The translations under genes and the position numbers were made by a program. The notes under the pieces were generated by a model. The model was not told the origin of the DNA. It made no database searches and was given only the letters and a program-made list of their open reading frames with translations. A stretch of 32,000 nucleotides of DNA from an uncultured delta proteobacterium (GTDB lineage: Bacteria; Desulfobacterota; Desulfobacteria; Desulfobacterales; JAFDCJ01), in assembly GCA_963765595.1 (NCBI GenBank), contig CAVXXE010000004.1, positions 45,902-77,901 on the forward strand. The letters run 5' to 3'. How positions within the stretch are numbered: position 1 is the stretch's first letter; each line of letters begins with the position of its first letter. Below, one piece after another: positions 1 through 32,000 of the stretch.

Positions 1-1488
1 TGAACGTCTGCAGGAACTTACCGACATAGGCCTGCGCCGGTACCAGCAGGAAAGCATGGTCGAGGTACCAATCCCAGTAAGTGTTCGAGGTGATGGATCG
101 CCCGCTCATAGGGATCCGTGCGCAGGTTGAAGAGCCAGGGCAGCCGTGTTTTTACATAAGGCTCGCTCCAGACCAGCATGGTGCCCGGCGCTCTTTGCTG
201 GGCGAAGACAACTTTCCAGTTGTCGTAGCGCAGCGCCGTCAGATCACCGTCGTCGGAGAAGTAAATGAATTCCTCCCGGGGACTCTTTTCTGCCTTGCCG
301 GTCAGATAGGGCAGAAAGTTGTATCCGTCCAGATGCACCTTGAACTTCTTGTTTCCGGCTTTGTGGCCTTTTTTCAGTTTATCCTTGATATCGGGGTCCC
401 CGGCGGCGGCCAGCAAAGTGGGCATCCAGTCCAGGTGCGACATGATGTCGTTGGAAATCGAGCCCGCCTTGATCTTGCCGGGCCAGCGCACCATGGCGGG
501 AACGCGGTAGGCGCCTTCCCAGTTGGAGTTTTTTTCGTTTCGAAACGGCGTCATGGCGGCATCGGGCCAGGTGTTCATATGCGGGCCGTTATCGGTACCG
601 TACATGACAATGGTATTCTCAGCCATACCCAGTTCATCAAGTTTGTCGAGTACCGTCCCCACGTTCTGGTCATGTTCGATCATGGCATCGTGATAGACGC
701 TCTGCCAGCGTCCTGACTGTCCCACGATATCTTCGGGGACATGGGTTCGGAAGTGCATGTGGGTAAAATTCACCCAGACGAAAACCGGTTTGCCGGCCTT
801 GTGCTGCGTTTTCAATGAAACCGGCAGCCCTTGCGGCAATGTCCCGATCAACCGTTTCCATCCGTTTCCTGGTCAGCGGACCCGTATCCTCGATCTTTTG
901 CTTGCCATTTGGTAGGGCGAAGCTGTGGATCACACCGCGCGGTCCGAACTTCTTGCGAAATTCCGGGTCCTTGGGGTAGTCCGGATGCTCCGGCTCTTCC
1001 TCGGCATTCAGATGGTACAGGTTGCCGTAGAACTCATCGAAGCCATGGTTCGTAGGCAGCATCTCGTCCTTATCGCCCAGATGGTTCTTACCGAACTGGC
1101 CGGTGGCATAGCCCAACGGCTTAAGCAGTTCGGCGATGGTGGGGTCTTCCTTTCTCATGCCCAGGTCGGCCCCGGGCATCCCCACTTTGGTCAGTCCGGT
1201 GCGAAATCCGCTCTGTCCGGTGATGAAGGAAGCGCGGCCGGCCGTGCAACTTTGCTCGGCATAATAGTCGGTAAAAATCATCCCTTCTTTTGCGACGCGG
1301 TCGATGTTTGGGGTCTGGTAGCCCATCAAGCCCATCGAGTAAGCACTGATGTTGGATTGTCCGATATCGTCACCCCAGATGATGACGATGTTGGGCTTGT
1401 CCTGGGCCAATGACGGCTTGGAAACCCATACTTGAGTTATTGTCATTGTAATGACGATAAAGATAGCTATTCCCGTTGCTTTTTTCAC
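1..1488 (-). pseudogene. Cys-type arylsulfatase (formylglycine sulfatase family) with a signal peptide, disrupted by two frameshifts; the 3' end runs off the window
   Basis: ORF 670..1488 gives a signal peptide (MKKATGIAIFIVITMTITQVWVSKPSLAQ) and the sulfatase signature SCTAGRASFITG (C-x-A-x-R). ORF 18..851 continues the family (VWVNFTHMHFRTHVP, YGTDNGPH, FNLRTDPYERA). The frame switches at about 806-816 (..AAGFIE then KTQHKAGKPVFVW..). It switches again at about 95-100, after which a third frame reads ITSNTYWDWYLDHAFLLVPAQAYVGKFLQTF down to position 1. Confidence 0.8.
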
Positions 1489-2238
1489 GCTGTCCTCCTT
1501 TCAAATTGTTAGAATAAATACTTAGGATCGTCCAACCGATTCCAAAATTAATACGTAAACTATTGGAAAAACTGTTTAATCTAATCACCAAACTGTGAAG
1601 AAATGGCTTAAACTGGGATTGTTATCCGTGGTCGAAGGTAGGGAACGGGGTATTCTTGGCACAGTATAATATTTTAATCTCAAAACTAAGGTTGCGGATT
1701 CCAGTTGTCAAGCCTCACACATAAGAGAAGTAAGATCGTGAGTCTGCTCTTTAATTGTCGAGTTGGAAATATACTGAGAATAACAACGGTTCGGGTACTG
1801 CTTTGATATCAATAGAATTCGAACAAAATTTAGGATGATCTCGGAGCCGGATTCTGCCATAGACCAAACTATGTTAAAAGTACATGTTTCAAAATGGACG
1901 TCATAAAAGTTTTTGGATCGTAGGATAATTCCACGCGTCTCAATATATTGTGGTTAGGCGGGTTTCCAGGTAAGATTTGATTGCATTTGACTCGATTTAT
2001 ATGTGGTTTAAAGTCAATGTTTGAATTTTTGGGATTTGTTTGGGCCCGCCCTGTCGCGACTTGATTGTTGTGAACCATCATTCGCGGCGGGATTTCAGTT
2101 TGAGGTACAAAATACGGTAGGTGTTTGTCCGGTCTGGGCCAGGGATTTGTTATTTGGTGCTTGAAATTTCATTTAATCAACGACTCGACACCACCTAATG
2201 ATCAAGTGAAATTCTAATAATTATTATGAGATGCAACC

Positions 2239-3012
2239 CTATTGTTTACCCAGGAGCTGTTGTTGAATCCGCCGGCTGATGGTTCGGGCCGCTTTATGGG
2301 TTTCGGTGGTAAGCGTCTGCATTTTTTTTTCATCCAGACTTGCTTTGAATCCGACAGCCCAAATGGCAGATCGCAATTGGCCCAACCCCGTCAATGGTGA
2401 TGCCACGGCCCTGACCCCCAGAATGTATTCCTCGTCGTCAACGGCATAGCCTTTTTCCCTGACCTGGTTTAGCTCACTGAAATACAAATCCGGATCCACA
2501 ATGGAATTGTCCGTAAAGCGGGGCAGTCCCTTTGATTTGATAATCTTTGCGGCCTGTTGCTCGGACATGGCTGCCAAAAAGACCTTGCCGACGGCTCCGG
2601 CCAGCAGCGGTATGATTGAGCCTACCGGTGCCGTAATATTGAGCTCCTGTCTCGATTCGACAATGTCCAGGATGGTCACCTGGTGCCAATTGAGGATACC
2701 CAGAAAAACCGATGTCCGGGTTCTTTCCATCAGTGTTTCGGTGACCGGTCTGGCGGCGGTTTGCAGATCGATCTGGGAATAGGCCGAGCGACCGATTTCA
2801 AGAAGGGTAAAACCCAGTTTATACTTTTTTGTCAGAGGATCGCGCATAACGGCCCCTAGTTCTTCCAGGGTCGAGGTCATGCCATGAACGGTGCTCTTGG
2901 CTATTTTGAGTTTTTTGGCCAGATCACTCACGCCCATCCCCTCTTTGGATGAAGAGACGGCACTGAGAATTGCGAAGGCCTTTTTTACGGAGGGAGCGCC
3001 ATACTTTTTCAT
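2239..3012 (-). CDS. IclR-family transcriptional regulator
   Basis: 257-aa ORF. N-terminal winged HTH (GVSDLAKKLKIAKSTVHGMTSTLEELG) followed by an IclR-type effector-binding domain. Divergent from the AOR operon. Confidence 0.85.
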   Translation of the reverse strand: MKKYGAPSVKKAFAILSAVSSSKEGMGVSDLAKKLKIAKSTVHGMTSTLEELGAVMRDPLTKKYKLGFTLLEIGRSAYSQIDLQTAARPVTETLMERTRTSVFLGILNWHQVTILDIVESRQELNITAPVGSIIPLLAGAVGKVFLAAMSEQQAAKIIKSKGLPRFTDNSIVDPDLYFSELNQVREKGYAVDDEEYILGVRAVASPLTGLGQLRSAIWAVGFKASLDEKKMQTLTTETHKAARTISRRIQQQLLGKQ

Positions 3013-3062
3013 GTTTATCGTTCACCATTGTAAACTTTTTTTGCAGGATATATACCATATCG

Positions 3063-3080
3063 ATGTTTGTCAACAAACAT
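3063..3080. promoter_or_regulatory. Palindrome ATGTTTGT-CA-ACAAACAT in the IclR/AOR divergent spacer; candidate operator
   Basis: Perfect 8-bp arms read directly from the sequence. A second palindrome, GTTCAT-GATA-ATGAAC, lies at 3175-3190, 36 nt before the zinc-ribbon ORF start. Confidence 0.3.
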
Positions 3081-3225
3081 TTGAATTTATACTGTTGCCA
3101 TAAAAATGCAAAAATTCGATATTTCCACTTGATCAAAAGGGTTCACCATGATATGCCTTGACCTGGATTATTGAGTTCATGATAATGAACCTTATCGAAG
3201 ATAACAAGACATAAAGGAGGCGATC

Positions 3226-3480
3226 ATGGCAACCAAAGACCAGTCAACAGCCGAAGGCCTACGCAAGAAGCGGACCTATGGCAAGTTTAGATGCCACAAT
3301 CCCAGCTGCATGGAAAGAATTGAGCCGGAGAAGGGCCATCAGACCGCCAAATGCCCGACCTGCGGCATGGAATACCGGGTGCACTGGGTCAACCCGACGC
3401 TGCCCCGTATTCGAGGACCAGTCTGGGATGTGAACCGGAAATTGGCGGAAGCAAAATTAAAAGAAAAGGGAGTACTGTGA
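3226..3480 (+). CDS. Small (84 aa) four-cysteine zinc-ribbon protein, function unknown, translationally coupled to AOR
   Basis: Strong SD AAAGGAGG 5 nt upstream of the ATG. CxxxxC ... CxxC arrangement (FRCHNPSC ... KCPTCG). The stop at 3478-3480 is 1 nt before the AOR ATG at 3482. Confidence 0.6.
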   Translation: MATKDQSTAEGLRKKRTYGKFRCHNPSCMERIEPEKGHQTAKCPTCGMEYRVHWVNPTLPRIRGPVWDVNRKLAEAKLKEKGVL

Positions 3481-3481
3481 T

Positions 3482-5422
3482 ATGGCGTTAAACAGGAAGA
3501 TAGCATATATCGATCTGACCACAGGTGATGTTCAGACAAAACCGATTCCGCTTGGGGTCCGAAAGAAGTTTTTGGGTGGCCGGGGTCTGGATGCATACCT
3601 GCTCTACAACCACACCAAGAAAGGTTGTGATCCACTGGGTCCTGACAATGCCCTTATTATCAGCGGCGGAATTCTGACGGCCACCTGTGCGTCGGCCACC
3701 TCAAGAACGCACGTTATGGCCAAATCGCCTTTGACCGGCATGTTGGGCAGCGCGAATATGGGTGGTTTTTTTGCACCTGAATTGGCCTGGGCCGGTTTTC
3801 ACCACCTGGTCATCAAAGGTAAAGCCAAAAATCCCTCTTATATCTATATCCACAACGGCGAGATCGAGATTCGCGAGGCCCATGACATCTGGGGTCAATC
3901 GGTGACCGACGCCCAGTGGGCGATCCGGCAGGAACTGGGGGATGAGGAAGTCAAAAGTTGCGTGTGTGGGCCGGCCGGAGAGAATCTGGTGCGGTTTGCC
4001 AACGTCATGACGGGGGTTAAAAATTCCGCCGGCCGAACGGGGATGGGATGTGTCATGGGATCCAAGAATCTCAAAGCCGTGGCGGCGCGCGGCACCATGG
4101 ACATCGAGATTGCCCGCCCGGTCGAAGCGCTGGAATACAACAAACGCTTTATCGAGCAGATTACCAGCGCCAAGGTGAGTCAAACCCAGGGCACCCTGGG
4201 AACGCCCTTTATCTGGGGTGCGACCAATTCCTGGGGCGGGGTCAGGACCCGCAATTTTCAATACAACCAGTGTGAATACTCTGATGATATCGAGCCGGAG
4301 CACATCGATGAGATTTGTGAAGAGACTATGGGGCCCTATCACATGACGGGCTGCTTCGGCTGCCAGGTGCATTGCCGGGCGCAGTATAAAATTCCGCACG
4401 GCCCCTTGGCGGGAAGATATGATGAAGGTCCGGAATACACCTCTTTGGGTGCTTTCGGCGCGGAAACGGACACCCCCCGGGCGCTGACGGTTCTCACCGG
4501 CAATCACCTGGTCGATCAGTTCGGAATGGACAATCTCGAAACCGGCAGCCTGATTTCCTGGGCCATGGAGTTATACGAGCTGGGCATTATCACTGACAAG
4601 CAGACCGATGGGCTGGATTTGAGCTGGGGCAATGACGAGGCGGTTCTTGAAATGGTCGAACGGATCGCTTACCGCAAAGGCTGGCTGGGAGACACCTTGG
4701 CCGATGGCGGGATTCCGGCTGCAAAAAAGATCGGTAAAAAATCTTTTGATTATCTCATCCAGGTCAAAGGGATGAGCAATCTGCATTCAGATGAAAGGGC
4801 GACGCCCGCCCTGGCACTCAATGTTGCCACGGCATCCAGGGGATCGGACCATTTGAGGAGTCGGCCGGCCATTGATCTTTATCATCTGCCGGAAGAGGTT
4901 CTCAGAAAGATTTACAGCAATCCGGTCTCCTATGACGGGCCGTTGAGCTCCGAGCATACGGAATACATCGGCAAACCGTGGCAGGTTTTCTGGCAGGAAA
5001 ACTTATATATGGGGGTCGATTGTCTGGGTATCTGTAAGTATCATACCGTATTTCTGGGTGTCACGCTGCCGACTTTCGAAGAATGGTCCAAGGTGCTGTA
5101 TTACAATACCGGCATCGAAATGACGCCCGAGGAGATCTGGCAGGCCTCACGACGGTGCAACATGATCGAAAGGCTCTTCAACTTAAGGGAGGGCTTGAAA
5201 CGAAACGATCTGGAAAAAGGCGATATGTTGAACCACCGCTATTTCGATGAGCCCTGCAGAAGGGGTGCGCTCGATGTCGTCGGTACCATGATCGATAAGA
5301 AAAAATTTATCAAGATGGTAGATGAATTATACGGACATCAGGGGCTGGATAAAAACGGTGTTCCTAAACCGGAGACCTTGCAAAGCCTGGGCCTGGAAAA
5401 CGAACCCTCCCATTTGCTATAA
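3482..5422 (+). CDS. aor: Aldehyde:ferredoxin oxidoreductase family protein (tungsten/molybdopterin, [4Fe-4S])
   Basis: 646 aa. AOR-type N-terminus (IAYIDLTTG...KKFLGGRGL). Cluster motif C-x2-C-x3-C (TGCFGCQVHCR) plus a distal Cys (GVDCLGICKY). Pterin-binding D-x-x-G-x-D/C motifs (DQFGMDN, DCLGIC). Confidence 0.9.
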   Translation: MALNRKIAYIDLTTGDVQTKPIPLGVRKKFLGGRGLDAYLLYNHTKKGCDPLGPDNALIISGGILTATCASATSRTHVMAKSPLTGMLGSANMGGFFAPELAWAGFHHLVIKGKAKNPSYIYIHNGEIEIREAHDIWGQSVTDAQWAIRQELGDEEVKSCVCGPAGENLVRFANVMTGVKNSAGRTGMGCVMGSKNLKAVAARGTMDIEIARPVEALEYNKRFIEQITSAKVSQTQGTLGTPFIWGATNSWGGVRTRNFQYNQCEYSDDIEPEHIDEICEETMGPYHMTGCFGCQVHCRAQYKIPHGPLAGRYDEGPEYTSLGAFGAETDTPRALTVLTGNHLVDQFGMDNLETGSLISWAMELYELGIITDKQTDGLDLSWGNDEAVLEMVERIAYRKGWLGDTLADGGIPAAKKIGKKSFDYLIQVKGMSNLHSDERATPALALNVATASRGSDHLRSRPAIDLYHLPEEVLRKIYSNPVSYDGPLSSEHTEYIGKPWQVFWQENLYMGVDCLGICKYHTVFLGVTLPTFEEWSKVLYYNTGIEMTPEEIWQASRRCNMIERLFNLREGLKRNDLEKGDMLNHRYFDEPCRRGALDVVGTMIDKKKFIKMVDELYGHQGLDKNGVPKPETLQSLGLENEPSHLL

Positions 5423-5485
5423 TTTGGTTGTTGGTTATTAGTTATTTGGTTTGCGGTTAATCGATATGCGGAACATTAACCATCA
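5423..5485. repeat. Degenerate tandem heptamer tract starting at the AOR stop codon
   Basis: Read in 7-nt units from 5423: tttggtt gttggtt attagtt atttggt ttgcggt taatcga tatgcgg aacatta accatca. Confidence 0.55.
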
Positions 5486-5555
5486 GAGGCTCAATCACCA
5501 ATGGGATGGATTCGAACTCTGGAATGTGAGCAGATTTCTAATAACAATAAACAAA

Positions 5556-5569
5556 TCCGCCGCGGCGGA
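5556..5569. promoter_or_regulatory. Perfect 14-nt palindrome TCCGCCG|CGGCGGA just upstream of the ferredoxin SD
   Basis: Two adjacent 7-nt units that are reverse complements of each other. They sit in the same 7-nt register as the tract that starts at 5423. SD TAGGAG follows at 5571-5576 and the ATG is at 5584. Confidence 0.4.
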
Positions 5570-5583
5570 TTAGGAGATAATAA

Positions 5584-6084
5584 ATGGCTAAGATTTTATA
5601 CATAGATCACGAGAAGTGCACCGGCTGCCGACTGTGTGAGCTTGTGTGCGCTGTTTCGCATGATGGGATATCCAATCCTGCCCGCAGCCGTATCCGGGTG
5701 TTGAAATGGGAGGCCGAAGGTCTTTATATCCCGATGACCTGTCAGCAATGTCAGGATGCACCCTGTCTGAATGTCTGCCCGGTCAAGGCCATTTCACAAG
5801 ATGAGCAGTTGGGCCGTGTAAGCGTTGACTACAATACCTGCATCGGCTGCCGTTCATGTGTCAGCGTATGCCCTTTCGGTGCCATGAATTATAATACCAC
5901 CGATCGGCGGGTCCTCAAGTGCGACGTCTGTGACGGCGATCCGCAGTGTGTCCGGTTCTGTGACGTCAAGGCCGTCGATTTTATTGAGGCCGGTGAAGTG
6001 GCCATAATAAAGAGCAGAAAAGCCGCCAAACGGGTATCGGAAGCAGGTAAAACGGCTGCTGATTTGGAGGCTCAGATGCGGTGA
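5584..6084 (+). CDS. Polyferredoxin, four [4Fe-4S]-type cysteine motifs; probable electron-transfer subunit of the AOR
   Basis: 166 aa with CTGCRLCELVC, CQQCQDAPCLNVCP, CIGCRSCVSVCP and CDVCDGDPQCVRFC. Directly downstream of the AOR on the same strand. Confidence 0.85.
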   Translation: MAKILYIDHEKCTGCRLCELVCAVSHDGISNPARSRIRVLKWEAEGLYIPMTCQQCQDAPCLNVCPVKAISQDEQLGRVSVDYNTCIGCRSCVSVCPFGAMNYNTTDRRVLKCDVCDGDPQCVRFCDVKAVDFIEAGEVAIIKSRKAAKRVSEAGKTAADLEAQMR

Positions 6085-6150
6085 ACTCTTATGTTTCTTT
6101 CATTAGATGGGATTGACCGAAAAAAAAGCTGCTGAGGATACGTCCGCTTC

Positions 6151-6756
6151 CTAAACCGCCTTCAACGAGGAGTCATTTTTGGGGTGATTTTTCGAATCGT
6201 CTCCCCAGCGTCTGAAGAGATCGTGTTCGATGCCCATAAAGTCGAAAATCTTTCCGATGGTTTGATCGATGATATCATCGATGGTTTTGGGCATGTGGTA
6301 AAAGGAGGGGACCGGGGGAAGAATATGGGCGCCCATGTCAGCCGCCATGGTCATCAAACGCAAATGTCCCTTGTGCAGTGGGGTTTCCCTAACGACCAGC
6401 ACCAGTTTGCGCTTTTCTTTCAAGGTTACATCGGCGGCTCTCACCAAAAGATTTTCATTGTAGGAATTGGCAATTCCCGACAGCGTCTTGATGGTGCAGG
6501 GCACCACCACCATGCCTGCGGTCAAAAAGGAACCGCTGGCCAGGGATGCCGCCACATTTTTGTGGTCGTAAACATAATCGGCCATTGCCTTTACATCAGC
6601 AGGATCATAATCCGTTTCGATTTCAATATTCAGCTCACCGGATTTTGAAATAATCAAATGCGTTTCATAGTCTGTTTCTTTAAGTACACTCAGCAATCTG
6701 ACGCCATAAGTTGCCCCGCTGGCACCGGATATTCCGACGACGATTCGTTTTGGCAT
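6151..6756 (-). CDS. ubiX: Flavin prenyltransferase UbiX (prFMN synthase)
   Basis: 201 aa. N-terminus RIVVGISGASGATYGVRLL and the conserved body (VVPCTIKTLSGIANSY, LKEKRKLVLVVRETPL) are typical of UbiX/Pad1. Confidence 0.9.
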   Translation of the reverse strand: MPKRIVVGISGASGATYGVRLLSVLKETDYETHLIISKSGELNIEIETDYDPADVKAMADYVYDHKNVAASLASGSFLTAGMVVVPCTIKTLSGIANSYNENLLVRAADVTLKEKRKLVLVVRETPLHKGHLRLMTMAADMGAHILPPVPSFYHMPKTIDDIIDQTIGKIFDFMGIEHDLFRRWGDDSKNHPKNDSSLKAV

Positions 6757-6903
6757 GGGTTTCCTCTTGTTTATTTTATCTGGTTGATTAGAGCTTTCTT
6801 ATTTTGGGACATGGATTGCACAGATTGATATACACTTCTACTTATGATTCAAGACAAAGAGTTCCTAAAATCCGTGTGTGTCGGTACAAATCTGTGTCCT
6901 ATT

Positions 6904-8112
6904 CTAAAAGATTTTCAAAGCCGTTTTAGCCACTTCTGCAGCAAACTCGGGATCCTCCATGTTGGCGTCAACTTCTATTATTTCAACATCAGGGTTGAGT
7001 TTTTCCCGCAGCACCTGGGTAAATAAACGATCCTCTGCTGGATCATGGGTGTCGTTGCCGGGCAGATCCGCTGACGACCAGCCGTTCAGAGGGATTATGA
7101 CGGTTACCGGTCCCTTGGACTGGTTGAGTTTTTCTGCAAAGACCCCGGCCACCGCCTTGAGTTCCTCGGGCGACAGCCGGATCCAGGTCCGAAGTTTGTC
7201 CAGATCGAACTTTCGTCGTTCGTGATATTCGGGTTTATACCTGGATCGAGCCGGGGTCATGTGGTTTACACTGCAAGTCGAGATAAGTTGGGGCAGACCC
7301 AATTTGCCGGCGGTTTCCAGGCGATGGGGACCGGCATCCCGCATAAACCCGAAGAGGTGTTCACCAACACCTCCCGGGGCCAGGTCGATAACGCCTTGGA
7401 AGAATCCTTCGGCAATCATAGCCTCCATGGCGCGGTCGCCGATGCCGGATGCTGAAAATCCGATAATCTGGTAACCTTCCTGCTCCAGCGCCGTCCGTAC
7501 CGAGCTGGCGCATTTTTCACAGGGACCCAGCATGGTCAGAGCAATGGCTTTGCCTTTTTCGCCCTTCGGCGATGCGATATCATCGGCAGCCATGCCTGCC
7601 AAAGCGTGAGCTGCGCGATCCATGACATTTTTTAGCAGATCGGAAACGCCGGATATCTCGACTACCGAATGGAAAAGGGCAATATCCCCGGTTCCGATGT
7701 AGCGGGTGGAAAGACCGGGCAGGGCGGCCGTAGACGAGATCATCACTTTGGGAATCCCAAACGGCAGGGAGCGCATGATTTCGGTGCCCATCAATGAACC
7801 GGTGGATCCCCCCAGAGCGATAACACCGTCCAGCTTATCCTGGGCTAAGAGCTCAGCCGCAATCCGAGAGCCGCCGGCCATCATGATGTTGGTGATCCGG
7901 GTTCGATCGCGGGAACTTTGAATTTCTTCAAAACTGCCGCCGCCGGCCTCCGCCACGCGGTTCGCGGGAATATCGATGCCTGCGATATCGCTTCCCCGCC
8001 CGGAAATATCCATCAGAATCGGCACAAGTCCGATGGCACTCAATTTTTCCTTGAGATATAATGTCTCCAGCCCCTTGGTATCCAGGGTAGATATGACTAG
8101 AACGGTTTTCAT
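6904..8112 (-). CDS. UPF0261 / Tm-1-like ATP-binding domain protein (copy A)
   Basis: 402 aa. N-terminus VLVISTLDTKG. Conserved block GIPKVMISS...GDIALFHSV and second-half block SASGIGDRAMEAMIAEGFFQGVIDL are shared with ORFs 16563..17789 and 18001..19203. Confidence 0.8.
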   Translation of the reverse strand: MKTVLVISTLDTKGLETLYLKEKLSAIGLVPILMDISGRGSDIAGIDIPANRVAEAGGGSFEEIQSSRDRTRITNIMMAGGSRIAAELLAQDKLDGVIALGGSTGSLMGTEIMRSLPFGIPKVMISSTAALPGLSTRYIGTGDIALFHSVVEISGVSDLLKNVMDRAAHALAGMAADDIASPKGEKGKAIALTMLGPCEKCASSVRTALEQEGYQIIGFSASGIGDRAMEAMIAEGFFQGVIDLAPGGVGEHLFGFMRDAGPHRLETAGKLGLPQLISTCSVNHMTPARSRYKPEYHERRKFDLDKLRTWIRLSPEELKAVAGVFAEKLNQSKGPVTVIIPLNGWSSADLPGNDTHDPAEDRLFTQVLREKLNPDVEIIEVDANMEDPEFAAEVAKTALKIF

Positions 8113-8168
8113 AATAATTTATTCACTCATGAGCGCTATGTCCCATCAATTTATTCTGTACTTGAAAA

Positions 8169-8224
8169 GAAAATCCGAAATCCGAATTTCGAAACTCGAA
8201 ACAATAATCAAATTATAAATTCAA
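8169..8224. repeat. Degenerate tandem heptamer tract
   Basis: gaaaatc cgaaatc cgaattt cgaaact cgaaaca ataatca aattata aattcaa, in the spacer between the ligase stop and the UPF0261-A start. Confidence 0.6.
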
Positions 8225-8432
8225 ATGACCTAAACAAAAGATGCATCTTCTATGTAGGGCCGGCCACCCTGCCGGCCTCACTGCGGAAAGCAGTCACGGT
8301 GGGCTGCTTTACTCCTTTCCGCCGGCAGACACTGTTGGTTCTTCCACGGTTTTTTCCGGAAACCGTGAAAAAATCCAGTTCATCCTGTTGATCCTGTCCA
8401 ATAATAAACTAAAAAGAATCCTTTCCTTAAAT

Positions 8433-10088
8433 TCAGGTTTCTTTTGCCACTTTTTCCGCGATATTCTTTTTCAAGGTCTCTTTATTCACTTTTCCCGAGT
8501 CACCGACGGCGGGGAATTCGTCCACGACTTCGAGGCGTTCGGGAAGTTTATACATGGCCAGTTTCTTGCCTTTGAGAAATTCAACCATTTCTTCAAAGCT
8601 GAAATCCTGCCCGCCTTTGGCAATTACGTAAGCGCAGGTCCGCTCACCCATTTCGCGGTCCGGATAGCCCACGACGGCCACAGAGGCTACCTTGGGATGG
8701 TCATTGAGCAGACCTTCGATTTCCGCCGGATATATATTTTGACCGCCGCGAATGATCATGTCCTTGGCCCGGCCCAGGATCCACAGGCATTCCTGGTCGA
8801 ATTTAACGATATCGCCGGTGGTGGTCCAGCCTGCGGGATCGAAAACAGTGGCGGTTAATTCTTCGTCACGATAGTATCCGGCCGGTGCATGGGGGCCTCT
8901 GAAATACAGGATTCCGGGTTCGCCATCGGGTACCGGTTCGCCGGTATCCTTGTCCAGCAGACGCACCTTGTTGCCCGGCAGCATCCGCCCGACGGTCCGG
9001 CGGCGAAGATCTTTAGAATCTTCCACCCGGCAGCCCGAAACCGATCCCATATCCTGGGTTCCCAGATCACTGGTGATATTGGCACCGAAGGCCGTTTCGG
9101 CTTCTTCGGCGATCTGGGGCGAAAGATAGCCGCCGGCGGAACGGATAAAGCGCAAGGAACTTAAATCGTACTTGGAGGCGTCGACTTCGAGCATTCTGAC
9201 CAAATGGGTCGGCACCACACCGATGGCAGTGGCTTTCTCCTTTTCGATCAGGGCTAAAGCGGCCTCCGGCTCAAATTCCTCCAGCATGACCGTCTTGGCG
9301 CCGGCCAGGGGAGCGGCAAAATAGGTGAGGGTACCGGCGGCACCACCGGCATGGGGTGCAATCGCCATGGTGGTATCTTTGTGGGTAAGACCCCAGATAT
9401 CCACGCGGCCTTTTGAGGTACAGACGCGGGGGGCCGTGGGCCATTCCACCAGTTTGGGTATGCCGGTGGTTCCCGATGTCGTTGTCAGCAAGGCCACATC
9501 GGAAATTGGGTCCAATCGGCGCGCATTGAGGGTATCTTCGTCAATGGGCTTATCAGCGGCAGCCTGCGCTAATTGGGTTAGCGAATAGGTTCCCTCCGGT
9601 GCGCCTTCCGGAACTTCGTCGTCGAAAAGAAAAATCTTTTCCAAATGCGGAAATTTTTTCTGAAGTTCCCGGTACATTTCAAGATAATTGAAGTTGCGAT
9701 ATTCATTTAGAATCACAACGGCGGCGGCCTCGGTTCTTTCCACCATGTAAGTCAGCTCTCTTTCCCGCAAATACGGATAGACGGTCAGAGAAATAAGCCC
9801 GGCCCTTTCAGCAGCGATGCGTGCCAGGAACCCGTACACACTGTTGGGTGATTGAATGATGATTCGCGACGATTTAGGTATACCCATTTCAACCCATGTA
9901 TAGGCAATGGCATCCACCAGTTTTTTAGCCTCGGCCCAGGTGACGCGGTACTTGGAATCCACCAGGGCCTCCTGGTCACCCAATTCCCGGGCGTTTCTTT
10001 CCCAGAAATCATAAAAAAGCTCCCGGGTCCAGTATCCTTCATTAAAAAATTCGTCCACCATTTCTTTTTTATAGCGAATCGGTTTCAA
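8433..10088 (-). CDS. AMP-forming aryl/acyl-CoA ligase (adenylate-forming superfamily; EntE/AliA-like N-terminus)
   Basis: 551 aa. Motifs TTTSGTTGIPKLV, GDIVKFDQECLWILGRAKDMIIRGGQNIYPAEIE and a C-terminal SGKVNK lysine. TTG start at 10086-10088 with SD AAGGAG about 7 nt upstream. Confidence 0.85.
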   Translation of the reverse strand: MKPIRYKKEMVDEFFNEGYWTRELFYDFWERNARELGDQEALVDSKYRVTWAEAKKLVDAIAYTWVEMGIPKSSRIIIQSPNSVYGFLARIAAERAGLISLTVYPYLRERELTYMVERTEAAAVVILNEYRNFNYLEMYRELQKKFPHLEKIFLFDDEVPEGAPEGTYSLTQLAQAAADKPIDEDTLNARRLDPISDVALLTTTSGTTGIPKLVEWPTAPRVCTSKGRVDIWGLTHKDTTMAIAPHAGGAAGTLTYFAAPLAGAKTVMLEEFEPEAALALIEKEKATAIGVVPTHLVRMLEVDASKYDLSSLRFIRSAGGYLSPQIAEEAETAFGANITSDLGTQDMGSVSGCRVEDSKDLRRRTVGRMLPGNKVRLLDKDTGEPVPDGEPGILYFRGPHAPAGYYRDEELTATVFDPAGWTTTGDIVKFDQECLWILGRAKDMIIRGGQNIYPAEIEGLLNDHPKVASVAVVGYPDREMGERTCAYVIAKGGQDFSFEEMVEFLKGKKLAMYKLPERLEVVDEFPAVGDSGKVNKETLKKNIAEKVAKET

Positions 10089-10274
10089 AGTAGATCTCCT
10101 TCTTTGGATTCTTAGTAAGCGTTCACAGGTTCATTGCTTTTTCCTGGATTTTACACCTGCCCTGAATTTGTCCCAGAAATCCTTGTCCGTATCCTTTAAG
10201 TAAATAAAATACCTTGTAAATTATTACGTTGTGGATCTACGAACTCTGTGGTGGATATTAATTTACAATGCTGA

Positions 10275-10307
10275 GGCCCATAGCATGAAAATGAACTGCT
10301 ATGGGCC
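10275..10307 (-). other. Perfect 11-bp stem hairpin (GGCCCATAGCA / TGCTATGGGCC, 11-nt loop) between the UbiD-like stop and the ligase start
   Basis: Read directly from the sequence. It starts 16 nt downstream of the UbiD-like stop on the minus strand. No U-run follows, so it is not a canonical terminator. Confidence 0.45.
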
Positions 10308-10322
10308 ATCATCTATGGGCTA

Positions 10323-11744
10323 TCAGCAGACAACTTTATCCAATCCCAGTTCCGACCAGCGGCCCTTGACTCTTTCAACGATTTCAGGATCCAATTCGAT
10401 GGGGATCGGTTTATCTTTCCAGTCATAGGGGATGGTGGCGTCCAACAGCAGCCTGCCGGTGATTTCTCTAGCGTTGATGGGTAGGGATGGATCCAGCGGT
10501 GTGGATCGTCCGCGTTTGATGACCTGAGAGCGATTGGGCTGAAAGCGGAAGCTCAAGGCGTACATGACCCGGGGGATATCCCAGGGATCGATGTCTTCAT
10601 CGACCACGATCACGGTTTTAAGCCCATAGGCACCCATCTCGGTAGAGATGGCGGCGGTCAGGACCTGGTCCGCGTGTCCGGGATACATCTGCTTAATTGA
10701 AATAATGGCCAGAAAACGGCCGGAGCCTTCCGGTGGGCAGTAAACGGCTTTTAATCCGGGAATTTTCATGGCCAGCAGCTGCTGCCACAGGGTGGCGCCG
10801 TAGGAGAGTGCCATGGTCATATGGGTATCGGTGACAGCCCGGCCGACGGTGGTTCCCCACAAAATCGGGTTGTTTCGGTGGGTAACGCATTTGACATCGA
10901 TAAAATTACGCGGATCGGTACCGACGCCGGAATAATAGCCGGTATACTCGCCAAACGGTCCTTCTTCCATAAATTTGTCGGCATCGACTTCGCCTTCGAT
11001 GACGATCTCTGCATGGGCCGGTATGGGCAGATCGACGGATTCTCCCTTGACCACTTCAACGGCCTCGCCGCGCAGTGCTCCGGCGACATCGTATTCCGAA
11101 GTAAAGGCGGAAATGCGGGCGGCTCCCAGGATAAAGAGCAGCGGGTCGCAACCGATCACCGAAGCCACCGGCATGGGTTTGCCCATGGCCTGGTATTTTT
11201 TCAGCATGATGTCGGCGTGTTTGCCCTTGATGAACTGGGTGCCCATCTTGTCCTTGCCAAGTAGCTGGCTGCGGTAGGTTCCCAAGTTAACCCAGCCGGT
11301 CTCGGGATCTTTGCTGATGATAAAATGGGCGGTGCCGATAAAACGTCCGCCATCCAGGGGATACCACTGGGGAACGGGGAATTTATAAAGATCGATATCA
11401 TCACCGCTTAAAATATTTTCTTTGCAGGGTGCCGCTGAGGCCGCCACTTCCTTGGGCGGTATCAGGTTCTCACCCAGTTTTGCCCATTCAACATAAAGAT
11501 CGACAAGGGTGGATTCGAGGGGCAGACCCATGATCAAAGCCAGCCTTTCGGTGGTGGTGCAAACGCTGGTGATCACCGGTGTATCATAATCTTTGACGTT
11601 TTCGAACAGCAGGGCCGGGCCGCTTTGTTCTTCATTTAATTTGGCGATATGCGACAGCTCCAGGTTCCAGTCGACTTCCGCCGTAATTCGTTTGCACAGC
11701 CCCACTTCTTCACCTTTGGCAATGAAATCTCTCATGTTTTTCAT
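10323..11744 (-). CDS. UbiD-family (de)carboxylase (prFMN-dependent family; resembles the large subunits of phenylphosphate-carboxylase-type enzymes)
   Basis: 473 aa. N-terminus MRDFIAKGEEVGLCKRITAEVDWNLELSHIAKLNEEQSGPALLFENVKDYDTPV follows the UbiD pattern (LRDF...L.RI...VD..LE...I......GPALLFEN). Length and body are consistent with the family. ubiX lies in the same gene string. Confidence 0.88.
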   Translation of the reverse strand: MKNMRDFIAKGEEVGLCKRITAEVDWNLELSHIAKLNEEQSGPALLFENVKDYDTPVITSVCTTTERLALIMGLPLESTLVDLYVEWAKLGENLIPPKEVAASAAPCKENILSGDDIDLYKFPVPQWYPLDGGRFIGTAHFIISKDPETGWVNLGTYRSQLLGKDKMGTQFIKGKHADIMLKKYQAMGKPMPVASVIGCDPLLFILGAARISAFTSEYDVAGALRGEAVEVVKGESVDLPIPAHAEIVIEGEVDADKFMEEGPFGEYTGYYSGVGTDPRNFIDVKCVTHRNNPILWGTTVGRAVTDTHMTMALSYGATLWQQLLAMKIPGLKAVYCPPEGSGRFLAIISIKQMYPGHADQVLTAAISTEMGAYGLKTVIVVDEDIDPWDIPRVMYALSFRFQPNRSQVIKRGRSTPLDPSLPINAREITGRLLLDATIPYDWKDKPIPIELDPEIVERVKGRWSELGLDKVVC

Positions 11745-11847
11745 TTCGATCCTTTTCTCCTCTTTTAATTTGGTGTTATTGTGATTATTACGTTTGTTGA
11801 GTAAATTGAGTTATATTTCACCCTAGTTGAACGACGCTCAATTAGGT

Positions 11848-11889
11848 GGTACTCGGTATTGGGTATTCGGCATTGGTTCCGCATTCCCT
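11848..11889. repeat. Degenerate tandem heptamer tract
   Basis: ggtactc ggtattg ggtattc ggcattg gttccgc attccct. Confidence 0.6.
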
Positions 11890-11967
11890 CCGGGGTTTAG
11901 GCCCCTATGGCCCCTACGGCTTCCGGCGCGTAGATAGAGCCTACAGCTCGGAGAGCCCGGAGGCCGT

Positions 11968-12023
11968 CTTCCCACTTCCAATACCTCTGCCCTTGGCCTT
12001 TAACCTTGAACCCGGAACCTTTT
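11968..12023. repeat. Degenerate tandem heptamer tract
   Basis: cttccca cttccaa tacctct gcccttg gccttta accttga acccgga acctttt. It ends 4 nt before the stop codon of the upstream minus-strand gene. Confidence 0.6.
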
Positions 12024-12027
12024 TCCT

Positions 12028-13098
12028 CTAGCTCGGAAGCTTGATCCGCTTCATCGCCTGTTCCATCAACAACTGATAACCGGTCTTTTTGCCGAGTACC
12101 GATTCCTTCTTGCGCTGGCTCCAGACGGTTTCCGGGCGTGCCTGAACAATGAAAATATTTTCCGGAAACGAAAAATCCTTGTCGATGGCCCACTCGATAT
12201 CCATGGCGCGGCCGTAGTGGGTTTCTATGGTTTTGGCTGTTTTGACCAGTTCTTTTATTTCCTGGTCCTCAAGACAGCAGGTGCACTGCATGTCTGCGGC
12301 TACATCGGCGTCGACGGTTTCTCCTTTTTCGACGTCGAAGACACACTCGATGTGTTTGGTGGAGATGGTCCGCTCATTGATCTCCCCCATGACCTTGTCG
12401 ACGACGAATTTGTCCGGGTTGACGGAGCCGGACACGACCGTTTCTCCCAAACCCCAGCTTCCTTCAAGCACGACTTTGGAAATATCCCCGTCGGTGGGAT
12501 TGAGGGTGAACATCACCCCCGCGGCCTTTGAGTTCACCATTTTCTGAACACCGACACTGATCAGTACCTTTTCATGGGGGAAGTCATTTTTAACCCGGTA
12601 GCTGATGGCCCGCGGCGTATATAGGCTGGCCCAACATTTTCGCACACTTTCATTGACCCGCTCAGCACTCGTTATCCAAAGGTAAGTGTCCTGCTGTCCG
12701 GCAAAACTGGCCGTAGGCAGATCTTCCGCGGTCGCGCTGGATCTTACCGCTACCGGAAGGGCATCAACCTCGCATTTTTTGCAAAGCAGAGAATATCCGT
12801 CCGCGATCGCCTTTTGGACATCATCAGGGATGACCGCCGTCCTGATCATTTCCTGGATTTTTTCGGCGACCTGGTTAAGCGCATCGATATTATCGGGATC
12901 CAGATCCGCCAGGAGGCTGAAAATTGTATTATTTATCCCGGCTTTCTCCATAAATACCGCATAACTGCTGGTGGTGACGGCAAATCCTGGAGGAACCCGA
13001 ATACCGGCATTGATCAACTCTCCCAGACTGGCATTTTTACCGCCAACCACCGGCAGCAAACTTTTATTCAGTTTGCGAAAATTCAGGATTAAATCCAT
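12028..13098 (-). CDS. PEP/pyruvate-binding (ATP-grasp, PPDK_N-type) protein; phenylphosphate-synthase small (about 40 kDa) subunit-like
   Basis: VVGGKNASLGELI and VAVRSSATAEDLPTASFAGQQDTYL match the nucleotide-binding N-terminal domain of PEP synthase. I place the start at the internal ATG 13096-13098 (MDLILNFRKL...) because SD AGGAGA lies 7 nt upstream. The longer track ORF to 13194 adds a basic, non-homologous extension. Confidence 0.8.
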   Translation of the reverse strand: MDLILNFRKLNKSLLPVVGGKNASLGELINAGIRVPPGFAVTTSSYAVFMEKAGINNTIFSLLADLDPDNIDALNQVAEKIQEMIRTAVIPDDVQKAIADGYSLLCKKCEVDALPVAVRSSATAEDLPTASFAGQQDTYLWITSAERVNESVRKCWASLYTPRAISYRVKNDFPHEKVLISVGVQKMVNSKAAGVMFTLNPTDGDISKVVLEGSWGLGETVVSGSVNPDKFVVDKVMGEINERTISTKHIECVFDVEKGETVDADVAADMQCTCCLEDQEIKELVKTAKTIETHYGRAMDIEWAIDKDFSFPENIFIVQARPETVWSQRKKESVLGKKTGYQLLMEQAMKRIKLPS

Positions 13099-13146
13099 TA
13101 TTATTCTCCTGCAGAATCTCCGAAATCTTTTATATTGCTTCCAAGA

Positions 13147-13170
13147 CCCCCTCCCCGGTCGGGGAAGGGG
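13147..13170 (-). other. GC-rich intercistronic hairpin (CCCCTCCCC-ggtc-GGGGAAGGGG)
   Basis: Read directly from the sequence. It lies in the 125-nt spacer between the two synthase-like genes. Confidence 0.4.
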
Positions 13171-13223
13171 TGCGAAGGTTGCAGTATTACTCATCTCTAC
13201 AAGGGTACTCGAACCGGTGCTGT

Positions 13224-15086
13224 TTAACTCGCTCTTTCGACAATCGTGACAACACCGGTATCACCATCGACTTTGACAATATCACCGGTTTTAATAGCGG
13301 CGGTGGCGATACCGCAGCCGGTTACCGAAGGCACACCATATTCACGGCAGACAATCGCCGCATGGCTGGTCAGCCCGCCGATGTCGGTTACCGCGGCCTT
13401 GATATTGGTGAAGACCGGGGCCCAGGATGGATTGGTCGACGGGCAAACCAAGACCTCACCCGGCTGCAGGTCGACAATGTCCTTGAGCCGCTTGAGAACC
13501 CGCGCCGGACCTTCAGCCACGCCGGCCGAAGAGGCAAAACCCTTGATTTCAGACATGTCCGCACCTGCCGTCGTGTCGACCCCTTTGAGCCATTCCTTGA
13601 CCTTGTCGGTGGTGATCCCCCACAGCATGATGGTGAACGGCTCGGCCACTTCTTCGGGTGGCACGCCCAGGGCCGGTGTCGGATTCCATTCGACGGCCGC
13701 CTCGAGGATCTTTCTGCGTTTCGCGGCCTTGGATTTATAGTATTCATCCCTGACCGGTATATCCACGCCCAGAGCCCAGGCGGTTGCAACTTCAGTCAGA
13801 AGCTGCGGAATTTCGTAACGGTTGAACATAAATATGTCGTCGACATCATCAATCATTCCGTTGTCAACCAGGACCGATCCAATTTGCCTGATTTTTTTAT
13901 ACCAAATGGTATGGAACCAATGCTCTACCCAGAAGAGATGATCCTCGGCATAGCGGTAGATGGTTCTGATGGTGTTATAGGCATCATCAAAGGCTTTGCG
14001 GTCGTCGTCGGTTTGTATCATCTTGCGGTACTCGGCGACAATTTCATTGCGTTCCTTCTCGATCCCATCCAGGGAGCGCTCGATGGTTTCGCCTTTTTCA
14101 AGCCTTTCGACATAACCTTTGATATAGCTATAGGGAATGTCCAAATCAGTCAGCCAGCTGCCTTCGTGATGGTACCAGCCGCTGCCACAGGATACGTAAA
14201 ACCAGGGGTCACTTGACTTTTCATATTCGGCCAGCCAGTTTTTGCCGGCTTCTGATTGTTGAAGTTCAGCAATCTTCTCGGCGGCGGATTTTGTGCTCTT
14301 GAGAATGCTGCCCACGCCATCCGCCGAAACTGCCAGCCGGGCCAGGCGGCAAAGCTCTTCTTCGGGGCGGAACATGGAAACATAGGCGCCGGCCACCATC
14401 TTGCCGATGGCACTTTCGCTGATCCCGGGAAAAAGCTTACGGGACACATCGCCAAACATCAGATAGGCCAGATAGGTCAAGTTGAGCATTTCGAAATGAT
14501 ATTGCCAACCTTTGAACATCTGGTTGACCAGCTTGTCGAAGGACTCGATCAGGTCGTAACCTTCATAATACCCCGTGGGGGCCGGAAAAACCTTGTCATC
14601 GGGGACGTATTTAGGCAATTCCGCGGGGATCTGAACGGCCCTCATTTCTTCCCCCAGGGCCTTGAATTTCGTCAGCCATTTGTCCCACAATTCATCGTAG
14701 TGTTCAAAGACATAAAATACCCGTTTTTCAAAATGGGCGGCTTTTTCAGCGATAATTTCATCGGGCGGCGGGGCAATCGCGCAGATATACAGGTAGCAGC
14801 CCACCAACCGCTGGGCAATTCCCTGGGCCGGAGGGATGCAAAATACGCGGGTCGTATACTGTGACAATGAAATCTGCCAGGCTTCCTGAAAGATTAAATC
14901 CAGCGGCGGCAGTGGTTCGGGTGCGTGGATTTTGTCCGCATACCAGAATTGGGCCTTTTCCCAATCGGCTCGATCCTGTGAGAATAGGTGATGGGTGGGA
15001 TACATTTCCTCCCAGCCTTCAAGCTCCGGGGGGACTTTAAACTCGTGAGGGTCCGGAAATCTGCCTTCATTATCTGCCATTTTCAT
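13224..15086 (-). CDS. PEP-utilising enzyme, mobile phosphohistidine-domain protein; phenylphosphate-synthase large (about 70 kDa) subunit-like
   Basis: 620 aa. The C-terminal swivel-domain motif DIGGLTSHAAIVCREYGVPSVTG carries the catalytic-type His (about residue 575 by my count). The large N-terminal region is not PEP-synthase-like. The true start may be the second ATG at 15080, which has AGGAGA 6 nt upstream. Confidence 0.8.
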   Translation of the reverse strand: MKMADNEGRFPDPHEFKVPPELEGWEEMYPTHHLFSQDRADWEKAQFWYADKIHAPEPLPPLDLIFQEAWQISLSQYTTRVFCIPPAQGIAQRLVGCYLYICAIAPPPDEIIAEKAAHFEKRVFYVFEHYDELWDKWLTKFKALGEEMRAVQIPAELPKYVPDDKVFPAPTGYYEGYDLIESFDKLVNQMFKGWQYHFEMLNLTYLAYLMFGDVSRKLFPGISESAIGKMVAGAYVSMFRPEEELCRLARLAVSADGVGSILKSTKSAAEKIAELQQSEAGKNWLAEYEKSSDPWFYVSCGSGWYHHEGSWLTDLDIPYSYIKGYVERLEKGETIERSLDGIEKERNEIVAEYRKMIQTDDDRKAFDDAYNTIRTIYRYAEDHLFWVEHWFHTIWYKKIRQIGSVLVDNGMIDDVDDIFMFNRYEIPQLLTEVATAWALGVDIPVRDEYYKSKAAKRRKILEAAVEWNPTPALGVPPEEVAEPFTIMLWGITTDKVKEWLKGVDTTAGADMSEIKGFASSAGVAEGPARVLKRLKDIVDLQPGEVLVCPSTNPSWAPVFTNIKAAVTDIGGLTSHAAIVCREYGVPSVTGCGIATAAIKTGDIVKVDGDTGVVTIVERAS

Positions 15087-15317
15087 TCTCCTTTTTAATT
15101 AGATTAAATGATATTAGAAAGAGCCTAGATGGGCTCATAAACAGAGAGTTGTCTGTGCCGGCTATAAGGATGGGTGAAGCACCGGAGAACGAAAATATGA
15201 ATCAAATTGCAAGACGACAGAGCCATAGAGCTCTCAAATCAGGTGATTATGAAGAATAATTATTTTTTTATGAACGAATAGTAAAAAACTGTCAATCTAA
15301 TTATATTTATGCTATTG

Positions 15318-15332
15318 ATAAGTTTTACTTAT
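15318..15332. promoter_or_regulatory. LysR-type T-N11-A palindrome ATAAG-TTTTA-CTTAT
   Basis: Perfect 5-bp arms, ending 39 nt upstream of the LysR GTG start. It lies inside the 285-nt divergent spacer shared with the synthase operon. Confidence 0.35.
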
Positions 15333-15371
15333 GGTAGGGATACATATATAAAAATTGCTTAGGCAAATATC

Positions 15372-16331
15372 GTGCTGAACTTTAACCAACTGCGGGTGTT
15401 TTACCACGCTGCAAAAAATTTGAATTTTACCATGGCGGCCAATGAGCTCTTTATTACCCAGCCGGCGGTGACATTTCAGATGAAGGCTTTTGAAGAGTTC
15501 TGCAATTTGAAACTTTTTAAAAAGAGGGCACGGCGGTTGTTTTTAACTGATGAGGGCCGGGCGCTTCTTGAATACGCTGAAAAAATTTTTAAATATGAAA
15601 AAGAAATCGAAAATGTCATCGAAGACATGCGGGAACTCAAACGAGGTGTCCTCAGTCTGGGTACCACCAAAGCCTATGCCCGCTATTTCATGCCGCTGAT
15701 GCTAAGCACCTTTCACCAAAAATTTCCCAAGATAAAAATCCAACTGAATGAAGGCAGTTCCCTGGACATGACCTATAGTCTGCTTGATTTTAAAATCGAG
15801 GTGGCCGTGGTCGCCAAAGCCGGGGAGCTGCCCGAAGTTGATTTTTTTCCTTTCAGCAAGGAAGAAATGGCGATCATCGTGGCTCCAGACCATCATTTTA
15901 CAAAGAAAAGGTCCATCGCTTTTAAAGACCTCGCCAATGAGCCATTCATCATGAAGGAGCAAGGCTCGGGAACCCGCAAATTGGTTGAAGAATTATTTTC
16001 AGATGCAGACTGCGCACCGGATATTCTGATGGAAACCAGCAACACCGAATTTATCAAGCAGCTGGTCCAGCGTGGTGAAGGAATTTCTTTTTTAGTGAAA
16101 GAAGCGGTGGCGGCTGAGATTGAGGAGAAAAAATTGGCCCAGGTGGCGCTGAAAGGCCGCCCACTTTTTTTAGACGTCAGCATTGCCTATCTTAAAGGTC
16201 AGGTGCTTTCACCGCCTGCCAGGGCATTCGTGGACACTCTCAGAAATTTGAAAACCGATGATGAGGAAATGCACCCCATGGGAATCGGGTTGATGATGGC
16301 CAAAATTCTTGCCCAACGGAAAACCAGATGA
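15372..16331 (+). CDS. LysR-family transcriptional regulator
   Basis: 319 aa. N-terminal HTH LNFNQLRVFYHAAKNLNFTMAANELFITQPAVTFQMKAFEE followed by a LysR substrate-binding domain. GTG start. Confidence 0.85.
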   Translation: MLNFNQLRVFYHAAKNLNFTMAANELFITQPAVTFQMKAFEEFCNLKLFKKRARRLFLTDEGRALLEYAEKIFKYEKEIENVIEDMRELKRGVLSLGTTKAYARYFMPLMLSTFHQKFPKIKIQLNEGSSLDMTYSLLDFKIEVAVVAKAGELPEVDFFPFSKEEMAIIVAPDHHFTKKRSIAFKDLANEPFIMKEQGSGTRKLVEELFSDADCAPDILMETSNTEFIKQLVQRGEGISFLVKEAVAAEIEEKKLAQVALKGRPLFLDVSIAYLKGQVLSPPARAFVDTLRNLKTDDEEMHPMGIGLMMAKILAQRKTR

Positions 16332-16457
16332 CGGATGACTGAGAATCTTGAATGCGAAAGTCGGAATGCGGAAGGCGGAATAGAGAAACAGAGGACAGAT
16401 GACGGATGAGGGCAGGGAGCATGGCGCATGGGGCATAGAGCAGAGCTCGCTTTTCGC
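16325..16457. repeat. Purine-rich degenerate heptamer array (array D)
   Basis: Units from 16332: cggatga ctgagaa tcttgaa tgcgaaa gtcggaa tgcggaa ggcggaa tagagaa acagagg acagatg acggatg agggcag ggagcat ggcgcat ggggcat agagcag agctcgc ttttcgc. By hand count about 71 of 119 positions are identical at lag 7. A 14-nt direct repeat, cagatgacggatga, occurs at 16325 and 16396. Confidence 0.7.
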
Positions 16458-16562
16458 CATTTAATGATTTTAGCAACCAAACTGACGAAAGAACACGAAA
16501 CATATTCGTTGCGCCACAAATGCACAAAGACGCGAACATGAACTCTTCCAAGGTCAGCAATT

Positions 16563-17789
16563 TCACTTTGCGTGTTGTATTAGCTTTTGCTGAGCCTCGA
16601 TGATGGCCCGGCTAAACATGGGATCGTTGATATGACAGGGCAGGGTCCTCAGGTTGGCTTGGTTATCTAATATTTTCTCCAGCATTTTAACAAATAGTGG
16701 CGGGGCAGCGGGATCATGCAAAGGGCCGTCTGGGTGGTCGAAAGCCGAGAACCCTTTCATCGGCACCAGGATTTTCCAGGGTCCCTGCGCCTGATTGCAT
16801 AATTCGCCTATGATTTTGGCCAGCGCTTCTATCTCGTTCTGTTGGGTACGCACGACGGTTATGGCGGCATTGTGGACATGGTAAGGGCGGCCGGGGAAAC
16901 TGCGTTCGACGGTCTCCAGAGGGCCGGTGACCAGAAAATCGATGTTGCCGGGGATAATAATAGTGGGAATACCCCGCTTCAGGGCGACGGTCCCGCGCGC
17001 CGGCCCGGCATCGTAGTCTCCGCCAAAATGATGATCCGCCAATTCGTGCAACGACAGGTCTACCAGGGCAGCTACCTTTTCCTGGGCCAGCATTTCTTCC
17101 ATGGCCTTCCCGCCGGCCCCCACCGTATGGAAGATGATCACTTCATTGCCTTTTTCTTCCAGGGTTTGGCGAATGTTTTGGACGCACGCTTCGGTGGTGC
17201 CCAGGGTGGATATAAACACCAGTGGTTTTTGTTTTGAATCATCCTTGCCGGCGGTGTGTCGCAACATGCCGGCCATTGCCAGCGCACCGTTGCGAAGAAC
17301 TTTTTTGGTGACCCGGTTAAGGCCCGTCAGATCGCAAACCGAGTGCAGCATGAAAATGTCTTTGGTGCCGACAAATGCGCGGGTGTCGCGGGATGCCATG
17401 GTGGAAATCATCACCTTGGGAACGCCGATGGCAAGGTTGCGCATGACTGCCGTGCCCAGGGTAGTGCCCATGGAACCGCCCAGTCCGATAACGCCCTGGA
17501 TTTCACCCTGATGATATAACTCCCGGGCGCATTTGACAGCCCCGGTGGTCATGATTTTCAAGGCCCTGCCTTCGTGGCCGATGTTTTGAACCTCTTTCAG
17601 CGGTTTGCCGCCGGCTTGAGCGACCTTTTCCCGTGTGATGTCTACCGGTACCGGACTTGCGCCTCGGATGCCGGCATCCATAATTTTAACCTGAATCCCC
17701 TCTTTATTAATACAATCGGCGATATACAGGGCTTCCTGGCCTTTGGTGTCCATGGTAGCGACTAATAAAGCGACAGAGCGATGTGGCAA
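16563..17789 (-). CDS. UPF0261 / Tm-1-like ATP-binding domain protein (copy B)
   Basis: 408 aa. LLVATMDTKG, GVPKVMISTMASRDTRAFVGTKDIFMLHSV and HTVGAGGKAMEEMLAQEKVAALVDLSLHELADHHFGG. TTG start at 17787-17789 with SD GGAGG 5 nt upstream. Confidence 0.8.
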   Translation of the reverse strand: MPHRSVALLVATMDTKGQEALYIADCINKEGIQVKIMDAGIRGASPVPVDITREKVAQAGGKPLKEVQNIGHEGRALKIMTTGAVKCARELYHQGEIQGVIGLGGSMGTTLGTAVMRNLAIGVPKVMISTMASRDTRAFVGTKDIFMLHSVCDLTGLNRVTKKVLRNGALAMAGMLRHTAGKDDSKQKPLVFISTLGTTEACVQNIRQTLEEKGNEVIIFHTVGAGGKAMEEMLAQEKVAALVDLSLHELADHHFGGDYDAGPARGTVALKRGIPTIIIPGNIDFLVTGPLETVERSFPGRPYHVHNAAITVVRTQQNEIEALAKIIGELCNQAQGPWKILVPMKGFSAFDHPDGPLHDPAAPPLFVKMLEKILDNQANLRTLPCHINDPMFSRAIIEAQQKLIQHAK

Positions 17790-17854
17790 AATAACCTCCG
17801 TTGGTTTCGGAAATTCTTCAATTGACCGAAATCATATAGCTCGTAACGGTTCCA

Positions 17855-17889
17855 TTTTTATGTTTTATGCTGTATTCCATTATTCCAGT
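17855..17889. repeat. Degenerate tandem heptamer tract
   Basis: tttttat gttttat gctgtat tccatta ttccagt, in the spacer between UPF0261 copies C and B. Confidence 0.5.
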
Positions 17890-18000
17890 TCTTGAGTCGA
17901 TGGTTTGCGATAAATTCTCCCTAAGCAAGTGTTCACAGGTTCAAGGTTATTATTCAAATATGACATTAATACTTAGACTATAATTACTCGATATTTAAGT

Positions 18001-19203
18001 TTATTTATGTATCATTGCATCCATCAAAGTGGCCGCAATCTCGCCAAAGGCGCTGTCGTTGATGTGCCGATCCACCTCTTGAATTTCGATTTGAGGATCG
18101 AGAACCTCTTTCAGCCTCCCGGTAAAAATTAAGTTCATTTCAGGATCATATAAAGGTCCGCCTTGCCGGTCGGCCTCGGACCAGCCTCTGCCAGGAATCA
18201 GCACTTTTATGTTGCCTGCATCGCGGTTCAGTTTTTCCGCCAGTTGATTTGCCAGACAGGTGGTTTCTTCAATGTTGAGCCGGATTGCGGAGCGGAAGTC
18301 GTAGAAAAAGATTTTTCGATTTTTATATTCGTCCGGAATGTTCTGTCGGGTAAATTCCAGAACCGCACAATCCAGCCCTCCCGGAACGACCAGCCGGGGG
18401 ATCGATCTGCCGGGAACCGGTTCGTACCGTTGCGGTCCGATGGCACCGCAATAGCCATCCAGCAGATGATCCGCCAGCTCGTGGGTGGCCAGGTCCAGAA
18501 TGCCGTCAAAATACCCTTCCGCCGCCAGTTCTTCCATGGCCATGCCGCCGGTGCCGTTGGCATGGAAGGCAACAACTTCATACCCCAGCCTTTCCAGGGC
18601 CTTGCGGGTGGCTTCAGCCCCGGCAGTGATAAAACCGAAAAAGGGCAGGGCGATGCGTTTTTTTACTTCAGCGGGTTGCCATTGACTTCGAACCATGCCG
18701 CATATGGCGGCGGCGCCTTTATCCAGGATGTTGCCTGAAATGCTGTTGACACCCAGCAGATCCGCGACGCTGTGGATCATGGTAATGTCTTTAGTGGAGA
18801 CGATATCGGCCATGTTGCGTGAGGCCACGGTGGAGATCATCACCTTGGGAACACCCAAGGGCAGTTCGCGCATAATGGTGGCGCAGATATGGGTTCCCGT
18901 ACCGCCGCCGGCTGAAATTATGCCGCTGATTTTGCCGTCCCCATGCAGTTTATTAATTTGTACTTTGGCCTCGTGCAGCATGGCATTTATTATATTATCT
19001 CTTCCCTCAGGTATGTCCGACGCGTTTTCCGTGACATTTTGAAACAAATCTAGATCCACCGGCACCGGTGATGGCGCCCGGGTTCCGACGTTAATCGTCA
19101 GCGTCCGTAATCCCCGTTGCGCTATCTGCTCTTTTAAAAACATGTGTTCTTCTGCTTTAGAATCGAAGGTTCCAACGACAGCGATGGCAGAATCAATTTT
19201 CAT
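18001..19203 (-). CDS. UPF0261 / Tm-1-like ATP-binding domain protein (copy C)
   Basis: 400 aa. IAVVGTFDSKA, GVPKVMISTVASRNMADIVSTKDITMIHSV and HANGTGGMAMEELAAEGYFDGILDLATHELADHLLDG. Confidence 0.8.
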   Translation of the reverse strand: MKIDSAIAVVGTFDSKAEEHMFLKEQIAQRGLRTLTINVGTRAPSPVPVDLDLFQNVTENASDIPEGRDNIINAMLHEAKVQINKLHGDGKISGIISAGGGTGTHICATIMRELPLGVPKVMISTVASRNMADIVSTKDITMIHSVADLLGVNSISGNILDKGAAAICGMVRSQWQPAEVKKRIALPFFGFITAGAEATRKALERLGYEVVAFHANGTGGMAMEELAAEGYFDGILDLATHELADHLLDGYCGAIGPQRYEPVPGRSIPRLVVPGGLDCAVLEFTRQNIPDEYKNRKIFFYDFRSAIRLNIEETTCLANQLAEKLNRDAGNIKVLIPGRGWSEADRQGGPLYDPEMNLIFTGRLKEVLDPQIEIQEVDRHINDSAFGEIAATLMDAMIHK

Positions 19204-19301
19204 AAACTGACCTCAAAACAGGTTGCAGGATTCCTTTTGGGCATAGACCCCGGCGGCCCCTAAAGGCCGGAGGCCGAATTCGGCCTTCCGTTCCGCACCT
19301 G

Positions 19302-19379
19302 TTGCTTTTCGCATTCCACATTCCGACTTCAGACTTCTGTTTTCTGTCCTCTGACTTCCGTCATCTGATCTCTGGCCTC
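19302..19379. repeat. Pyrimidine-rich degenerate heptamer array (array E)
   Basis: ttgcttt tcgcatt ccacatt ccgactt cagactt ctgtttt ctgtcct ctgactt ccgtcat ctgatct ctggcct. By hand count about 46 of 70 positions are identical at lag 7. A 16-nt palindrome, AGGCCGAATTCGGCCT, lies just upstream at 19271-19286. Confidence 0.7.
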
Positions 19380-19863
19380 AGCGATCATGCCGGCTGCAAC
19401 CCGAAAAACCCATCCTTGTGCCAGACCAAAGGTGGTCTTTCCGTAATCTTCTTGATCTACAACCCGGCCGATGAAAATCCGGTATCCCTTAATTTCTTGA
19501 CTGCTCTCCACCTTACACTCCATCCAGGCCGCCGACCCTTCGGGAATGGGGGCATTGCTGGTTTTTGCCGGTTGGATTTATGAAATTTTTCAAACTTGTC
19601 CGCTGTCTCACCTTTGATACTCCCCACTTGCATGGCCAGATTTCTTCTGGTCCTAGCCGGCGATTACCAGGGTGAATTTTTCGGATTGATTCGATTAATT
19701 TCTCGGTGAGATGGTCCTTGGCAACACTGATGGCAAGCAGCGGCTCTTTTTCCGAAACAAACATCGCCGTGGCTGTCATGATATCACGCGTTTCTCCATG
19801 GGCCGTGCATACAAACACTACCGAACACGGCAGCCAGTAAAAAACATTATTTTCTCTATCCAT
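19329..19863 (-). pseudogene. Flavin-reductase-like (FMN-binding split-barrel) gene with several frame disruptions
   Basis: The start is intact (SD GGGAGG, ATG at 19861-19863). LPCSVVFVCTAHGETRDIMTATAMFVSEKEPLLAISVAKDHLTEKLIES fits the flavin-reductase domain. The continuation is scattered over three frames: FTLVIAG then an in-frame TAG, GETADKFEKF, and IQPAKTSNAPIPEGSAAWMECKVESSQEIKGYRIFIGRVV. The apparent C-terminal tail is a translation of heptamer array E. Confidence 0.55.
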
Positions 19864-20096
19864 TTTTTTTCCTCCCGATAATTAGCCGGTGATCGAAAGA
19901 CTGTCTCAAGACCGGTATTTAAATTGATAGTTCCCTATTTCATGGTTCCAATATACCACTTTACAAAGCCGTAGCGAGATGAAGGTTAATTCCACAACAA
20001 CTTTATAGTGTCATTTATTACTATAATTGCAGAATGTAAAGTGTGGTTTGACATTTTGATCTGTGATTGTTTTGTGTAAATTGCCGTGTTCAGCCT

Positions 20097-20543
20097 TTAG
20101 GATTTATCCTTAATTTTGAGAAAATCTTCTATCTGATCAAGATGCAGTTTGCGGTGTATAGAACGATAAAGCCTAAACTTTTCTCCAAGACCTTCAATTT
20201 CAGCAATGAAGTCTGAAGAGGCTTCTTCTAATTCACGATCTATCGCTTCAGCAGATGAAATCGCAAGATTGGCGGCTTTCCGCGGGTGTATAGCCAGCCA
20301 TTGAGAAAGGAGCGAATCATTGGTGACATCGATATCTATCGATGATGGCTCAACACCGCTCTTCTTCCATTTCCTCATCAAAAATAGTATTCGCTGATCC
20401 CAAAATGACAGATGCGCAAGGGCAACTGCGATGGTCCAGCCATTGCATAGAGGGAGGCTTAGCTCATTGTCTGTCAAGCGTTCGATAAGAGAACGCAGCC
20501 TTTCACGTTCTTTAGCATTCTCCGCGACAAATGGTCGTTCCAT
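20097..20543 (-). CDS. DinB-like four-helix-bundle protein (tentative), function unknown
   Basis: Start placed at MERPF... because SD GGGAGG lies 5 nt upstream. The helical sequence with AHLSFWDQR resembles the DinB/DinB_2 histidine-containing helix. This is a weak, motif-level call only. Confidence 0.45.
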   Translation of the reverse strand: MERPFVAENAKERERLRSLIERLTDNELSLPLCNGWTIAVALAHLSFWDQRILFLMRKWKKSGVEPSSIDIDVTNDSLLSQWLAIHPRKAANLAISSAEAIDRELEEASSDFIAEIEGLGEKFRLYRSIHRKLHLDQIEDFLKIKDKS

Positions 20544-21290
20544 AGAGCCTCCCTTAGTCAACCTTCAACCTGCAACCCTTCATTAATCGAAATGAATTTT
20601 AGATGCTTTGTGCCATAACTTTAGTTTCCAACATAAGATAAACGATGATGAACTATCTGGCATATTATCAGAAAAGGACACAATATTGAAGTATGAATCG
20701 TGCCAAAAAAAATAGGCTCACTCTGGTGAAAGTTTGTTCCGTTGTCTTCTTTCTAATTCCAGCATATTAATCCTGATAAGATGAAGGCTAATAATTTCGG
20801 TGGCATATTTAGCGGGCTATTAAGGTGGGATTAAAATAGAAAATATGGCCCGAAATAAACGACTGTCTTCTGTAAGATATCATTTGAGTATCTTGAACTT
20901 TAAGCAATTGGTATTATTGCATATATATAGCAGTTGTGTTGCCAGTTCCAGTTATGTTGTCAGTATGGGATTTACTTCCTTTAGTTCTTCTTATCTTCTT
21001 CCCAGAAAATTTAAAAAATACATATAATTCTTCTAATTCCCTTCCATCTGGTTCTTTTTCTTGATATCTTATTCTTGACCACCGGAATGGGAGGTAAATA
21101 GAAGAACAAACGATCACCTTTCCGTGGTCATTAAAAACCTGATTATCAGGGCCTCAGGGCGAAAGGAGAAGTAATTCATATGAAGTCTGAACGCCTGAGG
21201 GAAAGACAAATAGTTGCTCTGCCTGAGCGGCCTCTAAGGAAGCAATTGGCATTCTGAGCTCCAACCGCAGGGGTGCCCGGGCGATCTCGA

Positions 21291-21424
21291 ATTATGTTGT
21301 GAGTCATTCTTACAATTTTGTAACTAATCTTATAACAAGCTGAATACATTGCTAATATGAATTTTTCGCGGACTCATCAATAAATCCAATAATTTCAGTC
21401 GGATAGGTGAACTCACAACATAAT
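21291..21424. repeat. Perfect 14-nt inverted repeat (ATTATGTTGTGAGT ... ACTCACAACATAAT) enclosing 106 nt
   Basis: Arms at 21291-21304 and 21411-21424, read directly. No ORF lies inside and there is no obvious target duplication. Confidence 0.6.
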
Positions 21425-21595
21425 AGCAGAAAGCAACACCTCAGCCTTGAAATCTTGAAATGAAGATATCACAAATTTTAGCGGTCCCCGATAAATTCAA
21501 CTTTGTTAGAGATACTACAAAAATTAGAACCGCAAAGAAACCTGTGTTACACAGCAGACCATACAATTATCGCATTTTTTCATTACTTCATTTTT

Positions 21596-21627
21596 GGAGG
21601 AGGCTGTAAAGGCCTCCCCCAATTTTT
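21596..21627 (+). terminator. Hairpin GGAGGC-tgtaaag-GCCTCC followed by CCCAATTTTT
   Basis: Stem at 21599-21604 and 21612-21617, T-run at 21623-21627 on the plus strand. It also lies about 45 nt beyond the stop of the minus-strand hydrolase gene, but there is no U-run in that orientation. Confidence 0.35.
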
Positions 21628-21664
21628 GCAAACACCTTTATCTTTTGGCCTGAGCGATCCTGGA

Positions 21665-22975
21665 TCAGCGTGGTCGTATACGTTCATCCATATCCGGGAT
21701 CACAAAGCCTGGAACAAATCGGCAAGGACCCTCGAAAGAGGTCGTGTTTTCAATATCTACGCAAACTCCTTGGATATCGGCCGCTGTTGGCTGTGGAAAT
21801 CCTGCTATCCAGGCCCGCAGTGACTCCCAACCGGCTAAAGCTTCGGCCTCTGTGAAGTCGCAGTGACTTGGGGCATCTTCCACGGCAATTGCCACCGTAA
21901 GATTTTCGGCTGGCACAACATAAGCGTAATCGCTTTCGTTTTCCACAACCACCAGACCATCCTTATCCGTATGTATAGCTATAATTTTTGTATCTCCTAC
22001 ATCCCCGGTCGGCGTGAAATTCCGTTCTAGCCGGTTTTCTGCTCCCGGGTGCGGTGACACGCGGTCTATGCTGTCATTTATTTTATTGTCACCATAGTCC
22101 ACATCGGCGTTGCCCGTGCCGAGTCTGCTATTGAGCTTGTGTTTGTCATGAACGAGGTCGCTCATATTCAGGGTTGCATAGAACATGTCTTTAATTAGAA
22201 AATTCTCAGGGATTCTTGCAAGAGCCAATATAGTGGCCAGATTGGCTGCTTGATCCGGCGTGCGAAAGGTTGGTGGCAAAAGGACCCCGGTGGCCACGTT
22301 CACCGCCATTGCGATTTCGAACTCTGTCAATATGGAATCTTCCGGCAAACCTTCTGCGCCACCCGGGATCTCAGCACCGGGTATGCCTGCCGCCACTGCG
22401 TCATAGATCAGCCTGAGGTCCAGTGCACCGTCCCAGTTCCGGCTGCCGGCCACAGCGCCGCAAAGACTATAGGCCCCTACAACATTCCCGAGATTAGCTT
22501 TTTCGATCGCCTGGGCGGTAACCGCACCACCCAGCGACGCCCCGGTGACGATCACTTCGTTGGGCTCCCCAAATTGATCCTTGAACTCGCCAAACATGTT
22601 CTGCAAATCGTTCTTAGTTTTAAACAAGGCCCAACCTGCTTGCCGGAAGCTGGAAGCTGCGACTGCGTATCTCTCATCAAGCTGGATGGACGCCAGGGGT
22701 CCCAGGTCTTCCTTAGACAGGGGCCCTGGAGCATCGAGCGTGAAACCGTGGTTCCAAATCACCAGGTCTCCGTTCCAATCTTCCGGGACTGCAATCAAGT
22801 AGAAAGCTCCACCGCCGGTCATGCCGTTCATAAAGGTTATAGGTGGTTGAGCCCTTCCTATGGATGCTGTTGCTAAGCACAACGCCAGAATGGTAAGCTT
22901 GAGTATCAACGACCTCACGCACGAAAATGCTTGCCAGTTGACAGTATTTTTAATCTTTATGGTGTTTCTGGCCAT
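21665..22975 (-). CDS. Secreted alpha/beta-hydrolase-fold protein (esterase/lipase-like)
   Basis: 436 aa. SD AGGAGG 7 nt upstream. Signal peptide (LILKLTILALCLATASIGRAQP). Nucleophile elbow G-x-S-x-G (VTGASLGGAV). Confidence 0.7.
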   Translation of the reverse strand: MARNTIKIKNTVNWQAFSCVRSLILKLTILALCLATASIGRAQPPITFMNGMTGGGAFYLIAVPEDWNGDLVIWNHGFTLDAPGPLSKEDLGPLASIQLDERYAVAASSFRQAGWALFKTKNDLQNMFGEFKDQFGEPNEVIVTGASLGGAVTAQAIEKANLGNVVGAYSLCGAVAGSRNWDGALDLRLIYDAVAAGIPGAEIPGGAEGLPEDSILTEFEIAMAVNVATGVLLPPTFRTPDQAANLATILALARIPENFLIKDMFYATLNMSDLVHDKHKLNSRLGTGNADVDYGDNKINDSIDRVSPHPGAENRLERNFTPTGDVGDTKIIAIHTDKDGLVVVENESDYAYVVPAENLTVAIAVEDAPSHCDFTEAEALAGWESLRAWIAGFPQPTAADIQGVCVDIENTTSFEGPCRFVPGFVIPDMDERIRPR

Positions 22976-23554
22976 TTTCTACCTCCTTTTGTGTTCGCCA
23001 AATGAGTGGTGTTTAACTTAAACGATGCATTGTTTATAAAATCATATTGCCAAACAGAACAATTAATGTTCGCTTAGCAGCTGGATGAGCAGCATTTGAG
23101 ACCTTTTCGATTTTTATCACCAAATCCCTCCGGCTTTATGAGCAAGAGCCGCCCCACAAAAGTGTAAGGCGGCATGGCAATATGTGCTGGGGTGGCATAG
23201 GGGGTTATAACCGATGGAACTTCCCTGTAAGTAACCTTCGGTTCTTAATCTCAAATGAGCAAAAAAAATCCTTATGGGTTCGGGGACAAAAGCGATGCTT
23301 CTGTTTTTGATACCCGTATCGAGGACTCCGCCAAGTGTATCCATTACATGCCCAGCAGGCGCGCGCGGGATACTGGGATTCAACGTCAACAGGAGGCGGG
23401 TCGAGCAGATCCGGAAACAACTGCGGGAAGCCGGAGTCGTACGTCAGGATGGACCCGCAAAATTCGATTTTCCCTTTGGCAGGAATTCGCATAGTAGATT
23501 AGGCCGCCAGGCTGTAATCCACCACCATTTCAGCTCATTTACGCTTTCACCTCC

Positions 23555-24493
23555 TCAGAAAGCTGCTACGCACTCCGGCTCCGCTCTTTCACCATTGACT
23601 CGATTATTGCTCCACCGGTTCATGGAGTCACAGTTACCATCTTCATCCACATTTTCATCCAATAGATTGCGTTCTTGCGGCGGATCGGGATTGCAGCCCT
23701 CTTCGTCGCAACCTAGATTACCGCTTGTCCTGTTATTAATGACGATATTTTCCGTGGCGCCATCCGTGATATCGATCCCCGCGTAAAACCAGGGTCTATA
23801 GTCTTCATCGGAGGCTTCGCAGGTAACCGGGTTGCCGTTATCCGCCACATAATTGTTTATCAGAGAGTTGTCATACCCTTCATTATCAATCTCAATGCCA
23901 TCCCGGCAGTTATCAAAAGCGGCGCTGTTCCTGATCTTGTTATCACTTCCTCCGTCAATAATGAAGCCTTGTCGGCCGTTATCCTCGGCCAAACAGTTGA
24001 CCAGCTTATTTTCATCACCGTCGATATTAAAACCCCGTCTTTTATTGTTACGAGATTCAGTGTCTATAACCTGATTATAGGCACTTCTCACCCTTATCCC
24101 TTCCCTGGTGTTATTTTCAACAATCAGCTGTAAGACTTTGTGGTGGCCATCACCCGTAATCACTACCCCGTTGTAGCAGTTGATTATAATGCCGTTTCGC
24201 ACCTTGGCATTCCGGCCCTCCAGCACAATGCCCTCACGTTCGCTTTCGGGGGGGTTATTGCAATCCACGGTATAACCGTTCAGATCGAGAATCGCACCGC
24301 CTTGGAGGGTGAGAGCTGGGTCATCGGGTACAGTACAGGTTACATTTTTGGTTAATTTGTGATGACCTTTTGCCAAAATAGCTCCGCACTCAATGGCTTC
24401 AGCCTGCGGAAAAAACATGCCCATGCCGAACAGCAAAATACCCGTGACCAATCCCAGACGTGCAGCATACTTTCTATTAGCGGTATATTTCAT
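23555..24493 (-). CDS. Secreted right-handed parallel beta-helix repeat protein (NosD/CASH-like)
   Basis: Start placed at MKYTANRKY... because SD AGGAGG lies 7 nt upstream. Hydrophobic signal/anchor (LGLVTGILLFGMGMFF). Repeated about 22-aa N/G/I-rich turns (NGIIINCYNGVVITG, NNTREGIRV, NNKRRGFNIDG, DNGRQGFIIDG, DNCRDGIEID). Cys-rich C-terminus. Confidence 0.7.
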   Translation of the reverse strand: MKYTANRKYAARLGLVTGILLFGMGMFFPQAEAIECGAILAKGHHKLTKNVTCTVPDDPALTLQGGAILDLNGYTVDCNNPPESEREGIVLEGRNAKVRNGIIINCYNGVVITGDGHHKVLQLIVENNTREGIRVRSAYNQVIDTESRNNKRRGFNIDGDENKLVNCLAEDNGRQGFIIDGGSDNKIRNSAAFDNCRDGIEIDNEGYDNSLINNYVADNGNPVTCEASDEDYRPWFYAGIDITDGATENIVINNRTSGNLGCDEEGCNPDPPQERNLLDENVDEDGNCDSMNRWSNNRVNGERAEPECVAAF

Positions 24494-25030
24494 TGTCTTA
24501 TCCTCCTGAGAATTCAAATTTGACAGCAATTAAAACAACAATTAAAATAGCCTAAAAAGAGAATAACACTCCTAACAGAAGCCAATACTCCTGTCAGGAG
24601 AAAGGCTTGCACAATTTGAGTGGTTTCTCCATTGAATCTTTACCTGATTATTAGGTTAAGTTTACAAGGAAACCAGTTCGATATTAAAATTGAAGAGCTA
24701 ACAGTAAGTGAATTTCGATTCGCGATGAGACTCAGCTCAGAATAGGATTCCGAATGAGATCAATAGTCGAATGAGAGGGCAATCAGCGTTGCGCTTCTGG
24801 GCAACAAGAGGTGTTTGGTTGATAATTTTTCCATAATACATACACGAAGTCGTTGTCATTGTCAAGAATTTGGTAAAAAGCACTACATTGTAGTAATTTG
24901 AGAGTACATGCTTGGTTGAATATACCTTGCCAATATGTGAAAATACGCAAATATTCAGATATGTTATGGCTATCTTAATAAAATCAAGGAGCCCTAAGTT
25001 TCGGATATATAGCAGAACTCAATACATTCA

Positions 25031-25067
25031 AAAAATAGAAAAGCAGGGTCATCACGGCCCTGCTTTT
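25031..25067 (-). terminator. Rho-independent terminator after the NTF2-like gene
   Basis: Stem AAAAGCAGGG (25039-25048) / CCCTGCTTTT (25058-25067). On the minus strand it is followed by TTTTCTATTTTTT. It begins 21 nt beyond the stop at 25088. Confidence 0.6.
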
Positions 25068-25087
25068 AATAGACTTTTGTTCTTGGT

Positions 25088-25385
25088 TTAGTAAATCTCA
25101 ACTTCTGATGGGATCGGAGTTTCATGACTCATAACCGCCTTCCACTTTCCATCAGATTTCACAAATACTATCGTTTCTTTAACAAAGACACGTTTGCCCA
25201 AGCCAGTTGCTTTAACAATGGCTGTGTTTGTTGTGACACCCCATACTAACCCAGTATCGCCAATAACACGATAATCGACCTTATACCACTGAGATTGAGA
25301 AAAATGCGTTTCTAACCACTTACCAAAAAACTGTTTACCCATAGCGGAATTCGTGACCATGGGAAAGGCCTGCGAAGCTGGAAGC
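25088..25385 (-). pseudogene. NTF2/SnoaL-like fold gene, 5' part separated by the IS21-family insertion
   Basis: The 90-aa ORF (..WYKVDYRVIGDTGLVWGVTTNTAIVKATGLGKRVFVKETIVFVKSDGKWKAVMSHE) looks like the C-terminal beta-sheet half of an NTF2-like protein. The same frame stays open upstream (LPASQAFP) right up to the IS end at 25385/25386. Confidence 0.5.
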
Positions 25386-25433
25386 TGATCAACGACAATT
25401 ATTAATTCCCCTCAACGACAATTAAAATTCCCG
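25386..25433. repeat. IS21-family end (istB-distal): TGATCAACGACAATTATTAATTCCC + CTCAACGACAATTAAAATTCCCG
   Basis: Two tandem sub-repeats, mirrored at 28592-28639. Confidence 0.8.
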
Positions 25434-25714
25434 TTTTTCCTGCCTCCTAAGCTATCAACATCATTAAAAAACACTTGCAAAGCATATTTTTTCATATAAT
25501 CTGCGTTTATCCTTCCGGAGGATAGGGCAACGCTGGGGAGCGACCCGAGCGCCGGTGGGATGACCGAAGTATGAGGGCCGTACTTAAAGGTGCGGCCTTT
25601 TACTTTTAATGATCTCATACTTTGGTCCATAATGCACTAAACCCCGGGGGTTTGGGGGCTGGCCCCCAAATAAAATGATACAATTTTTTTTATTGCTCGT
25701 AAAATCCAGTCCAC

Positions 25715-25739
25715 TGATCAACGACAATTAAAATTTCCG
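25715..25739. repeat. Third, internal copy of the IS end repeat (TGATCAACGACAATTAAAATTTCCG), same orientation as 25386
   Basis: The first 16 nt are identical to the outer repeat at 25386. The tail resembles the inner repeat. It lies 329 nt inside the element. Confidence 0.7.
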
Positions 25740-25905
25740 AATTTCACCACGAATTTTGATACCGCCTGTGGGCTAAATTGTTTCCTGAGTCTCCGTGTAC
25801 GTCTTTTGCAAATCCTTCCTCGTTTTCTATGCCAGGTGAAACGGAGGGAACCCAAAGGGCGACCGGAGTTTCACCTGGGTGGCGCTTAGCCGATAACCTT
25901 CGTTT

Positions 25906-26166
25906 TCACCCGTCTATGTATTGTCTATGCAGTGTTCTTGCTCTGCCGTGGTCATGGCCGATATCCGCTCTGGATATGTCGTAAACGTAAAGCGGATAGG
26001 TGTAATCTGTTTCTTTGATTAGGATACTACCTCCCTGTAAATCGGTTATCGAGAAGATGCCATGGCTATCTTCGCATTCGTCAAACCAAGTTGTGTTCTC
26101 ATCCGTAAAATCGATATTAATGGTTTCCAGCCTGCCTTTTTGCGGGTTGTAAACGGTTTGTTCCAT
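25906..26166 (-). CDS. Hypothetical 86-aa passenger ORF downstream of istB inside the IS
   Basis: ATG at 26164-26166 with SD AGGAGA 5 nt upstream (MEQTVYNPQKGRLETINIDFTDENTTWFDECEDSHG...). The track ORF extends to 26295, but that N-terminal extension has no SD. No family recognised. Confidence 0.35.
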   Translation of the reverse strand: MEQTVYNPQKGRLETINIDFTDENTTWFDECEDSHGIFSITDLQGGSILIKETDYTYPLYVYDISRADIGHDHGRARTLHRQYIDG

Positions 26167-26294
26167 ATTTCTTCTCCTATCTTTGATTTGCCGGAAAAAG
26201 GGCTTACGAGAATGCCCTACAATCAACGATCTCTGTCCGGCCCATAGGTTACCATTACTCAAAATCCACTCACTTAGAGCCCTTTGCCGAGCCA

Positions 26295-27053
26295 TCAGGT
26301 TTTTTTGCCCTTATTTTTCTTGGCCACTTCCATCCGGTAACTTTCAATGTTGAGCTCCAGAATCACACTGTGATGCACCAGGCGATCGATAGCAGCTGCG
26401 GCCGTCATCGGATCTTTAAAAATCTGCTCCCATTTGGAAAAAGGCAAATTGCTGGTAATCATCAGGCTGCCGCGTTCGTAACGATCGGCCAAAAATGTAA
26501 ACAGCACCTCCATCTCCTGGCGGCTGTGCTGAACGTATCCGATATCATCGATGATAACCGCATCATAGCGCGATAACTTTTTAAAAACTTTGCTCATCGC
26601 AAGATCCCTTTTAGCAATTAGCAGATCCTGTACCAGCTGGCTGCAGCAGATAAACAGAATCCGTCTGCCTTGTTCGATGAGCTCATGACCGATGGCGCAT
26701 AAAAGGTGGGTCTTGCCGCTGCCCGGATTCCCAAAAGCCAATACATTTTCGCACCGGCTTAAAAAGGAACCGTCGGTTAAAACATTTAAATGCGCAGCCA
26801 CCTTGACCGGTAGACGTTTTTTGTCAAAGTTGGCAAGCGTTTTGGAAGGCGGCAGTTTGGAAGCGCGAAGGTTGCGGGCAATACGATTTTGCCGACGCGC
26901 TTCGCACTCGAGTTTGAGCAGTTCAAGAAGATATTGCTCATAGCTAAACGGCTCTTTTCGTGCCTGATCAGCAATCTGTTGATAACATCCACGCATAGTG
27001 GGCATATGAAGTTGCTTGAGATAGTCGAGGATTTGTTCATCGATAGTCATCAT
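26295..27053 (-). CDS. istB: IS21-family transposition helper ATPase IstB
   Basis: 252 aa. Walker A GNPGSGKTHL and Walker B AVIIDDIGY. Typical IstB N-terminus (LKQLHMPTMRGCY). Confidence 0.95.
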   Translation of the reverse strand: MMTIDEQILDYLKQLHMPTMRGCYQQIADQARKEPFSYEQYLLELLKLECEARRQNRIARNLRASKLPPSKTLANFDKKRLPVKVAAHLNVLTDGSFLSRCENVLAFGNPGSGKTHLLCAIGHELIEQGRRILFICCSQLVQDLLIAKRDLAMSKVFKKLSRYDAVIIDDIGYVQHSRQEMEVLFTFLADRYERGSLMITSNLPFSKWEQIFKDPMTAAAAIDRLVHHSVILELNIESYRMEVAKKNKGKKT

Positions 27054-28528
27054 GCTGTCACCTCCTCAAGCAACTGATCATAGCAAGCCAGATCCACTGC
27101 CGGGACACGCACCTTGGTGGCTACCGGAACCGGTTGGCTGGAGTGCACCAGTGCCTCTACTTGCTCATCGCAGATTCTTATATTTTTATCGATCAGCATT
27201 CGTAATACATCATCGACCGCTGTTTCACTTTCCCGGGCCGCCAAATATAAAATATTCAGATATTGCTTGGCGGCTACTGACTGGGAATGTCGTTGTTTTA
27301 AATCGTCATATGCGATACGGAATCGGCTGGTGGGGAACAGGTCGTCACGATACCGGTAGTTTTCAAATGCACCGGGTTTTCGTATGAGGCTGTCGATAAT
27401 GTGCCGATAATTAATCGCATGCTTGCCCTCACCGCGCAGTCGCGCAAACGTATCAACTCTTTTTTGCCCGTACCATATCTCCAGATGATCCATGTAAAGA
27501 CGCACCTTAATGCGTTCGCCTGTCAGCCGGCTGTCCACTGAGTAGGCATTGTGATTGACCCGGATGACACTGCTGGGTCCCACAGTCATGGAACTTTTTT
27601 TGAATGCATCTATTCGGCGTTTGGGCAAGCGTTGCAAAACCGCTTGCTCCTGAGAAAACCGTTGCCTGCGCCCGGCATTGAGTTGTTTAAACAGCTTTCC
27701 AAGAAATTGCTCATATTCTTGCCGGTCGGCAAAATCCCGGCTGTTTCTTAAAAGTAACGCTTGATCCACCGCCCGCTTGAACCGATGATGGCGCTGTTCC
27801 ACATCTCCGTTTTCATGAGGACTGTTTGGATTGGTCTTGCATCCTTTCAACCTGTAGTGATCTAAAAGATCCTGGTAACGCAGGGTAAATTCATCCGGGT
27901 GGCTGGTCTTTTGCACCGCCGTTGTCAGACAATCGGTGCGATGCATTTCCGGAACCCCTCCCAGTACCCATAAGGCATTTTGCAGTCCCTCGCTCAGACT
28001 CTCAAAACTTTCAGAAAAACATATACTTCCCGTCTCCCAGTTGGAATACGTTAACACAAAGTGATAAATCAGATGATCAAACGGCATGCCACCGATGGTG
28101 ATCTCCAGCTTGTTCATGTTAGTAAAATCCGACTGACCCAACTGGCCGGGATGGTGAAGCTGAGTAAAAAAAACCTCTTTTGCCGGACCTTCCGATGCCC
28201 GCCAAACTTTAATATGCCGTTGTAAGCTGCGAAGCTGCCCATCGGCATACCGACCCGGATTCCGGCGCTGAAGATCCTCGAATATGGTCTTGGCTTCTAA
28301 ACCCGGATTGATCTCCAGCATCAATTTTATCCCATCCCAGCTGTCCTCAAATGGATCTTGGCGCGTCCTCCATGTGTGTGGTTGCTCCAATTCACTGGGC
28401 AGCTTGCCCAGCTTGCGATACTTGCGGGCAGTCTTTTCATCCATTCCCGCCTTGATTGCCGCTATCCCGAAATTCTTTTCTGTCTGTACCAATTTGTATA
28501 ACCTCCTTACCTGTTGGTCCGATACCAT
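27050..28528 (-). CDS. istA: IS21-family transposase IstA
   Basis: 492 aa. N-terminal HTH, DDE core region (QSDFT ... HRTDC ...). 4-nt ATGA overlap with istB. SD AAGGAG upstream. Confidence 0.95.
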   Translation of the reverse strand: MVSDQQVRRLYKLVQTEKNFGIAAIKAGMDEKTARKYRKLGKLPSELEQPHTWRTRQDPFEDSWDGIKLMLEINPGLEAKTIFEDLQRRNPGRYADGQLRSLQRHIKVWRASEGPAKEVFFTQLHHPGQLGQSDFTNMNKLEITIGGMPFDHLIYHFVLTYSNWETGSICFSESFESLSEGLQNALWVLGGVPEMHRTDCLTTAVQKTSHPDEFTLRYQDLLDHYRLKGCKTNPNSPHENGDVEQRHHRFKRAVDQALLLRNSRDFADRQEYEQFLGKLFKQLNAGRRQRFSQEQAVLQRLPKRRIDAFKKSSMTVGPSSVIRVNHNAYSVDSRLTGERIKVRLYMDHLEIWYGQKRVDTFARLRGEGKHAINYRHIIDSLIRKPGAFENYRYRDDLFPTSRFRIAYDDLKQRHSQSVAAKQYLNILYLAARESETAVDDVLRMLIDKNIRICDEQVEALVHSSQPVPVATKVRVPAVDLACYDQLLEEVTA

Positions 28529-28591
28529 CCAAATCGCTCCTTTTCTCTAAAGATTTGGATGGTTCTATCAGTTTTTTTCAGTTTTTGATTT

Positions 28592-28639
28592 CGGGAATTT
28601 TAATTGTCGTCAGGCGGGTATTATAATTGACGCTCATCA
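28592..28639. repeat. IS21-family end (istA-proximal)
   Basis: The reverse complement reads TGATGAGCGTCAATTATAATACCCG + CCTGACGACAATTAAAATTCCCG. Confidence 0.8.
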
Positions 28640-28893
28640 GCACCCAATCCACCATGCGATGTTTCGCCGTATACATCTACCCCTTCTCCTTTGAGCTTTA
28701 TTGCCAAAGTCGTTGCAACTTCATCTAGTTTAAAATCAGCGTAAGTATCGGCGAGAGAGCTCGTGTACGAACGTTGGGGCAATAGACCTCTGGAGGGACA
28801 ATCCTGGGCCTCTCACTGAACTGAATAATCTGGGGTAAGTCAAATATTAACTTTAAAGTTTTAACACTCCCACATCCTAACCGAAAATAACGC

Positions 28894-28923
28894 TTGACAT
28901 TTGCGTACAGAATCAAGTACATT
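28894..28923 (+). promoter_or_regulatory. yefM-yoeB promoter with overlapping operator half-sites
   Basis: TTGACA (28894-28899), 18-nt spacer, TACATT (28918-28923). Two GTAC cores at 28905 and 28917 are exactly 12 bp apart. Confidence 0.5.
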
Positions 28924-28948
28924 TCCTTTAATCATAAAGGAGGAATAT

Positions 28949-29203
28949 ATGGAATCAATAAATTACACAACGTTTCGAAAAGATTTGGCAAAAACCCTTG
29001 ATCGAGTCAACGATGATCATTGTCCTATCCTTATTACACGCCAGAACGGACGAACAGCCGTGCTTCTGTCACTTGATGATTTTAAATCATACGAAGAAAC
29101 AGCATATCTCATGAAGAGCCCCAAAAACGCTGAACGACTCAATGCTGCAATTACTGAATTAGAAAAAGGTAAAGGCATTGAGAGGGAGATTATTGAGGAA
29201 TGA
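28949..29203 (+). CDS. yefM: YefM/Phd-family antitoxin
   Basis: Start at MESINYTTFRKDLAKTLDRVNDDHCPILITRQNG... with SD AAAGGAGG 6 nt upstream. ATGA overlap with yoeB. Confidence 0.85.
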   Translation: MESINYTTFRKDLAKTLDRVNDDHCPILITRQNGRTAVLLSLDDFKSYEETAYLMKSPKNAERLNAAITELEKGKGIEREIIEE

Positions 29204-29454
29204 AACTGTCATGGGCTGAACAAGCATGGGAAGATTACCTTTATTGGCAGAAAACAGACAAAAAAATCCTCAGGCGAATTAACCGTATTATTATAGAAAC
29301 TAAGCGAAATCCATTTGAAGGAATAGGTGAACCTGAACCATTGCGCTACAACTGGAAAGGATATTGGTCACGCCGTATCAATAAAGAGCATCGGTTTGTT
29401 TATAAGGCTAAAAAAGATGAATTGTTAATTGCACAGTGTCGCTACCACTATTGA
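29200..29454 (+). CDS. yoeB: YoeB/Txe-family toxin (ribosome-dependent mRNA interferase)
   Basis: 84 aa. WEDYLYWQKTDKKILRRINRIIIETKRNPFEGIGEPEPL...YWSRRINKEHRFVY...CRYHY is a near-textbook YoeB sequence. Confidence 0.9.
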   Translation: MKLSWAEQAWEDYLYWQKTDKKILRRINRIIIETKRNPFEGIGEPEPLRYNWKGYWSRRINKEHRFVYKAKKDELLIAQCRYHY

Positions 29455-29682
29455 AAATAAGCAAAAAACACTAAGATACCGAAATGAGAGACCTTCCAAC
29501 ATTGTAATGTTCCCACGTTCAAACGTTCACACGTTTAAAGGAACCCATCCTAATCATTTTTACCCAGTGAAATATTTACCCCGTTAAACCATTTTTTGGT
29601 ATTCGTTTTTCTAGGGCCTGTCAATGAGGAGCGAAGCGAATTTCACCGGAGTGATCTTCTCATTTTCTGCTTTCCTGGTTGG

Positions 29683-29731
29683 CTCCAACCTCTTACCTCA
29701 AACCTCCATCCGCAAAGCGCCCACCTTTCAT
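29683..29731. repeat. Degenerate tandem heptamer tract
   Basis: ctccaac ctcttac ctcaaac ctccatc cgcaaag cgcccac ctttcat. Confidence 0.6.
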
Positions 29732-29963
29732 ATTTTTTTCCGCCGTTAGTGTGGCAGACTAATCTTCTAACCTTCCCAGCTTCTGTTTTCATGCCTCTGT
29801 CTTGTATCTTATTAATCTTAACTCGGGTGAACTCAACGAATAGATTTTTCAATGCCAATTTTCTTGGATTCCGGGGTAAACACCAGTTTATGGTCAAAGA
29901 AGATTTGCGAATAAGGATTCCCAATCCACACAAAAAAGACATTGGTAAAAATTTGTTGAAACT

Positions 29964-30085
29964 AATATTGATGGTCTCGTAAAAAGTCCAAAAATTGCCG
30001 ATTTCCAAATTTCGCACCTAATAATTTCAATAACTTATGAATCCACAATTCGAAAATTTTGACTTTTTACGGGATTGTCAATATT
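29964..30085. repeat. 25-nt imperfect inverted repeat (21/25) enclosing 72 nt
   Basis: Left arm AATATTGATGGTCTCGTAAAAAGTC (29964-29988). Right arm GACTTTTTACGGGATTGTCAATATT (30061-30085). Confidence 0.55.
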
Positions 30086-30213
30086 GAAGGAGGCTGAAAT
30101 TTCAAAAGAAACTTGGGAAAAGCTTTAAATTACAAATCAATACCTTAGTGTGGCCCGATCCCGACCAGTAAAGCTTATGGGTCCGGCTTGTCAGGTTTAG
30201 GTTAGCGGTGATC

Positions 30214-31294
30214 TTAAGTGCCATCAGGACTTTTCTTTTGCCGTGACAATTGCTTGGAAATGGCAGAAGTTGAAACACCTAGTTGACGTGCGGTTTCAGC
30301 TTTTGTTAGCCCGTATTCATTGAGAAGCTTCTGCGCAAGGTCTGCTCGCGCTTTTGTAATGGAGCGGTTGCGGCTGCCGTCCGTCATGGCTCCGTATAAA
30401 ATTTCTGTCTGCGACACTCTTCCTTAATGAATCTCTTTGCCTTTAAGATATATTCTTTACCTTTAAATTGCCGGCGGGTATTTTCATCCGACTCATCGAT
30501 CAATTTCTGAACGAATTCACCAATGCCAAGAATTCGTTCATCAGATAGCTCCATAACCCCTGCCTTTCGAATAGCCTTAACAGTGCTCCACCCGCCAAGA
30601 GACCGAATGAGCCCTCCGCCAAGTTCCGGACGATGCCCTTGCTCAATCCCCTCCTTTACAAATTCGAGATATGATATTCTGGCCCCTCTAACCGTTTCTC
30701 CAAACCAACGAAGCACATAGTCACAATCCATCCAGGGATAATCCACTTTCCCCACGATGGCCCCATGCCCGGACCATCTGTAACGATCCAGATCTTTCAT
30801 TGCCAAAACCATATTGGCACGAATTGGATTGAGATGTATATAGCGCACCAATTCCTTAAAATACGGATCTTCTTCACAGACGATCGATTTACCTGCCCCG
30901 TTAAATCTAGTTTAATATAGGTAGTATGCCATTATATAAGAGAATAACTGCTTTTGATGCTATTGATTTTAGGCTCCATTTAACTGGGGTATCGATTTTG
31001 GAATAAGTGGCCATGCCTGCGATGGCGAAGATTGTATGTAATGGCATATCCGGTCAGTAGTCTGCACATGAAATGTGGCAATCCAAATGATCCGCTTTTG
31101 ATCAGAATATGGGCGTGATTGGTCATGAGTGTCCAGGCGAATATGCCGGTTTCGGTCTCGGCAGCAAGCTCGCCCAGACGTGAGACAAAATTCTCGTGGT
31201 CTTTATCATCATCTACAATAGGTCTGTGTTCAATTCCTCGAATAATCACATGGTGCAATGTACCAAGGGCATCCAGACGGGCTCTCCGTGGCAT
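30214..31294 (-). pseudogene. IS200-like (HUH/Y1) transposase with a C-terminal DnaA-C-like HTH, disrupted by a 98-nt insertion and a frameshift
   Basis: N-part MPRRARLDALGTLHHVIIRGIE...TNHAHILI (HUH)...GHLFQNRY stops at the insertion. Beyond it the sequence resumes KSIVCEEDPYFKELVRYIHLNPIRA (catalytic Tyr motif). The frame shifts again near 30418-30430 into ...SQTEILYG...ITKARADLAQKLLNEYGLTKAETARQLGVSTSAISKQL (HTH). Confidence 0.8.
30891..30988. mobile_element. AT-rich 98-nt insertion with terminal inverted repeats (CCCCGTTAAAT ... ATTTAACTGGGG) inside the Y1 transposase gene
   Basis: Deleting exactly 30891-30988 rejoins ...FQNRY|KSIVCEE... in frame. The TIRs match 11 of 12 with one indel. 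Confidence 0.5.
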
Positions 31295-31471
31295 TCTATT
31301 TCCCCAAACTTTTTTGAAATATACCGTTCAGACTCTAATAAGAATTTAGTTGATTTATGTCAACAACGTCCCCTAAAACGTCCCTAATATTTCCTAATTT
31401 TTTCCCAAGCTTCCAATATAGCCAACAAAAATCATATTGACATTGTATATATGTTTTCTTATTGTTGTATT

Positions 31472-31773
31472 ATGAAATTTGAGCATTCTTTACATGGCAT
31501 TCGATTCGAGTGGGATAGCAATAAGTCCGAAACCAACTTGCGCAAACACGGTATCGCTTTCGAAAATGCATGTGAAGTATTTTTTGATCCGTTTCTGCGG
31601 ATGATGGAACCGGAAATTCATAATGGCCAAATACGAGAAATAATCGTCGGGATGACAATGAACTGGAGACATAACTTTACGTAATCTACACAATGCTCAA
31701 GGATGACATTTTTCGCATTATTTCCGCCAGACCGGTCACAAGACATGAGAGGCAACAATATGAAGAGCTATAA
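31472..31773 (+). pseudogene. brnT: BrnT (DUF497) toxin gene with one frameshift
   Basis: MKFEHSLHGIRFEWDSNKSETNLRKHGIAFENACEVFFDP...IVGMTMNWR, then a frame change near 31664-31676 into LYVIYTMLKDDIFRIISARPVTRHERQQYEEL, which is the conserved BrnT C-terminus. Confidence 0.7.
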
Positions 31774-32000
31774 TTTAAAGAAACGTTTACAAAAAAATCG
31801 GCCGATGGATGTAATTAGCCTGAGAATGCCAATGGACGTGATAGATGATTTGAAGCGCATCGCGCCGCTTCTTGGTTTTTCAGGCTACCAACCTTTAATC
31901 CGGGCATATATAGGACAAGGGTTACGAGTTGATCTTGAACGATTGGAAGGTGGCCCTGAACTTTCCAAGTTCGTTGAAAGTTTGAAACGCCGGGGCGTCA
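31760..32000 (+). CDS. brnA: BrnA-like antitoxin, open to the window edge (3' partial)
   Basis: The ATG at 31760 overlaps the end of brnT. MKSYNLKKRLQKNRPMDVISLRMPMDVIDDLKRIAPLLGFSGYQPLIRAYIGQGLRVDLERLE matches the BrnA pattern (..ISLRLP..LLE.LK..A...G..YQ.LIK..L...L). No stop codon before position 32000. Confidence 0.65.
   Translation, partial: MKSYNLKKRLQKNRPMDVISLRMPMDVIDDLKRIAPLLGFSGYQPLIRAYIGQGLRVDLERLEGGPELSKFVESLKRRGV

Follow-up and report, generated by a model that had tools for sequence, protein, structure and literature searches.

A gene cluster resembling the phenol-induced phe cluster of Desulfatiglans anilini, with a single UbiD gene and UPF0261 genes, in an uncultured delta proteobacterium

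Organization of the locus

The window, which is the whole 32,000-nucleotide stretch of DNA that was analysed, was examined for coding features and these are listed in Table 1. The original prediction had described six co-oriented minus-strand genes headed by a divergent LysR regulator. All six were recovered as intact open reading frames where it had placed them, and the regulator gene is likewise intact. The six genes are full length and each has its own ribosome-binding site. These separate sites, together with spacers of 125-320 nt, leave the co-transcription of the six genes unproven. No open reading frame longer than 47 aa was found in the intergenic regions. The spacers are filled with heptamer repeats. 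Decayed neighbours (a split sulfatase and a flavin reductase ending after about 60 residues) and IS21, IS200-like and toxin-antitoxin genes are also present in the window. A single UPF0261 gene had been noticed earlier; that gene was found, but two more had been missed just beyond the LysR gene, which gives three paralogues in the window.

Table 1. Features of the locus, with positions counted from the first nucleotide of the window
Feature	Coordinates	Strand	Remarks
UbiX flavin prenyltransferase, 201 aa	6151..6756	-	NF004685 + TIGR00421
UPF0261-a, 402 aa, carboxylase-associated MarK/Tm-1 family member	6904..8112	-	PF06792 + PF23189
DhbE/EntE-like aryl-acid AMP/CoA ligase, 551 aa	8433..10088	-	AMP-binding + AMP-binding_C domains
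PpcB-like UbiD-family carboxylase, 473 aa	10323..11744	-	single copy; all three UbiD Pfam domains
PpsB-like ATP-binding (ATP-grasp) subunit, 356 aa	12028..13098	-	from Met33 of 388-aa ORF 12028-13194
PpsA-like phenylphosphate synthase alpha subunit, 620 aa	13224..15086	-	substrate-binding region + C-terminal phospho-histidine swivel domain
Palindromic T-N11-A box ATAAGT-N3-ACTTAT	15318..15332	.	LysR/ppsA divergent spacer; candidate LysR site
LysR-family regulator, 319 aa, divergent	15372..16331	+	HTH_1 + LysR_substrate domains
UPF0261-b, 408 aa, close MarK homologue	16563..17789	-	match to 9MPY over residues 6-404
UPF0261-c, 400 aa, third paralogue	18001..19203	-	PF06792 + PF23189

The spacer between the LysR gene and ppsA is 285 bp long with 32% GC, and its palindromic box is a candidate LysR binding site judged from its sequence. 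The same box occurs in the related loci L001, L010 and L031, lying in the LysR-to-target spacer of L001 and L010, and ATAAG-N5-CTTAT variants were found in L003, L032, L036 and L049. The LysR protein is 57% identical to its D. anilini counterpart, and the divergent placement of the gene is kept in D. anilini and in the related loci L001-L013 and L018.

Kinase, carboxylase, ligase and UbiX proteins

The PpsA-like protein contains GGLTSHAAIVCREYGVP and scored 856 bits against NF006153 (cutoff 578). Its PEP-utilizers swivel domain (PF00391) spans residues 541-611, which confirmed the phosphohistidine swivel-domain protein proposed earlier. Rifampin phosphotransferase 5FBS is the closest structure to this domain, and His575 was invariant in the alignment of PpsA relatives. 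The PpsB-like protein carries the motifs VGGKNASLGEL and RSSATAEDLPTASFAGQQDTY and matched PPDK_N (PF01326) with E=1e-119. Its true start is Met33 (ATG at 13098, with GGAG 8 nt upstream), in agreement with orthologues called at 356 aa, so the earlier call of a PEP-synthase ATP-grasp protein of this length holds. The PpsA-like protein is 62% identical to Ppsα 02052 of D. anilini and 42-43% identical to PpsA of Thauera aromatica. The PpsA tree placed the window protein and D. anilini Ppsα in one clade, apart from the Thauera/Geobacter PpsA and the actinobacterial Cre/Hpe-like kinases. The window protein belongs to a subclade with 75-93% internal identity, every member of which comes from a metagenome-assembled genome. 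The identity of this subclade to the one studied relative, the D. anilini enzyme, is only 62%, so the substrate could differ.

The UbiD protein, confirmed by tblastn as the single copy in the 32 kb, scored 513 bits against TIGR02724 phenyl_P_beta (cutoff 469), only 224 bits against the phenyl_P alpha model (cutoff 565) and 318 bits against VdcC, far under the cutoff of 650. It shares 85% identity with D. anilini Ppcβ2 02059 and 49% with Thauera PpcB, and the motifs N153..R158, H176, E246/E250 and E261-x4-E266 are retained. The ligase gene starts with TTG preceded by GGAG. No NCBIfam model passed its cutoff for the ligase; among solved structures it comes closest to 2,3-dihydroxybenzoate-AMP and salicylate-AMP ligases (6E8O, E=3e-74), and it shares 79% identity with D. 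anilini 02058. UbiX scored 263 bits against NF004685 (cutoff 188) and 248 bits, above cutoff, against TIGR00421; it shares 76% identity with D. anilini 02056 and is predicted to make prFMN for the UbiD protein.

Absent components and two cluster designs

The 32 kb were searched by tblastn with Thauera PpsC, PpcA, PpcC, PpcD, ORF7 UbiD, riboflavin-kinase-like and Nudix proteins and with D. anilini HcrABC. No homologue of PpsC, PpcA, PpcC or PpcD and no match to ORF7, the riboflavin-kinase-like protein or Nudix was found in the window, all matches besides the UbiD gene having E>0.2. The 4-hydroxybenzoyl-CoA reductase genes are also absent from the 32 kb. The absence of a stimulating protein, a small carboxylase subunit and a HAD phosphatase, as first reported, is thereby upheld within the window.

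A survey of 47 related loci, each having a PpcB-like UbiD followed by 2.5 kb or more of sequence, revealed two designs. PpcA/C/D alone accompanied PpcB in 9 of the 47 (Thauera-type), while 35 had only UPF0261 and/or a DhbE-like aryl-acid ligase after one PpcB-like UbiD. Neither set was present in three loci, and a mixed design occurred in 0/47. The partner type tracks the UbiD phylogeny, and the exclusivity across the 47 loci is phylogenetically non-independent. Thauera-type clusters contain UbiX together with ORF7, a riboflavin-kinase-like gene and Nudix. UPF0261 adjoins UbiX, or has only PpsC in between, in almost every single-UbiD cluster. The exclusive pattern would be explained equally well if UPF0261 took the place of the ORF7 UbiD, riboflavin-kinase-like and Nudix genes. 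The UbiD of L001 is truncated.

UPF0261 paralogues

We know of no discussion in the literature of the role of the UPF0261 gene in these clusters. The family has one characterised enzyme, the newly found multiple aromatic kinase MarK (Saro_1862, PDB 9MPY) of Novosphingobium aromaticivorans, an ATP-to-ADP kinase of phenolic hydroxyls; action on aromatic hydroxyls is the sole activity known for the family (PMC12624787). UPF0261-a aligned with 9MPY end to end (E=3e-54) and retains the ATP-site T-D-T-K, with MarK His219 replaced by Ser and Gly225 by Asp. It shares 71% identity with D. anilini 02057 and falls in one clade with the Geobacter and betaproteobacterial in-cluster copies. The Asp at MarK position 225 is common to in-cluster copies, and the Geobacter and betaproteobacterial ones retain His219.

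UPF0261-b matched 9MPY over residues 6-404 with 340 bits (E=2e-100). MarK residues K16, G195, T196, H219, F283 and H304 are retained, I285 is replaced by Val, and H348, the ketone contact, by Phe. Its place beside LysR is kept in L001-L003. This close MarK homologue is predicted to be an ATP-to-ADP kinase of a phenolic hydroxyl. UPF0261-c scored 177 bits against Tm-1, more than the 148 bits against MarK, and is 33-34% identical to UPF0261-a and 57% to D. anilini 02061. The two paralogues upstream, of which UPF0261-b is the MarK-like one, probably act as additional one-ATP kinases on phenolic compounds.

Phenol induction of the D. anilini phe cluster

The phe cluster of D. anilini DSM 4660 comprises H567DRAFT_02049-02061 (Xie and Müller 2018, PMC6114531; Xie et al. 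2020, PMC7500099), and the window proteins are 57-85% identical to its products. Its gene sizes of 468, 552, 403, 193, 615, 358 and 404 aa fit the published proteome locus tags. The phe proteins, UPF0261 02057 included, were 5- to 50-fold more abundant in cells grown on phenol. Published replicate 1 peak areas on 4-aminobenzoate, aniline, benzoate and phenol, in this order, were 1.5e9, 8.8e8, 8.8e8 and 1.8e10 for 02059; 8.5e8, 8.0e8, 6.6e8 and 1.26e10 for 02058; 0, 5.0e7, 5.3e7 and 2.5e9 for 02057; and 1.4e9, 1.7e9, 7.4e8 and 7.4e9 for 02052. The UPF0261 protein 02057 was thus about 50-fold higher on phenol. The ligase 02058 is phenol-induced and is assigned no function by the authors; UPF0261 02061 showed no phenol induction. 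Another UbiD paralogue, 03563, lies outside the cluster and is also phenol-induced, about 10-fold, so the single UbiD may be an artefact of viewing one locus.

Extracts prepared from D. anilini grown on phenol formed phenylphosphate, and phenylphosphate carboxylase activity was never obtained in its extracts (PMC6114531). Ppcβ2 with the ani-cluster Ppcβ converted phenylphosphoamidate and not phenylphosphate (PMC7500099). A single in-cluster UbiD with no PpcC had already been noted in both Geobacter metallireducens and D. anilini (PMC6114531). The original prediction held that neither substrate nor composition could be assigned from known systems. This does not stand, as the phe cluster is orthologous, shares the module and is induced by phenol; a known cluster already has largely this gene set. 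Of the proposed ATP-dependent activation and carboxylation of a phenolic or arylamine substrate, the phenolic route is supported and the claim of an unassignable substrate is not.

Proposed pathway and alternative explanations

On balance the window is considered likely to encode anaerobic phenol activation and carboxylation of the strict-anaerobe, sulfate-reducer type, orthologous to the D. anilini phe cluster. PpsB would bind ATP and pyrophosphorylate His575 of PpsA, from which the phosphoryl group would pass to phenol; the net reaction, phenol + ATP -> phenylphosphate + AMP + Pi, is taken over from the D. anilini extract activity. The one PpcB-like UbiD, with prenylated FMN made by UbiX, would then carboxylate phenolate at the para position to 4-hydroxybenzoate. 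The DhbE-like ligase would adenylate and thioesterify the hydroxybenzoate to 4-hydroxybenzoyl-CoA, thereby pulling the unfavourable carboxylation. The LysR protein would control the divergent promoter. To our knowledge, no reconstitution of the carboxylase of strict anaerobes has been reported. The UPF0261 genes, as relatives of MarK, may be its missing part. The leading idea is that the operon copy stands in for the missing PpcA/C/D in handling the aryl phosphate, where it might move the phosphoryl group of phenylphosphate to ADP, releasing phenolate to UbiD. MarK His219 is absent from UPF0261-a, which speaks against this step. Counting against the phenol reading as a whole are the 62% PpsA identity, the missing 4-hydroxybenzoyl-CoA reductase genes in the window, the failure to obtain carboxylase activity from D. 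anilini extracts, the inactivity of Ppcβ2 plus the ani-cluster Ppcβ towards phenylphosphate, the second phenol-induced UbiD, the long spacers and the phylogenetic non-independence of the two-design pattern.

The same chemistry might serve another phenolic or arylamine, such as catechol, hydroquinone, a cresol or aniline. The distance of the PpsA subclade from its studied relative would allow this, dikinase relatives act on aniline (PasAB), 4-cresol (CreHI) and hydroxyphenylethanones (HpeHI) (PMC7500099, PMC9618137), D. anilini Ppcβ2 is also active in aniline carboxylation (PMC7500099), and three UPF0261 paralogues with differing pocket residues suggest several phenolic substrates. It is nevertheless judged rather unlikely: the window UbiD shares 85% identity with Ppcβ2, which phenol induces, and the UbiD-ligase-UPF0261-UbiX module kept in D. 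anilini responds there to phenol but to none of aniline, 4-aminobenzoate and benzoate. Identity is just 27% between the aniline enzyme Pasα and Ppsα, and 52% between the ani UbiD and Ppcβ2 (PMC7500099), which puts the window, grouping with the phe versions, on the phenol side. A slightly smaller chance is given to an operon UPF0261 that acts outside carboxylation and supplies or matures the prenylated-flavin cofactor, for example dimethylallyl phosphate for UbiX, replacing ORF7, the riboflavin-kinase-like gene and Nudix, which Thauera-type clusters have instead. Its adjacency to UbiX, the loss of the phenol-binding His219 from UPF0261-a, and riboflavin-kinase-like and flavin-reductase genes near relatives of the cluster are in accordance with such a role. 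However, aromatic hydroxyls are the only known targets of the family (PMC12624787) and His219 persists in the Geobacter and betaproteobacterial in-cluster copies. Where betaproteobacterial clusters have a closely related PpsA, the slot after UbiD is taken by UPF0261 and the aryl-acid ligase alike, which argues for the substrate or product side rather than the cofactor.

It is very improbable that there is no working pathway, the genes being decaying or juxtaposed and not co-expressed, or UbiD and UbiX being a catabolic hydroxyarylic-acid decarboxylase. The long repeat-filled spacers, the split sulfatase and truncated flavin reductase, the mobile-element and toxin-antitoxin genes, the truncated UbiD of L001 and the VdcC score would fit it. 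Against it, all six genes are intact with ribosome-binding sites, and the order is kept across many genomes with PpsA, UbiD and ligase 80-95% identical, which indicates purifying selection. The VdcC score falls far short of the cutoff, and a phenol kinase beside a phenol-releasing decarboxylase makes little sense.

Comparison with known systems

The phenol pathway proposed here has its nearest counterpart in the D. anilini phe cluster, where LysR is likewise divergent from UbiD (Ppcβ2), DhbE-like ligase, UPF0261 and UbiX in the same module order, Ppsα/β and an upstream UPF0261 are present, and PpcA/C/D and PpsC are lacking. It differs in that ppsAB lies downstream of three 4-hydroxybenzoyl-CoA-reductase-like genes and not directly upstream of UbiD. 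Those three genes and the phenylacetate-CoA-ligase-like 02049 are lacking from the window, and the MarK-like UPF0261-b is extra in the window.

Thauera aromatica PpsABC/PpcABCD shares the split PEP-synthase-type kinase with its conserved histidine, the PpcB-type UbiD and an in-cluster UbiX (L050). It has PpsC, PpcA, PpcC and PpcD, unlike the window, and its PpcB has Arg at the position of His176; in the 47-locus survey Thauera-type clusters never had UPF0261 or the ligase, both present here. The Geobacter loci L041 and L045, from metagenome-assembled genomes, have one PpcB-like UbiD only, followed by UPF0261 and UbiX, and Geobacter UPF0261 falls in the clade of the window's operon copy. These clusters contain PpsC and no ligase, their UbiD (50% identity) and PpsA (44%, another deep clade) belong to other clades, and their UPF0261 retains His219 where UPF0261-a has Ser.

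The D. anilini ani cluster also combines a split dikinase (PasAB, phenylphosphoamidate synthase), one UbiD and an AMP-forming ligase/acyl-CoA synthetase, and its carboxylase needs no γ or δ subunit (PMC7500099). The putative anaerobic benzene carboxylase cluster abcDA-bzlA-ubiX, likened by gene layout alone, places a UbiD-family carboxylase beside an aryl-CoA ligase and UbiX in the same order of carboxylation and then trapping as a thioester (PMC13101534). It is without a kinase and UPF0261, and its UbiD and ligase are from other families.

All three window paralogues share the two-domain UPF0261 architecture of MarK, and UPF0261-b also retains the lysine of the ATP site and the greater part of the phenol pocket. 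In an aerobe, MarK acts on acetovanillone together with a biotin carboxylase, whereas the window copies lie in an anaerobic phenol/UbiD cluster; in the window proteins its ketone-binding His348 gives way to Phe or Ala, and in the operon copy its His219 to Ser. The cluster type is thus known from D. anilini, and a role of UPF0261 in carboxylation is a new lead that can be tested.

Gene organization of the cluster

The open reading frames of the window were listed, translated and scanned against the Pfam and NCBIfam families. The six minus-strand genes and the divergent LysR regulator of the original prediction were present as described, and the motifs quoted there were found in the translations. 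Two further UPF0261 genes were located beyond LysR, outside the predicted span. A Shine-Dalgarno sequence precedes every cluster gene, and its position before Met33 supports the 356-aa start of the PpsB-like protein. The spacers among the six genes are 125-320 nt long, and a shared transcript is putative.

The whole window was searched by tblastn using proteins from the Thauera aromatica locus (L050) and 4-hydroxybenzoyl-CoA reductase as queries. The predicted absences were borne out, as the window held no homologue of PpcA (the second UbiD paralogue), PpcC, PpcD (E>2 for both PpcC and PpcD) or PpsC, the stimulating CBS-domain subunit that the Desulfatiglans anilini cluster also lacks. Homologues of the Thauera ORF7 UbiD, riboflavin-kinase-like and Nudix proteins and of 4-hydroxybenzoyl-CoA reductase were likewise not found within the window. 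Its intergenic gaps contain no ORF longer than 47 aa, the Rfam scan of the window returned no RNA family, and its promoter and terminator scans stayed at background level.

Features of the window with their positions
Feature	Position	Strand	Remark
Sulfatase, two overlapping ORFs	18-851, 670-1488	minus	C- and N-terminal portions of the Pfam model; together 18-1488
IclR regulator	2239-3012		upstream of AOR pair
Tungsten-type aldehyde:ferredoxin oxidoreductase (AOR)	3482-5422	plus	convergent with ubiX
AorA-like Fe-S subunit	5584-6084	plus	convergent with ubiX
UbiX	6151-6756	minus	
UPF0261-a	6904-8112	minus	
AMP-forming ligase	8433-10088	minus	
UbiD	10323-11744	minus	PF20695, PF01977, PF20696
PpsB-like	12028-13098	minus	356 aa from Met33 of 388-aa ORF
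PpsA-like	13224-15086	minus	620 aa
T-N11-A box	15318-15332		palindromic
LysR	15372-16331		divergent to the six genes
UPF0261-b	16563-17789		beyond LysR
UPF0261-c	18001-19203		beyond LysR
Motif TGAACCTGTGAAC	10121-10133, 17931-17943	minus	13 nt, exact repeat
Tandem repeats	8171-8194, 8373-8397, 11848-11920, 16350-16409, 19325-19379		mostly 7 nt
Inverted repeat blocks	16325-16406, 19307-19374		bracket UPF0261-b and -c
Flavin-reductase-like remnant	19513-19863	minus	
436-aa protein	21665-22975	minus	no Pfam match
Right-handed beta-helix (NosD-like) protein	23555-24529	minus	adjoins 436-aa protein
Mobile/accessory region	25906-31294		GC 0.39-0.49
IS21 istB	26295-27053		
IS21 istA	27050-28528		
Phd/YefM-YoeB toxin-antitoxin pair	28901-29454		
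HicA-like ORF	29596-29982		weak
IS200-like Y1 transposase fragment	30980-31294		

PpsAB-type split dikinase

The first two genes of the string matched the two-subunit layout of a PpsAB-type dikinase (~70 kDa and ~40 kDa). The PpsA-like protein carries the PF00391 swivel domain at residues 541-611 with His575 invariant in the alignment, and the PpsB-like protein matched PF01326 (PPDK_N ATP-binding domain) with E=1e-119. The activity predicted from sequence for this pair is the conversion of phenol and ATP to phenylphosphate, AMP and Pi.

The neighbour-joining tree, which is distance-based and without bootstraps, placed window PpsA and D. anilini Ppsα (62% identity) in one clade, while the other clade held Thauera and Geobacter PpsA (42-44% identical to that of the window) and the actinobacterial IclR-linked Cre/Hpe-like kinases. 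The latter loci (L042, L043, L047, L053, L059, L062, L069, L070, L072, L073 and L081) have PpsB and PpsA in reversed order beside IclR, form their own PpsA subclade and carry no UbiD, UPF0261 or ligase gene. This organization fits CreHI/HpeHI-type kinases of alkylphenols and hydroxyphenylethanones.

The database search gave 1215 PpsA-like homologues passing the threshold; the best 120 of these were all 81-93% identical, the named ones being mostly Desulfobacterales MAGs. When representatives of 50%-identity clusters were searched, the nearest clusters outside that of window PpsA were at most 45% identical, and the clusters of ten such representatives contained metagenome proteins only. The exact-sequence look-up of window PpsA returned no record. 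Species-representative genomes were scanned for related loci using a 12-sequence alignment (A3); a 36-sequence alignment (A2) was dropped as too diverse. The scan yielded 80 loci, including those of Thauera aromatica (L050) and Azoarcus (L052) and of Geobacter (L041, L045) and Syntrophorhabdus (L031-L033) MAGs.

UbiD, UbiX and the ligase

The single UbiD scored 513 bits against the β-subunit model TIGR02724 (cutoff 469; Thauera PpcB itself 1132) and 224 against the PpcA model TIGR02723 (cutoff 565). The features of a prFMN-dependent UbiD, namely the three UbiD domains, the motifs and a UbiX partner, are all present. Mapping by motif rather than by structure indicated that N153, R158, H176, E246/E250 and E261-GPFG-E266 are kept, which covers the Mn2+/prFMN-binding motifs and the Glu-Arg-Glu set whose roles were described for Fdc1 (PMC4947166). 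Thauera PpcB has Arg at the position of His176 and PpcA also has no His there, a difference that was given little weight. A PpcA-like second UbiD could be encoded elsewhere in the source genome, as is the UbiD 03563 in D. anilini. The database search gave 5168 UbiD homologues passing the threshold. The neighbour-joining tree revealed one clade of true PpcB, followed in their loci by PpcD, a separate Geobacter/betaproteobacterial single-UbiD clade and a tight clade of window and D. anilini proteins. The ligase was nearest to the hydroxy-aryl-acid adenylating enzymes DhbE, salicylate-AMP ligase and EntE, not to benzoate-CoA ligases.

UPF0261 paralogues

The only enzymatic activity known for the UPF0261 family is that of MarK (Saro_1862, PDB 9MPY), described in a 2025 JBC paper as a homodimeric kinase that transfers phosphate to the phenolic hydroxyl group of acetovanillone and of related aromatics, with ADP as product (PMC12624787). 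UPF0261-b and -c are only 33-34% identical to the in-cluster copy UPF0261-a; all three paralogues have both UPF0261 domains and a Lys at the MarK K16/Tm-1 K20 position, and 9MPY matches to UPF0261 proteins span the full length. UPF0261-b matched MarK with E=2e-100 and keeps K16, G195, T196, H219, F283 and H304, with Phe at the ketone-contacting H348. UPF0261-a matched with E=3e-54 and keeps the T-D-T-K of the ATP site and Gly at 195, with Ser, Asp, His and Leu at MarK positions 219, 225, 283 and 304. UPF0261-c, for which Tm-1 outscores MarK, has Gly, His and Tyr at the positions of G195, H219 and H304. The phenol-binding residues of MarK are G195, H219 and H304, of which UPF0261-b keeps all, UPF0261-c the first two and UPF0261-a only the first. 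By analogy with MarK, UPF0261-b is predicted to be an ATP-dependent kinase of phenolic hydroxyls giving ADP, and UPF0261-c is probably one as well.

The in-cluster copies formed one clade of the UPF0261 tree, apart from the MarK/UPF0261-b clade and the UPF0261-c clade. This clade covers both the window type (after the ligase) and the Geobacter/betaproteobacterial type (between UbiD and PpsC), and Asp at MarK position 225 is common to both. The UPF0261-b/-c pair is kept in L001-L003, and UPF0261-c is the counterpart of 02061, a D. anilini protein that phenol does not induce.

Comparison across related loci

For each of the 84 loci the ORFs were called and identified by BLAST against queries from the window, Thauera and D. 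anilini; the tally was limited to the 47 loci in which a PpcB-like UbiD is followed by 2.5 kb or more of sequence. PpcA/C/D were present in nine of these, never with UPF0261 or ligase. UPF0261 and/or the ligase directly followed UbiD in 35 (UPF0261 only 12, ligase only 4, both 19), never with PpcA/C/D, and the remaining three had neither set. The exclusion gave p=1.6e-7 by Fisher's exact test on loci that are phylogenetically non-independent. The gene content and order of the window (PpsAB, single PpcB-like UbiD, UPF0261 and/or DhbE-like ligase, UbiX) are shared with the D. anilini locus (L083) and a further 34 loci. Three carboxylase designs substitute for each other in betaproteobacterial loci whose PpsA proteins are closely related. 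The window-type UbiD-ligase-UPF0261 module also occurs with the other PpsA clade (L031-L033, L055), and UbiD plus ligase was seen in L036 and L049. Two long contigs (L001, L002) both carry two UPF0261 genes, LysR, PpsA, PpsB and UbiD; in L002 the ligase comes next, then a UPF0261 gene and UbiX, while in L001 UbiD is truncated and the remainder missing.

Spacers and flanking genes

Several relatives have the T-N11-A box in their LysR spacers as well. The motif TGAACCTGTGAAC, lying upstream of the ligase and UPF0261-b, extends to ~23 nt at 87% identity (chance expectation 0.03 matches). It was absent from all 84 related loci; it was therefore rejected as a conserved operator and is probably a genome-specific repeat, and on visual inspection it did not resemble a sigma-54 promoter. 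Short tandem repeats (GAATGCG, ACAGATG and AAATCCG are examples) occupy nearly every cluster spacer, and similar heptamer arrays were seen in the closest relative, L003 (3351-3430, 9577-9669, 14923-14943). Over its first ~60 residues the flavin-reductase-like remnant is 84% identical to a complete gene of 159 aa that lies upstream of the UPF0261 pair in L001; beyond them the similarity stops, and the remnant is probably truncated or frameshifted.

The AOR pair was rejected as a BamBC-type benzoyl-CoA reductase (9MQX/1AOR ~300 bits vs BamB 203 bits). It was left out of the phenol system because it is nearer to true AORs and its adjacency recurs only in L002 among related loci; it may be connected with the metabolism of aromatic aldehydes or acids. 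The split sulfatase is probably a frameshifted pseudogene. The GC content of the mobile/accessory region is below that of the cluster.

Proposed mechanism

The best-supported reading is a four-step scheme. PpsAB would form phenylphosphate from phenol, converting ATP to AMP, UbiX-matured UbiD would carboxylate phenolate in the para position, the aryl-acid ligase would trap 4-hydroxybenzoate, and UPF0261-a would act on the aryl phosphate or phenolate, standing in for PpcA/C/D. Phenylphosphate formation has been shown only with cell extracts, for the orthologue of D. anilini (PMC6114531), and we infer the other three steps. The case against this scheme is substantial: in D. anilini no carboxylase activity was ever detected (PMC6114531), its Ppcβ2 combined with the Ppcβ of its aniline (ani) cluster did not convert phenylphosphate (PMC7500099), and a second UbiD, 03563, encoded elsewhere in that genome, is phenol-induced. 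The exclusive pattern of PpcA/C/D and UPF0261/ligase also agrees equally well with a role of UPF0261 in cofactor supply.

We also put forward, as an unlikely proposal, that UPF0261 is the long-missing part of the strict-anaerobe phenylphosphate carboxylase. Running the MarK reaction in reverse, the in-cluster copy would convert phenylphosphate and ADP to phenolate and ATP, pass the phenolate to the single prFMN-UbiD and so replace PpcA/C/D with a gain of one ATP; the DhbE-like ligase would then be an alternative or extra ATP-driven pull. If true, this would account for the ability of sulfate and iron reducers, which are short of energy, to meet the cost of carboxylating phenol.

Comparison with known systems

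The UbiD search led to a D. anilini protein (P0317, 85% identity) encoded in the previously described phe cluster; gene sizes at this locus agree with tags 02051-02061 in the published proteome table. Identities to the window were 85% for UbiD/Ppcβ2, 79% for the ligase (02058), 71% for UPF0261 (02057), 76% for UbiX (02056), 62% for Ppsα (02052) and 57% for both LysR and the upstream UPF0261 (02061). Earlier work on the phe cluster used RT-PCR and proteomics and assayed extracts for phenylphosphate formation (PMC6114531). A later proteome showed 02059, 02058, 02057, 02052 and 02051 at levels 4- to 50-fold higher with phenol as substrate than with benzoate, aniline or 4-aminobenzoate; the authors described 02058 as a protein of unknown function and made no mention of 02057. 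A small CheY-like response regulator, D. anilini 02050, was ~6-fold higher on phenol; one lies between UbiD and ligase in L002 (14726-15241), and the window has none.

An in-cluster ppcβ homologue only, with no ppcγ, was already described for D. anilini and G. metallireducens (PMC6114531), the statements on the latter resting on that paper and on the Geobacter MAG loci. The parts list that the original prediction held to be non-canonical and unassignable thus belongs to a described strict-anaerobe pattern. The interpretation stands in part: the cluster is a further member of the D. anilini/Geobacter-type phenol clusters, a known type that is incompletely understood. Phenol turnover is suggested to be common among the sulfate reducers of sediments, because more than 1000 PpsA/UbiD database entries were found and the named ones are mostly Desulfobacterales/Deltaproteobacteria MAGs.

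The textbook pathway of phenol carboxylation by anaerobes is, to our knowledge, understood in detail only for Thauera. Reconstitution of the carboxylase of strict anaerobes (Geobacter, Desulfatiglans) has never been achieved, and how its energy cost is met has yet to be explained (PMC6114531). What the present analysis adds is the systematic link of UPF0261 and the ligase to single-UbiD phenol clusters, which names concrete candidates for reconstitution. The comparison revealed a clean split between PpcA/C/D loci and UPF0261/ligase loci and tied the latter to the first reported activity of the UPF0261 family.

Follow-up and report, generated by a model that had tools for sequence, protein, structure and literature searches.

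What is a protein of family UPF0261 doing between an aryl-CoA ligase and ubiX, in an operon that appears to be devoted to the carboxylation of phenol? The textbook pathway of anaerobic phenol degradation derives from Thauera, and sulfate reducers, iron reducers and syntrophs encode only one of the four carboxylase subunits (PMC6114531). The locus described here comes from an uncultured member of the Desulfobacterota and was analysed within a stretch of 32,000 nucleotides (the window), the relevant features of which are:

3226..6084 (+), zinc-ribbon mini-protein, tungsten-type aldehyde:ferredoxin oxidoreductase (AOR) and polyferredoxin (Pfam AFOR_N/AFOR_C, Fer4)
6151..6756 (-), UbiX flavin prenyltransferase (NCBIfam NF004685, 263 bits; TIGR00421, 248 bits)
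6904..8112 (-), UPF1, the UPF0261 protein under study, 402 aa with an ATG start (Pfam PF06792 and PF23189), of the 'GDR' clade of the MarK/Tm-1 family
8433..10088 (-), aryl-acid adenylating/CoA ligase of the DhbE/EntE type (Pfam AMP-binding and AMP-binding_C)
10323..11744 (-), single UbiD-family carboxylase of the PpcB type (phenylphosphate carboxylase beta; TIGR02724, 513 bits, cut-off 469)
12028..13194 (-), PpsB-like ATP-grasp subunit of a phenylphosphate-synthase-type dikinase (Pfam PPDK_N, E 1.3e-119)
13224..15086 (-), PpsA-like phosphohistidine swivel-domain subunit (NCBIfam PRK08296.1-5, 856 bits; Pfam PEP-utilizers)
15372..16331 (+), divergent LysR-type regulator at the operon head (Pfam HTH_1 and LysR_substrate)
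16563..17789 (-), UPF2, a MarK-like UPF0261 paralogue (340 bits to MarK 9MPY)
18001..19203 (-), UPF3, a UPF0261 paralogue of a separate clade (Pfam; closer to Tm-1, 177 bits)

The initial annotation had placed a 402-aa UPF0261 reading frame on the same strand as the ligase and ubiX, between the two and 147 nt from ubiX (spacer 6757-6903), and this was confirmed by the list of open reading frames together with the Pfam and NCBIfam matches. PF06792 (E 2.4e-49, 168 bits) and PF23189 (E 2.2e-65, 220 bits) both score far above their cut-offs of 27, and the match to PRK02399.1-2 (NF002674) is 362 bits for a cut-off of 335. The ATG start is consistent with the orthologues, which begin M-K-T-[IV]-L. 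Since these orthologues, clustered at 85-90% identity, still fall into more than 120 protein clusters, almost all of 403 aa, UPF1 is a real and conserved gene; among longer homologues there was a single case, a UPF0261-FAD oxidoreductase fusion, which was uninformative. The UbiX is the sole copy found in the source genome and the UbiD its sole UbiD. The best solved relatives of the ligase are 2,3-dihydroxybenzoate-AMP and salicylate-AMP ligases (254-226 bits). A promoter and terminator scan of the operon returned no more sites than shuffled sequence. The adjacent AOR was considered as a BamB-like ring reductase and rejected, scoring 304 bits to true aldehyde:ferredoxin oxidoreductases versus 203.

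The initial annotation regarded the family as having no assigned bacterial reaction, and this locus as potentially its first functional context. Both statements are outdated: MarK (Saro_1862 of Novosphingobium aromaticivorans, 'multiple aromatic kinase', PDB 9MPY) was described in 2025 (Hall et al., J Biol Chem) as a UPF0261 ATP-dependent phenol kinase which transfers phosphate from ATP to the phenolic OH, yielding ADP, and prefers phenols with a para carbonyl. Its residues G195, H219 and H304 bind the phenol and are each >90% conserved in MarK homologues (PMC12624787). UPF1 aligns with MarK over 396 residues (188 bits, ~30% identity). The two share the two-domain UPF0261 fold, both stand alone without a TIM-barrel partner, and both belong to aromatic catabolic operons where phosphorylation of a phenol precedes its carboxylation. 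The ATP loop of MarK, D14-T15-K16, is kept in UPF1 as D11-T12-K13, with the lysine invariant among the aligned orthologues and the other two residues conserved in 90% or more of them, and G195 is kept as G196. The phenol-contacting H219, H304 and H348, in contrast, are replaced by S220, L304 and alanine. Across 41 sequences of the UPF1 clade the first of these positions is Ser in 31, His in eight and Thr in two, and the second is Leu, 98% conserved. UPF1 also carries a two-residue insertion (L131-P132) and a two-residue deletion at the MarK F283/I285 loop. The partners differ as well. In the aerobes these are the biotin-dependent AcvCDE and the AcvF phosphatase, while UPF1, in a strict anaerobe, accompanies a prFMN-type UbiD, and its operon also encodes a PpsAB-type dikinase; domain searches of the window genes found no AcvCDE/HpeCBA biotin carboxylase and no AcvF/HpeD phosphatase.

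In a UPF0261 tree from a quick IQ-TREE search, UPF1 and its UbiD-adjacent relatives (UPFx) form one monophyletic clade (SH-aLRT 100) apart from MarK. D11, G102, K122 and D143 of the N-domain are conserved across all UPF0261 clades compared, whereas the UPF1 clade has changed positions that are invariant in the others: D152E, N157S, H247G, E248G and D283N. The altered acidic and histidine positions (H247G, E248G, D283N and the likewise otherwise invariant H304L) would fit an anionic substrate. The residues that set the clade apart are in turn 90-100% conserved in more than 40 sequences from many families. The AF2 model of UPF1 (pLDDT 93.7, pTM 0.89) was matched by Foldseek to the N-terminal region of tomato Tm-1 [3WRX; E 3e-35, TM 0.85] and to MarK [9MPY; E 1.7e-34, TM 0.66], the only chains to match both UPF1 domains. 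Tm-1 (PDB 3WRV-3WRY), the best structural match, shares the ATP-binding N-subdomain and differs in its fused C-terminal TIM barrel, PF09370, for which no match was found anywhere in the source genome (82% complete). Judged by alignment, UPF1 is a divergent relative of MarK with a predicted N-terminal ATP/ADP-binding domain that is kept and substrate loops that appear to have been rewritten.

Two further UPF0261 genes, which did not figure in the initial annotation of 6904-8112, share the window with UPF1. UPF2 retains D-T-K, G-T-T, H219 and H304, has Phe for H348, and falls in the MarK-like clade; UPF3 has D-S-K and H219, with Tyr for H304, and forms a clade of its own.

The arrangement of the operon is widely conserved. 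The window order PpsA-PpsB-UbiD(PpcB)-DhbE-type ligase-UPF0261-UbiX with a divergent LysR gene recurs in loci L031-L150 of our survey, and the order [PpsA PpsB]-UbiD-ligase-UPF1 was found in 39 loci that represent 15 families of the phylum, with another 80 species-level genomes showing it too; the genomes are kin, and the counts therefore overstate independence. Wherever the flanks were sufficient, the UPF1 orthologues examined lay inside a UbiD cluster. Among 119 orthologous loci, the ligase gene is directly upstream of UPF1 in 38/38 and 67/69 of those with a visible upstream side, often with a gap of only -4 to +6 nt, and a LysR-type regulator lies upstream in most. Downstream there are often Hcr-like molybdenum-enzyme genes or an AOR-ferredoxin block; as an accessory block, a same-strand zr84-AOR-Fdx set directly follows UPF1 in L041, L043-L045, L047 and L048, and ubiX in L127, L132, L137, L139 and L143. 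That UPF1 might substitute for a missing 4-hydroxybenzoyl-CoA reductase (Hcr) was rejected: the genome holds many Hcr-alpha-like genes (best 827 bits), and Hcr-like genes come after UPF1 in many loci.

A survey of 401 genomes of the phylum yielded 76 PpcB-type UbiD loci, and all were classified. A UPF0261 gene occurs within 10 kb in 48 of them, against ~0.2% expected for a random 20-kb stretch; the co-occurrence check proposed with the initial annotation thus gives a strongly positive result for UbiD. Forty-six loci contain the UPF1 clade and none of these has PpcA, PpcC or PpcD, while 24 are Thauera-type clusters with all three and none of these has the UPF1 clade. Both cluster types occur within families f11, f21, f31, f56 and f67, and tblastn with PpcA/C/D gave no match in 120 UPF1 loci. 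In PpcB loci the UPF1 clade and PpcA/C/D are mutually exclusive. The Thauera aromatica PpcABCD system, as Schuhle and Fuchs (2004) are cited in PMC6114531, acts at the same pathway step with a PpcB-type UbiD, PpsAB before it and UbiX alongside. It differs from the window cluster and the source genome, in which PpcA (TIGR02723), PpcC (TIGR02725) and true PpcD (TIGR02726) were not found; the best PpcD-like match in the genome reaches 147 bits for a cut-off of 282 and lies on another contig.

Expression data are available for Desulfatiglans anilini, whose phenol-induced 'phe' cluster has the same order (UbiD 02059, DhbE-type ligase 02058, UPF0261 02057, UbiX 02056) and differs in having Hcr-like genes between ubiX and ppsAB. 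The 403-aa H567DRAFT_02057 resembles UPF1 in family, length and gene order. Its peak areas on 4-aminobenzoate, aniline, benzoate and phenol were 0, 5.0e7, 5.3e7 and 2.5e9, respectively (supplement of PMC7500099), it is induced 10-50 fold by phenol, and its abundance is within an order of magnitude of that of the catabolic enzymes (PMC7500099). Aniline and 4-aminobenzoate both induce 03869, a UPF0261 paralogue in the aniline cluster (supplement of PMC7500099). Phenylphosphate carboxylase activity was not demonstrable in D. anilini extracts and the authors suspected a different mechanism; the cost of phenol activation, ~4 ATP equivalents, was regarded as unexplained (PMC6114531). In vitro, refolded UbiD proteins of D. 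anilini were able to carboxylate phenylphosphoamidate with no UPF0261 protein present (PMC7500099). H567DRAFT_02057 appears only in proteome tables and is discussed in neither PMC6114531 nor PMC7500099.

We tentatively propose, with a little less than even confidence, that UPF1 is the phosphoryl-handling partner of the single-UbiD phenol carboxylation module in strictly anaerobic Desulfobacterota. It would be an enzyme with the phosphotransferase fold of UPF0261 (MarK/Tm-1) and a fixed, substrate-induced part of the operon PpsA-PpsB-UbiD-ligase-UPF1-...-UbiX. It would act while carboxylation and CoA ligation proceed, or immediately afterwards, and deal with the phosphoryl group of an aryl-phosphate intermediate by removal or by transfer to a nucleotide, perhaps in physical association with UbiD or the ligase. 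This would be the task which the Thauera-type enzyme performs with the PpcD phosphatase and the PpcA and PpcC subunits. Of the two roles offered in the initial annotation, one in the phosphotransfer chemistry of the pathway comes close to this proposal, the neighbours being PpsA/PpsB-like dikinase subunits. The gene order fits a partner of the carboxylase, a partner of the ligase or another step of the pathway alike. Many genes distinguish the two kinds of cluster, so their mutual exclusion could stem from a split into two operon lineages and not from one function replacing another, and because several residues invariant in other clades are altered, UPF1 may not catalyse phosphoryl transfer at all.

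The other role offered, supply of dimethylallyl monophosphate (DMAP) or another phosphorylated intermediate to UbiX, is disfavoured. UPF1 would then phosphorylate prenol to DMAP, or otherwise serve UbiX and UbiD in the making or maturation of prFMN, which we now consider very improbable. The proximity of the genes speaks for it: ubiX comes just after UPF1, or one to three small genes later, in 73 of the 75 close-orthologue loci whose downstream side is visible, UbiD-UPF0261-UbiX is the smallest trio conserved, and genes for an HD-domain phosphohydrolase and PAC_bac often lie between UPF1 and ubiX; a further point in its favour is the exchange of aromatic-stacking histidines for aliphatic or small residues. 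Among distant orthologues, however, the placement of ubiX is variable, and where it lies elsewhere (families f11, f20, f65 and f68) UPF1 stays with the ligase and the PAC_bac gene travels with ubiX. The 24 Thauera-type clusters possess ubiX and lack the UPF1 clade, and in control genomes UbiX is present in 9-11 of 14 and UPF0261 in one of 14. Phe at position 181 of PaUbiX blocks the DMAPP beta-phosphate in the DMAP-specific enzyme and Gln or His is seen there in DMAPP-using enzymes, the residue not being the sole determinant (PMC6541611); its equivalent in the cluster UbiX proteins is Gln in 90 of 113 (including that of the source genome), His in 23 and Phe in none, with a similar Gln/His split with or without UPF0261. 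Finally, 02057 is ~65-fold more abundant than UbiX in D. anilini, and in cells grown on aniline 03869 is abundant and UbiX was undetected (PMC7500099).

Two further explanations turn on the ATP site and the pocket. UPF1 may be a MarK-like forward kinase acting with ATP on the phenolic OH of a pathway phenol, an explanation that we hold to be rather unlikely. Candidate substrates are phenol itself (which would open an ADP-forming, less costly route alongside PpsAB), 4-hydroxybenzoate, and the 4-hydroxybenzoyl-CoA of the adjacent ligase, and the purpose could be, for example, to convert the OH to a better leaving group for reductive dehydroxylation. In its favour, MarK, the sole characterised member of the family, is such a kinase with a preference for para-carbonyl phenols (PMC12624787), and 4-hydroxybenzoyl-CoA has a para carbonyl. 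UPF1 has an intact ATP loop, its upstream neighbour is constantly the ligase, often translationally coupled, Hcr-like or AOR-ferredoxin genes frequently follow it, and there are UbiD-UPFx-UbiX clusters without PpsAB (L158-L160). Against it, H219 and H304 are replaced by Ser and Leu, a second phenol kinase would be redundant because PpsAB is in the same operon, and the exclusion of PpcA/C/D is not predicted. The UPFx proteins directly follow UbiD in clusters that have no DhbE-type ligase, the source genome has many Hcr-like sets, and the Hcr of Thauera is not known to need a phosphorylated substrate. By analogy with Tm-1, UPF1 might instead be a non-catalytic ATP-binding assembly factor, chaperone or regulator of UbiD or the ligase, which seems very unlikely. 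Tm-1 works through ATP-bridged binding to a viral replicase, not catalysis (PMC12624787), the model of UPF1 is nearer to ATP-analogue-bound Tm-1 than to MarK, and the clade changes from D152E to D283N affect positions invariant elsewhere. The 90-100% conservation of the clade-specific residues, as for a defined ligand site, and the near-enzyme abundance of 02057 argue the other way, and nothing among the tests run points to a protein that only binds.

Within the proposed phosphoryl-handling role, an ATP-recovering reverse aryl-phosphate kinase can be envisaged, improbable as we judge it to be. UPF1 would move phosphate from a para-acyl aryl phosphate to ADP, giving ATP; the phosphate introduced by PpsAB would not be hydrolysed at carboxylation, and would be carried through carboxylation and DhbE-type CoA ligation. 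Such a reaction would account for the gene order (phosphorylate, carboxylate, ligate, UPF1, dehydroxylate), for the missing PpcD phosphatase, for the second, PaaK-type ligase elsewhere in the source genome, and for the lack of detectable classical phenylphosphate carboxylase activity in extracts. If true, it would cut the unexplained ~4 ATP-equivalent cost of phenol activation in sulfate reducers.

In the literature searched we found no discussion of the UPF0261 protein of single-UbiD phenol clusters and nothing that links Tm-1-like proteins with phenylphosphate, and the family is unmentioned in the 2026 literature on anaerobic benzene degradation that was searched. The question of the DMAP source is narrowed by the removal of one candidate, UPF1 being disfavoured as supplier. 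A conserved, predicted ATP-binding protein in clusters without the other carboxylase subunits, with a phenol-induced counterpart in D. anilini, is a concrete candidate for an overlooked phosphate-handling part of the pathway. UPF1 would also give the large UPF0261 family, for which an activity was first reported only in 2025, a second and divergent functional context.

The protein under study (UPF1) is a UPF0261 protein of 402 amino acids with an ATG start. Both domains of the family were found in it by Pfam (PF06792, E 2.4e-49; PF23189, E 2.2e-65), and its NCBIfam subfamily score of 362 bits passed the cut-off of 335. On its own strand it is flanked by an AMP-binding ligase and, across a spacer of 147 nt, by ubiX; the initial annotation, which had placed a UPF0261 reading frame of this length and spacing between the two genes, agrees with the ORF map, Pfam and NCBIfam. 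The features of the region are:

3226-6084, plus: zinc-ribbon ORF, AOR-family enzyme and polyferredoxin, convergent with ubiX
6151-6756, same strand as UPF1: ubiX
6904-8112, minus: UPF1
8433-10088, same strand as UPF1: AMP-binding ligase
10323-11744: single UbiD (TIGR02724, 513 bits; cut-off 469)
12028-13194: PpsB-like (phenylphosphate-synthase-like subunit)
13224-15086: PpsA-like
15372-16331, plus: LysR, divergent from the operon
16563-17789 and 18001-19203: two further UPF0261 paralogues, beyond LysR

The genome to which the window belongs (6.35 Mb, 82% complete) carries five UPF0261 genes, and one ubiX and one ubiD, both in the cluster listed; the PF09370 TIM-barrel partner was not found in this 82% complete assembly. 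The spacer between ligase and UPF1 (8113-8432) is 320 nt long and contains heptamer-like repeats (TTTCGAG, TTTCGAA, ATTCGGA and others), compared with 0-40 nt or an overlap in most orthologous loci. Elsewhere in the window a sulfatase (18-1488, minus) is present as two overlapping ORFs, 18-851 and 670-1488, representing the C- and N-terminal parts of the Pfam Sulfatase domain, for which frameshifting of a pseudogene or an error in sequencing is the probable cause. Past the catabolic genes, on their downstream side, are an IS21-type pair (26295-28528, minus; Mu-transposase-like IstA and IstB), a Phd/YefM antitoxin gene (28901-29203, plus) and an IS200-like transposase fragment (30980-31294, minus).

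The premise of the initial annotation that no bacterial reaction is assigned to this family has become outdated, since the activity of MarK was published in 2025. MarK (Saro_1862) is a homodimeric UPF0261 protein and acts as an ATP-dependent, ADP-forming kinase on acetovanillone and on other phenols that bear a ketone or aldehyde in the para position (Hall et al. 2025, PMC12624787). Its crystal structure (PDB 9MPY) has a putative ATP site at D14, T15 and K16, and the phenol is held by G195, H219 and H304 (all three >90% conserved among homologues) together with H348 (PMC12624787). UPF1 aligns with 9MPY over 396 residues (188 bits) and keeps D11-T12-K13 and G196, but has S220, L304 and Ala in the places of MarK H219, H304 and H348. 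Much nearer to MarK than UPF1 is the paralogue at 16563-17789 (340 bits, with H219 and H304 retained), and that at 18001-19203 is nearer to Tm-1, the tomato UPF0261-fold protein. An AlphaFold2 model of UPF1 built on 30 sequences (pLDDT 93.7, pTM 0.89) gave two-domain Foldseek matches only to Tm-1 (TM 0.85) and MarK (TM 0.66).

An alignment of 28 orthologues, compared with the other clades, revealed that N-domain residues D11, G102, K122 and D143 are common to every clade, and that sites near-invariant in other clades carry different residues among UPF1 orthologues, where these are in turn 90-100% conserved. These changes comprise an L-P insertion at 131-132, D152E, N157S, G to D at 226 (motif G-D-R), H247G, E248G, D251E, D283N, K301 and L304. 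A quick maximum-likelihood tree was built from 79 UPF0261 proteins encoded in such clusters; in it the UPF1 orthologues form a single clade (SH-aLRT 100), sister to the proteins located directly after UbiD in genomes whose clusters have no such ligase (UPFx); the superclade (support 100) is separate from the MarK-like, UPF3-type (18001-19203) and PpsB-adjacent clades. UPF1 thus belongs to the family without being an orthologue of MarK. It resembles MarK in fold and ATP loop and differs from it in pocket and pathway; with Tm-1 it shares the fold, but neither the architecture nor the role. The only longer homologue found, P0121 (788 aa, metagenomic, 45% identity), is fused to an FAD-dependent oxidoreductase domain. 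Two more UPF0261 genes of the window's genome lie outside any UbiD context (locus L178; contig C95, 18269-19525, plus, and 25956-26798, minus). One has a MarK-like pocket and adjoins a creatininase-family protein, an FAD-linked oxidase, a CCG-domain protein and a fumarate-reductase-like flavoprotein. A ComB-like 2-phosphosulfolactate phosphatase is the neighbour of the second, a truncated copy of 280 aa.

A protein search with UPF1 returned more than 120 clusters at 85-90% identity, the sources being metagenome bins of Desulfobacterales and Thermodesulfobacteriota. Within a sample of 401 genomes of the phylum the orthologue group (47-74% identity) occurs in 39, followed by a sharp fall to ≤44%. 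Forty matches were mapped with the proteins of the window and flanks of up to 10 kb per side; one, L069 (42% identity, no ligase), is an outlier. The order [PpsA-PpsB]-UbiD-ligase-UPF1 is kept in the 39 orthologue loci, with the ligase upstream of UPF1 in all 38 visible cases, often at a gap of -4 to +6 nt; a 198-aa ORF intervenes in two of them. The downstream side is variable. It may hold ubiX (in some loci with a 129-aa PAC_bac gene before it), a further UPF0261 gene, a CBS (PpsC-like) gene, Hcr-like Mo/FAD/2Fe-2S genes or the zinc-ribbon-AOR-ferredoxin block. Scanning ca. 185,000 species genomes yielded 530 relatives, of which the best 80 (63-87% identity) were analysed; these 80 are all from bins of Desulfobacterales, Desulfatiglandales, Syntrophobacteraceae, Desulfobacula and Desulfotignum. 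Their order is LysR, PpsA, PpsB, UbiD, ligase, UPF1, [HD], [PAC], [CBS], UbiX, [Hcr or AOR]; UPF1 has the ligase upstream of it in 67 of 69 visible cases. UbiX is the next gene in 30 loci, and in 43 it is separated from UPF1 by one to three small genes.

The PAC_bac gene (PF21758, "bacterial proteasome assembling chaperone-like") immediately precedes ubiX at L052:5224-5613 and 24 other loci (e.g. L077, L079, L085), and is absent from the window. Where ubiX is elsewhere (families f11, f20, f65 and f68) the PAC_bac gene accompanies it and UPF1 remains beside the ligase; this makes the PAC_bac gene a candidate UbiX/UbiD accessory. In family f41 and at least 14 close loci (L057:12375-12995, L075, L110, L127 and L131 are examples) a UPF0261 gene is immediately followed, with -28 to +44 nt between the two, by a gene for an HD-domain phosphohydrolase (ca. 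206 aa), pairing a kinase fold with a phosphohydrolase; a search of the window's genome gave no homologue of the latter. The zinc-ribbon/AOR/polyferredoxin genes recur in several lineages (L041, L043-L045, L047, L048, L127, L132, L137, L139, L143) as a same-strand block placed immediately behind UPF1 or ubiX; BamB is a more distant relative of the AOR than true aldehyde oxidoreductases are. Loci L158-L160 (genomes G186, G302 and G274) contain a minimal module of LysR and UbiD-UPF0261-UbiX, then a 612-644-aa protein weakly similar to octaheme cytochrome; PpsAB was not found within their fetched flanks.

The association of UPF0261 genes with ubiD envisaged in the initial annotation was evident on counting. 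Of the 401 genomes, 71 have loci, 76 in all, at which TIGR02724 (PpcB, the UbiD-type subunit of Thauera phenylphosphate carboxylase) scored above its cut-off, and coordinate matching placed a UPF0261 gene within 10 kb of 48 of the 76, as against the ca. 0.2% of random 20-kb stretches expected to hold one (ca. 160 genes in ca. 1.4 Gb). All 76 were fetched and classified. A UPF1/UPFx-clade gene stands beside UbiD or the ligase in 46, none of which has PpcA, PpcC or PpcD; 24 are of the Thauera type, all with PpcA/C/D and none with the UPF1/UPFx clade; four are contig-end fragments of the UPF1/UPFx type, one is a lone UbiD and one is too short to call. The Thauera-type order is PpcB, one or two KdsC-like PpcD (TIGR02726, 103-133 bits), PpcA (TIGR02723, 639 bits), PpcC (TIGR02725, 42-46 bits), a third UbiD and UbiX, and four of the 24 loci hold a MarK-like or PpsB-adjacent UPF0261 copy. 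By tblastn PpcA/C/D were not found in any of 120 UPF1 loci. Taxonomy alone does not explain the split, since both classes occur within families f11, f21, f31, f56 and f67; the sample includes related, hence non-independent, genomes, and the counts describe a pattern rather than a significance test.

Expression data are available for Desulfatiglans anilini, whose phenol cluster comprises ppc-beta (02059), a ligase (02058, "2,3-dihydroxybenzoate-AMP ligase", function called unknown by the authors) and a ubiX-like gene (02056) (PMC6114531, PMC7500099). In the same position as UPF1 is 02057, listed in the supplementary proteome table as "Uncharacterized protein, UPF0261 family" (403 aa; PMC7500099). 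In replicate 1 its area was 2.5e9 on phenol, compared with 5.3e7 on benzoate, 5.0e7 on aniline and 0 on 4-aminobenzoate; the phenol areas of replicates 2 and 3 were 4.2e9 and 6.7e8, with ≤3.0e8 on other substrates (PMC7500099). A second UPF0261 protein, 03869, is encoded in the aniline cluster between Pas-beta (03868) and an acyl-CoA synthetase (03870), with areas of 5.4e9 on 4-aminobenzoate and 6.5e8 on aniline, and was undetected on benzoate or phenol (PMC7500099). The text of neither paper mentions 02057 or 03869. Phenylphosphate carboxylase activity was not demonstrable in extracts, and the authors suspect a different mechanism; the cost of up to four ATP equivalents they call unexplained for a sulfate reducer (PMC6114531). 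Refolded UbiD proteins converted phenylphosphoamidate to 4-aminobenzoate without any UPF0261 protein (PMC7500099).

The initial annotation had speculated that UPF1 might provide or handle a phosphorylated intermediate in cofactor maturation, such as DMAP for UbiX. The tight linkage of UPF1 to ubiX among the nearer orthologues, and the HD-phosphohydrolase and PAC_bac genes frequent between the two, speak for this; when ligase and ubiX are apart, however, the linkage of UPF1 tracks the ligase. Thauera-type clusters of the same phylum possess ubiX but in no case the UPF1 clade, and in 14 control genomes UbiX is present in 9-11 and UPF0261 in one. Abundances in D. anilini also disagree, 02057 reaching 2.5e9 where UbiX and UbiD in the same phenol sample gave 3.9e7 and 1.8e10, and 03869 being abundant where UbiX, detected solely in phenol-grown cells, was not seen (PMC7500099). 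Nor is the need for DMAP general, as several UbiX enzymes take DMAPP: in the DMAP-specific enzyme of Pseudomonas the beta-phosphate is obstructed by F181, and DMAPP users carry Gln or His there, although the residue is cautioned not to be the sole determinant (Marshall et al. 2019, PMC6541611). With that caution, the window's UbiX has Gln at this position, and among 113 cluster UbiX proteins there are 90 Gln, 23 His and no Phe, the split being similar with or without UPF0261. Linkage, Thauera-type clusters, controls, abundance and the UbiX residue all disfavour the proposal, which we regard as very unlikely.

The best-supported reading makes UPF1 a dedicated phosphotransferase-fold protein of a single-UbiD phenol carboxylation module, which would accomplish the same step as Thauera PpcABCD from an alternative parts list, with UPF1 standing in for the contribution of PpcA, PpcC and PpcD. 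Moving a phosphoryl group between nucleotide and aromatic oxygen, the chemistry of the family, would be what the module needs to handle phenylphosphate. UPF1 might remove the phosphate at carboxylation or after ligation, or might instead act as a forward kinase. The rewritten pocket, minus His and acidic residues conserved elsewhere, would be compatible with an anionic ligand (aryl phosphate, hydroxybenzoate or CoA ester). The adjoining ligase is of the DhbE/EntE aryl-acid adenylating type, and a separate PaaK-type ligase stands beside Hcr-like genes on another contig of the window's genome, as D. anilini likewise has one; the ligase-UPF1 pair may therefore act on a special intermediate. That PaaK-type aryl-CoA ligase (within the region 18724-28971 of contig C48) is 70% identical to one embedded between two UPF0261 genes at L155, and the Hcr-alpha-like frame near it has one in-frame TAA stop.

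It is unlikely that the phosphate survives both carboxylation and ligation and is finally passed back to ADP by UPF1; if true, this return would save ATP. An assigned function for the UPF1 clade was not found in the searchable literature, and the clade is a divergent branch of a just-characterised kinase family in a new, conserved catabolic context.

Follow-up and report, generated by a model that had tools for sequence, protein, structure and literature searches.

Introduction

Short tandemly repeated repetitive (STRR) sequences are composed of units that are near-perfect copies of a few fixed heptamers. STRR heptanucleotide sequences of heterocystous cyanobacteria were reportedly described by Mazel et al. 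in 1990. Xanthomonas and Nostoc carry intergenic G-rich heptamer repeats (GGGAATC and GGGGA(T/C)T, respectively), about 90% of which are intergenic and which give rise to a strong genome-wide period-7 excess (Rehm et al. 2015, PMC4692102). Those located downstream of genes overlap the stop codon or are found 0-50 nt away from it, their G-rich strand being the coding strand, and the arrays consist of one dominant unit in about four copies; in aligned spacers of Xanthomonas no overall coding-strand bias was seen, with 30-35% each way (PMC4692102). In marine Beggiatoaceae, intergenic TAACTGA direct repeats consist of one exact heptamer in 2-6 copies, most of which point to the start codon that follows, and as the forward repeats stop all three frames they overlap only the very end of an ORF (MacGregor 2015, PMC4679880).

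The window, i.e., the whole stretch of 32,000 nucleotides that was analysed, is part of a 6.35-Mb draft genome of a sulfate-reducer-type member of the Desulfobacterales, and contains two heptamer arrays, D and E, that flank a pair of UPF0261 genes. The two arrays and the class to which they belong are members of the known bacterial heptamer repeats of STRR, Xanthomonas and Nostoc types. As in Xanthomonas and Nostoc, the 7-nt units are in tandem, period 7 is in excess, most arrays are intergenic, and those downstream of genes abut or overlap the stop codon with the G- or purine-rich strand as the coding strand; moreover, one type of unit found here (GGGCATA, GGGGCAT) resembles their G-tract type. 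The arrays found here do not each repeat a single fixed heptamer almost unchanged; instead, they are long and built of drifting, degenerate units from many families, and unlike Xanthomonas they show a sense bias of about 2.7:1. The resemblance to STRR sequences lies in the dispersed intergenic tandem heptamers and the several sequence families in one genome, whereas the units here mutate along the tract and the arrays are mosaics of unit types. Similarly to the TAACTGA repeats, units of two types carry TGA or TAG, often providing the stop codon, yet here the units are degenerate, the arrays long, and the attachment is to the stop codon upstream.

Results

Array D (positions 16325-16445, + strand) follows a LysR-family regulator gene (15372-16331, + strand; Pfam HTH_1 and LysR_substrate, sequence read directly), whose TGA stop codon at 16329-16331 lies within the first unit of the array, CAGATGA. 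The array, which begins at the stop of LysR and occupies a convergent spacer, comprises about 17 degenerate heptamers, purine-rich on the + strand, in the block order A (CAGATGA CGGATGA), B (GAATGCG AAAGTCG GAATGCG GAAGGCG), A (CAGAGGA CAGATGA) and C (GGGCAGG GAGCATG GCGCATG GGGCATA). Next are UPF0261 paralogue B (16563-17789, - strand; Pfam UPF0261 and UPF0261_C), with orthologues of 65-89% identity in Desulfobacterales, and paralogue C (18001-19203, - strand; Pfam and synteny). Upstream of paralogue C is array E (19294-19381), with about 12 heptamers, purine-rich on the - strand, on which an A block (CAGAGAT CAGATGA CGGAAGT CAGAGGA CAGAAAA CAGAAGT) is followed by a B block (GAAGTCG GAATGTG GAATGCG). 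Both are true 7-nt-periodic arrays: TRF finds the period in each, and an autocorrelation detector calls them at 16338-16462 and 19294-19381.

Array E was previously thought to overrun the 3' end of a decayed flavin-reductase-like gene, which is true only of a frameshifted ORF (19329-19523). Three-frame translation against the intact orthologue of the same-genus genome G005, which matches Pfam Flavin_Reduct at 9e-25, revealed a pseudogene (19386-19863, - strand) with at least three frameshifts and an ancestral TGA at 19386-19388; array E begins 5 nt past this stop.

The earlier note reported four word pairs in which every word of array E is the exact reverse complement of a word of array D, and so they are: word 1 at 16350-16359 and 19307-19316, word 2 at 16359-16368 and 19319-19328, word 3 at 16389-16399 and 19343-19353, and word 4, CAGATGACGG, at 16396-16405 and 19358-19367, with a further copy of word 4 at 16325-16334. 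The sharing is far beyond chance compared to random sequence, as D and E have five maximal exact matches of at least 10 nt, whereas 2000 dinucleotide shuffles of the two arrays gave a mean of 0.05 and a maximum of 1. The words were also noted to keep the same order although each is flipped, and this was taken to be meaningful. As words 1 and 2 overlap in array D and so do words 3 and 4, the four words are in fact two blocks, and since word 4 is present twice in array D, the order of the blocks is ambiguous. The pattern is best seen as a coincidence between just two blocks, one of them present twice in D.

Arrays of this kind are found all over the genome. TRF returned 1265 rows at period 7 compared to 145, 587 and 546 at periods 6, 8 and 9, and the autocorrelation detector 631 regions at period 7 compared to 6-36 at periods 4-6 and 10-12. 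Genome-wide the detector identified 1096 degenerate 7-nt-periodic arrays, about one per 6 kb, with a median length of 58 nt and a maximum of more than 1 kb; in the first 40 contigs it found 389 arrays, whereas shuffled sequence gave 6. The array midpoint is outside ORF-based gene calls in 985 of the 1096, and an array is present in 742 of the 3639 spacers that exceed 40 nt. A set of three unit types (CAGAtGA, cGGAATG and GgGCATa), defined as A = CAGA[AGT][AG]N, B = GGAA[TG]NN and C = GNGCAT[AG], is used by 219 arrays, D and E being mosaics of these types. Type B is the most frequent unit genome-wide, and GGG or GGGG tracts are present in C-type units. Unit divergence grows with spacing, from a mean Hamming distance of 2.7/7 at lag 1 to 4.2-4.4 at lag 8.

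The arrays are oriented and positioned relative to the gene upstream. In co-directional spacers the purine-rich strand is the sense strand of the upstream gene in 84 of 112 arrays (p=1e-7), and a count of sense against antisense gave 104:39; the bias agrees better with the strand of the gene than with local GC skew. Measured from the stop codon, arrays begin at a median of +1 nt, and 90 of them begin no more than 15 nt from a stop, which A- and C-type units, with their TGA or TAG, often supply. As each has its purine-rich strand in the sense of its upstream gene, LysR on the + strand and the decayed flavin-reductase gene on the - strand, D and E are oppositely oriented.

Measured against the 219 arrays of the A/B/C vocabulary, with maximal exact matches of at least 10 nt, the sharing between D and E is not exceptional as had been claimed: at least one such match is present in 33% of the pairs in this class and at least four are present in 4.9%, and among the latter concordant and discordant word orders are about equal (52% discordant genome-wide). 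Array D has 10-mers in common with 140-153 other arrays and array E with 97-102, and partners richer than each other exist elsewhere in the genome, six for D and three for E. All four exact words together occur only in D and E, a uniqueness that is partly circular because the words were defined from this pair. Substantially, the same words recur in many arrays in random order, which the earlier note had itself named as the finding that would speak against its proposal.

Arrays close to each other are nevertheless more alike than distant ones. Pairs that are 0.2-10 kb apart share at least four matches in 12.4% of cases compared to 4.9%, and the mean number of matches per pair is 1.36 for nearby arrays versus 0.71 for distant ones (p=4e-5), indicating that some local process or regional vocabulary exists. 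D and E, with at least five matches, rank within the top 2-8% of pairs: the top 2.7% when all pairs of the class are taken, 1.7% for distant pairs matched in composition and 7.8% for nearby pairs. It is conceivable that D and E obtained their shared words from one another or from a single source in the neighbourhood, e.g., by template switching or by short-tract gene conversion involving neighbouring arrays of opposite strand. Consistent with such a specific local history, the closest relative, G009, lacks the B blocks carrying words 1 and 2 in its orthologous arrays, and therefore both are recent, and the head of array D is bounded by a 14-nt direct repeat, CAGATGACGGATGA. Yet the longest D-E match is 11 nt, whereas in pairs with at least five matches the longest one typically reaches 14 nt and stays at 11 nt or less in only 9% of them; each part of D and E has longer, near-exact matches (17-28 nt) on other contigs than in the other array; no D-E alignment appears at BLAST E<=1, a level reached by 90 other loci for D and 43 for E; and the B-type units, common as they are in this genome, occur in G009 as well. 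We regard such local exchange as unlikely.

The words of D and E match dozens of sites in all 18 of the same-genus genomes and are also found in 8 of 79 further genera from the same order. At the orthologous spacers, relatives have arrays that are present, absent or different. The tail of array D, from about 16396, is orthologous to the post-LysR array of G009, from which the head with words 1-3 is absent; the gap in the alignment with G009 corresponds to a lineage-specific stretch of 71 nt (16339-16409, + strand), consisting of a 57-nt head segment (16339-16395) and copy 2 of the direct repeat (16396-16409), 71 nt downstream of copy 1 (16325-16338). Within this stretch lie words 1 to 3 as well as copy 2 of word 4. 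In array E, the A block has orthologues in G009 and G005, where short A-type arrays follow the same stop, and the B block is lineage-specific. Orthologous arrays have the old tail in common while the head is replaced.

The earlier note also raised the possibility that the two arrays delimit a two-gene cassette as functional boundary elements. A role of the arrays as insulators, as recombination sites or as the terminal inverted repeats of a UPF0261 unit that is mobile or regulated separately would be in line with their flanking the pair in opposite orientation and with the variability of the LysR/UPF0261-B junction in the genus, where a gene for a 563-aa oxidoreductase is found in G009, G011 and G016. 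However, the pair lies within a conserved catabolic gene cluster of aromatic-degradation type, and the order flavin reductase, UPF0261-C, UPF0261-B, LysR and PEP-utilising enzyme is kept in at least six genus members (G003, G005, G006, G009, G011 and G016), whether arrays are present, absent or different. No empty site for the pair was seen in the genomes examined, many of which are incomplete MAGs, and in G012 UPF0261-C adjoins a different gene, with UPF0261-B not beside it. The shared words are not collinear as inverted repeats (3 concordant versus 6 discordant pairs in inverted alignment), and about 740 other spacers hold arrays. The cassette-boundary idea is largely refuted and we give it almost no credence; nothing marks either array as the end of a cassette.

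Mobile elements were considered as well. Terminal inverted repeats of a mobile cassette, be it an IS, a MITE or a composite element, were rejected, as the ends are neither collinear inverted copies nor each other's best match and as, in the genomes examined, the bracketed segment did not come and go as a unit, gene order being constant in the six relatives. No direct repeat that could be a target-site duplication is found outside D and E, where the outer flanks are the coding ends of LysR and flavin reductase, both orthologous in relatives.

Read on the - strand, E is rich in purines and D in pyrimidines, which makes the shared words complementary, and a single transcript running from E through UPF0261-C and UPF0261-B into D could in principle join the ends of the operon mRNA by pairing of the 5' leader (E) with the 3' trailer (the reverse complement of D). 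The predicted energy of the D-E duplex, -57.5 kcal/mol, is unremarkable: 21% of the other arrays pair with E no worse than D, and for the complement of D the share of arrays that pair no worse than E is 43%. Furthermore, the same-order arrangement precludes one uninterrupted helix, the RNA of D has less structure than its shuffles (z=+1.7), Rfam gave no match, and arrays at these spacers are not conserved in relatives, which together make such an RNA-level role very improbable.

Discussion

Based on our data we propose, with a probability of roughly 85%, that D and E are two independent members of a genus-wide, STRR-like class of about 1,100 degenerate heptamer arrays and that their sharing stems from the common vocabulary of this class. 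The class has its own orientation rule, is attached to stop codons and turns over between relatives; D and E, each attached to the stop codon of its upstream gene with the purine-rich strand in sense, share words of 10-11 nt, each spanning only about 1.5 units, because the same few unit types (A, B, C) make up both. We suggest that arrays grow and drift locally by unit-level duplication, through replication slippage or short-tract recombination, combined with point mutation, and that this growth takes place in spacers that tolerate arrays; the sense-strand bias could arise from transcription-linked processes or from selection. The earlier proposal of one unit-level process working on opposite strands is broadly right, but it is not specific to D and E, which are part of a genome- and genus-wide class.

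A more elaborate scheme gives transcription the leading role: arrays would be seeded at stop codons and grow there on the non-template strand just past the stop, e.g., by slippage via stable purine-RNA/pyrimidine-DNA hybrids, and neighbouring arrays would exchange units by template switching, so that the excess likeness of nearby arrays, D and E among them, would be the footprint of exchange. Such arrays may serve in sense as unstructured, C-poor 3' UTR spacers, and also as C-rich Rho-loading sites acting against antisense or convergent read-through. With all its parts taken jointly we consider this scheme possible, though rather doubtful.

If true, the specific claim made for D and E would have meant a new kind of cassette boundary or a strand-flipping repeat process, and it does not hold. 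Several observations are of modest value for the long-unexplained heptamer repeats of bacteria: they offer a dense, quantified example that shows no function but constrains models of array growth, by the stop-codon attachment, the sense bias, the divergence that rises with distance, the likeness of nearby arrays and the old tail with a replaced head.

A further repeat adjoins the B block of array E. At 19248-19290 on the - strand lies a degenerate copy of a dispersed REP-like hairpin (GGCCTCCGGCC...GGGGCC..., fold computed), which includes the perfect palindrome AGGCCGAATTCGGCCT at 19271-19286. The genome contains 15 Y1_Tnp matches, and the GGCCTCCGGCC motif does not occur within 1.5 kb of any of these transposase genes; a REP element mobilised by a RAYT (Y1), expected to flank such a gene, was rejected on this ground. 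The hairpin has 47 full copies genome-wide, 27 of which have B-type units on both sides, and the motif lies no more than 100 nt from an array in 32 of 74 cases, compared to 4.6% of the genome. The hairpins of this GGCCTCCGGCC...CCGGAGGG family resemble the REP/BIME-type elements in being dispersed, GC-rich, intergenic palindromes in dozens of copies, but unlike them they keep the heptamer register and are embedded in B-type units.

Word sharing between arrays D and E

Arrays D and E are degenerate, drifting members of a known bacterial class of heptamer repeats, and neither a special relationship between them nor a role as cassette boundaries is supported. Array D (16325-16445), purine-rich on the plus strand, follows a LysR gene (15372-16331, +), and array E (19294-19381), purine-rich on the minus strand, follows a flavin-reductase-like pseudogene (19386-19863, -), with the pair UPF0261-B (16563-17789, -) and UPF0261-C (18001-19203, -) between them. 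Both are 7-nt periodic by TRF and by an autocorrelation detector. Written in heptamer register, the plus strand of D is CAGATGA CGGATGA CTGAGAA TCTTGAA TGCGAAA GTCGGAA TGCGGAA GGCGGAA TAGAGAA(A) CAGAGGA CAGATGA CGGATGA GGGCAGG GAGCATG GCGCATG GGGCATA GAGCAGA, and the minus strand of E is GAGGCCA GAGATCA GATGACG GAAGTCA GAGGACA GAAAACA GAAGTCT GAAGTCG GAATGTG GAATGCG AAAAGCA.

The earlier note had described four words of 10-11 nt common to the two arrays, and direct inspection of the sequence confirmed that every word in E matches the reverse complement of its D counterpart exactly (word 1, 16350-16359 and 19307-19316; word 2, 16359-16368 and 19319-19328; word 3, 16389-16399 and 19343-19353; word 4, 16396-16405 and 19358-19367). 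That these matches lie far beyond chance was also borne out against dinucleotide shuffles, as D and E have five maximal exact matches of at least 10 nt and the shuffles a mean of 0.05 and never more than one. Each shared word spans only about 1.5 units, and the proper null for such sharing is other arrays.

The source genome, a 6.35-Mb draft of 133 contigs and 48% GC whose closest relatives are Desulfobacterales MAGs, provides many of these. The window is positions 45902-77901 of its contig C4. Period 7 is dominant among its tandem repeats, with 1265 TRF rows genome-wide (period 14, 320; period 21, 113; period 6, 145). The autocorrelation detector found 1096 arrays (control on the first 40 contigs: 389 arrays in the real sequence vs 6 after shuffling), 985 of them intergenic, and an array is present in 742 of the 3639 spacers that exceed 40 nt. 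Degenerate tandem arrays in this genome also show an excess of periods 8 and 9, which account for 220 and 104 regions; at that threshold periods 4-6 and 10-12 yield 6-36.

The unit vocabulary across these arrays is broad. The class of D and E, defined by unit types A (CAGA[AGT][AG]), B (GGAA[TG][GTC]) and C (GCAT[AG]G), comprises 219 arrays, and of its 23,871 pairs 33% are linked by one or more matches of at least 10 nt and 4.9% by four or more. Within the class D has 140 partners, seven with at least five matches, and E has 102, four with at least five; by shared matches E is 7th among the partners of D, and D is 4th among those of E. The level of sharing seen for D-E is reached by 2.7% of class pairs, by 1.7% of distant pairs matched for composition and by 7.8% of those separated by 0.2-10 kb. 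These ranks and partner counts place D-E word sharing in the upper tail without making it unique. A sensitive BLAST against the source genome is more informative: D matched 90 other loci and E 43 through exact or near-exact stretches of 17-28 nt, and neither array was among the matches of the other. The vocabulary of D is found in every one of the 18 same-genus genomes searched, at dozens of sites, and in 8 of 79 other genera of the order.

Order of the shared words

The words had been read as flipped one by one while keeping the same order, an arrangement that turns out to carry no information. In D, word 1 overlaps word 2 and word 3 overlaps word 4, and there are therefore two independent blocks rather than four. 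As word 4 is present at each end of the D head, the blocks can be ordered in more than one way. Which junction word comes first within a block is set solely by the phase of the alternating units, the pattern being X-Y-X in D and Y-X'-X-Y'' in the reverse complement of E. Across the 1177 class pairs with at least four shared words, on average 52% of word pairs are discordant in order, and many pairs of arrays are discordant throughout; for D-E the count is 3 concordant to 6 discordant.

D is itself internally repetitive. CAGATGACGG is present twice, its second occurrence at 16325, and the 14-nt direct repeat CAGATGACGGATGA has two copies 71 nt apart (16325-16409), a spacing that moves the register on by one base through the 8-nt unit TAGAGAAA. 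Through the word-4 copy at 16325 the D head is partly collinear with the reverse complement of E (an A block, then a B block), as a plain inverted repeat would be; the alignment is poor, falling below BLAST reporting, and we rejected this reading. A genome-wide grammar of block order was likewise set aside: A-then-B exceeds B-then-A in two-block arrays (32 vs 11) and in transitions (72 vs 43), a bias too weak to make the D-E order informative and probably due to B units abutting a REP-like hairpin.

Orientation relative to genes

In co-directional spacers the purine-rich strand of class arrays is sense to the genes in 104 cases and antisense in 39, and a second orientation count gave 84 of 112 (p = 1e-7). 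Replication strand as the cause was rejected, since gene strand is the better predictor: where it disagrees with local GC skew the arrays follow the gene 10 to 4; these numbers are small, and gene strand in turn influences the skew. Sense arrays start at a median of +1 nt from the stop codon, 90 begin within 15 nt of it, and their first unit often includes it; these stops are TGA or TAG in 78% of cases vs 58% genome-wide.

D begins within the TGA of the LysR gene, and E begins 5 nt past the ancestral TGA (19386-19388) of the flavin-reductase-like gene. The suggestion that E overruns the 3' end of that decayed gene thus concerns the frameshifted ORF only. The pseudogene has at least three frameshifts, which could be assembly errors, and its orthologue in the same-genus genome G005 is intact (157 aa, with a Pfam Flavin_Reduct match). 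D and E thus follow one orientation rule, each relative to its own upstream gene, and this rule explains the strand flip between them. Stop-codon adjacency on the coding strand has already been described for heptamer repeats of Xanthomonas and Nostoc (PMC4692102), and an all-frame-stop property for the TAACTGA repeats of Beggiatoaceae (PMC4679880).

Folding and dispersed elements

At gathering thresholds no Rfam family was found across the whole window, and no intrinsic terminator was predicted in the D or E spacer. As RNA, D is less structured than its own shuffles (z = +1.7), and the fold of the E region (z = -1.1) is mainly that of the REP-like hairpin. Pairing of E with D between the 5' and 3' parts of an mRNA was rejected, the duplex energy being ordinary.

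The REP-like hairpin beside E (GGCCTCCGGCCC...GCCCCGGAGGG; 19248-19290) belongs to a dispersed family with 47 full copies in the source genome (for example C9:70068, C20:23386, C34:115760 and C48:103599). It stands in heptamer register, with GGAATGC-type units on both sides in 27 of the 47 copies. Spread driven by a RAYT was rejected, as none of the 15 Y1-transposase genes in the genome is associated with the hairpin. The hairpin also lies about 40 nt upstream of a PF05635 (23S rRNA IVP / four-helix-bundle) gene carried by a multi-copy element roughly 1.3 kb long, or 3.7 kb on C3 and C133, located at C3:8501-9799 with copies on C17, C42, C108, C130, C133 and C81 (loci L053-L058) that are 99.8-100% identical. 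Six of the 14 PF05635 matches in the genome, with identical scores, lie within this element; the gene was rejected as a partner of the arrays, as no link to D or E was found.

Array evolution

In G009, the closest relative (88-90% gene nucleotide identity), the LysR gene is followed by an array orthologous to the C-type tail of D and to the next 40 nt. The D head, with words 1-3, is bounded by the CAGATGACGGATGA direct repeat and missing in G009, and from its sequence it looks like a block gain in which repeated words recombined or underwent slippage. A-type units after the flavin-reductase stop in G009 and G005 are orthologous to the A block of E; its B block and the hairpin are lineage-specific. 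Near neighbours among units are most alike, the Hamming distance being 2.7 at lag 1, a value biased by the detector, and 4.2-4.4 at lag 8, with an unbiased increase from lag 2 onward. Class arrays 0.2-10 kb apart have about twice as many words of at least 10 nt in common as distant pairs (p = 4e-5) and are 3-8 times likelier to share an 18-25-nt match, a pattern suggestive of sequence being duplicated locally or exchanged between neighbouring spacers. The arrays would thus evolve by local unit-level duplication and mutation with some gain and loss of blocks, to which local exchange between arrays perhaps contributes; none of these processes is specific to D and E.

Gene neighbourhood

The order flavin reductase, UPF0261-C, UPF0261-B, LysR (opposite strand), PEP-utilising enzyme and PPDK_N protein recurs in members of the genus and in other Desulfobacterales at 65-95% protein identity. 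At the orthologous spacers G005 has arrays with other units at both, in unchanged orientations, G009 has short arrays and G003 has none; in G011 and G016 arrays lie elsewhere, in the spacer that separates LysR from the PEP-utilising gene. As gene order is kept while arrays are present, absent, short or displaced, and no empty site for the UPF0261 pair was seen among the genus genomes (MAGs, checked at the protein level), the idea that D and E bound a two-gene cassette is unsupported. By the same protein-level check, five genus MAGs are without a close UPF0261-B orthologue. In G012 UPF0261-C adjoins a different gene.

A stretch of about 1.7-1.8 kb with an extra gene lies between UPF0261-B and LysR in G009 (L061:31-1722), where it encodes a 563-aa pyridine-nucleotide-disulphide oxidoreductase, in G011 (L063, 4514-6245) and in G016 (L064, 5103-6943), and is lacking from the window and from G005 and G003, which makes the D spacer the scar or site of a gene gain or loss.

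The wider window is a catabolic cluster. Its parts at 3482-15086 and 16563-19203 form, with the LysR regulator, a cluster of the anaerobic aromatic-degradation type. It includes an aldehyde:ferredoxin oxidoreductase and a polyferredoxin, a Pfam Flavoprotein (PF02441) family protein (6151-6756), UbiD (10323-11744), an AMP-ligase, phenylphosphate-synthase-like PPDK_N and PEP-utilising proteins, and three UPF0261 paralogues (6904-8112, 16563-17789 and 18001-19203).

What the first reader, a model, noticed from the sequence alone, without database searches (positions are those of the whole stretch)
16563..19203. Two more divergent UPF0261 paralogues in tandem, none with the usual TIM-barrel partner
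Seen:
- ORFs 16563..17789 and 18001..19203 share the family blocks with copy A: G(V/I)PKVMIS..., ..(M/L)(F/I)HSV.., and ..G.GG.AMEE(L/M)....(V/I)(L/V)DL..HELADH.. in copies B and C.
- They differ at most other positions, so these are old paralogues rather than recent duplicates.
- That makes three copies within 12.3 kb, all on the minus strand.

Established knowledge (as far as I know): this domain is normally fused to, or adjacent to, a PEP-hydrolase-like TIM-barrel protein, as in plant Tm-1. No such ORF is visible anywhere in the window.

Inference: the three paralogues may form a hetero-oligomeric ATP-dependent component that belongs to the adjacent LysR-controlled catabolic cluster.
Basis: partly seen in the sequence, partly recalled or inferred. 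Interest (0 to 1): 0.66.

Follow-up and report, generated by a model that had tools for sequence, protein, structure and literature searches.

The report
Three partnerless MarK-like kinase paralogues
Three old copies of a poorly known ATP-binding protein sit in and beside an anaerobic phenol-breakdown gene cluster of a sulfate-reducer-type bacterium. One copy closely resembles a phenol-phosphorylating enzyme first described in 2025, so the trio are probably extra kinases or phosphoryl-handling helpers of that pathway rather than an orphaned half of a two-protein system.

Summary
ORFs 6904-8112 (A), 16563-17789 (B) and 18001-19203 (C), all on the minus strand, are full-length UPF0261 proteins (PF06792 + PF23189) about 33-34% identical to each other. 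No PEP-hydrolase-like TIM-barrel gene (PF09370) occurs in the window or in 82 related loci.

The missing partner is not anomalous. B is a close homologue (E = 2e-100) of MarK (PDB 9MPY), a stand-alone homodimeric, ADP-forming phenolic kinase. B keeps MarK's ATP-site lysine and phenol-binding residues. It replaces the ketone-binding His348 with Phe in all 118 close homologues checked. MarK-proper relatives keep His348 (16/16) and mostly sit beside biotin carboxylases (12/16). B-type proteins sit beside PpsAB-like dikinase, UbiD and UbiX genes.

The surrounding cluster (LysR | PpsA-PpsB-UbiD-CoA ligase-A-UbiX) is an anaerobic phenylphosphate-type carboxylation operon. A is a fixed, highly conserved member of it and lacks His219. 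C-B is a separate neighbouring module, often but not always adjacent. Each paralogue has its own invariant pocket signature and is under purifying selection.

Best reading: three aryl or other phosphotransferases with different acceptors serve phenolic catabolism. An obligate A/B/C hetero-oligomer is not supported. This is a new variant of a known kind, of moderate interest.

The parts
16563..17789 (-). UPF0261 copy B: a MarK-type (B-subclade) predicted ADP-forming phenolic kinase
   Evidence: Pfam shows both domains. PDB 9MPY MarK matches at E=2e-100 over residues 6-404. D14-T15-K16, G195, T196, H219, F283, V285, H302, H304 and N305 are conserved, and H348 is replaced by F in 118/118 close homologues. 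dN/dS is 0.12-0.15.
18001..19203 (-). UPF0261 copy C: a sister paralogue with an intact ATP motif and His219 but a different acceptor pocket
   Evidence: Pfam. It is nearer Tm-1 (4e-51) than MarK (5e-42). The invariant signature is D-S-K, G195, F196, H219, Y304, D305, A348 in 119-120/120 homologues. It lies next to B in 28/53 informative B-type loci.
6904..8112 (-). UPF0261 copy A: an operon-resident paralogue lacking the phenol-binding His219
   Evidence: Pfam. MarK matches at 3e-54. The signature is D-T-K, P196, S219, D225, G247, N282, H283, T285, L304 in 120/120 homologues, which are 85-90% identical and all 403 aa. It always lies between the CoA ligase and UbiX.
13224..15086 (-). PpsA-like subunit (substrate-binding plus phospho-His swivel domain) of a two-component dikinase
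   Evidence: PF00391 at residues 541-611. NCBIfam NF006153, 856 bits.
12028..13194 (-). PpsB-like ATP-grasp subunit of the dikinase
   Evidence: PF01326, 1e-119. PEP synthase N-domain hits in the PDB.
10323..11744 (-). UbiD-family carboxylase, phenylphosphate carboxylase beta type
   Evidence: TIGR02724, 513 bits against a cut-off of 469. UbiD N, core and C domains.
8433..10088 (-). Aryl-carboxylate-CoA ligase
   Evidence: PF00501 and PF13193.
6151..6756 (-). UbiX flavin prenyltransferase, which makes the prFMN cofactor for UbiD
   Evidence: NF004685, 263 bits, and TIGR00421.
15372..16331 (+). LysR-type regulator, divergent from ppsA and convergent with B
   Evidence: PF00126 and PF03466. Geometry.
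15318..15332 (.). Perfect palindromic T-N11-A box (ATAAGT-N3-ACTTAT) in the lysR/ppsA intergenic region
   Evidence: It is the only exact copy in the window. The same box sits at the same place in L004. No similar box lies upstream of C or B.
16325..16410 (.). Right arm of an imperfect inverted repeat flanking the C-B pair
   Evidence: The core TCCGTCATCTG also lies downstream of B in L002 and L004.
19307..19374 (.). Left arm of the inverted repeat, about 100 nt upstream of the C start codon
   Evidence: The same core lies upstream of C in L001.
19513..19863 (-). Truncated flavin-reductase gene. In relatives it is intact (157-171 aa) and directly precedes C.
   Evidence: Weak PF01613 hit. Intact copies in L001, L002, L085 and L086.
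2239..6084 (.). IclR regulator | aldehyde:ferredoxin oxidoreductase plus 4Fe-4S ferredoxin module that travels with the operon
   Evidence: Pfam. The AOR is nearer true AORs than BamB. The same module lies near the operon in L089, L090 and L093 and next to C-B in L057.

Best explanation
The three ORFs are stand-alone members of the UPF0261 / Tm-1-like ATP-binding family. They belong to the recently recognised aromatic-kinase branch of that family, not to the branch that pairs with a PEP-hydrolase-like TIM barrel.

Copy B is an orthologue-level relative of MarK. It most likely uses ATP (giving ADP) to phosphorylate the hydroxyl of a phenolic compound. Because the residue that binds the para-acyl oxygen in MarK (His348) is Phe here, the acceptor is probably a simple phenol (phenol, a cresol or a similar compound) rather than a hydroxyacetophenone.

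The aryl phosphate would then feed the UbiD/UbiX (prFMN-dependent) phenylphosphate-type carboxylase and the CoA ligase encoded next door. B would work in parallel with, or as a cheaper ADP-forming alternative to, the AMP-forming PpsAB-like dikinase.

Copies C and A keep the nucleotide-site motif but have different, strictly conserved acceptor pockets. A has lost the phenol-binding His219 and has a His at position 283. They are therefore predicted to be phosphotransferases with other acceptors.

A is a fixed component of the pps-ubiD-CoA ligase-ubiX operon. C-B is a separate, frequently adjacent two-gene module.

What is shown: family membership, residue conservation, synteny, absence of the partner and purifying selection.
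What is inferred: kinase activity, ADP formation, the nature of the acceptors and the link to carboxylation.
For: - Homology: B matches MarK 9MPY at E=2e-100. A and C match at 3e-54 and 5e-42.
- MarK biochemistry (PMC12624787): it is a homodimer and phosphorylates with ATP giving ADP. Lys16 is essential (E16K raises the rate about 1600-fold). G195 and H219 bind the phenolic O, H348 binds the ketone O, and H304 provides pi-stacking. Its operon is marK-acvCDEF with no TIM barrel.
- Residues: B-type proteins keep all of these except 348, which is Phe in 118/118. In species-representative loci the count is 56 F, 3 W, 1 L and 1 Y among the 61 B-type rows with a residue at that column, against 16/16 His in MarK-proper loci.
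- Context switch: biotin carboxylase and carboxyltransferase genes lie next to MarK-proper in 12/16 loci and next to B-type in none of the 63 rows listed. B-type loci instead carry the Pps and/or UbiD genes.
- Cluster identity: UbiD passes the phenylphosphate carboxylase beta model, and UbiX, PpsA-like, PpsB-like and a CoA ligase are present.
- Synteny: C-B-<LysR|PpsA-PpsB-UbiD-(CoA ligase)-(A or D-clade)-UbiX in L001, L002, L004, L006, L009, L010, L016, L017, L019, L020, L022, L024, L029 and L090-L092.
- A second, unrelated PpsA lineage also pairs with B: in L013 and in the phenol-degrading Syntrophorhabdus aromaticivorans UI, L048.
- All three paralogues plus UbiX and a CBS protein lie in one operon in L049.
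- Each paralogue has an invariant signature in about 120 homologues. dN/dS is 0.08-0.15.
Against: - No biochemical or expression data exist for any B-, C- or A-type protein.
- The cluster already encodes a complete PpsAB-like phenol kinase, so a second or third kinase is not obviously needed.
- In the MarK crystal the ATP and phenol sites are about 25 A apart, and the phosphotransfer mechanism is unresolved (PMC12624787).
- B-type genes lie next to the window-type pps operon in only 14 of 42 informative loci. Elsewhere they sit in unrelated contexts.
- C-B is convergent with lysR and lacks the lysR/ppsA palindrome, so co-regulation is unproven.
- A lacks His219, so it may not be a phenol kinase at all.
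- Desulfatiglans anilini degrades phenol with a similar pps/ppcB cluster, and no UPF0261 gene is mentioned in that description (PMC6114531).
Confidence: 0.55

Rival explanations
1. A, B and C assemble into one hetero-oligomeric ATP-dependent enzyme that serves the catabolic cluster.
For: MarK and Tm-1 dimerise through the N-terminal subdomain (PMC12624787), so mixed dimers are conceivable. C lies next to B in 28/53 informative loci. All three lie in one operon with UbiX in L049. A second UPF0261 (D clade) also accompanies MarK-proper in 7-8 loci.
Against: B has no second UPF0261 within 6 kb in 18/36 loci with both flanks covered. C is sometimes on the opposite strand. A and C-B are different transcription units in the window. 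In L089 and L093 the operon with A has no C-B beside it. The A slot can be filled by a different clade in L002 and L004. Evolutionary rates differ: A homologues are 85-90% identical, while B homologues are mostly 66-80%. MarK works alone in vitro.
Confidence: 0.12
2. The operon-resident paralogue (A here, D-clade elsewhere) is a phosphoryl-removing or phosphoryl-transferring component rather than a forward kinase. It would take the place of the HAD-type phosphatase that strict anaerobes lack: PpcC, the gamma subunit of phenylphosphate carboxylase, or AcvF/HpeD in the acetophenone pathway. It might return the phosphate to ADP.
For: The window has no HAD gene, and only a PpcB-type UbiD. Desulfatiglans and Geobacter likewise lack ppcC, and a different carboxylase mechanism has been proposed for them (PMC6114531). 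In MarK-proper loci, the D-clade UPF0261 and the AcvF-like HAD are mutually exclusive: D in L066, L067, L068, L074, L076, L077 and L079; HAD in L069, L072, L078 and L082. A is as conserved as UbiD and PpsA, and is always operonic.
Against: The sample is small and confounded by lineage (Acidobacteria versus Proteobacteria). L082 has both a UPF0261 and the HAD. A and D have different nucleotide-site motifs (DTK versus DER). No UPF0261 protein has been shown to run in reverse or to hydrolyse aryl phosphates. Other phosphohydrolase genes (HD, DUF89, HAD) are present near the operon in relatives.
Confidence: 0.13
3. The paralogues serve cofactor supply for UbiD/UbiX rather than substrate activation. 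Examples would be making dimethylallyl monophosphate or handling FMN/prFMN.
For: A (or D) directly precedes UbiX wherever that position is covered. In relatives C-B is preceded by a flavin reductase, a CTP-dependent riboflavin kinase fused or adjacent to a HAD hydrolase, and a UbiE-like methyltransferase. A lacks the phenol-binding His.
Against: B keeps the complete MarK phenol pocket. D-clade and MarK-type proteins also occur with biotin carboxylases where no UbiX is present. UbiX systems in general work without any UPF0261.
Confidence: 0.08
4. They are ATP-binding regulatory or scaffold proteins like plant Tm-1, which binds a target protein through ATP. They would have no catalytic role.
For: Tm-1 is the family's older paradigm and C is closest to it. 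The separation between ATP site and acceptor site in MarK is unexplained (PMC12624787).
Against: Strict conservation of acceptor-pocket residues in each clade. Operon placement among enzymes. The demonstrated catalysis by MarK.
Confidence: 0.04

Closest known systems
MarK (Saro_1862, Novosphingobium aromaticivorans; PDB 9MPY), the 'multiple aromatic kinase' and first UPF0261 enzyme
   Same: Same two-domain UPF0261 architecture. No TIM-barrel partner. B matches at E=2e-100 (41% identity in the MAFFT alignment). B shares D14-T15-K16, G195, T196, H219, F283, H302, H304 and N305. Both are encoded next to a carboxylase that acts after phosphorylation of a phenolic substrate.
   Different: His348 (ketone-binding) is Phe in B and Ala in A and C. 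The neighbouring carboxylase is UbiD/UbiX (ring carboxylation) plus a PpsAB dikinase, not the biotin-dependent AcvCDE plus AcvF phosphatase. The host is an uncultured strictly anaerobic Desulfobacterales lineage. There are three paralogues instead of one. A lacks His219.
Tm-1 (tomato) and bacterial/archaeal UPF0261 + PF09370 (TBST / PEP-hydrolase-like TIM barrel) pairs
   Same: Same UPF0261 N and C domains. ATP-binding Lys (Tm-1 Lys20). C is slightly closer to Tm-1 than to MarK.
   Different: No fused or adjacent PF09370 protein in the window or in 82 related loci. The context is catabolic. No function is known for the canonical pair.
Two-component phenol dikinases: phenylphosphate synthase PpsAB(C), HpeHI, AcvAB, CreHI
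   Same: They would do the same chemistry, ATP-dependent phosphorylation of a phenolic OH before carboxylation. Homologues of these dikinases are encoded in the same cluster as A, B and C.
   Different: Unrelated fold and mechanism: ATP-grasp plus a swivelling phospho-His, yielding AMP + Pi. UPF0261 MarK yields ADP.
Phenylphosphate carboxylase PpcABCD of Thauera aromatica
   Same: The window's UbiD passes the PpcB model. UbiX is present. The upstream Pps and downstream CoA ligase follow the same pathway logic.
   Different: No PpcA, PpcC (HAD phosphatase) or PpcD is identifiable in the window. A UPF0261 gene (A) is a fixed operon member instead.

Membership tests
UPF0261 / Tm-1-like ATP-binding domain family | N-terminal PF06792 and C-terminal PF23189 domains over a protein of about 400 aa | tested here: met
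   All three copies score E between 1e-49 and 1e-69 with near full-length profile coverage. NCBIfam NF002674 is above its cut-off for all three.
UPF0261 / Tm-1-like ATP-binding domain family | Nucleotide-site Lys (MarK K16 / Tm-1 K20) in the D-[TS]-K motif | tested here: met
   A has DTK, B has DTK and C has DSK. The motif is invariant in 118-120 homologues of each.
Canonical UPF0261 + TBST (PF09370) two-protein system | A PEP-hydrolase-like TIM-barrel protein fused to or encoded next to the UPF0261 gene | tested here: not met
   No PF09370 hit in the window's ORFs. phmmer with a verified partner found no hit in the six-frame window, and the best E-value in 82 related loci was 0.79. The rest of the genome could not be searched.
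MarK-type aromatic kinase | Phenolic-oxygen binding pair Gly195 (backbone N) and His219 | tested here: met
   Met for B and C (G and H). Not met for A (G and S; Ser in 120/120 homologues).
MarK-type aromatic kinase | Pocket residues Thr196, Phe283, Ile/Val285 and the pi-stacking His304 | tested here: met
   Met for B only (T, F, V, H in 118/118). C has F196 and Y304. A has P196, H283, T285 and L304.
MarK-type aromatic kinase | His348 hydrogen bond to the para-acyl (ketone or aldehyde) oxygen of the substrate | tested here: not met
   B has Phe (118/118). A and C have Ala. His is kept in 16/16 MarK-proper homologues.
MarK-type aromatic kinase | Genomic association with the biotin-dependent carboxylase AcvCDE/HpeCBA and the phosphatase AcvF/HpeD | tested here: not met
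   None of the 63 B-type rows has a biotin carboxylase within 10 kb, against 12/16 MarK-proper loci.
MarK-type aromatic kinase | ATP-dependent, ADP-forming phosphorylation of a phenolic hydroxyl; active as a homodimer | not testable with these tools
   This needs enzyme assays. It is inferred only from homology to 9MPY and PMC12624787.
Anaerobic phenylphosphate pathway cluster (Pps + Ppc) | PpsA-like and PpsB-like dikinase subunits, plus a PpcB-type UbiD, UbiX and an aryl-CoA ligase in one operon | tested here: met
   PF00391, PF01326, TIGR02724 above its cut-off, a UbiX model and an AMP-binding ligase.
Anaerobic phenylphosphate pathway cluster (Pps + Ppc) | The Thauera-type accessory subunits PpsC (CBS), PpcA, PpcC (HAD) and PpcD | tested here: not met
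   No CBS, second UbiD or HAD ORF is found among the window's ORFs of at least 100 aa. The small PpcD was not specifically searched for.

The most novel reading that the evidence does not exclude
In strictly anaerobic phenol degraders, UPF0261 proteins supply the missing, energy-saving parts of phenol carboxylation. B would be an ADP-forming phenol kinase that halves the ATP cost of activation relative to the AMP-forming PpsAB. The operon-fixed paralogue A (or the D-clade in its slot) would replace the HAD-type phosphatase subunit (PpcC/AcvF) as the component that takes the phosphoryl group off the aryl phosphate during or after carboxylation, possibly handing it back to ADP. That would explain how organisms with only a PpcB-type UbiD carboxylate phenol.
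Probability: 0.15. Interest if true: 0.8.

Novelty: new variant of a known kind. Interest (0 to 1): 0.55.

Why it matters
UPF0261 is a very large family, and its first catalytic activity (MarK) was only reported in 2025, in an aerobic lignin-monomer pathway.

This locus shows a distinct and abundant Desulfobacterota subclade of MarK. A single pocket switch (His348 to Phe) tracks a change of downstream carboxylase, from biotin-dependent side-chain carboxylation to prFMN/UbiD ring carboxylation. Two further uncharacterised UPF0261 clades accompany it, and one is a fixed member of the anaerobic phenol operon.

How strict anaerobes afford phenol activation, and how they carboxylate phenylphosphate without the Thauera gamma and delta subunits, is an acknowledged open point (PMC6114531). 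These genes are concrete, testable candidates.

The locus also gives specificity-determining positions that could be used to annotate thousands of 'Tm-1-like ATP-binding' proteins.

Tried and rejected
- **TIM-barrel partner.** I looked for it by Pfam and by phmmer with a verified PF09370 protein. It is absent.
- **Exact-sequence look-up of B.** It is not on record, so contexts came from homologues.
- **Shared regulation.** I looked for a LysR box upstream of C or B matching the perfect palindrome in the lysR/ppsA spacer. None was found. The promoter and terminator scans were uninformative.
- **Rfam.** There are no RNA families in the window.
- **AOR + ferredoxin as BamBC.** I considered that this pair might be BamBC of class II benzoyl-CoA reductase. 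I rejected it, because the AOR is much closer to true aldehyde oxidoreductases.
- **Literature.** I checked the Desulfatiglans anilini phenol cluster description for UPF0261 genes and found no mention. A full-text search for 'Tm-1-like ATP-binding' returned nothing, and no paper links UPF0261 to phenylphosphate.
- **Recent duplication or pseudogenes.** I rejected this on 33-34% identity, dN/dS of about 0.1 and clade-specific invariant residues.
- **Structure prediction.** I did not run it. Sequence identity to 9MPY already fixes the fold, and the tool returns no coordinates or multimers, so it could test neither pocket geometry nor hetero-oligomerisation.
Full report
**1. Observation.** The window carries three full-length UPF0261 genes on the minus strand: A at 6904-8112 (402 aa), B at 16563-17789 (408 aa) and C at 18001-19203 (400 aa).
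- Each has both family domains, PF06792 and PF23189, with E-values between 1e-49 and 1e-69. Each is above the NCBIfam NF002674 cut-off.
- Against orthologues, dN/dS is 0.08-0.15 where dS is not saturated.
- They are therefore old paralogues, each maintained by selection.

**2. The missing partner.** No PF09370 (PEP-hydrolase-like / TBST TIM barrel) protein is encoded by any non-overlapped ORF of at least 100 aa.
- For a sharper test I fetched a canonical pair from a Thermomicrobium roseum megaplasmid and verified its partner as PF09370 at 451 bits.
- I searched with that partner using phmmer --max against every six-frame segment of at least 30 aa of the window and of 82 related loci. Nothing matched in the window, and the best E-value anywhere was 0.79.
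On plasmids, UPF0261 occurs in about 345 records and PF09370 in 304, largely in the same genera. PMC5028733 reports that 97% of TBST-bearing genomes also carry UPF0261.
- It is not a rule, however, and it does not apply to the branch these genes belong to.

**3. What B is.** B matches PDB 9MPY at E=2e-100 over its whole length. 9MPY is MarK of Novosphingobium aromaticivorans, published in 2025 as the first enzyme of the UPF0261 family (PMC12624787).
- MarK is a homodimer that phosphorylates acetovanillone, 4-hydroxyacetophenone and related phenolic aldehydes and ketones with ATP, giving ADP.
- Lys16 is essential. Gly195 and His219 bind the phenolic oxygen, His348 binds the ketone oxygen, and His304 stacks on the ring.
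- Its operon is marK-acvCDEF, with no TIM barrel.
- B keeps D14-T15-K16, G195, T196, H219, F283, V285, H302, H304 and N305, but has Phe at 348. This signature is invariant in 118 of 118 close database homologues.

**4. A clean subclade split.** I scanned one genome per GTDB species with an alignment of B homologues. This returned 80 loci.
- Proteins closer to B than to MarK number 62 plus the window. All are from Desulfobacterota-type MAGs, plus the cultured phenol degrader Syntrophorhabdus aromaticivorans UI. Among the 61 with a residue at position 348, it is F in 56, W in 3, L in 1 and Y in 1.
- The 16 proteins closer to MarK come from Acidobacteriota, Gamma- and Betaproteobacteria, Desulfatiglans/Thermodesulfobacteriota genomes and a Telmatospirillum MAG. 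All 16 have His348.
- Biotin carboxylase and carboxyltransferase-BCCP genes (Pfam-verified) lie within 10 kb of 12 of the 16 MarK-proper genes and of none of the B-type genes. PpsA/PpsB-like and UbiD genes lie beside B-type genes only, apart from one distant UbiD-like hit (33% identity) in L072.
- So the one pocket residue that reads the para-acyl group changes together with the kind of carboxylase downstream. My inference is that B-type enzymes phosphorylate phenols that lack the acyl group.

**5. The surrounding cluster.** On the minus strand lie PpsA-like (13224-15086), PpsB-like (12028-13194), UbiD (10323-11744), a CoA ligase (8433-10088), A, and UbiX (6151-6756). A LysR gene (15372-16331) is divergent from ppsA.
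- The UbiD scores 513 bits on TIGR02724 (phenylphosphate carboxylase beta) against a cut-off of 469.
- A perfect T-N11-A palindrome sits in the spacer between lysR and ppsA and recurs there in L004.
- This is the Geobacter/Desulfatiglans style of anaerobic phenol pathway, with only a PpcB-type carboxylase and no PpcC. A mechanism different from that of Thauera has been proposed for it (PMC6114531).
- PpsAB, HpeHI, AcvAB and CreHI are homologous AMP-forming phenol dikinases (PMC12167813). The cluster therefore holds both known kinds of phenol kinase.

**6. Conservation of the arrangement.** The order C-B-<LysR|PpsA-PpsB-UbiD-(CoA ligase)-(UPF0261)-UbiX recurs in several sets of loci:
- two metagenome contigs, L001 and L002;
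- 12 species-representative genomes: L004, L006, L009, L010, L013 (partly), L016, L017, L019, L020, L022, L024 and L029;
- contigs L090-L092.

Copy A:
- Its homologues are 85-90% identical across more than 120 protein clusters, and all are 403 aa.
- A lies between the CoA ligase and UbiX in every locus that covers the position.
- In L002 and L004 a fourth UPF0261 clade (D) fills the slot.

The C-B module:
- B and C diverge faster (61-89% and 65-87%) than PpsA and UbiD (80-96%) in the same loci.
- C lies next to B in 28 of 53 informative B-type loci, sometimes on the opposite strand. The window-type pps operon follows B in 14 of 42.
- In L089 and L093 the operon with A has no C-B beside it.

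Summary:
- A is a core operon gene.
- C-B is a mobile accessory module that is convergent with lysR, and so a separate transcription unit.

**7. Further links between B-type proteins and phenol dikinases.**
- A second PpsA lineage, only 23-25% identical to the window's PpsA, is followed by B in L013 (PpsA2-PpsB-receiver-DUF89-B). The L013 and L048 copies of it are 54% identical to each other.
- In S. aromaticivorans UI (L048) the order is LysR|PpsA2-B with no PpsB, embedded among housekeeping genes.
- In L049, A, a CBS-domain protein (PpsC-like), UbiX, B and C form one tight co-directional block.

**8. The three pockets**. All three paralogues keep the N-domain nucleotide-site motifs.

| Paralogue | Invariant signature | Count |
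|---|---|---|
| B | full MarK phenol pocket, with F348 | 118/118 |
| C | D-S-K, G195, F196, H219, Y304, D305, A348 | 119-120/120 |
| A | D-T-K, G195, P196, S219, D225, G247, N282, H283, T285, L304, A348 | 120/120 |

- These are three distinct, strictly conserved acceptor sites. That argues for three specificities rather than redundancy or decay.
- A, which lacks His219, may not act on a phenolic OH at all.

**9. Mechanism proposed.**
- Shown: family membership, residues, synteny, selection and absence of the partner.
- Inferred for B: it is an ADP-forming kinase for a simple phenolic compound. Its product feeds the UbiD/UbiX carboxylase and the CoA ligase. It either broadens the substrate range or gives a cheaper route than the AMP-forming PpsAB.
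- Inferred for C: it is a related kinase with another acceptor.
- Inferred for A: it is an operon-fixed phosphotransferase of unknown acceptor.
- Confidence in this overall reading is about 0.55.

**10. Rivals.**
- An obligate A/B/C hetero-oligomer is disfavoured. B often stands alone (18 of 36 loci). A and C-B are separate units, their evolutionary rates differ, and MarK is active as a homodimer. Direct interaction could not be tested.
- A more interesting rival concerns A and the D-clade. In MarK-proper loci the second UPF0261 (D) and the AcvF-like HAD phosphatase are mutually exclusive. D occurs in seven loci and HAD in four, and only L082 combines a UPF0261 of another clade with the HAD. 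The window's pathway also lacks the HAD-type PpcC. This suggests the second paralogue may take over phosphoryl removal or transfer. The sample is small and confounded by lineage.
- A cofactor-supply role is suggested by the fixed A-UbiX adjacency. It is also suggested by the flavin reductase, the riboflavin kinase-HAD and the methyltransferase genes upstream of C in relatives. B's intact phenol pocket argues against this role for B.

**11. Verdict.** The 'missing partner' puzzle dissolves once MarK is taken into account.
- What remains is a new, abundant Desulfobacterota variant of the MarK-type kinase with a diagnostic His348-to-Phe switch.
- It comes with two uncharacterised UPF0261 clades, wired into an anaerobic phenol-type carboxylation pathway.
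- I rate this a new variant of a known kind, with interest 0.55.

Noticed in passing
window 16325-16410 and 19307-19374: An imperfect inverted repeat of about 60-80 nt brackets the C-B pair. Its core, TCCGTCATCTG, occurs three times in the window, only at these two sites (0.48 expected by chance). It sits at the equivalent intergenic sites in L001, L002 and L004. It could be a REP-like element, a regulator site or a cassette boundary.
   Followed up: partly
window 19513-32000: The flavin-reductase gene that precedes C in relatives is truncated here (116 aa against 157-171 aa). The usual upstream genes (UbiE-like methyltransferase, riboflavin kinase-HAD) are replaced by a DinB-family gene, an unknown 436-aa protein with no family hit (21665-22975), a beta-helix protein, IS21 (27050-28528) with IstB (26295-27053), Phd and HicA toxin-antitoxin genes and an IS200 fragment. 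This looks like a rearranged, IS-rich flank.
   Followed up: partly
window 18-1488: A sulfatase gene is split into two overlapping ORFs that cover the N- and C-terminal halves of the Pfam model. It is probably a frameshifted pseudogene or a sequencing error.
   Followed up: no
window 2239-6084; L089, L090, L093, L057: An IclR | aldehyde:ferredoxin oxidoreductase + 4Fe-4S ferredoxin module travels with the pps-ubiD operon in relatives, and it sits directly next to C-B in a Desulfatibacillum MAG. The AOR is closer to true AORs than to BamB.
   Followed up: partly
L066-L079, L082 (MarK-proper loci): A fourth UPF0261 clade (D, with a D-E-R motif instead of D-T-K) accompanies MarK-proper genes in seven loci that lack the AcvF-like HAD phosphatase. 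The four loci that have the HAD lack the D clade.
   Followed up: partly
L048 8159-11212 (Syntrophorhabdus aromaticivorans UI); L013 938-7158: A second PpsA-like lineage (23-25% identical to the window's PpsA) is directly followed by a B-type UPF0261. In S. aromaticivorans there is no PpsB-like ATP-grasp gene nearby, which raises the possibility that the UPF0261 protein cooperates with the phospho-His carrier protein.
   Followed up: partly
L083 3992-8598 (Thermomicrobium roseum plasmid): The canonical UPF0261 + PEP-hydrolase pair lies in one co-directional block with a stand-alone PPDK_N (PpsB-like ATP-grasp) protein and a cyclase. This is another UPF0261 association with a split PEP-utilising-enzyme module.
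   Followed up: no
L016, L017, L019, L020, L022, L013, L056, L093; L089-L093: Phosphohydrolase genes recur around B and LysR in relatives: a DUF89/ARMT1 damage-control phosphatase between C and B, and an HD-domain protein beside LysR. Neither is present in the window.
   Followed up: no
window 6151-15086 versus 16563-19203, compared with L004-L029: The core operon proteins (PpsA 80-94%, UbiD 91-96%, A 85-90%) are far more conserved between genomes than B (61-89%), C (65-87%) or LysR (61-86%). This fits either lateral spread of the core operon or much stronger constraint on it.
   Followed up: no
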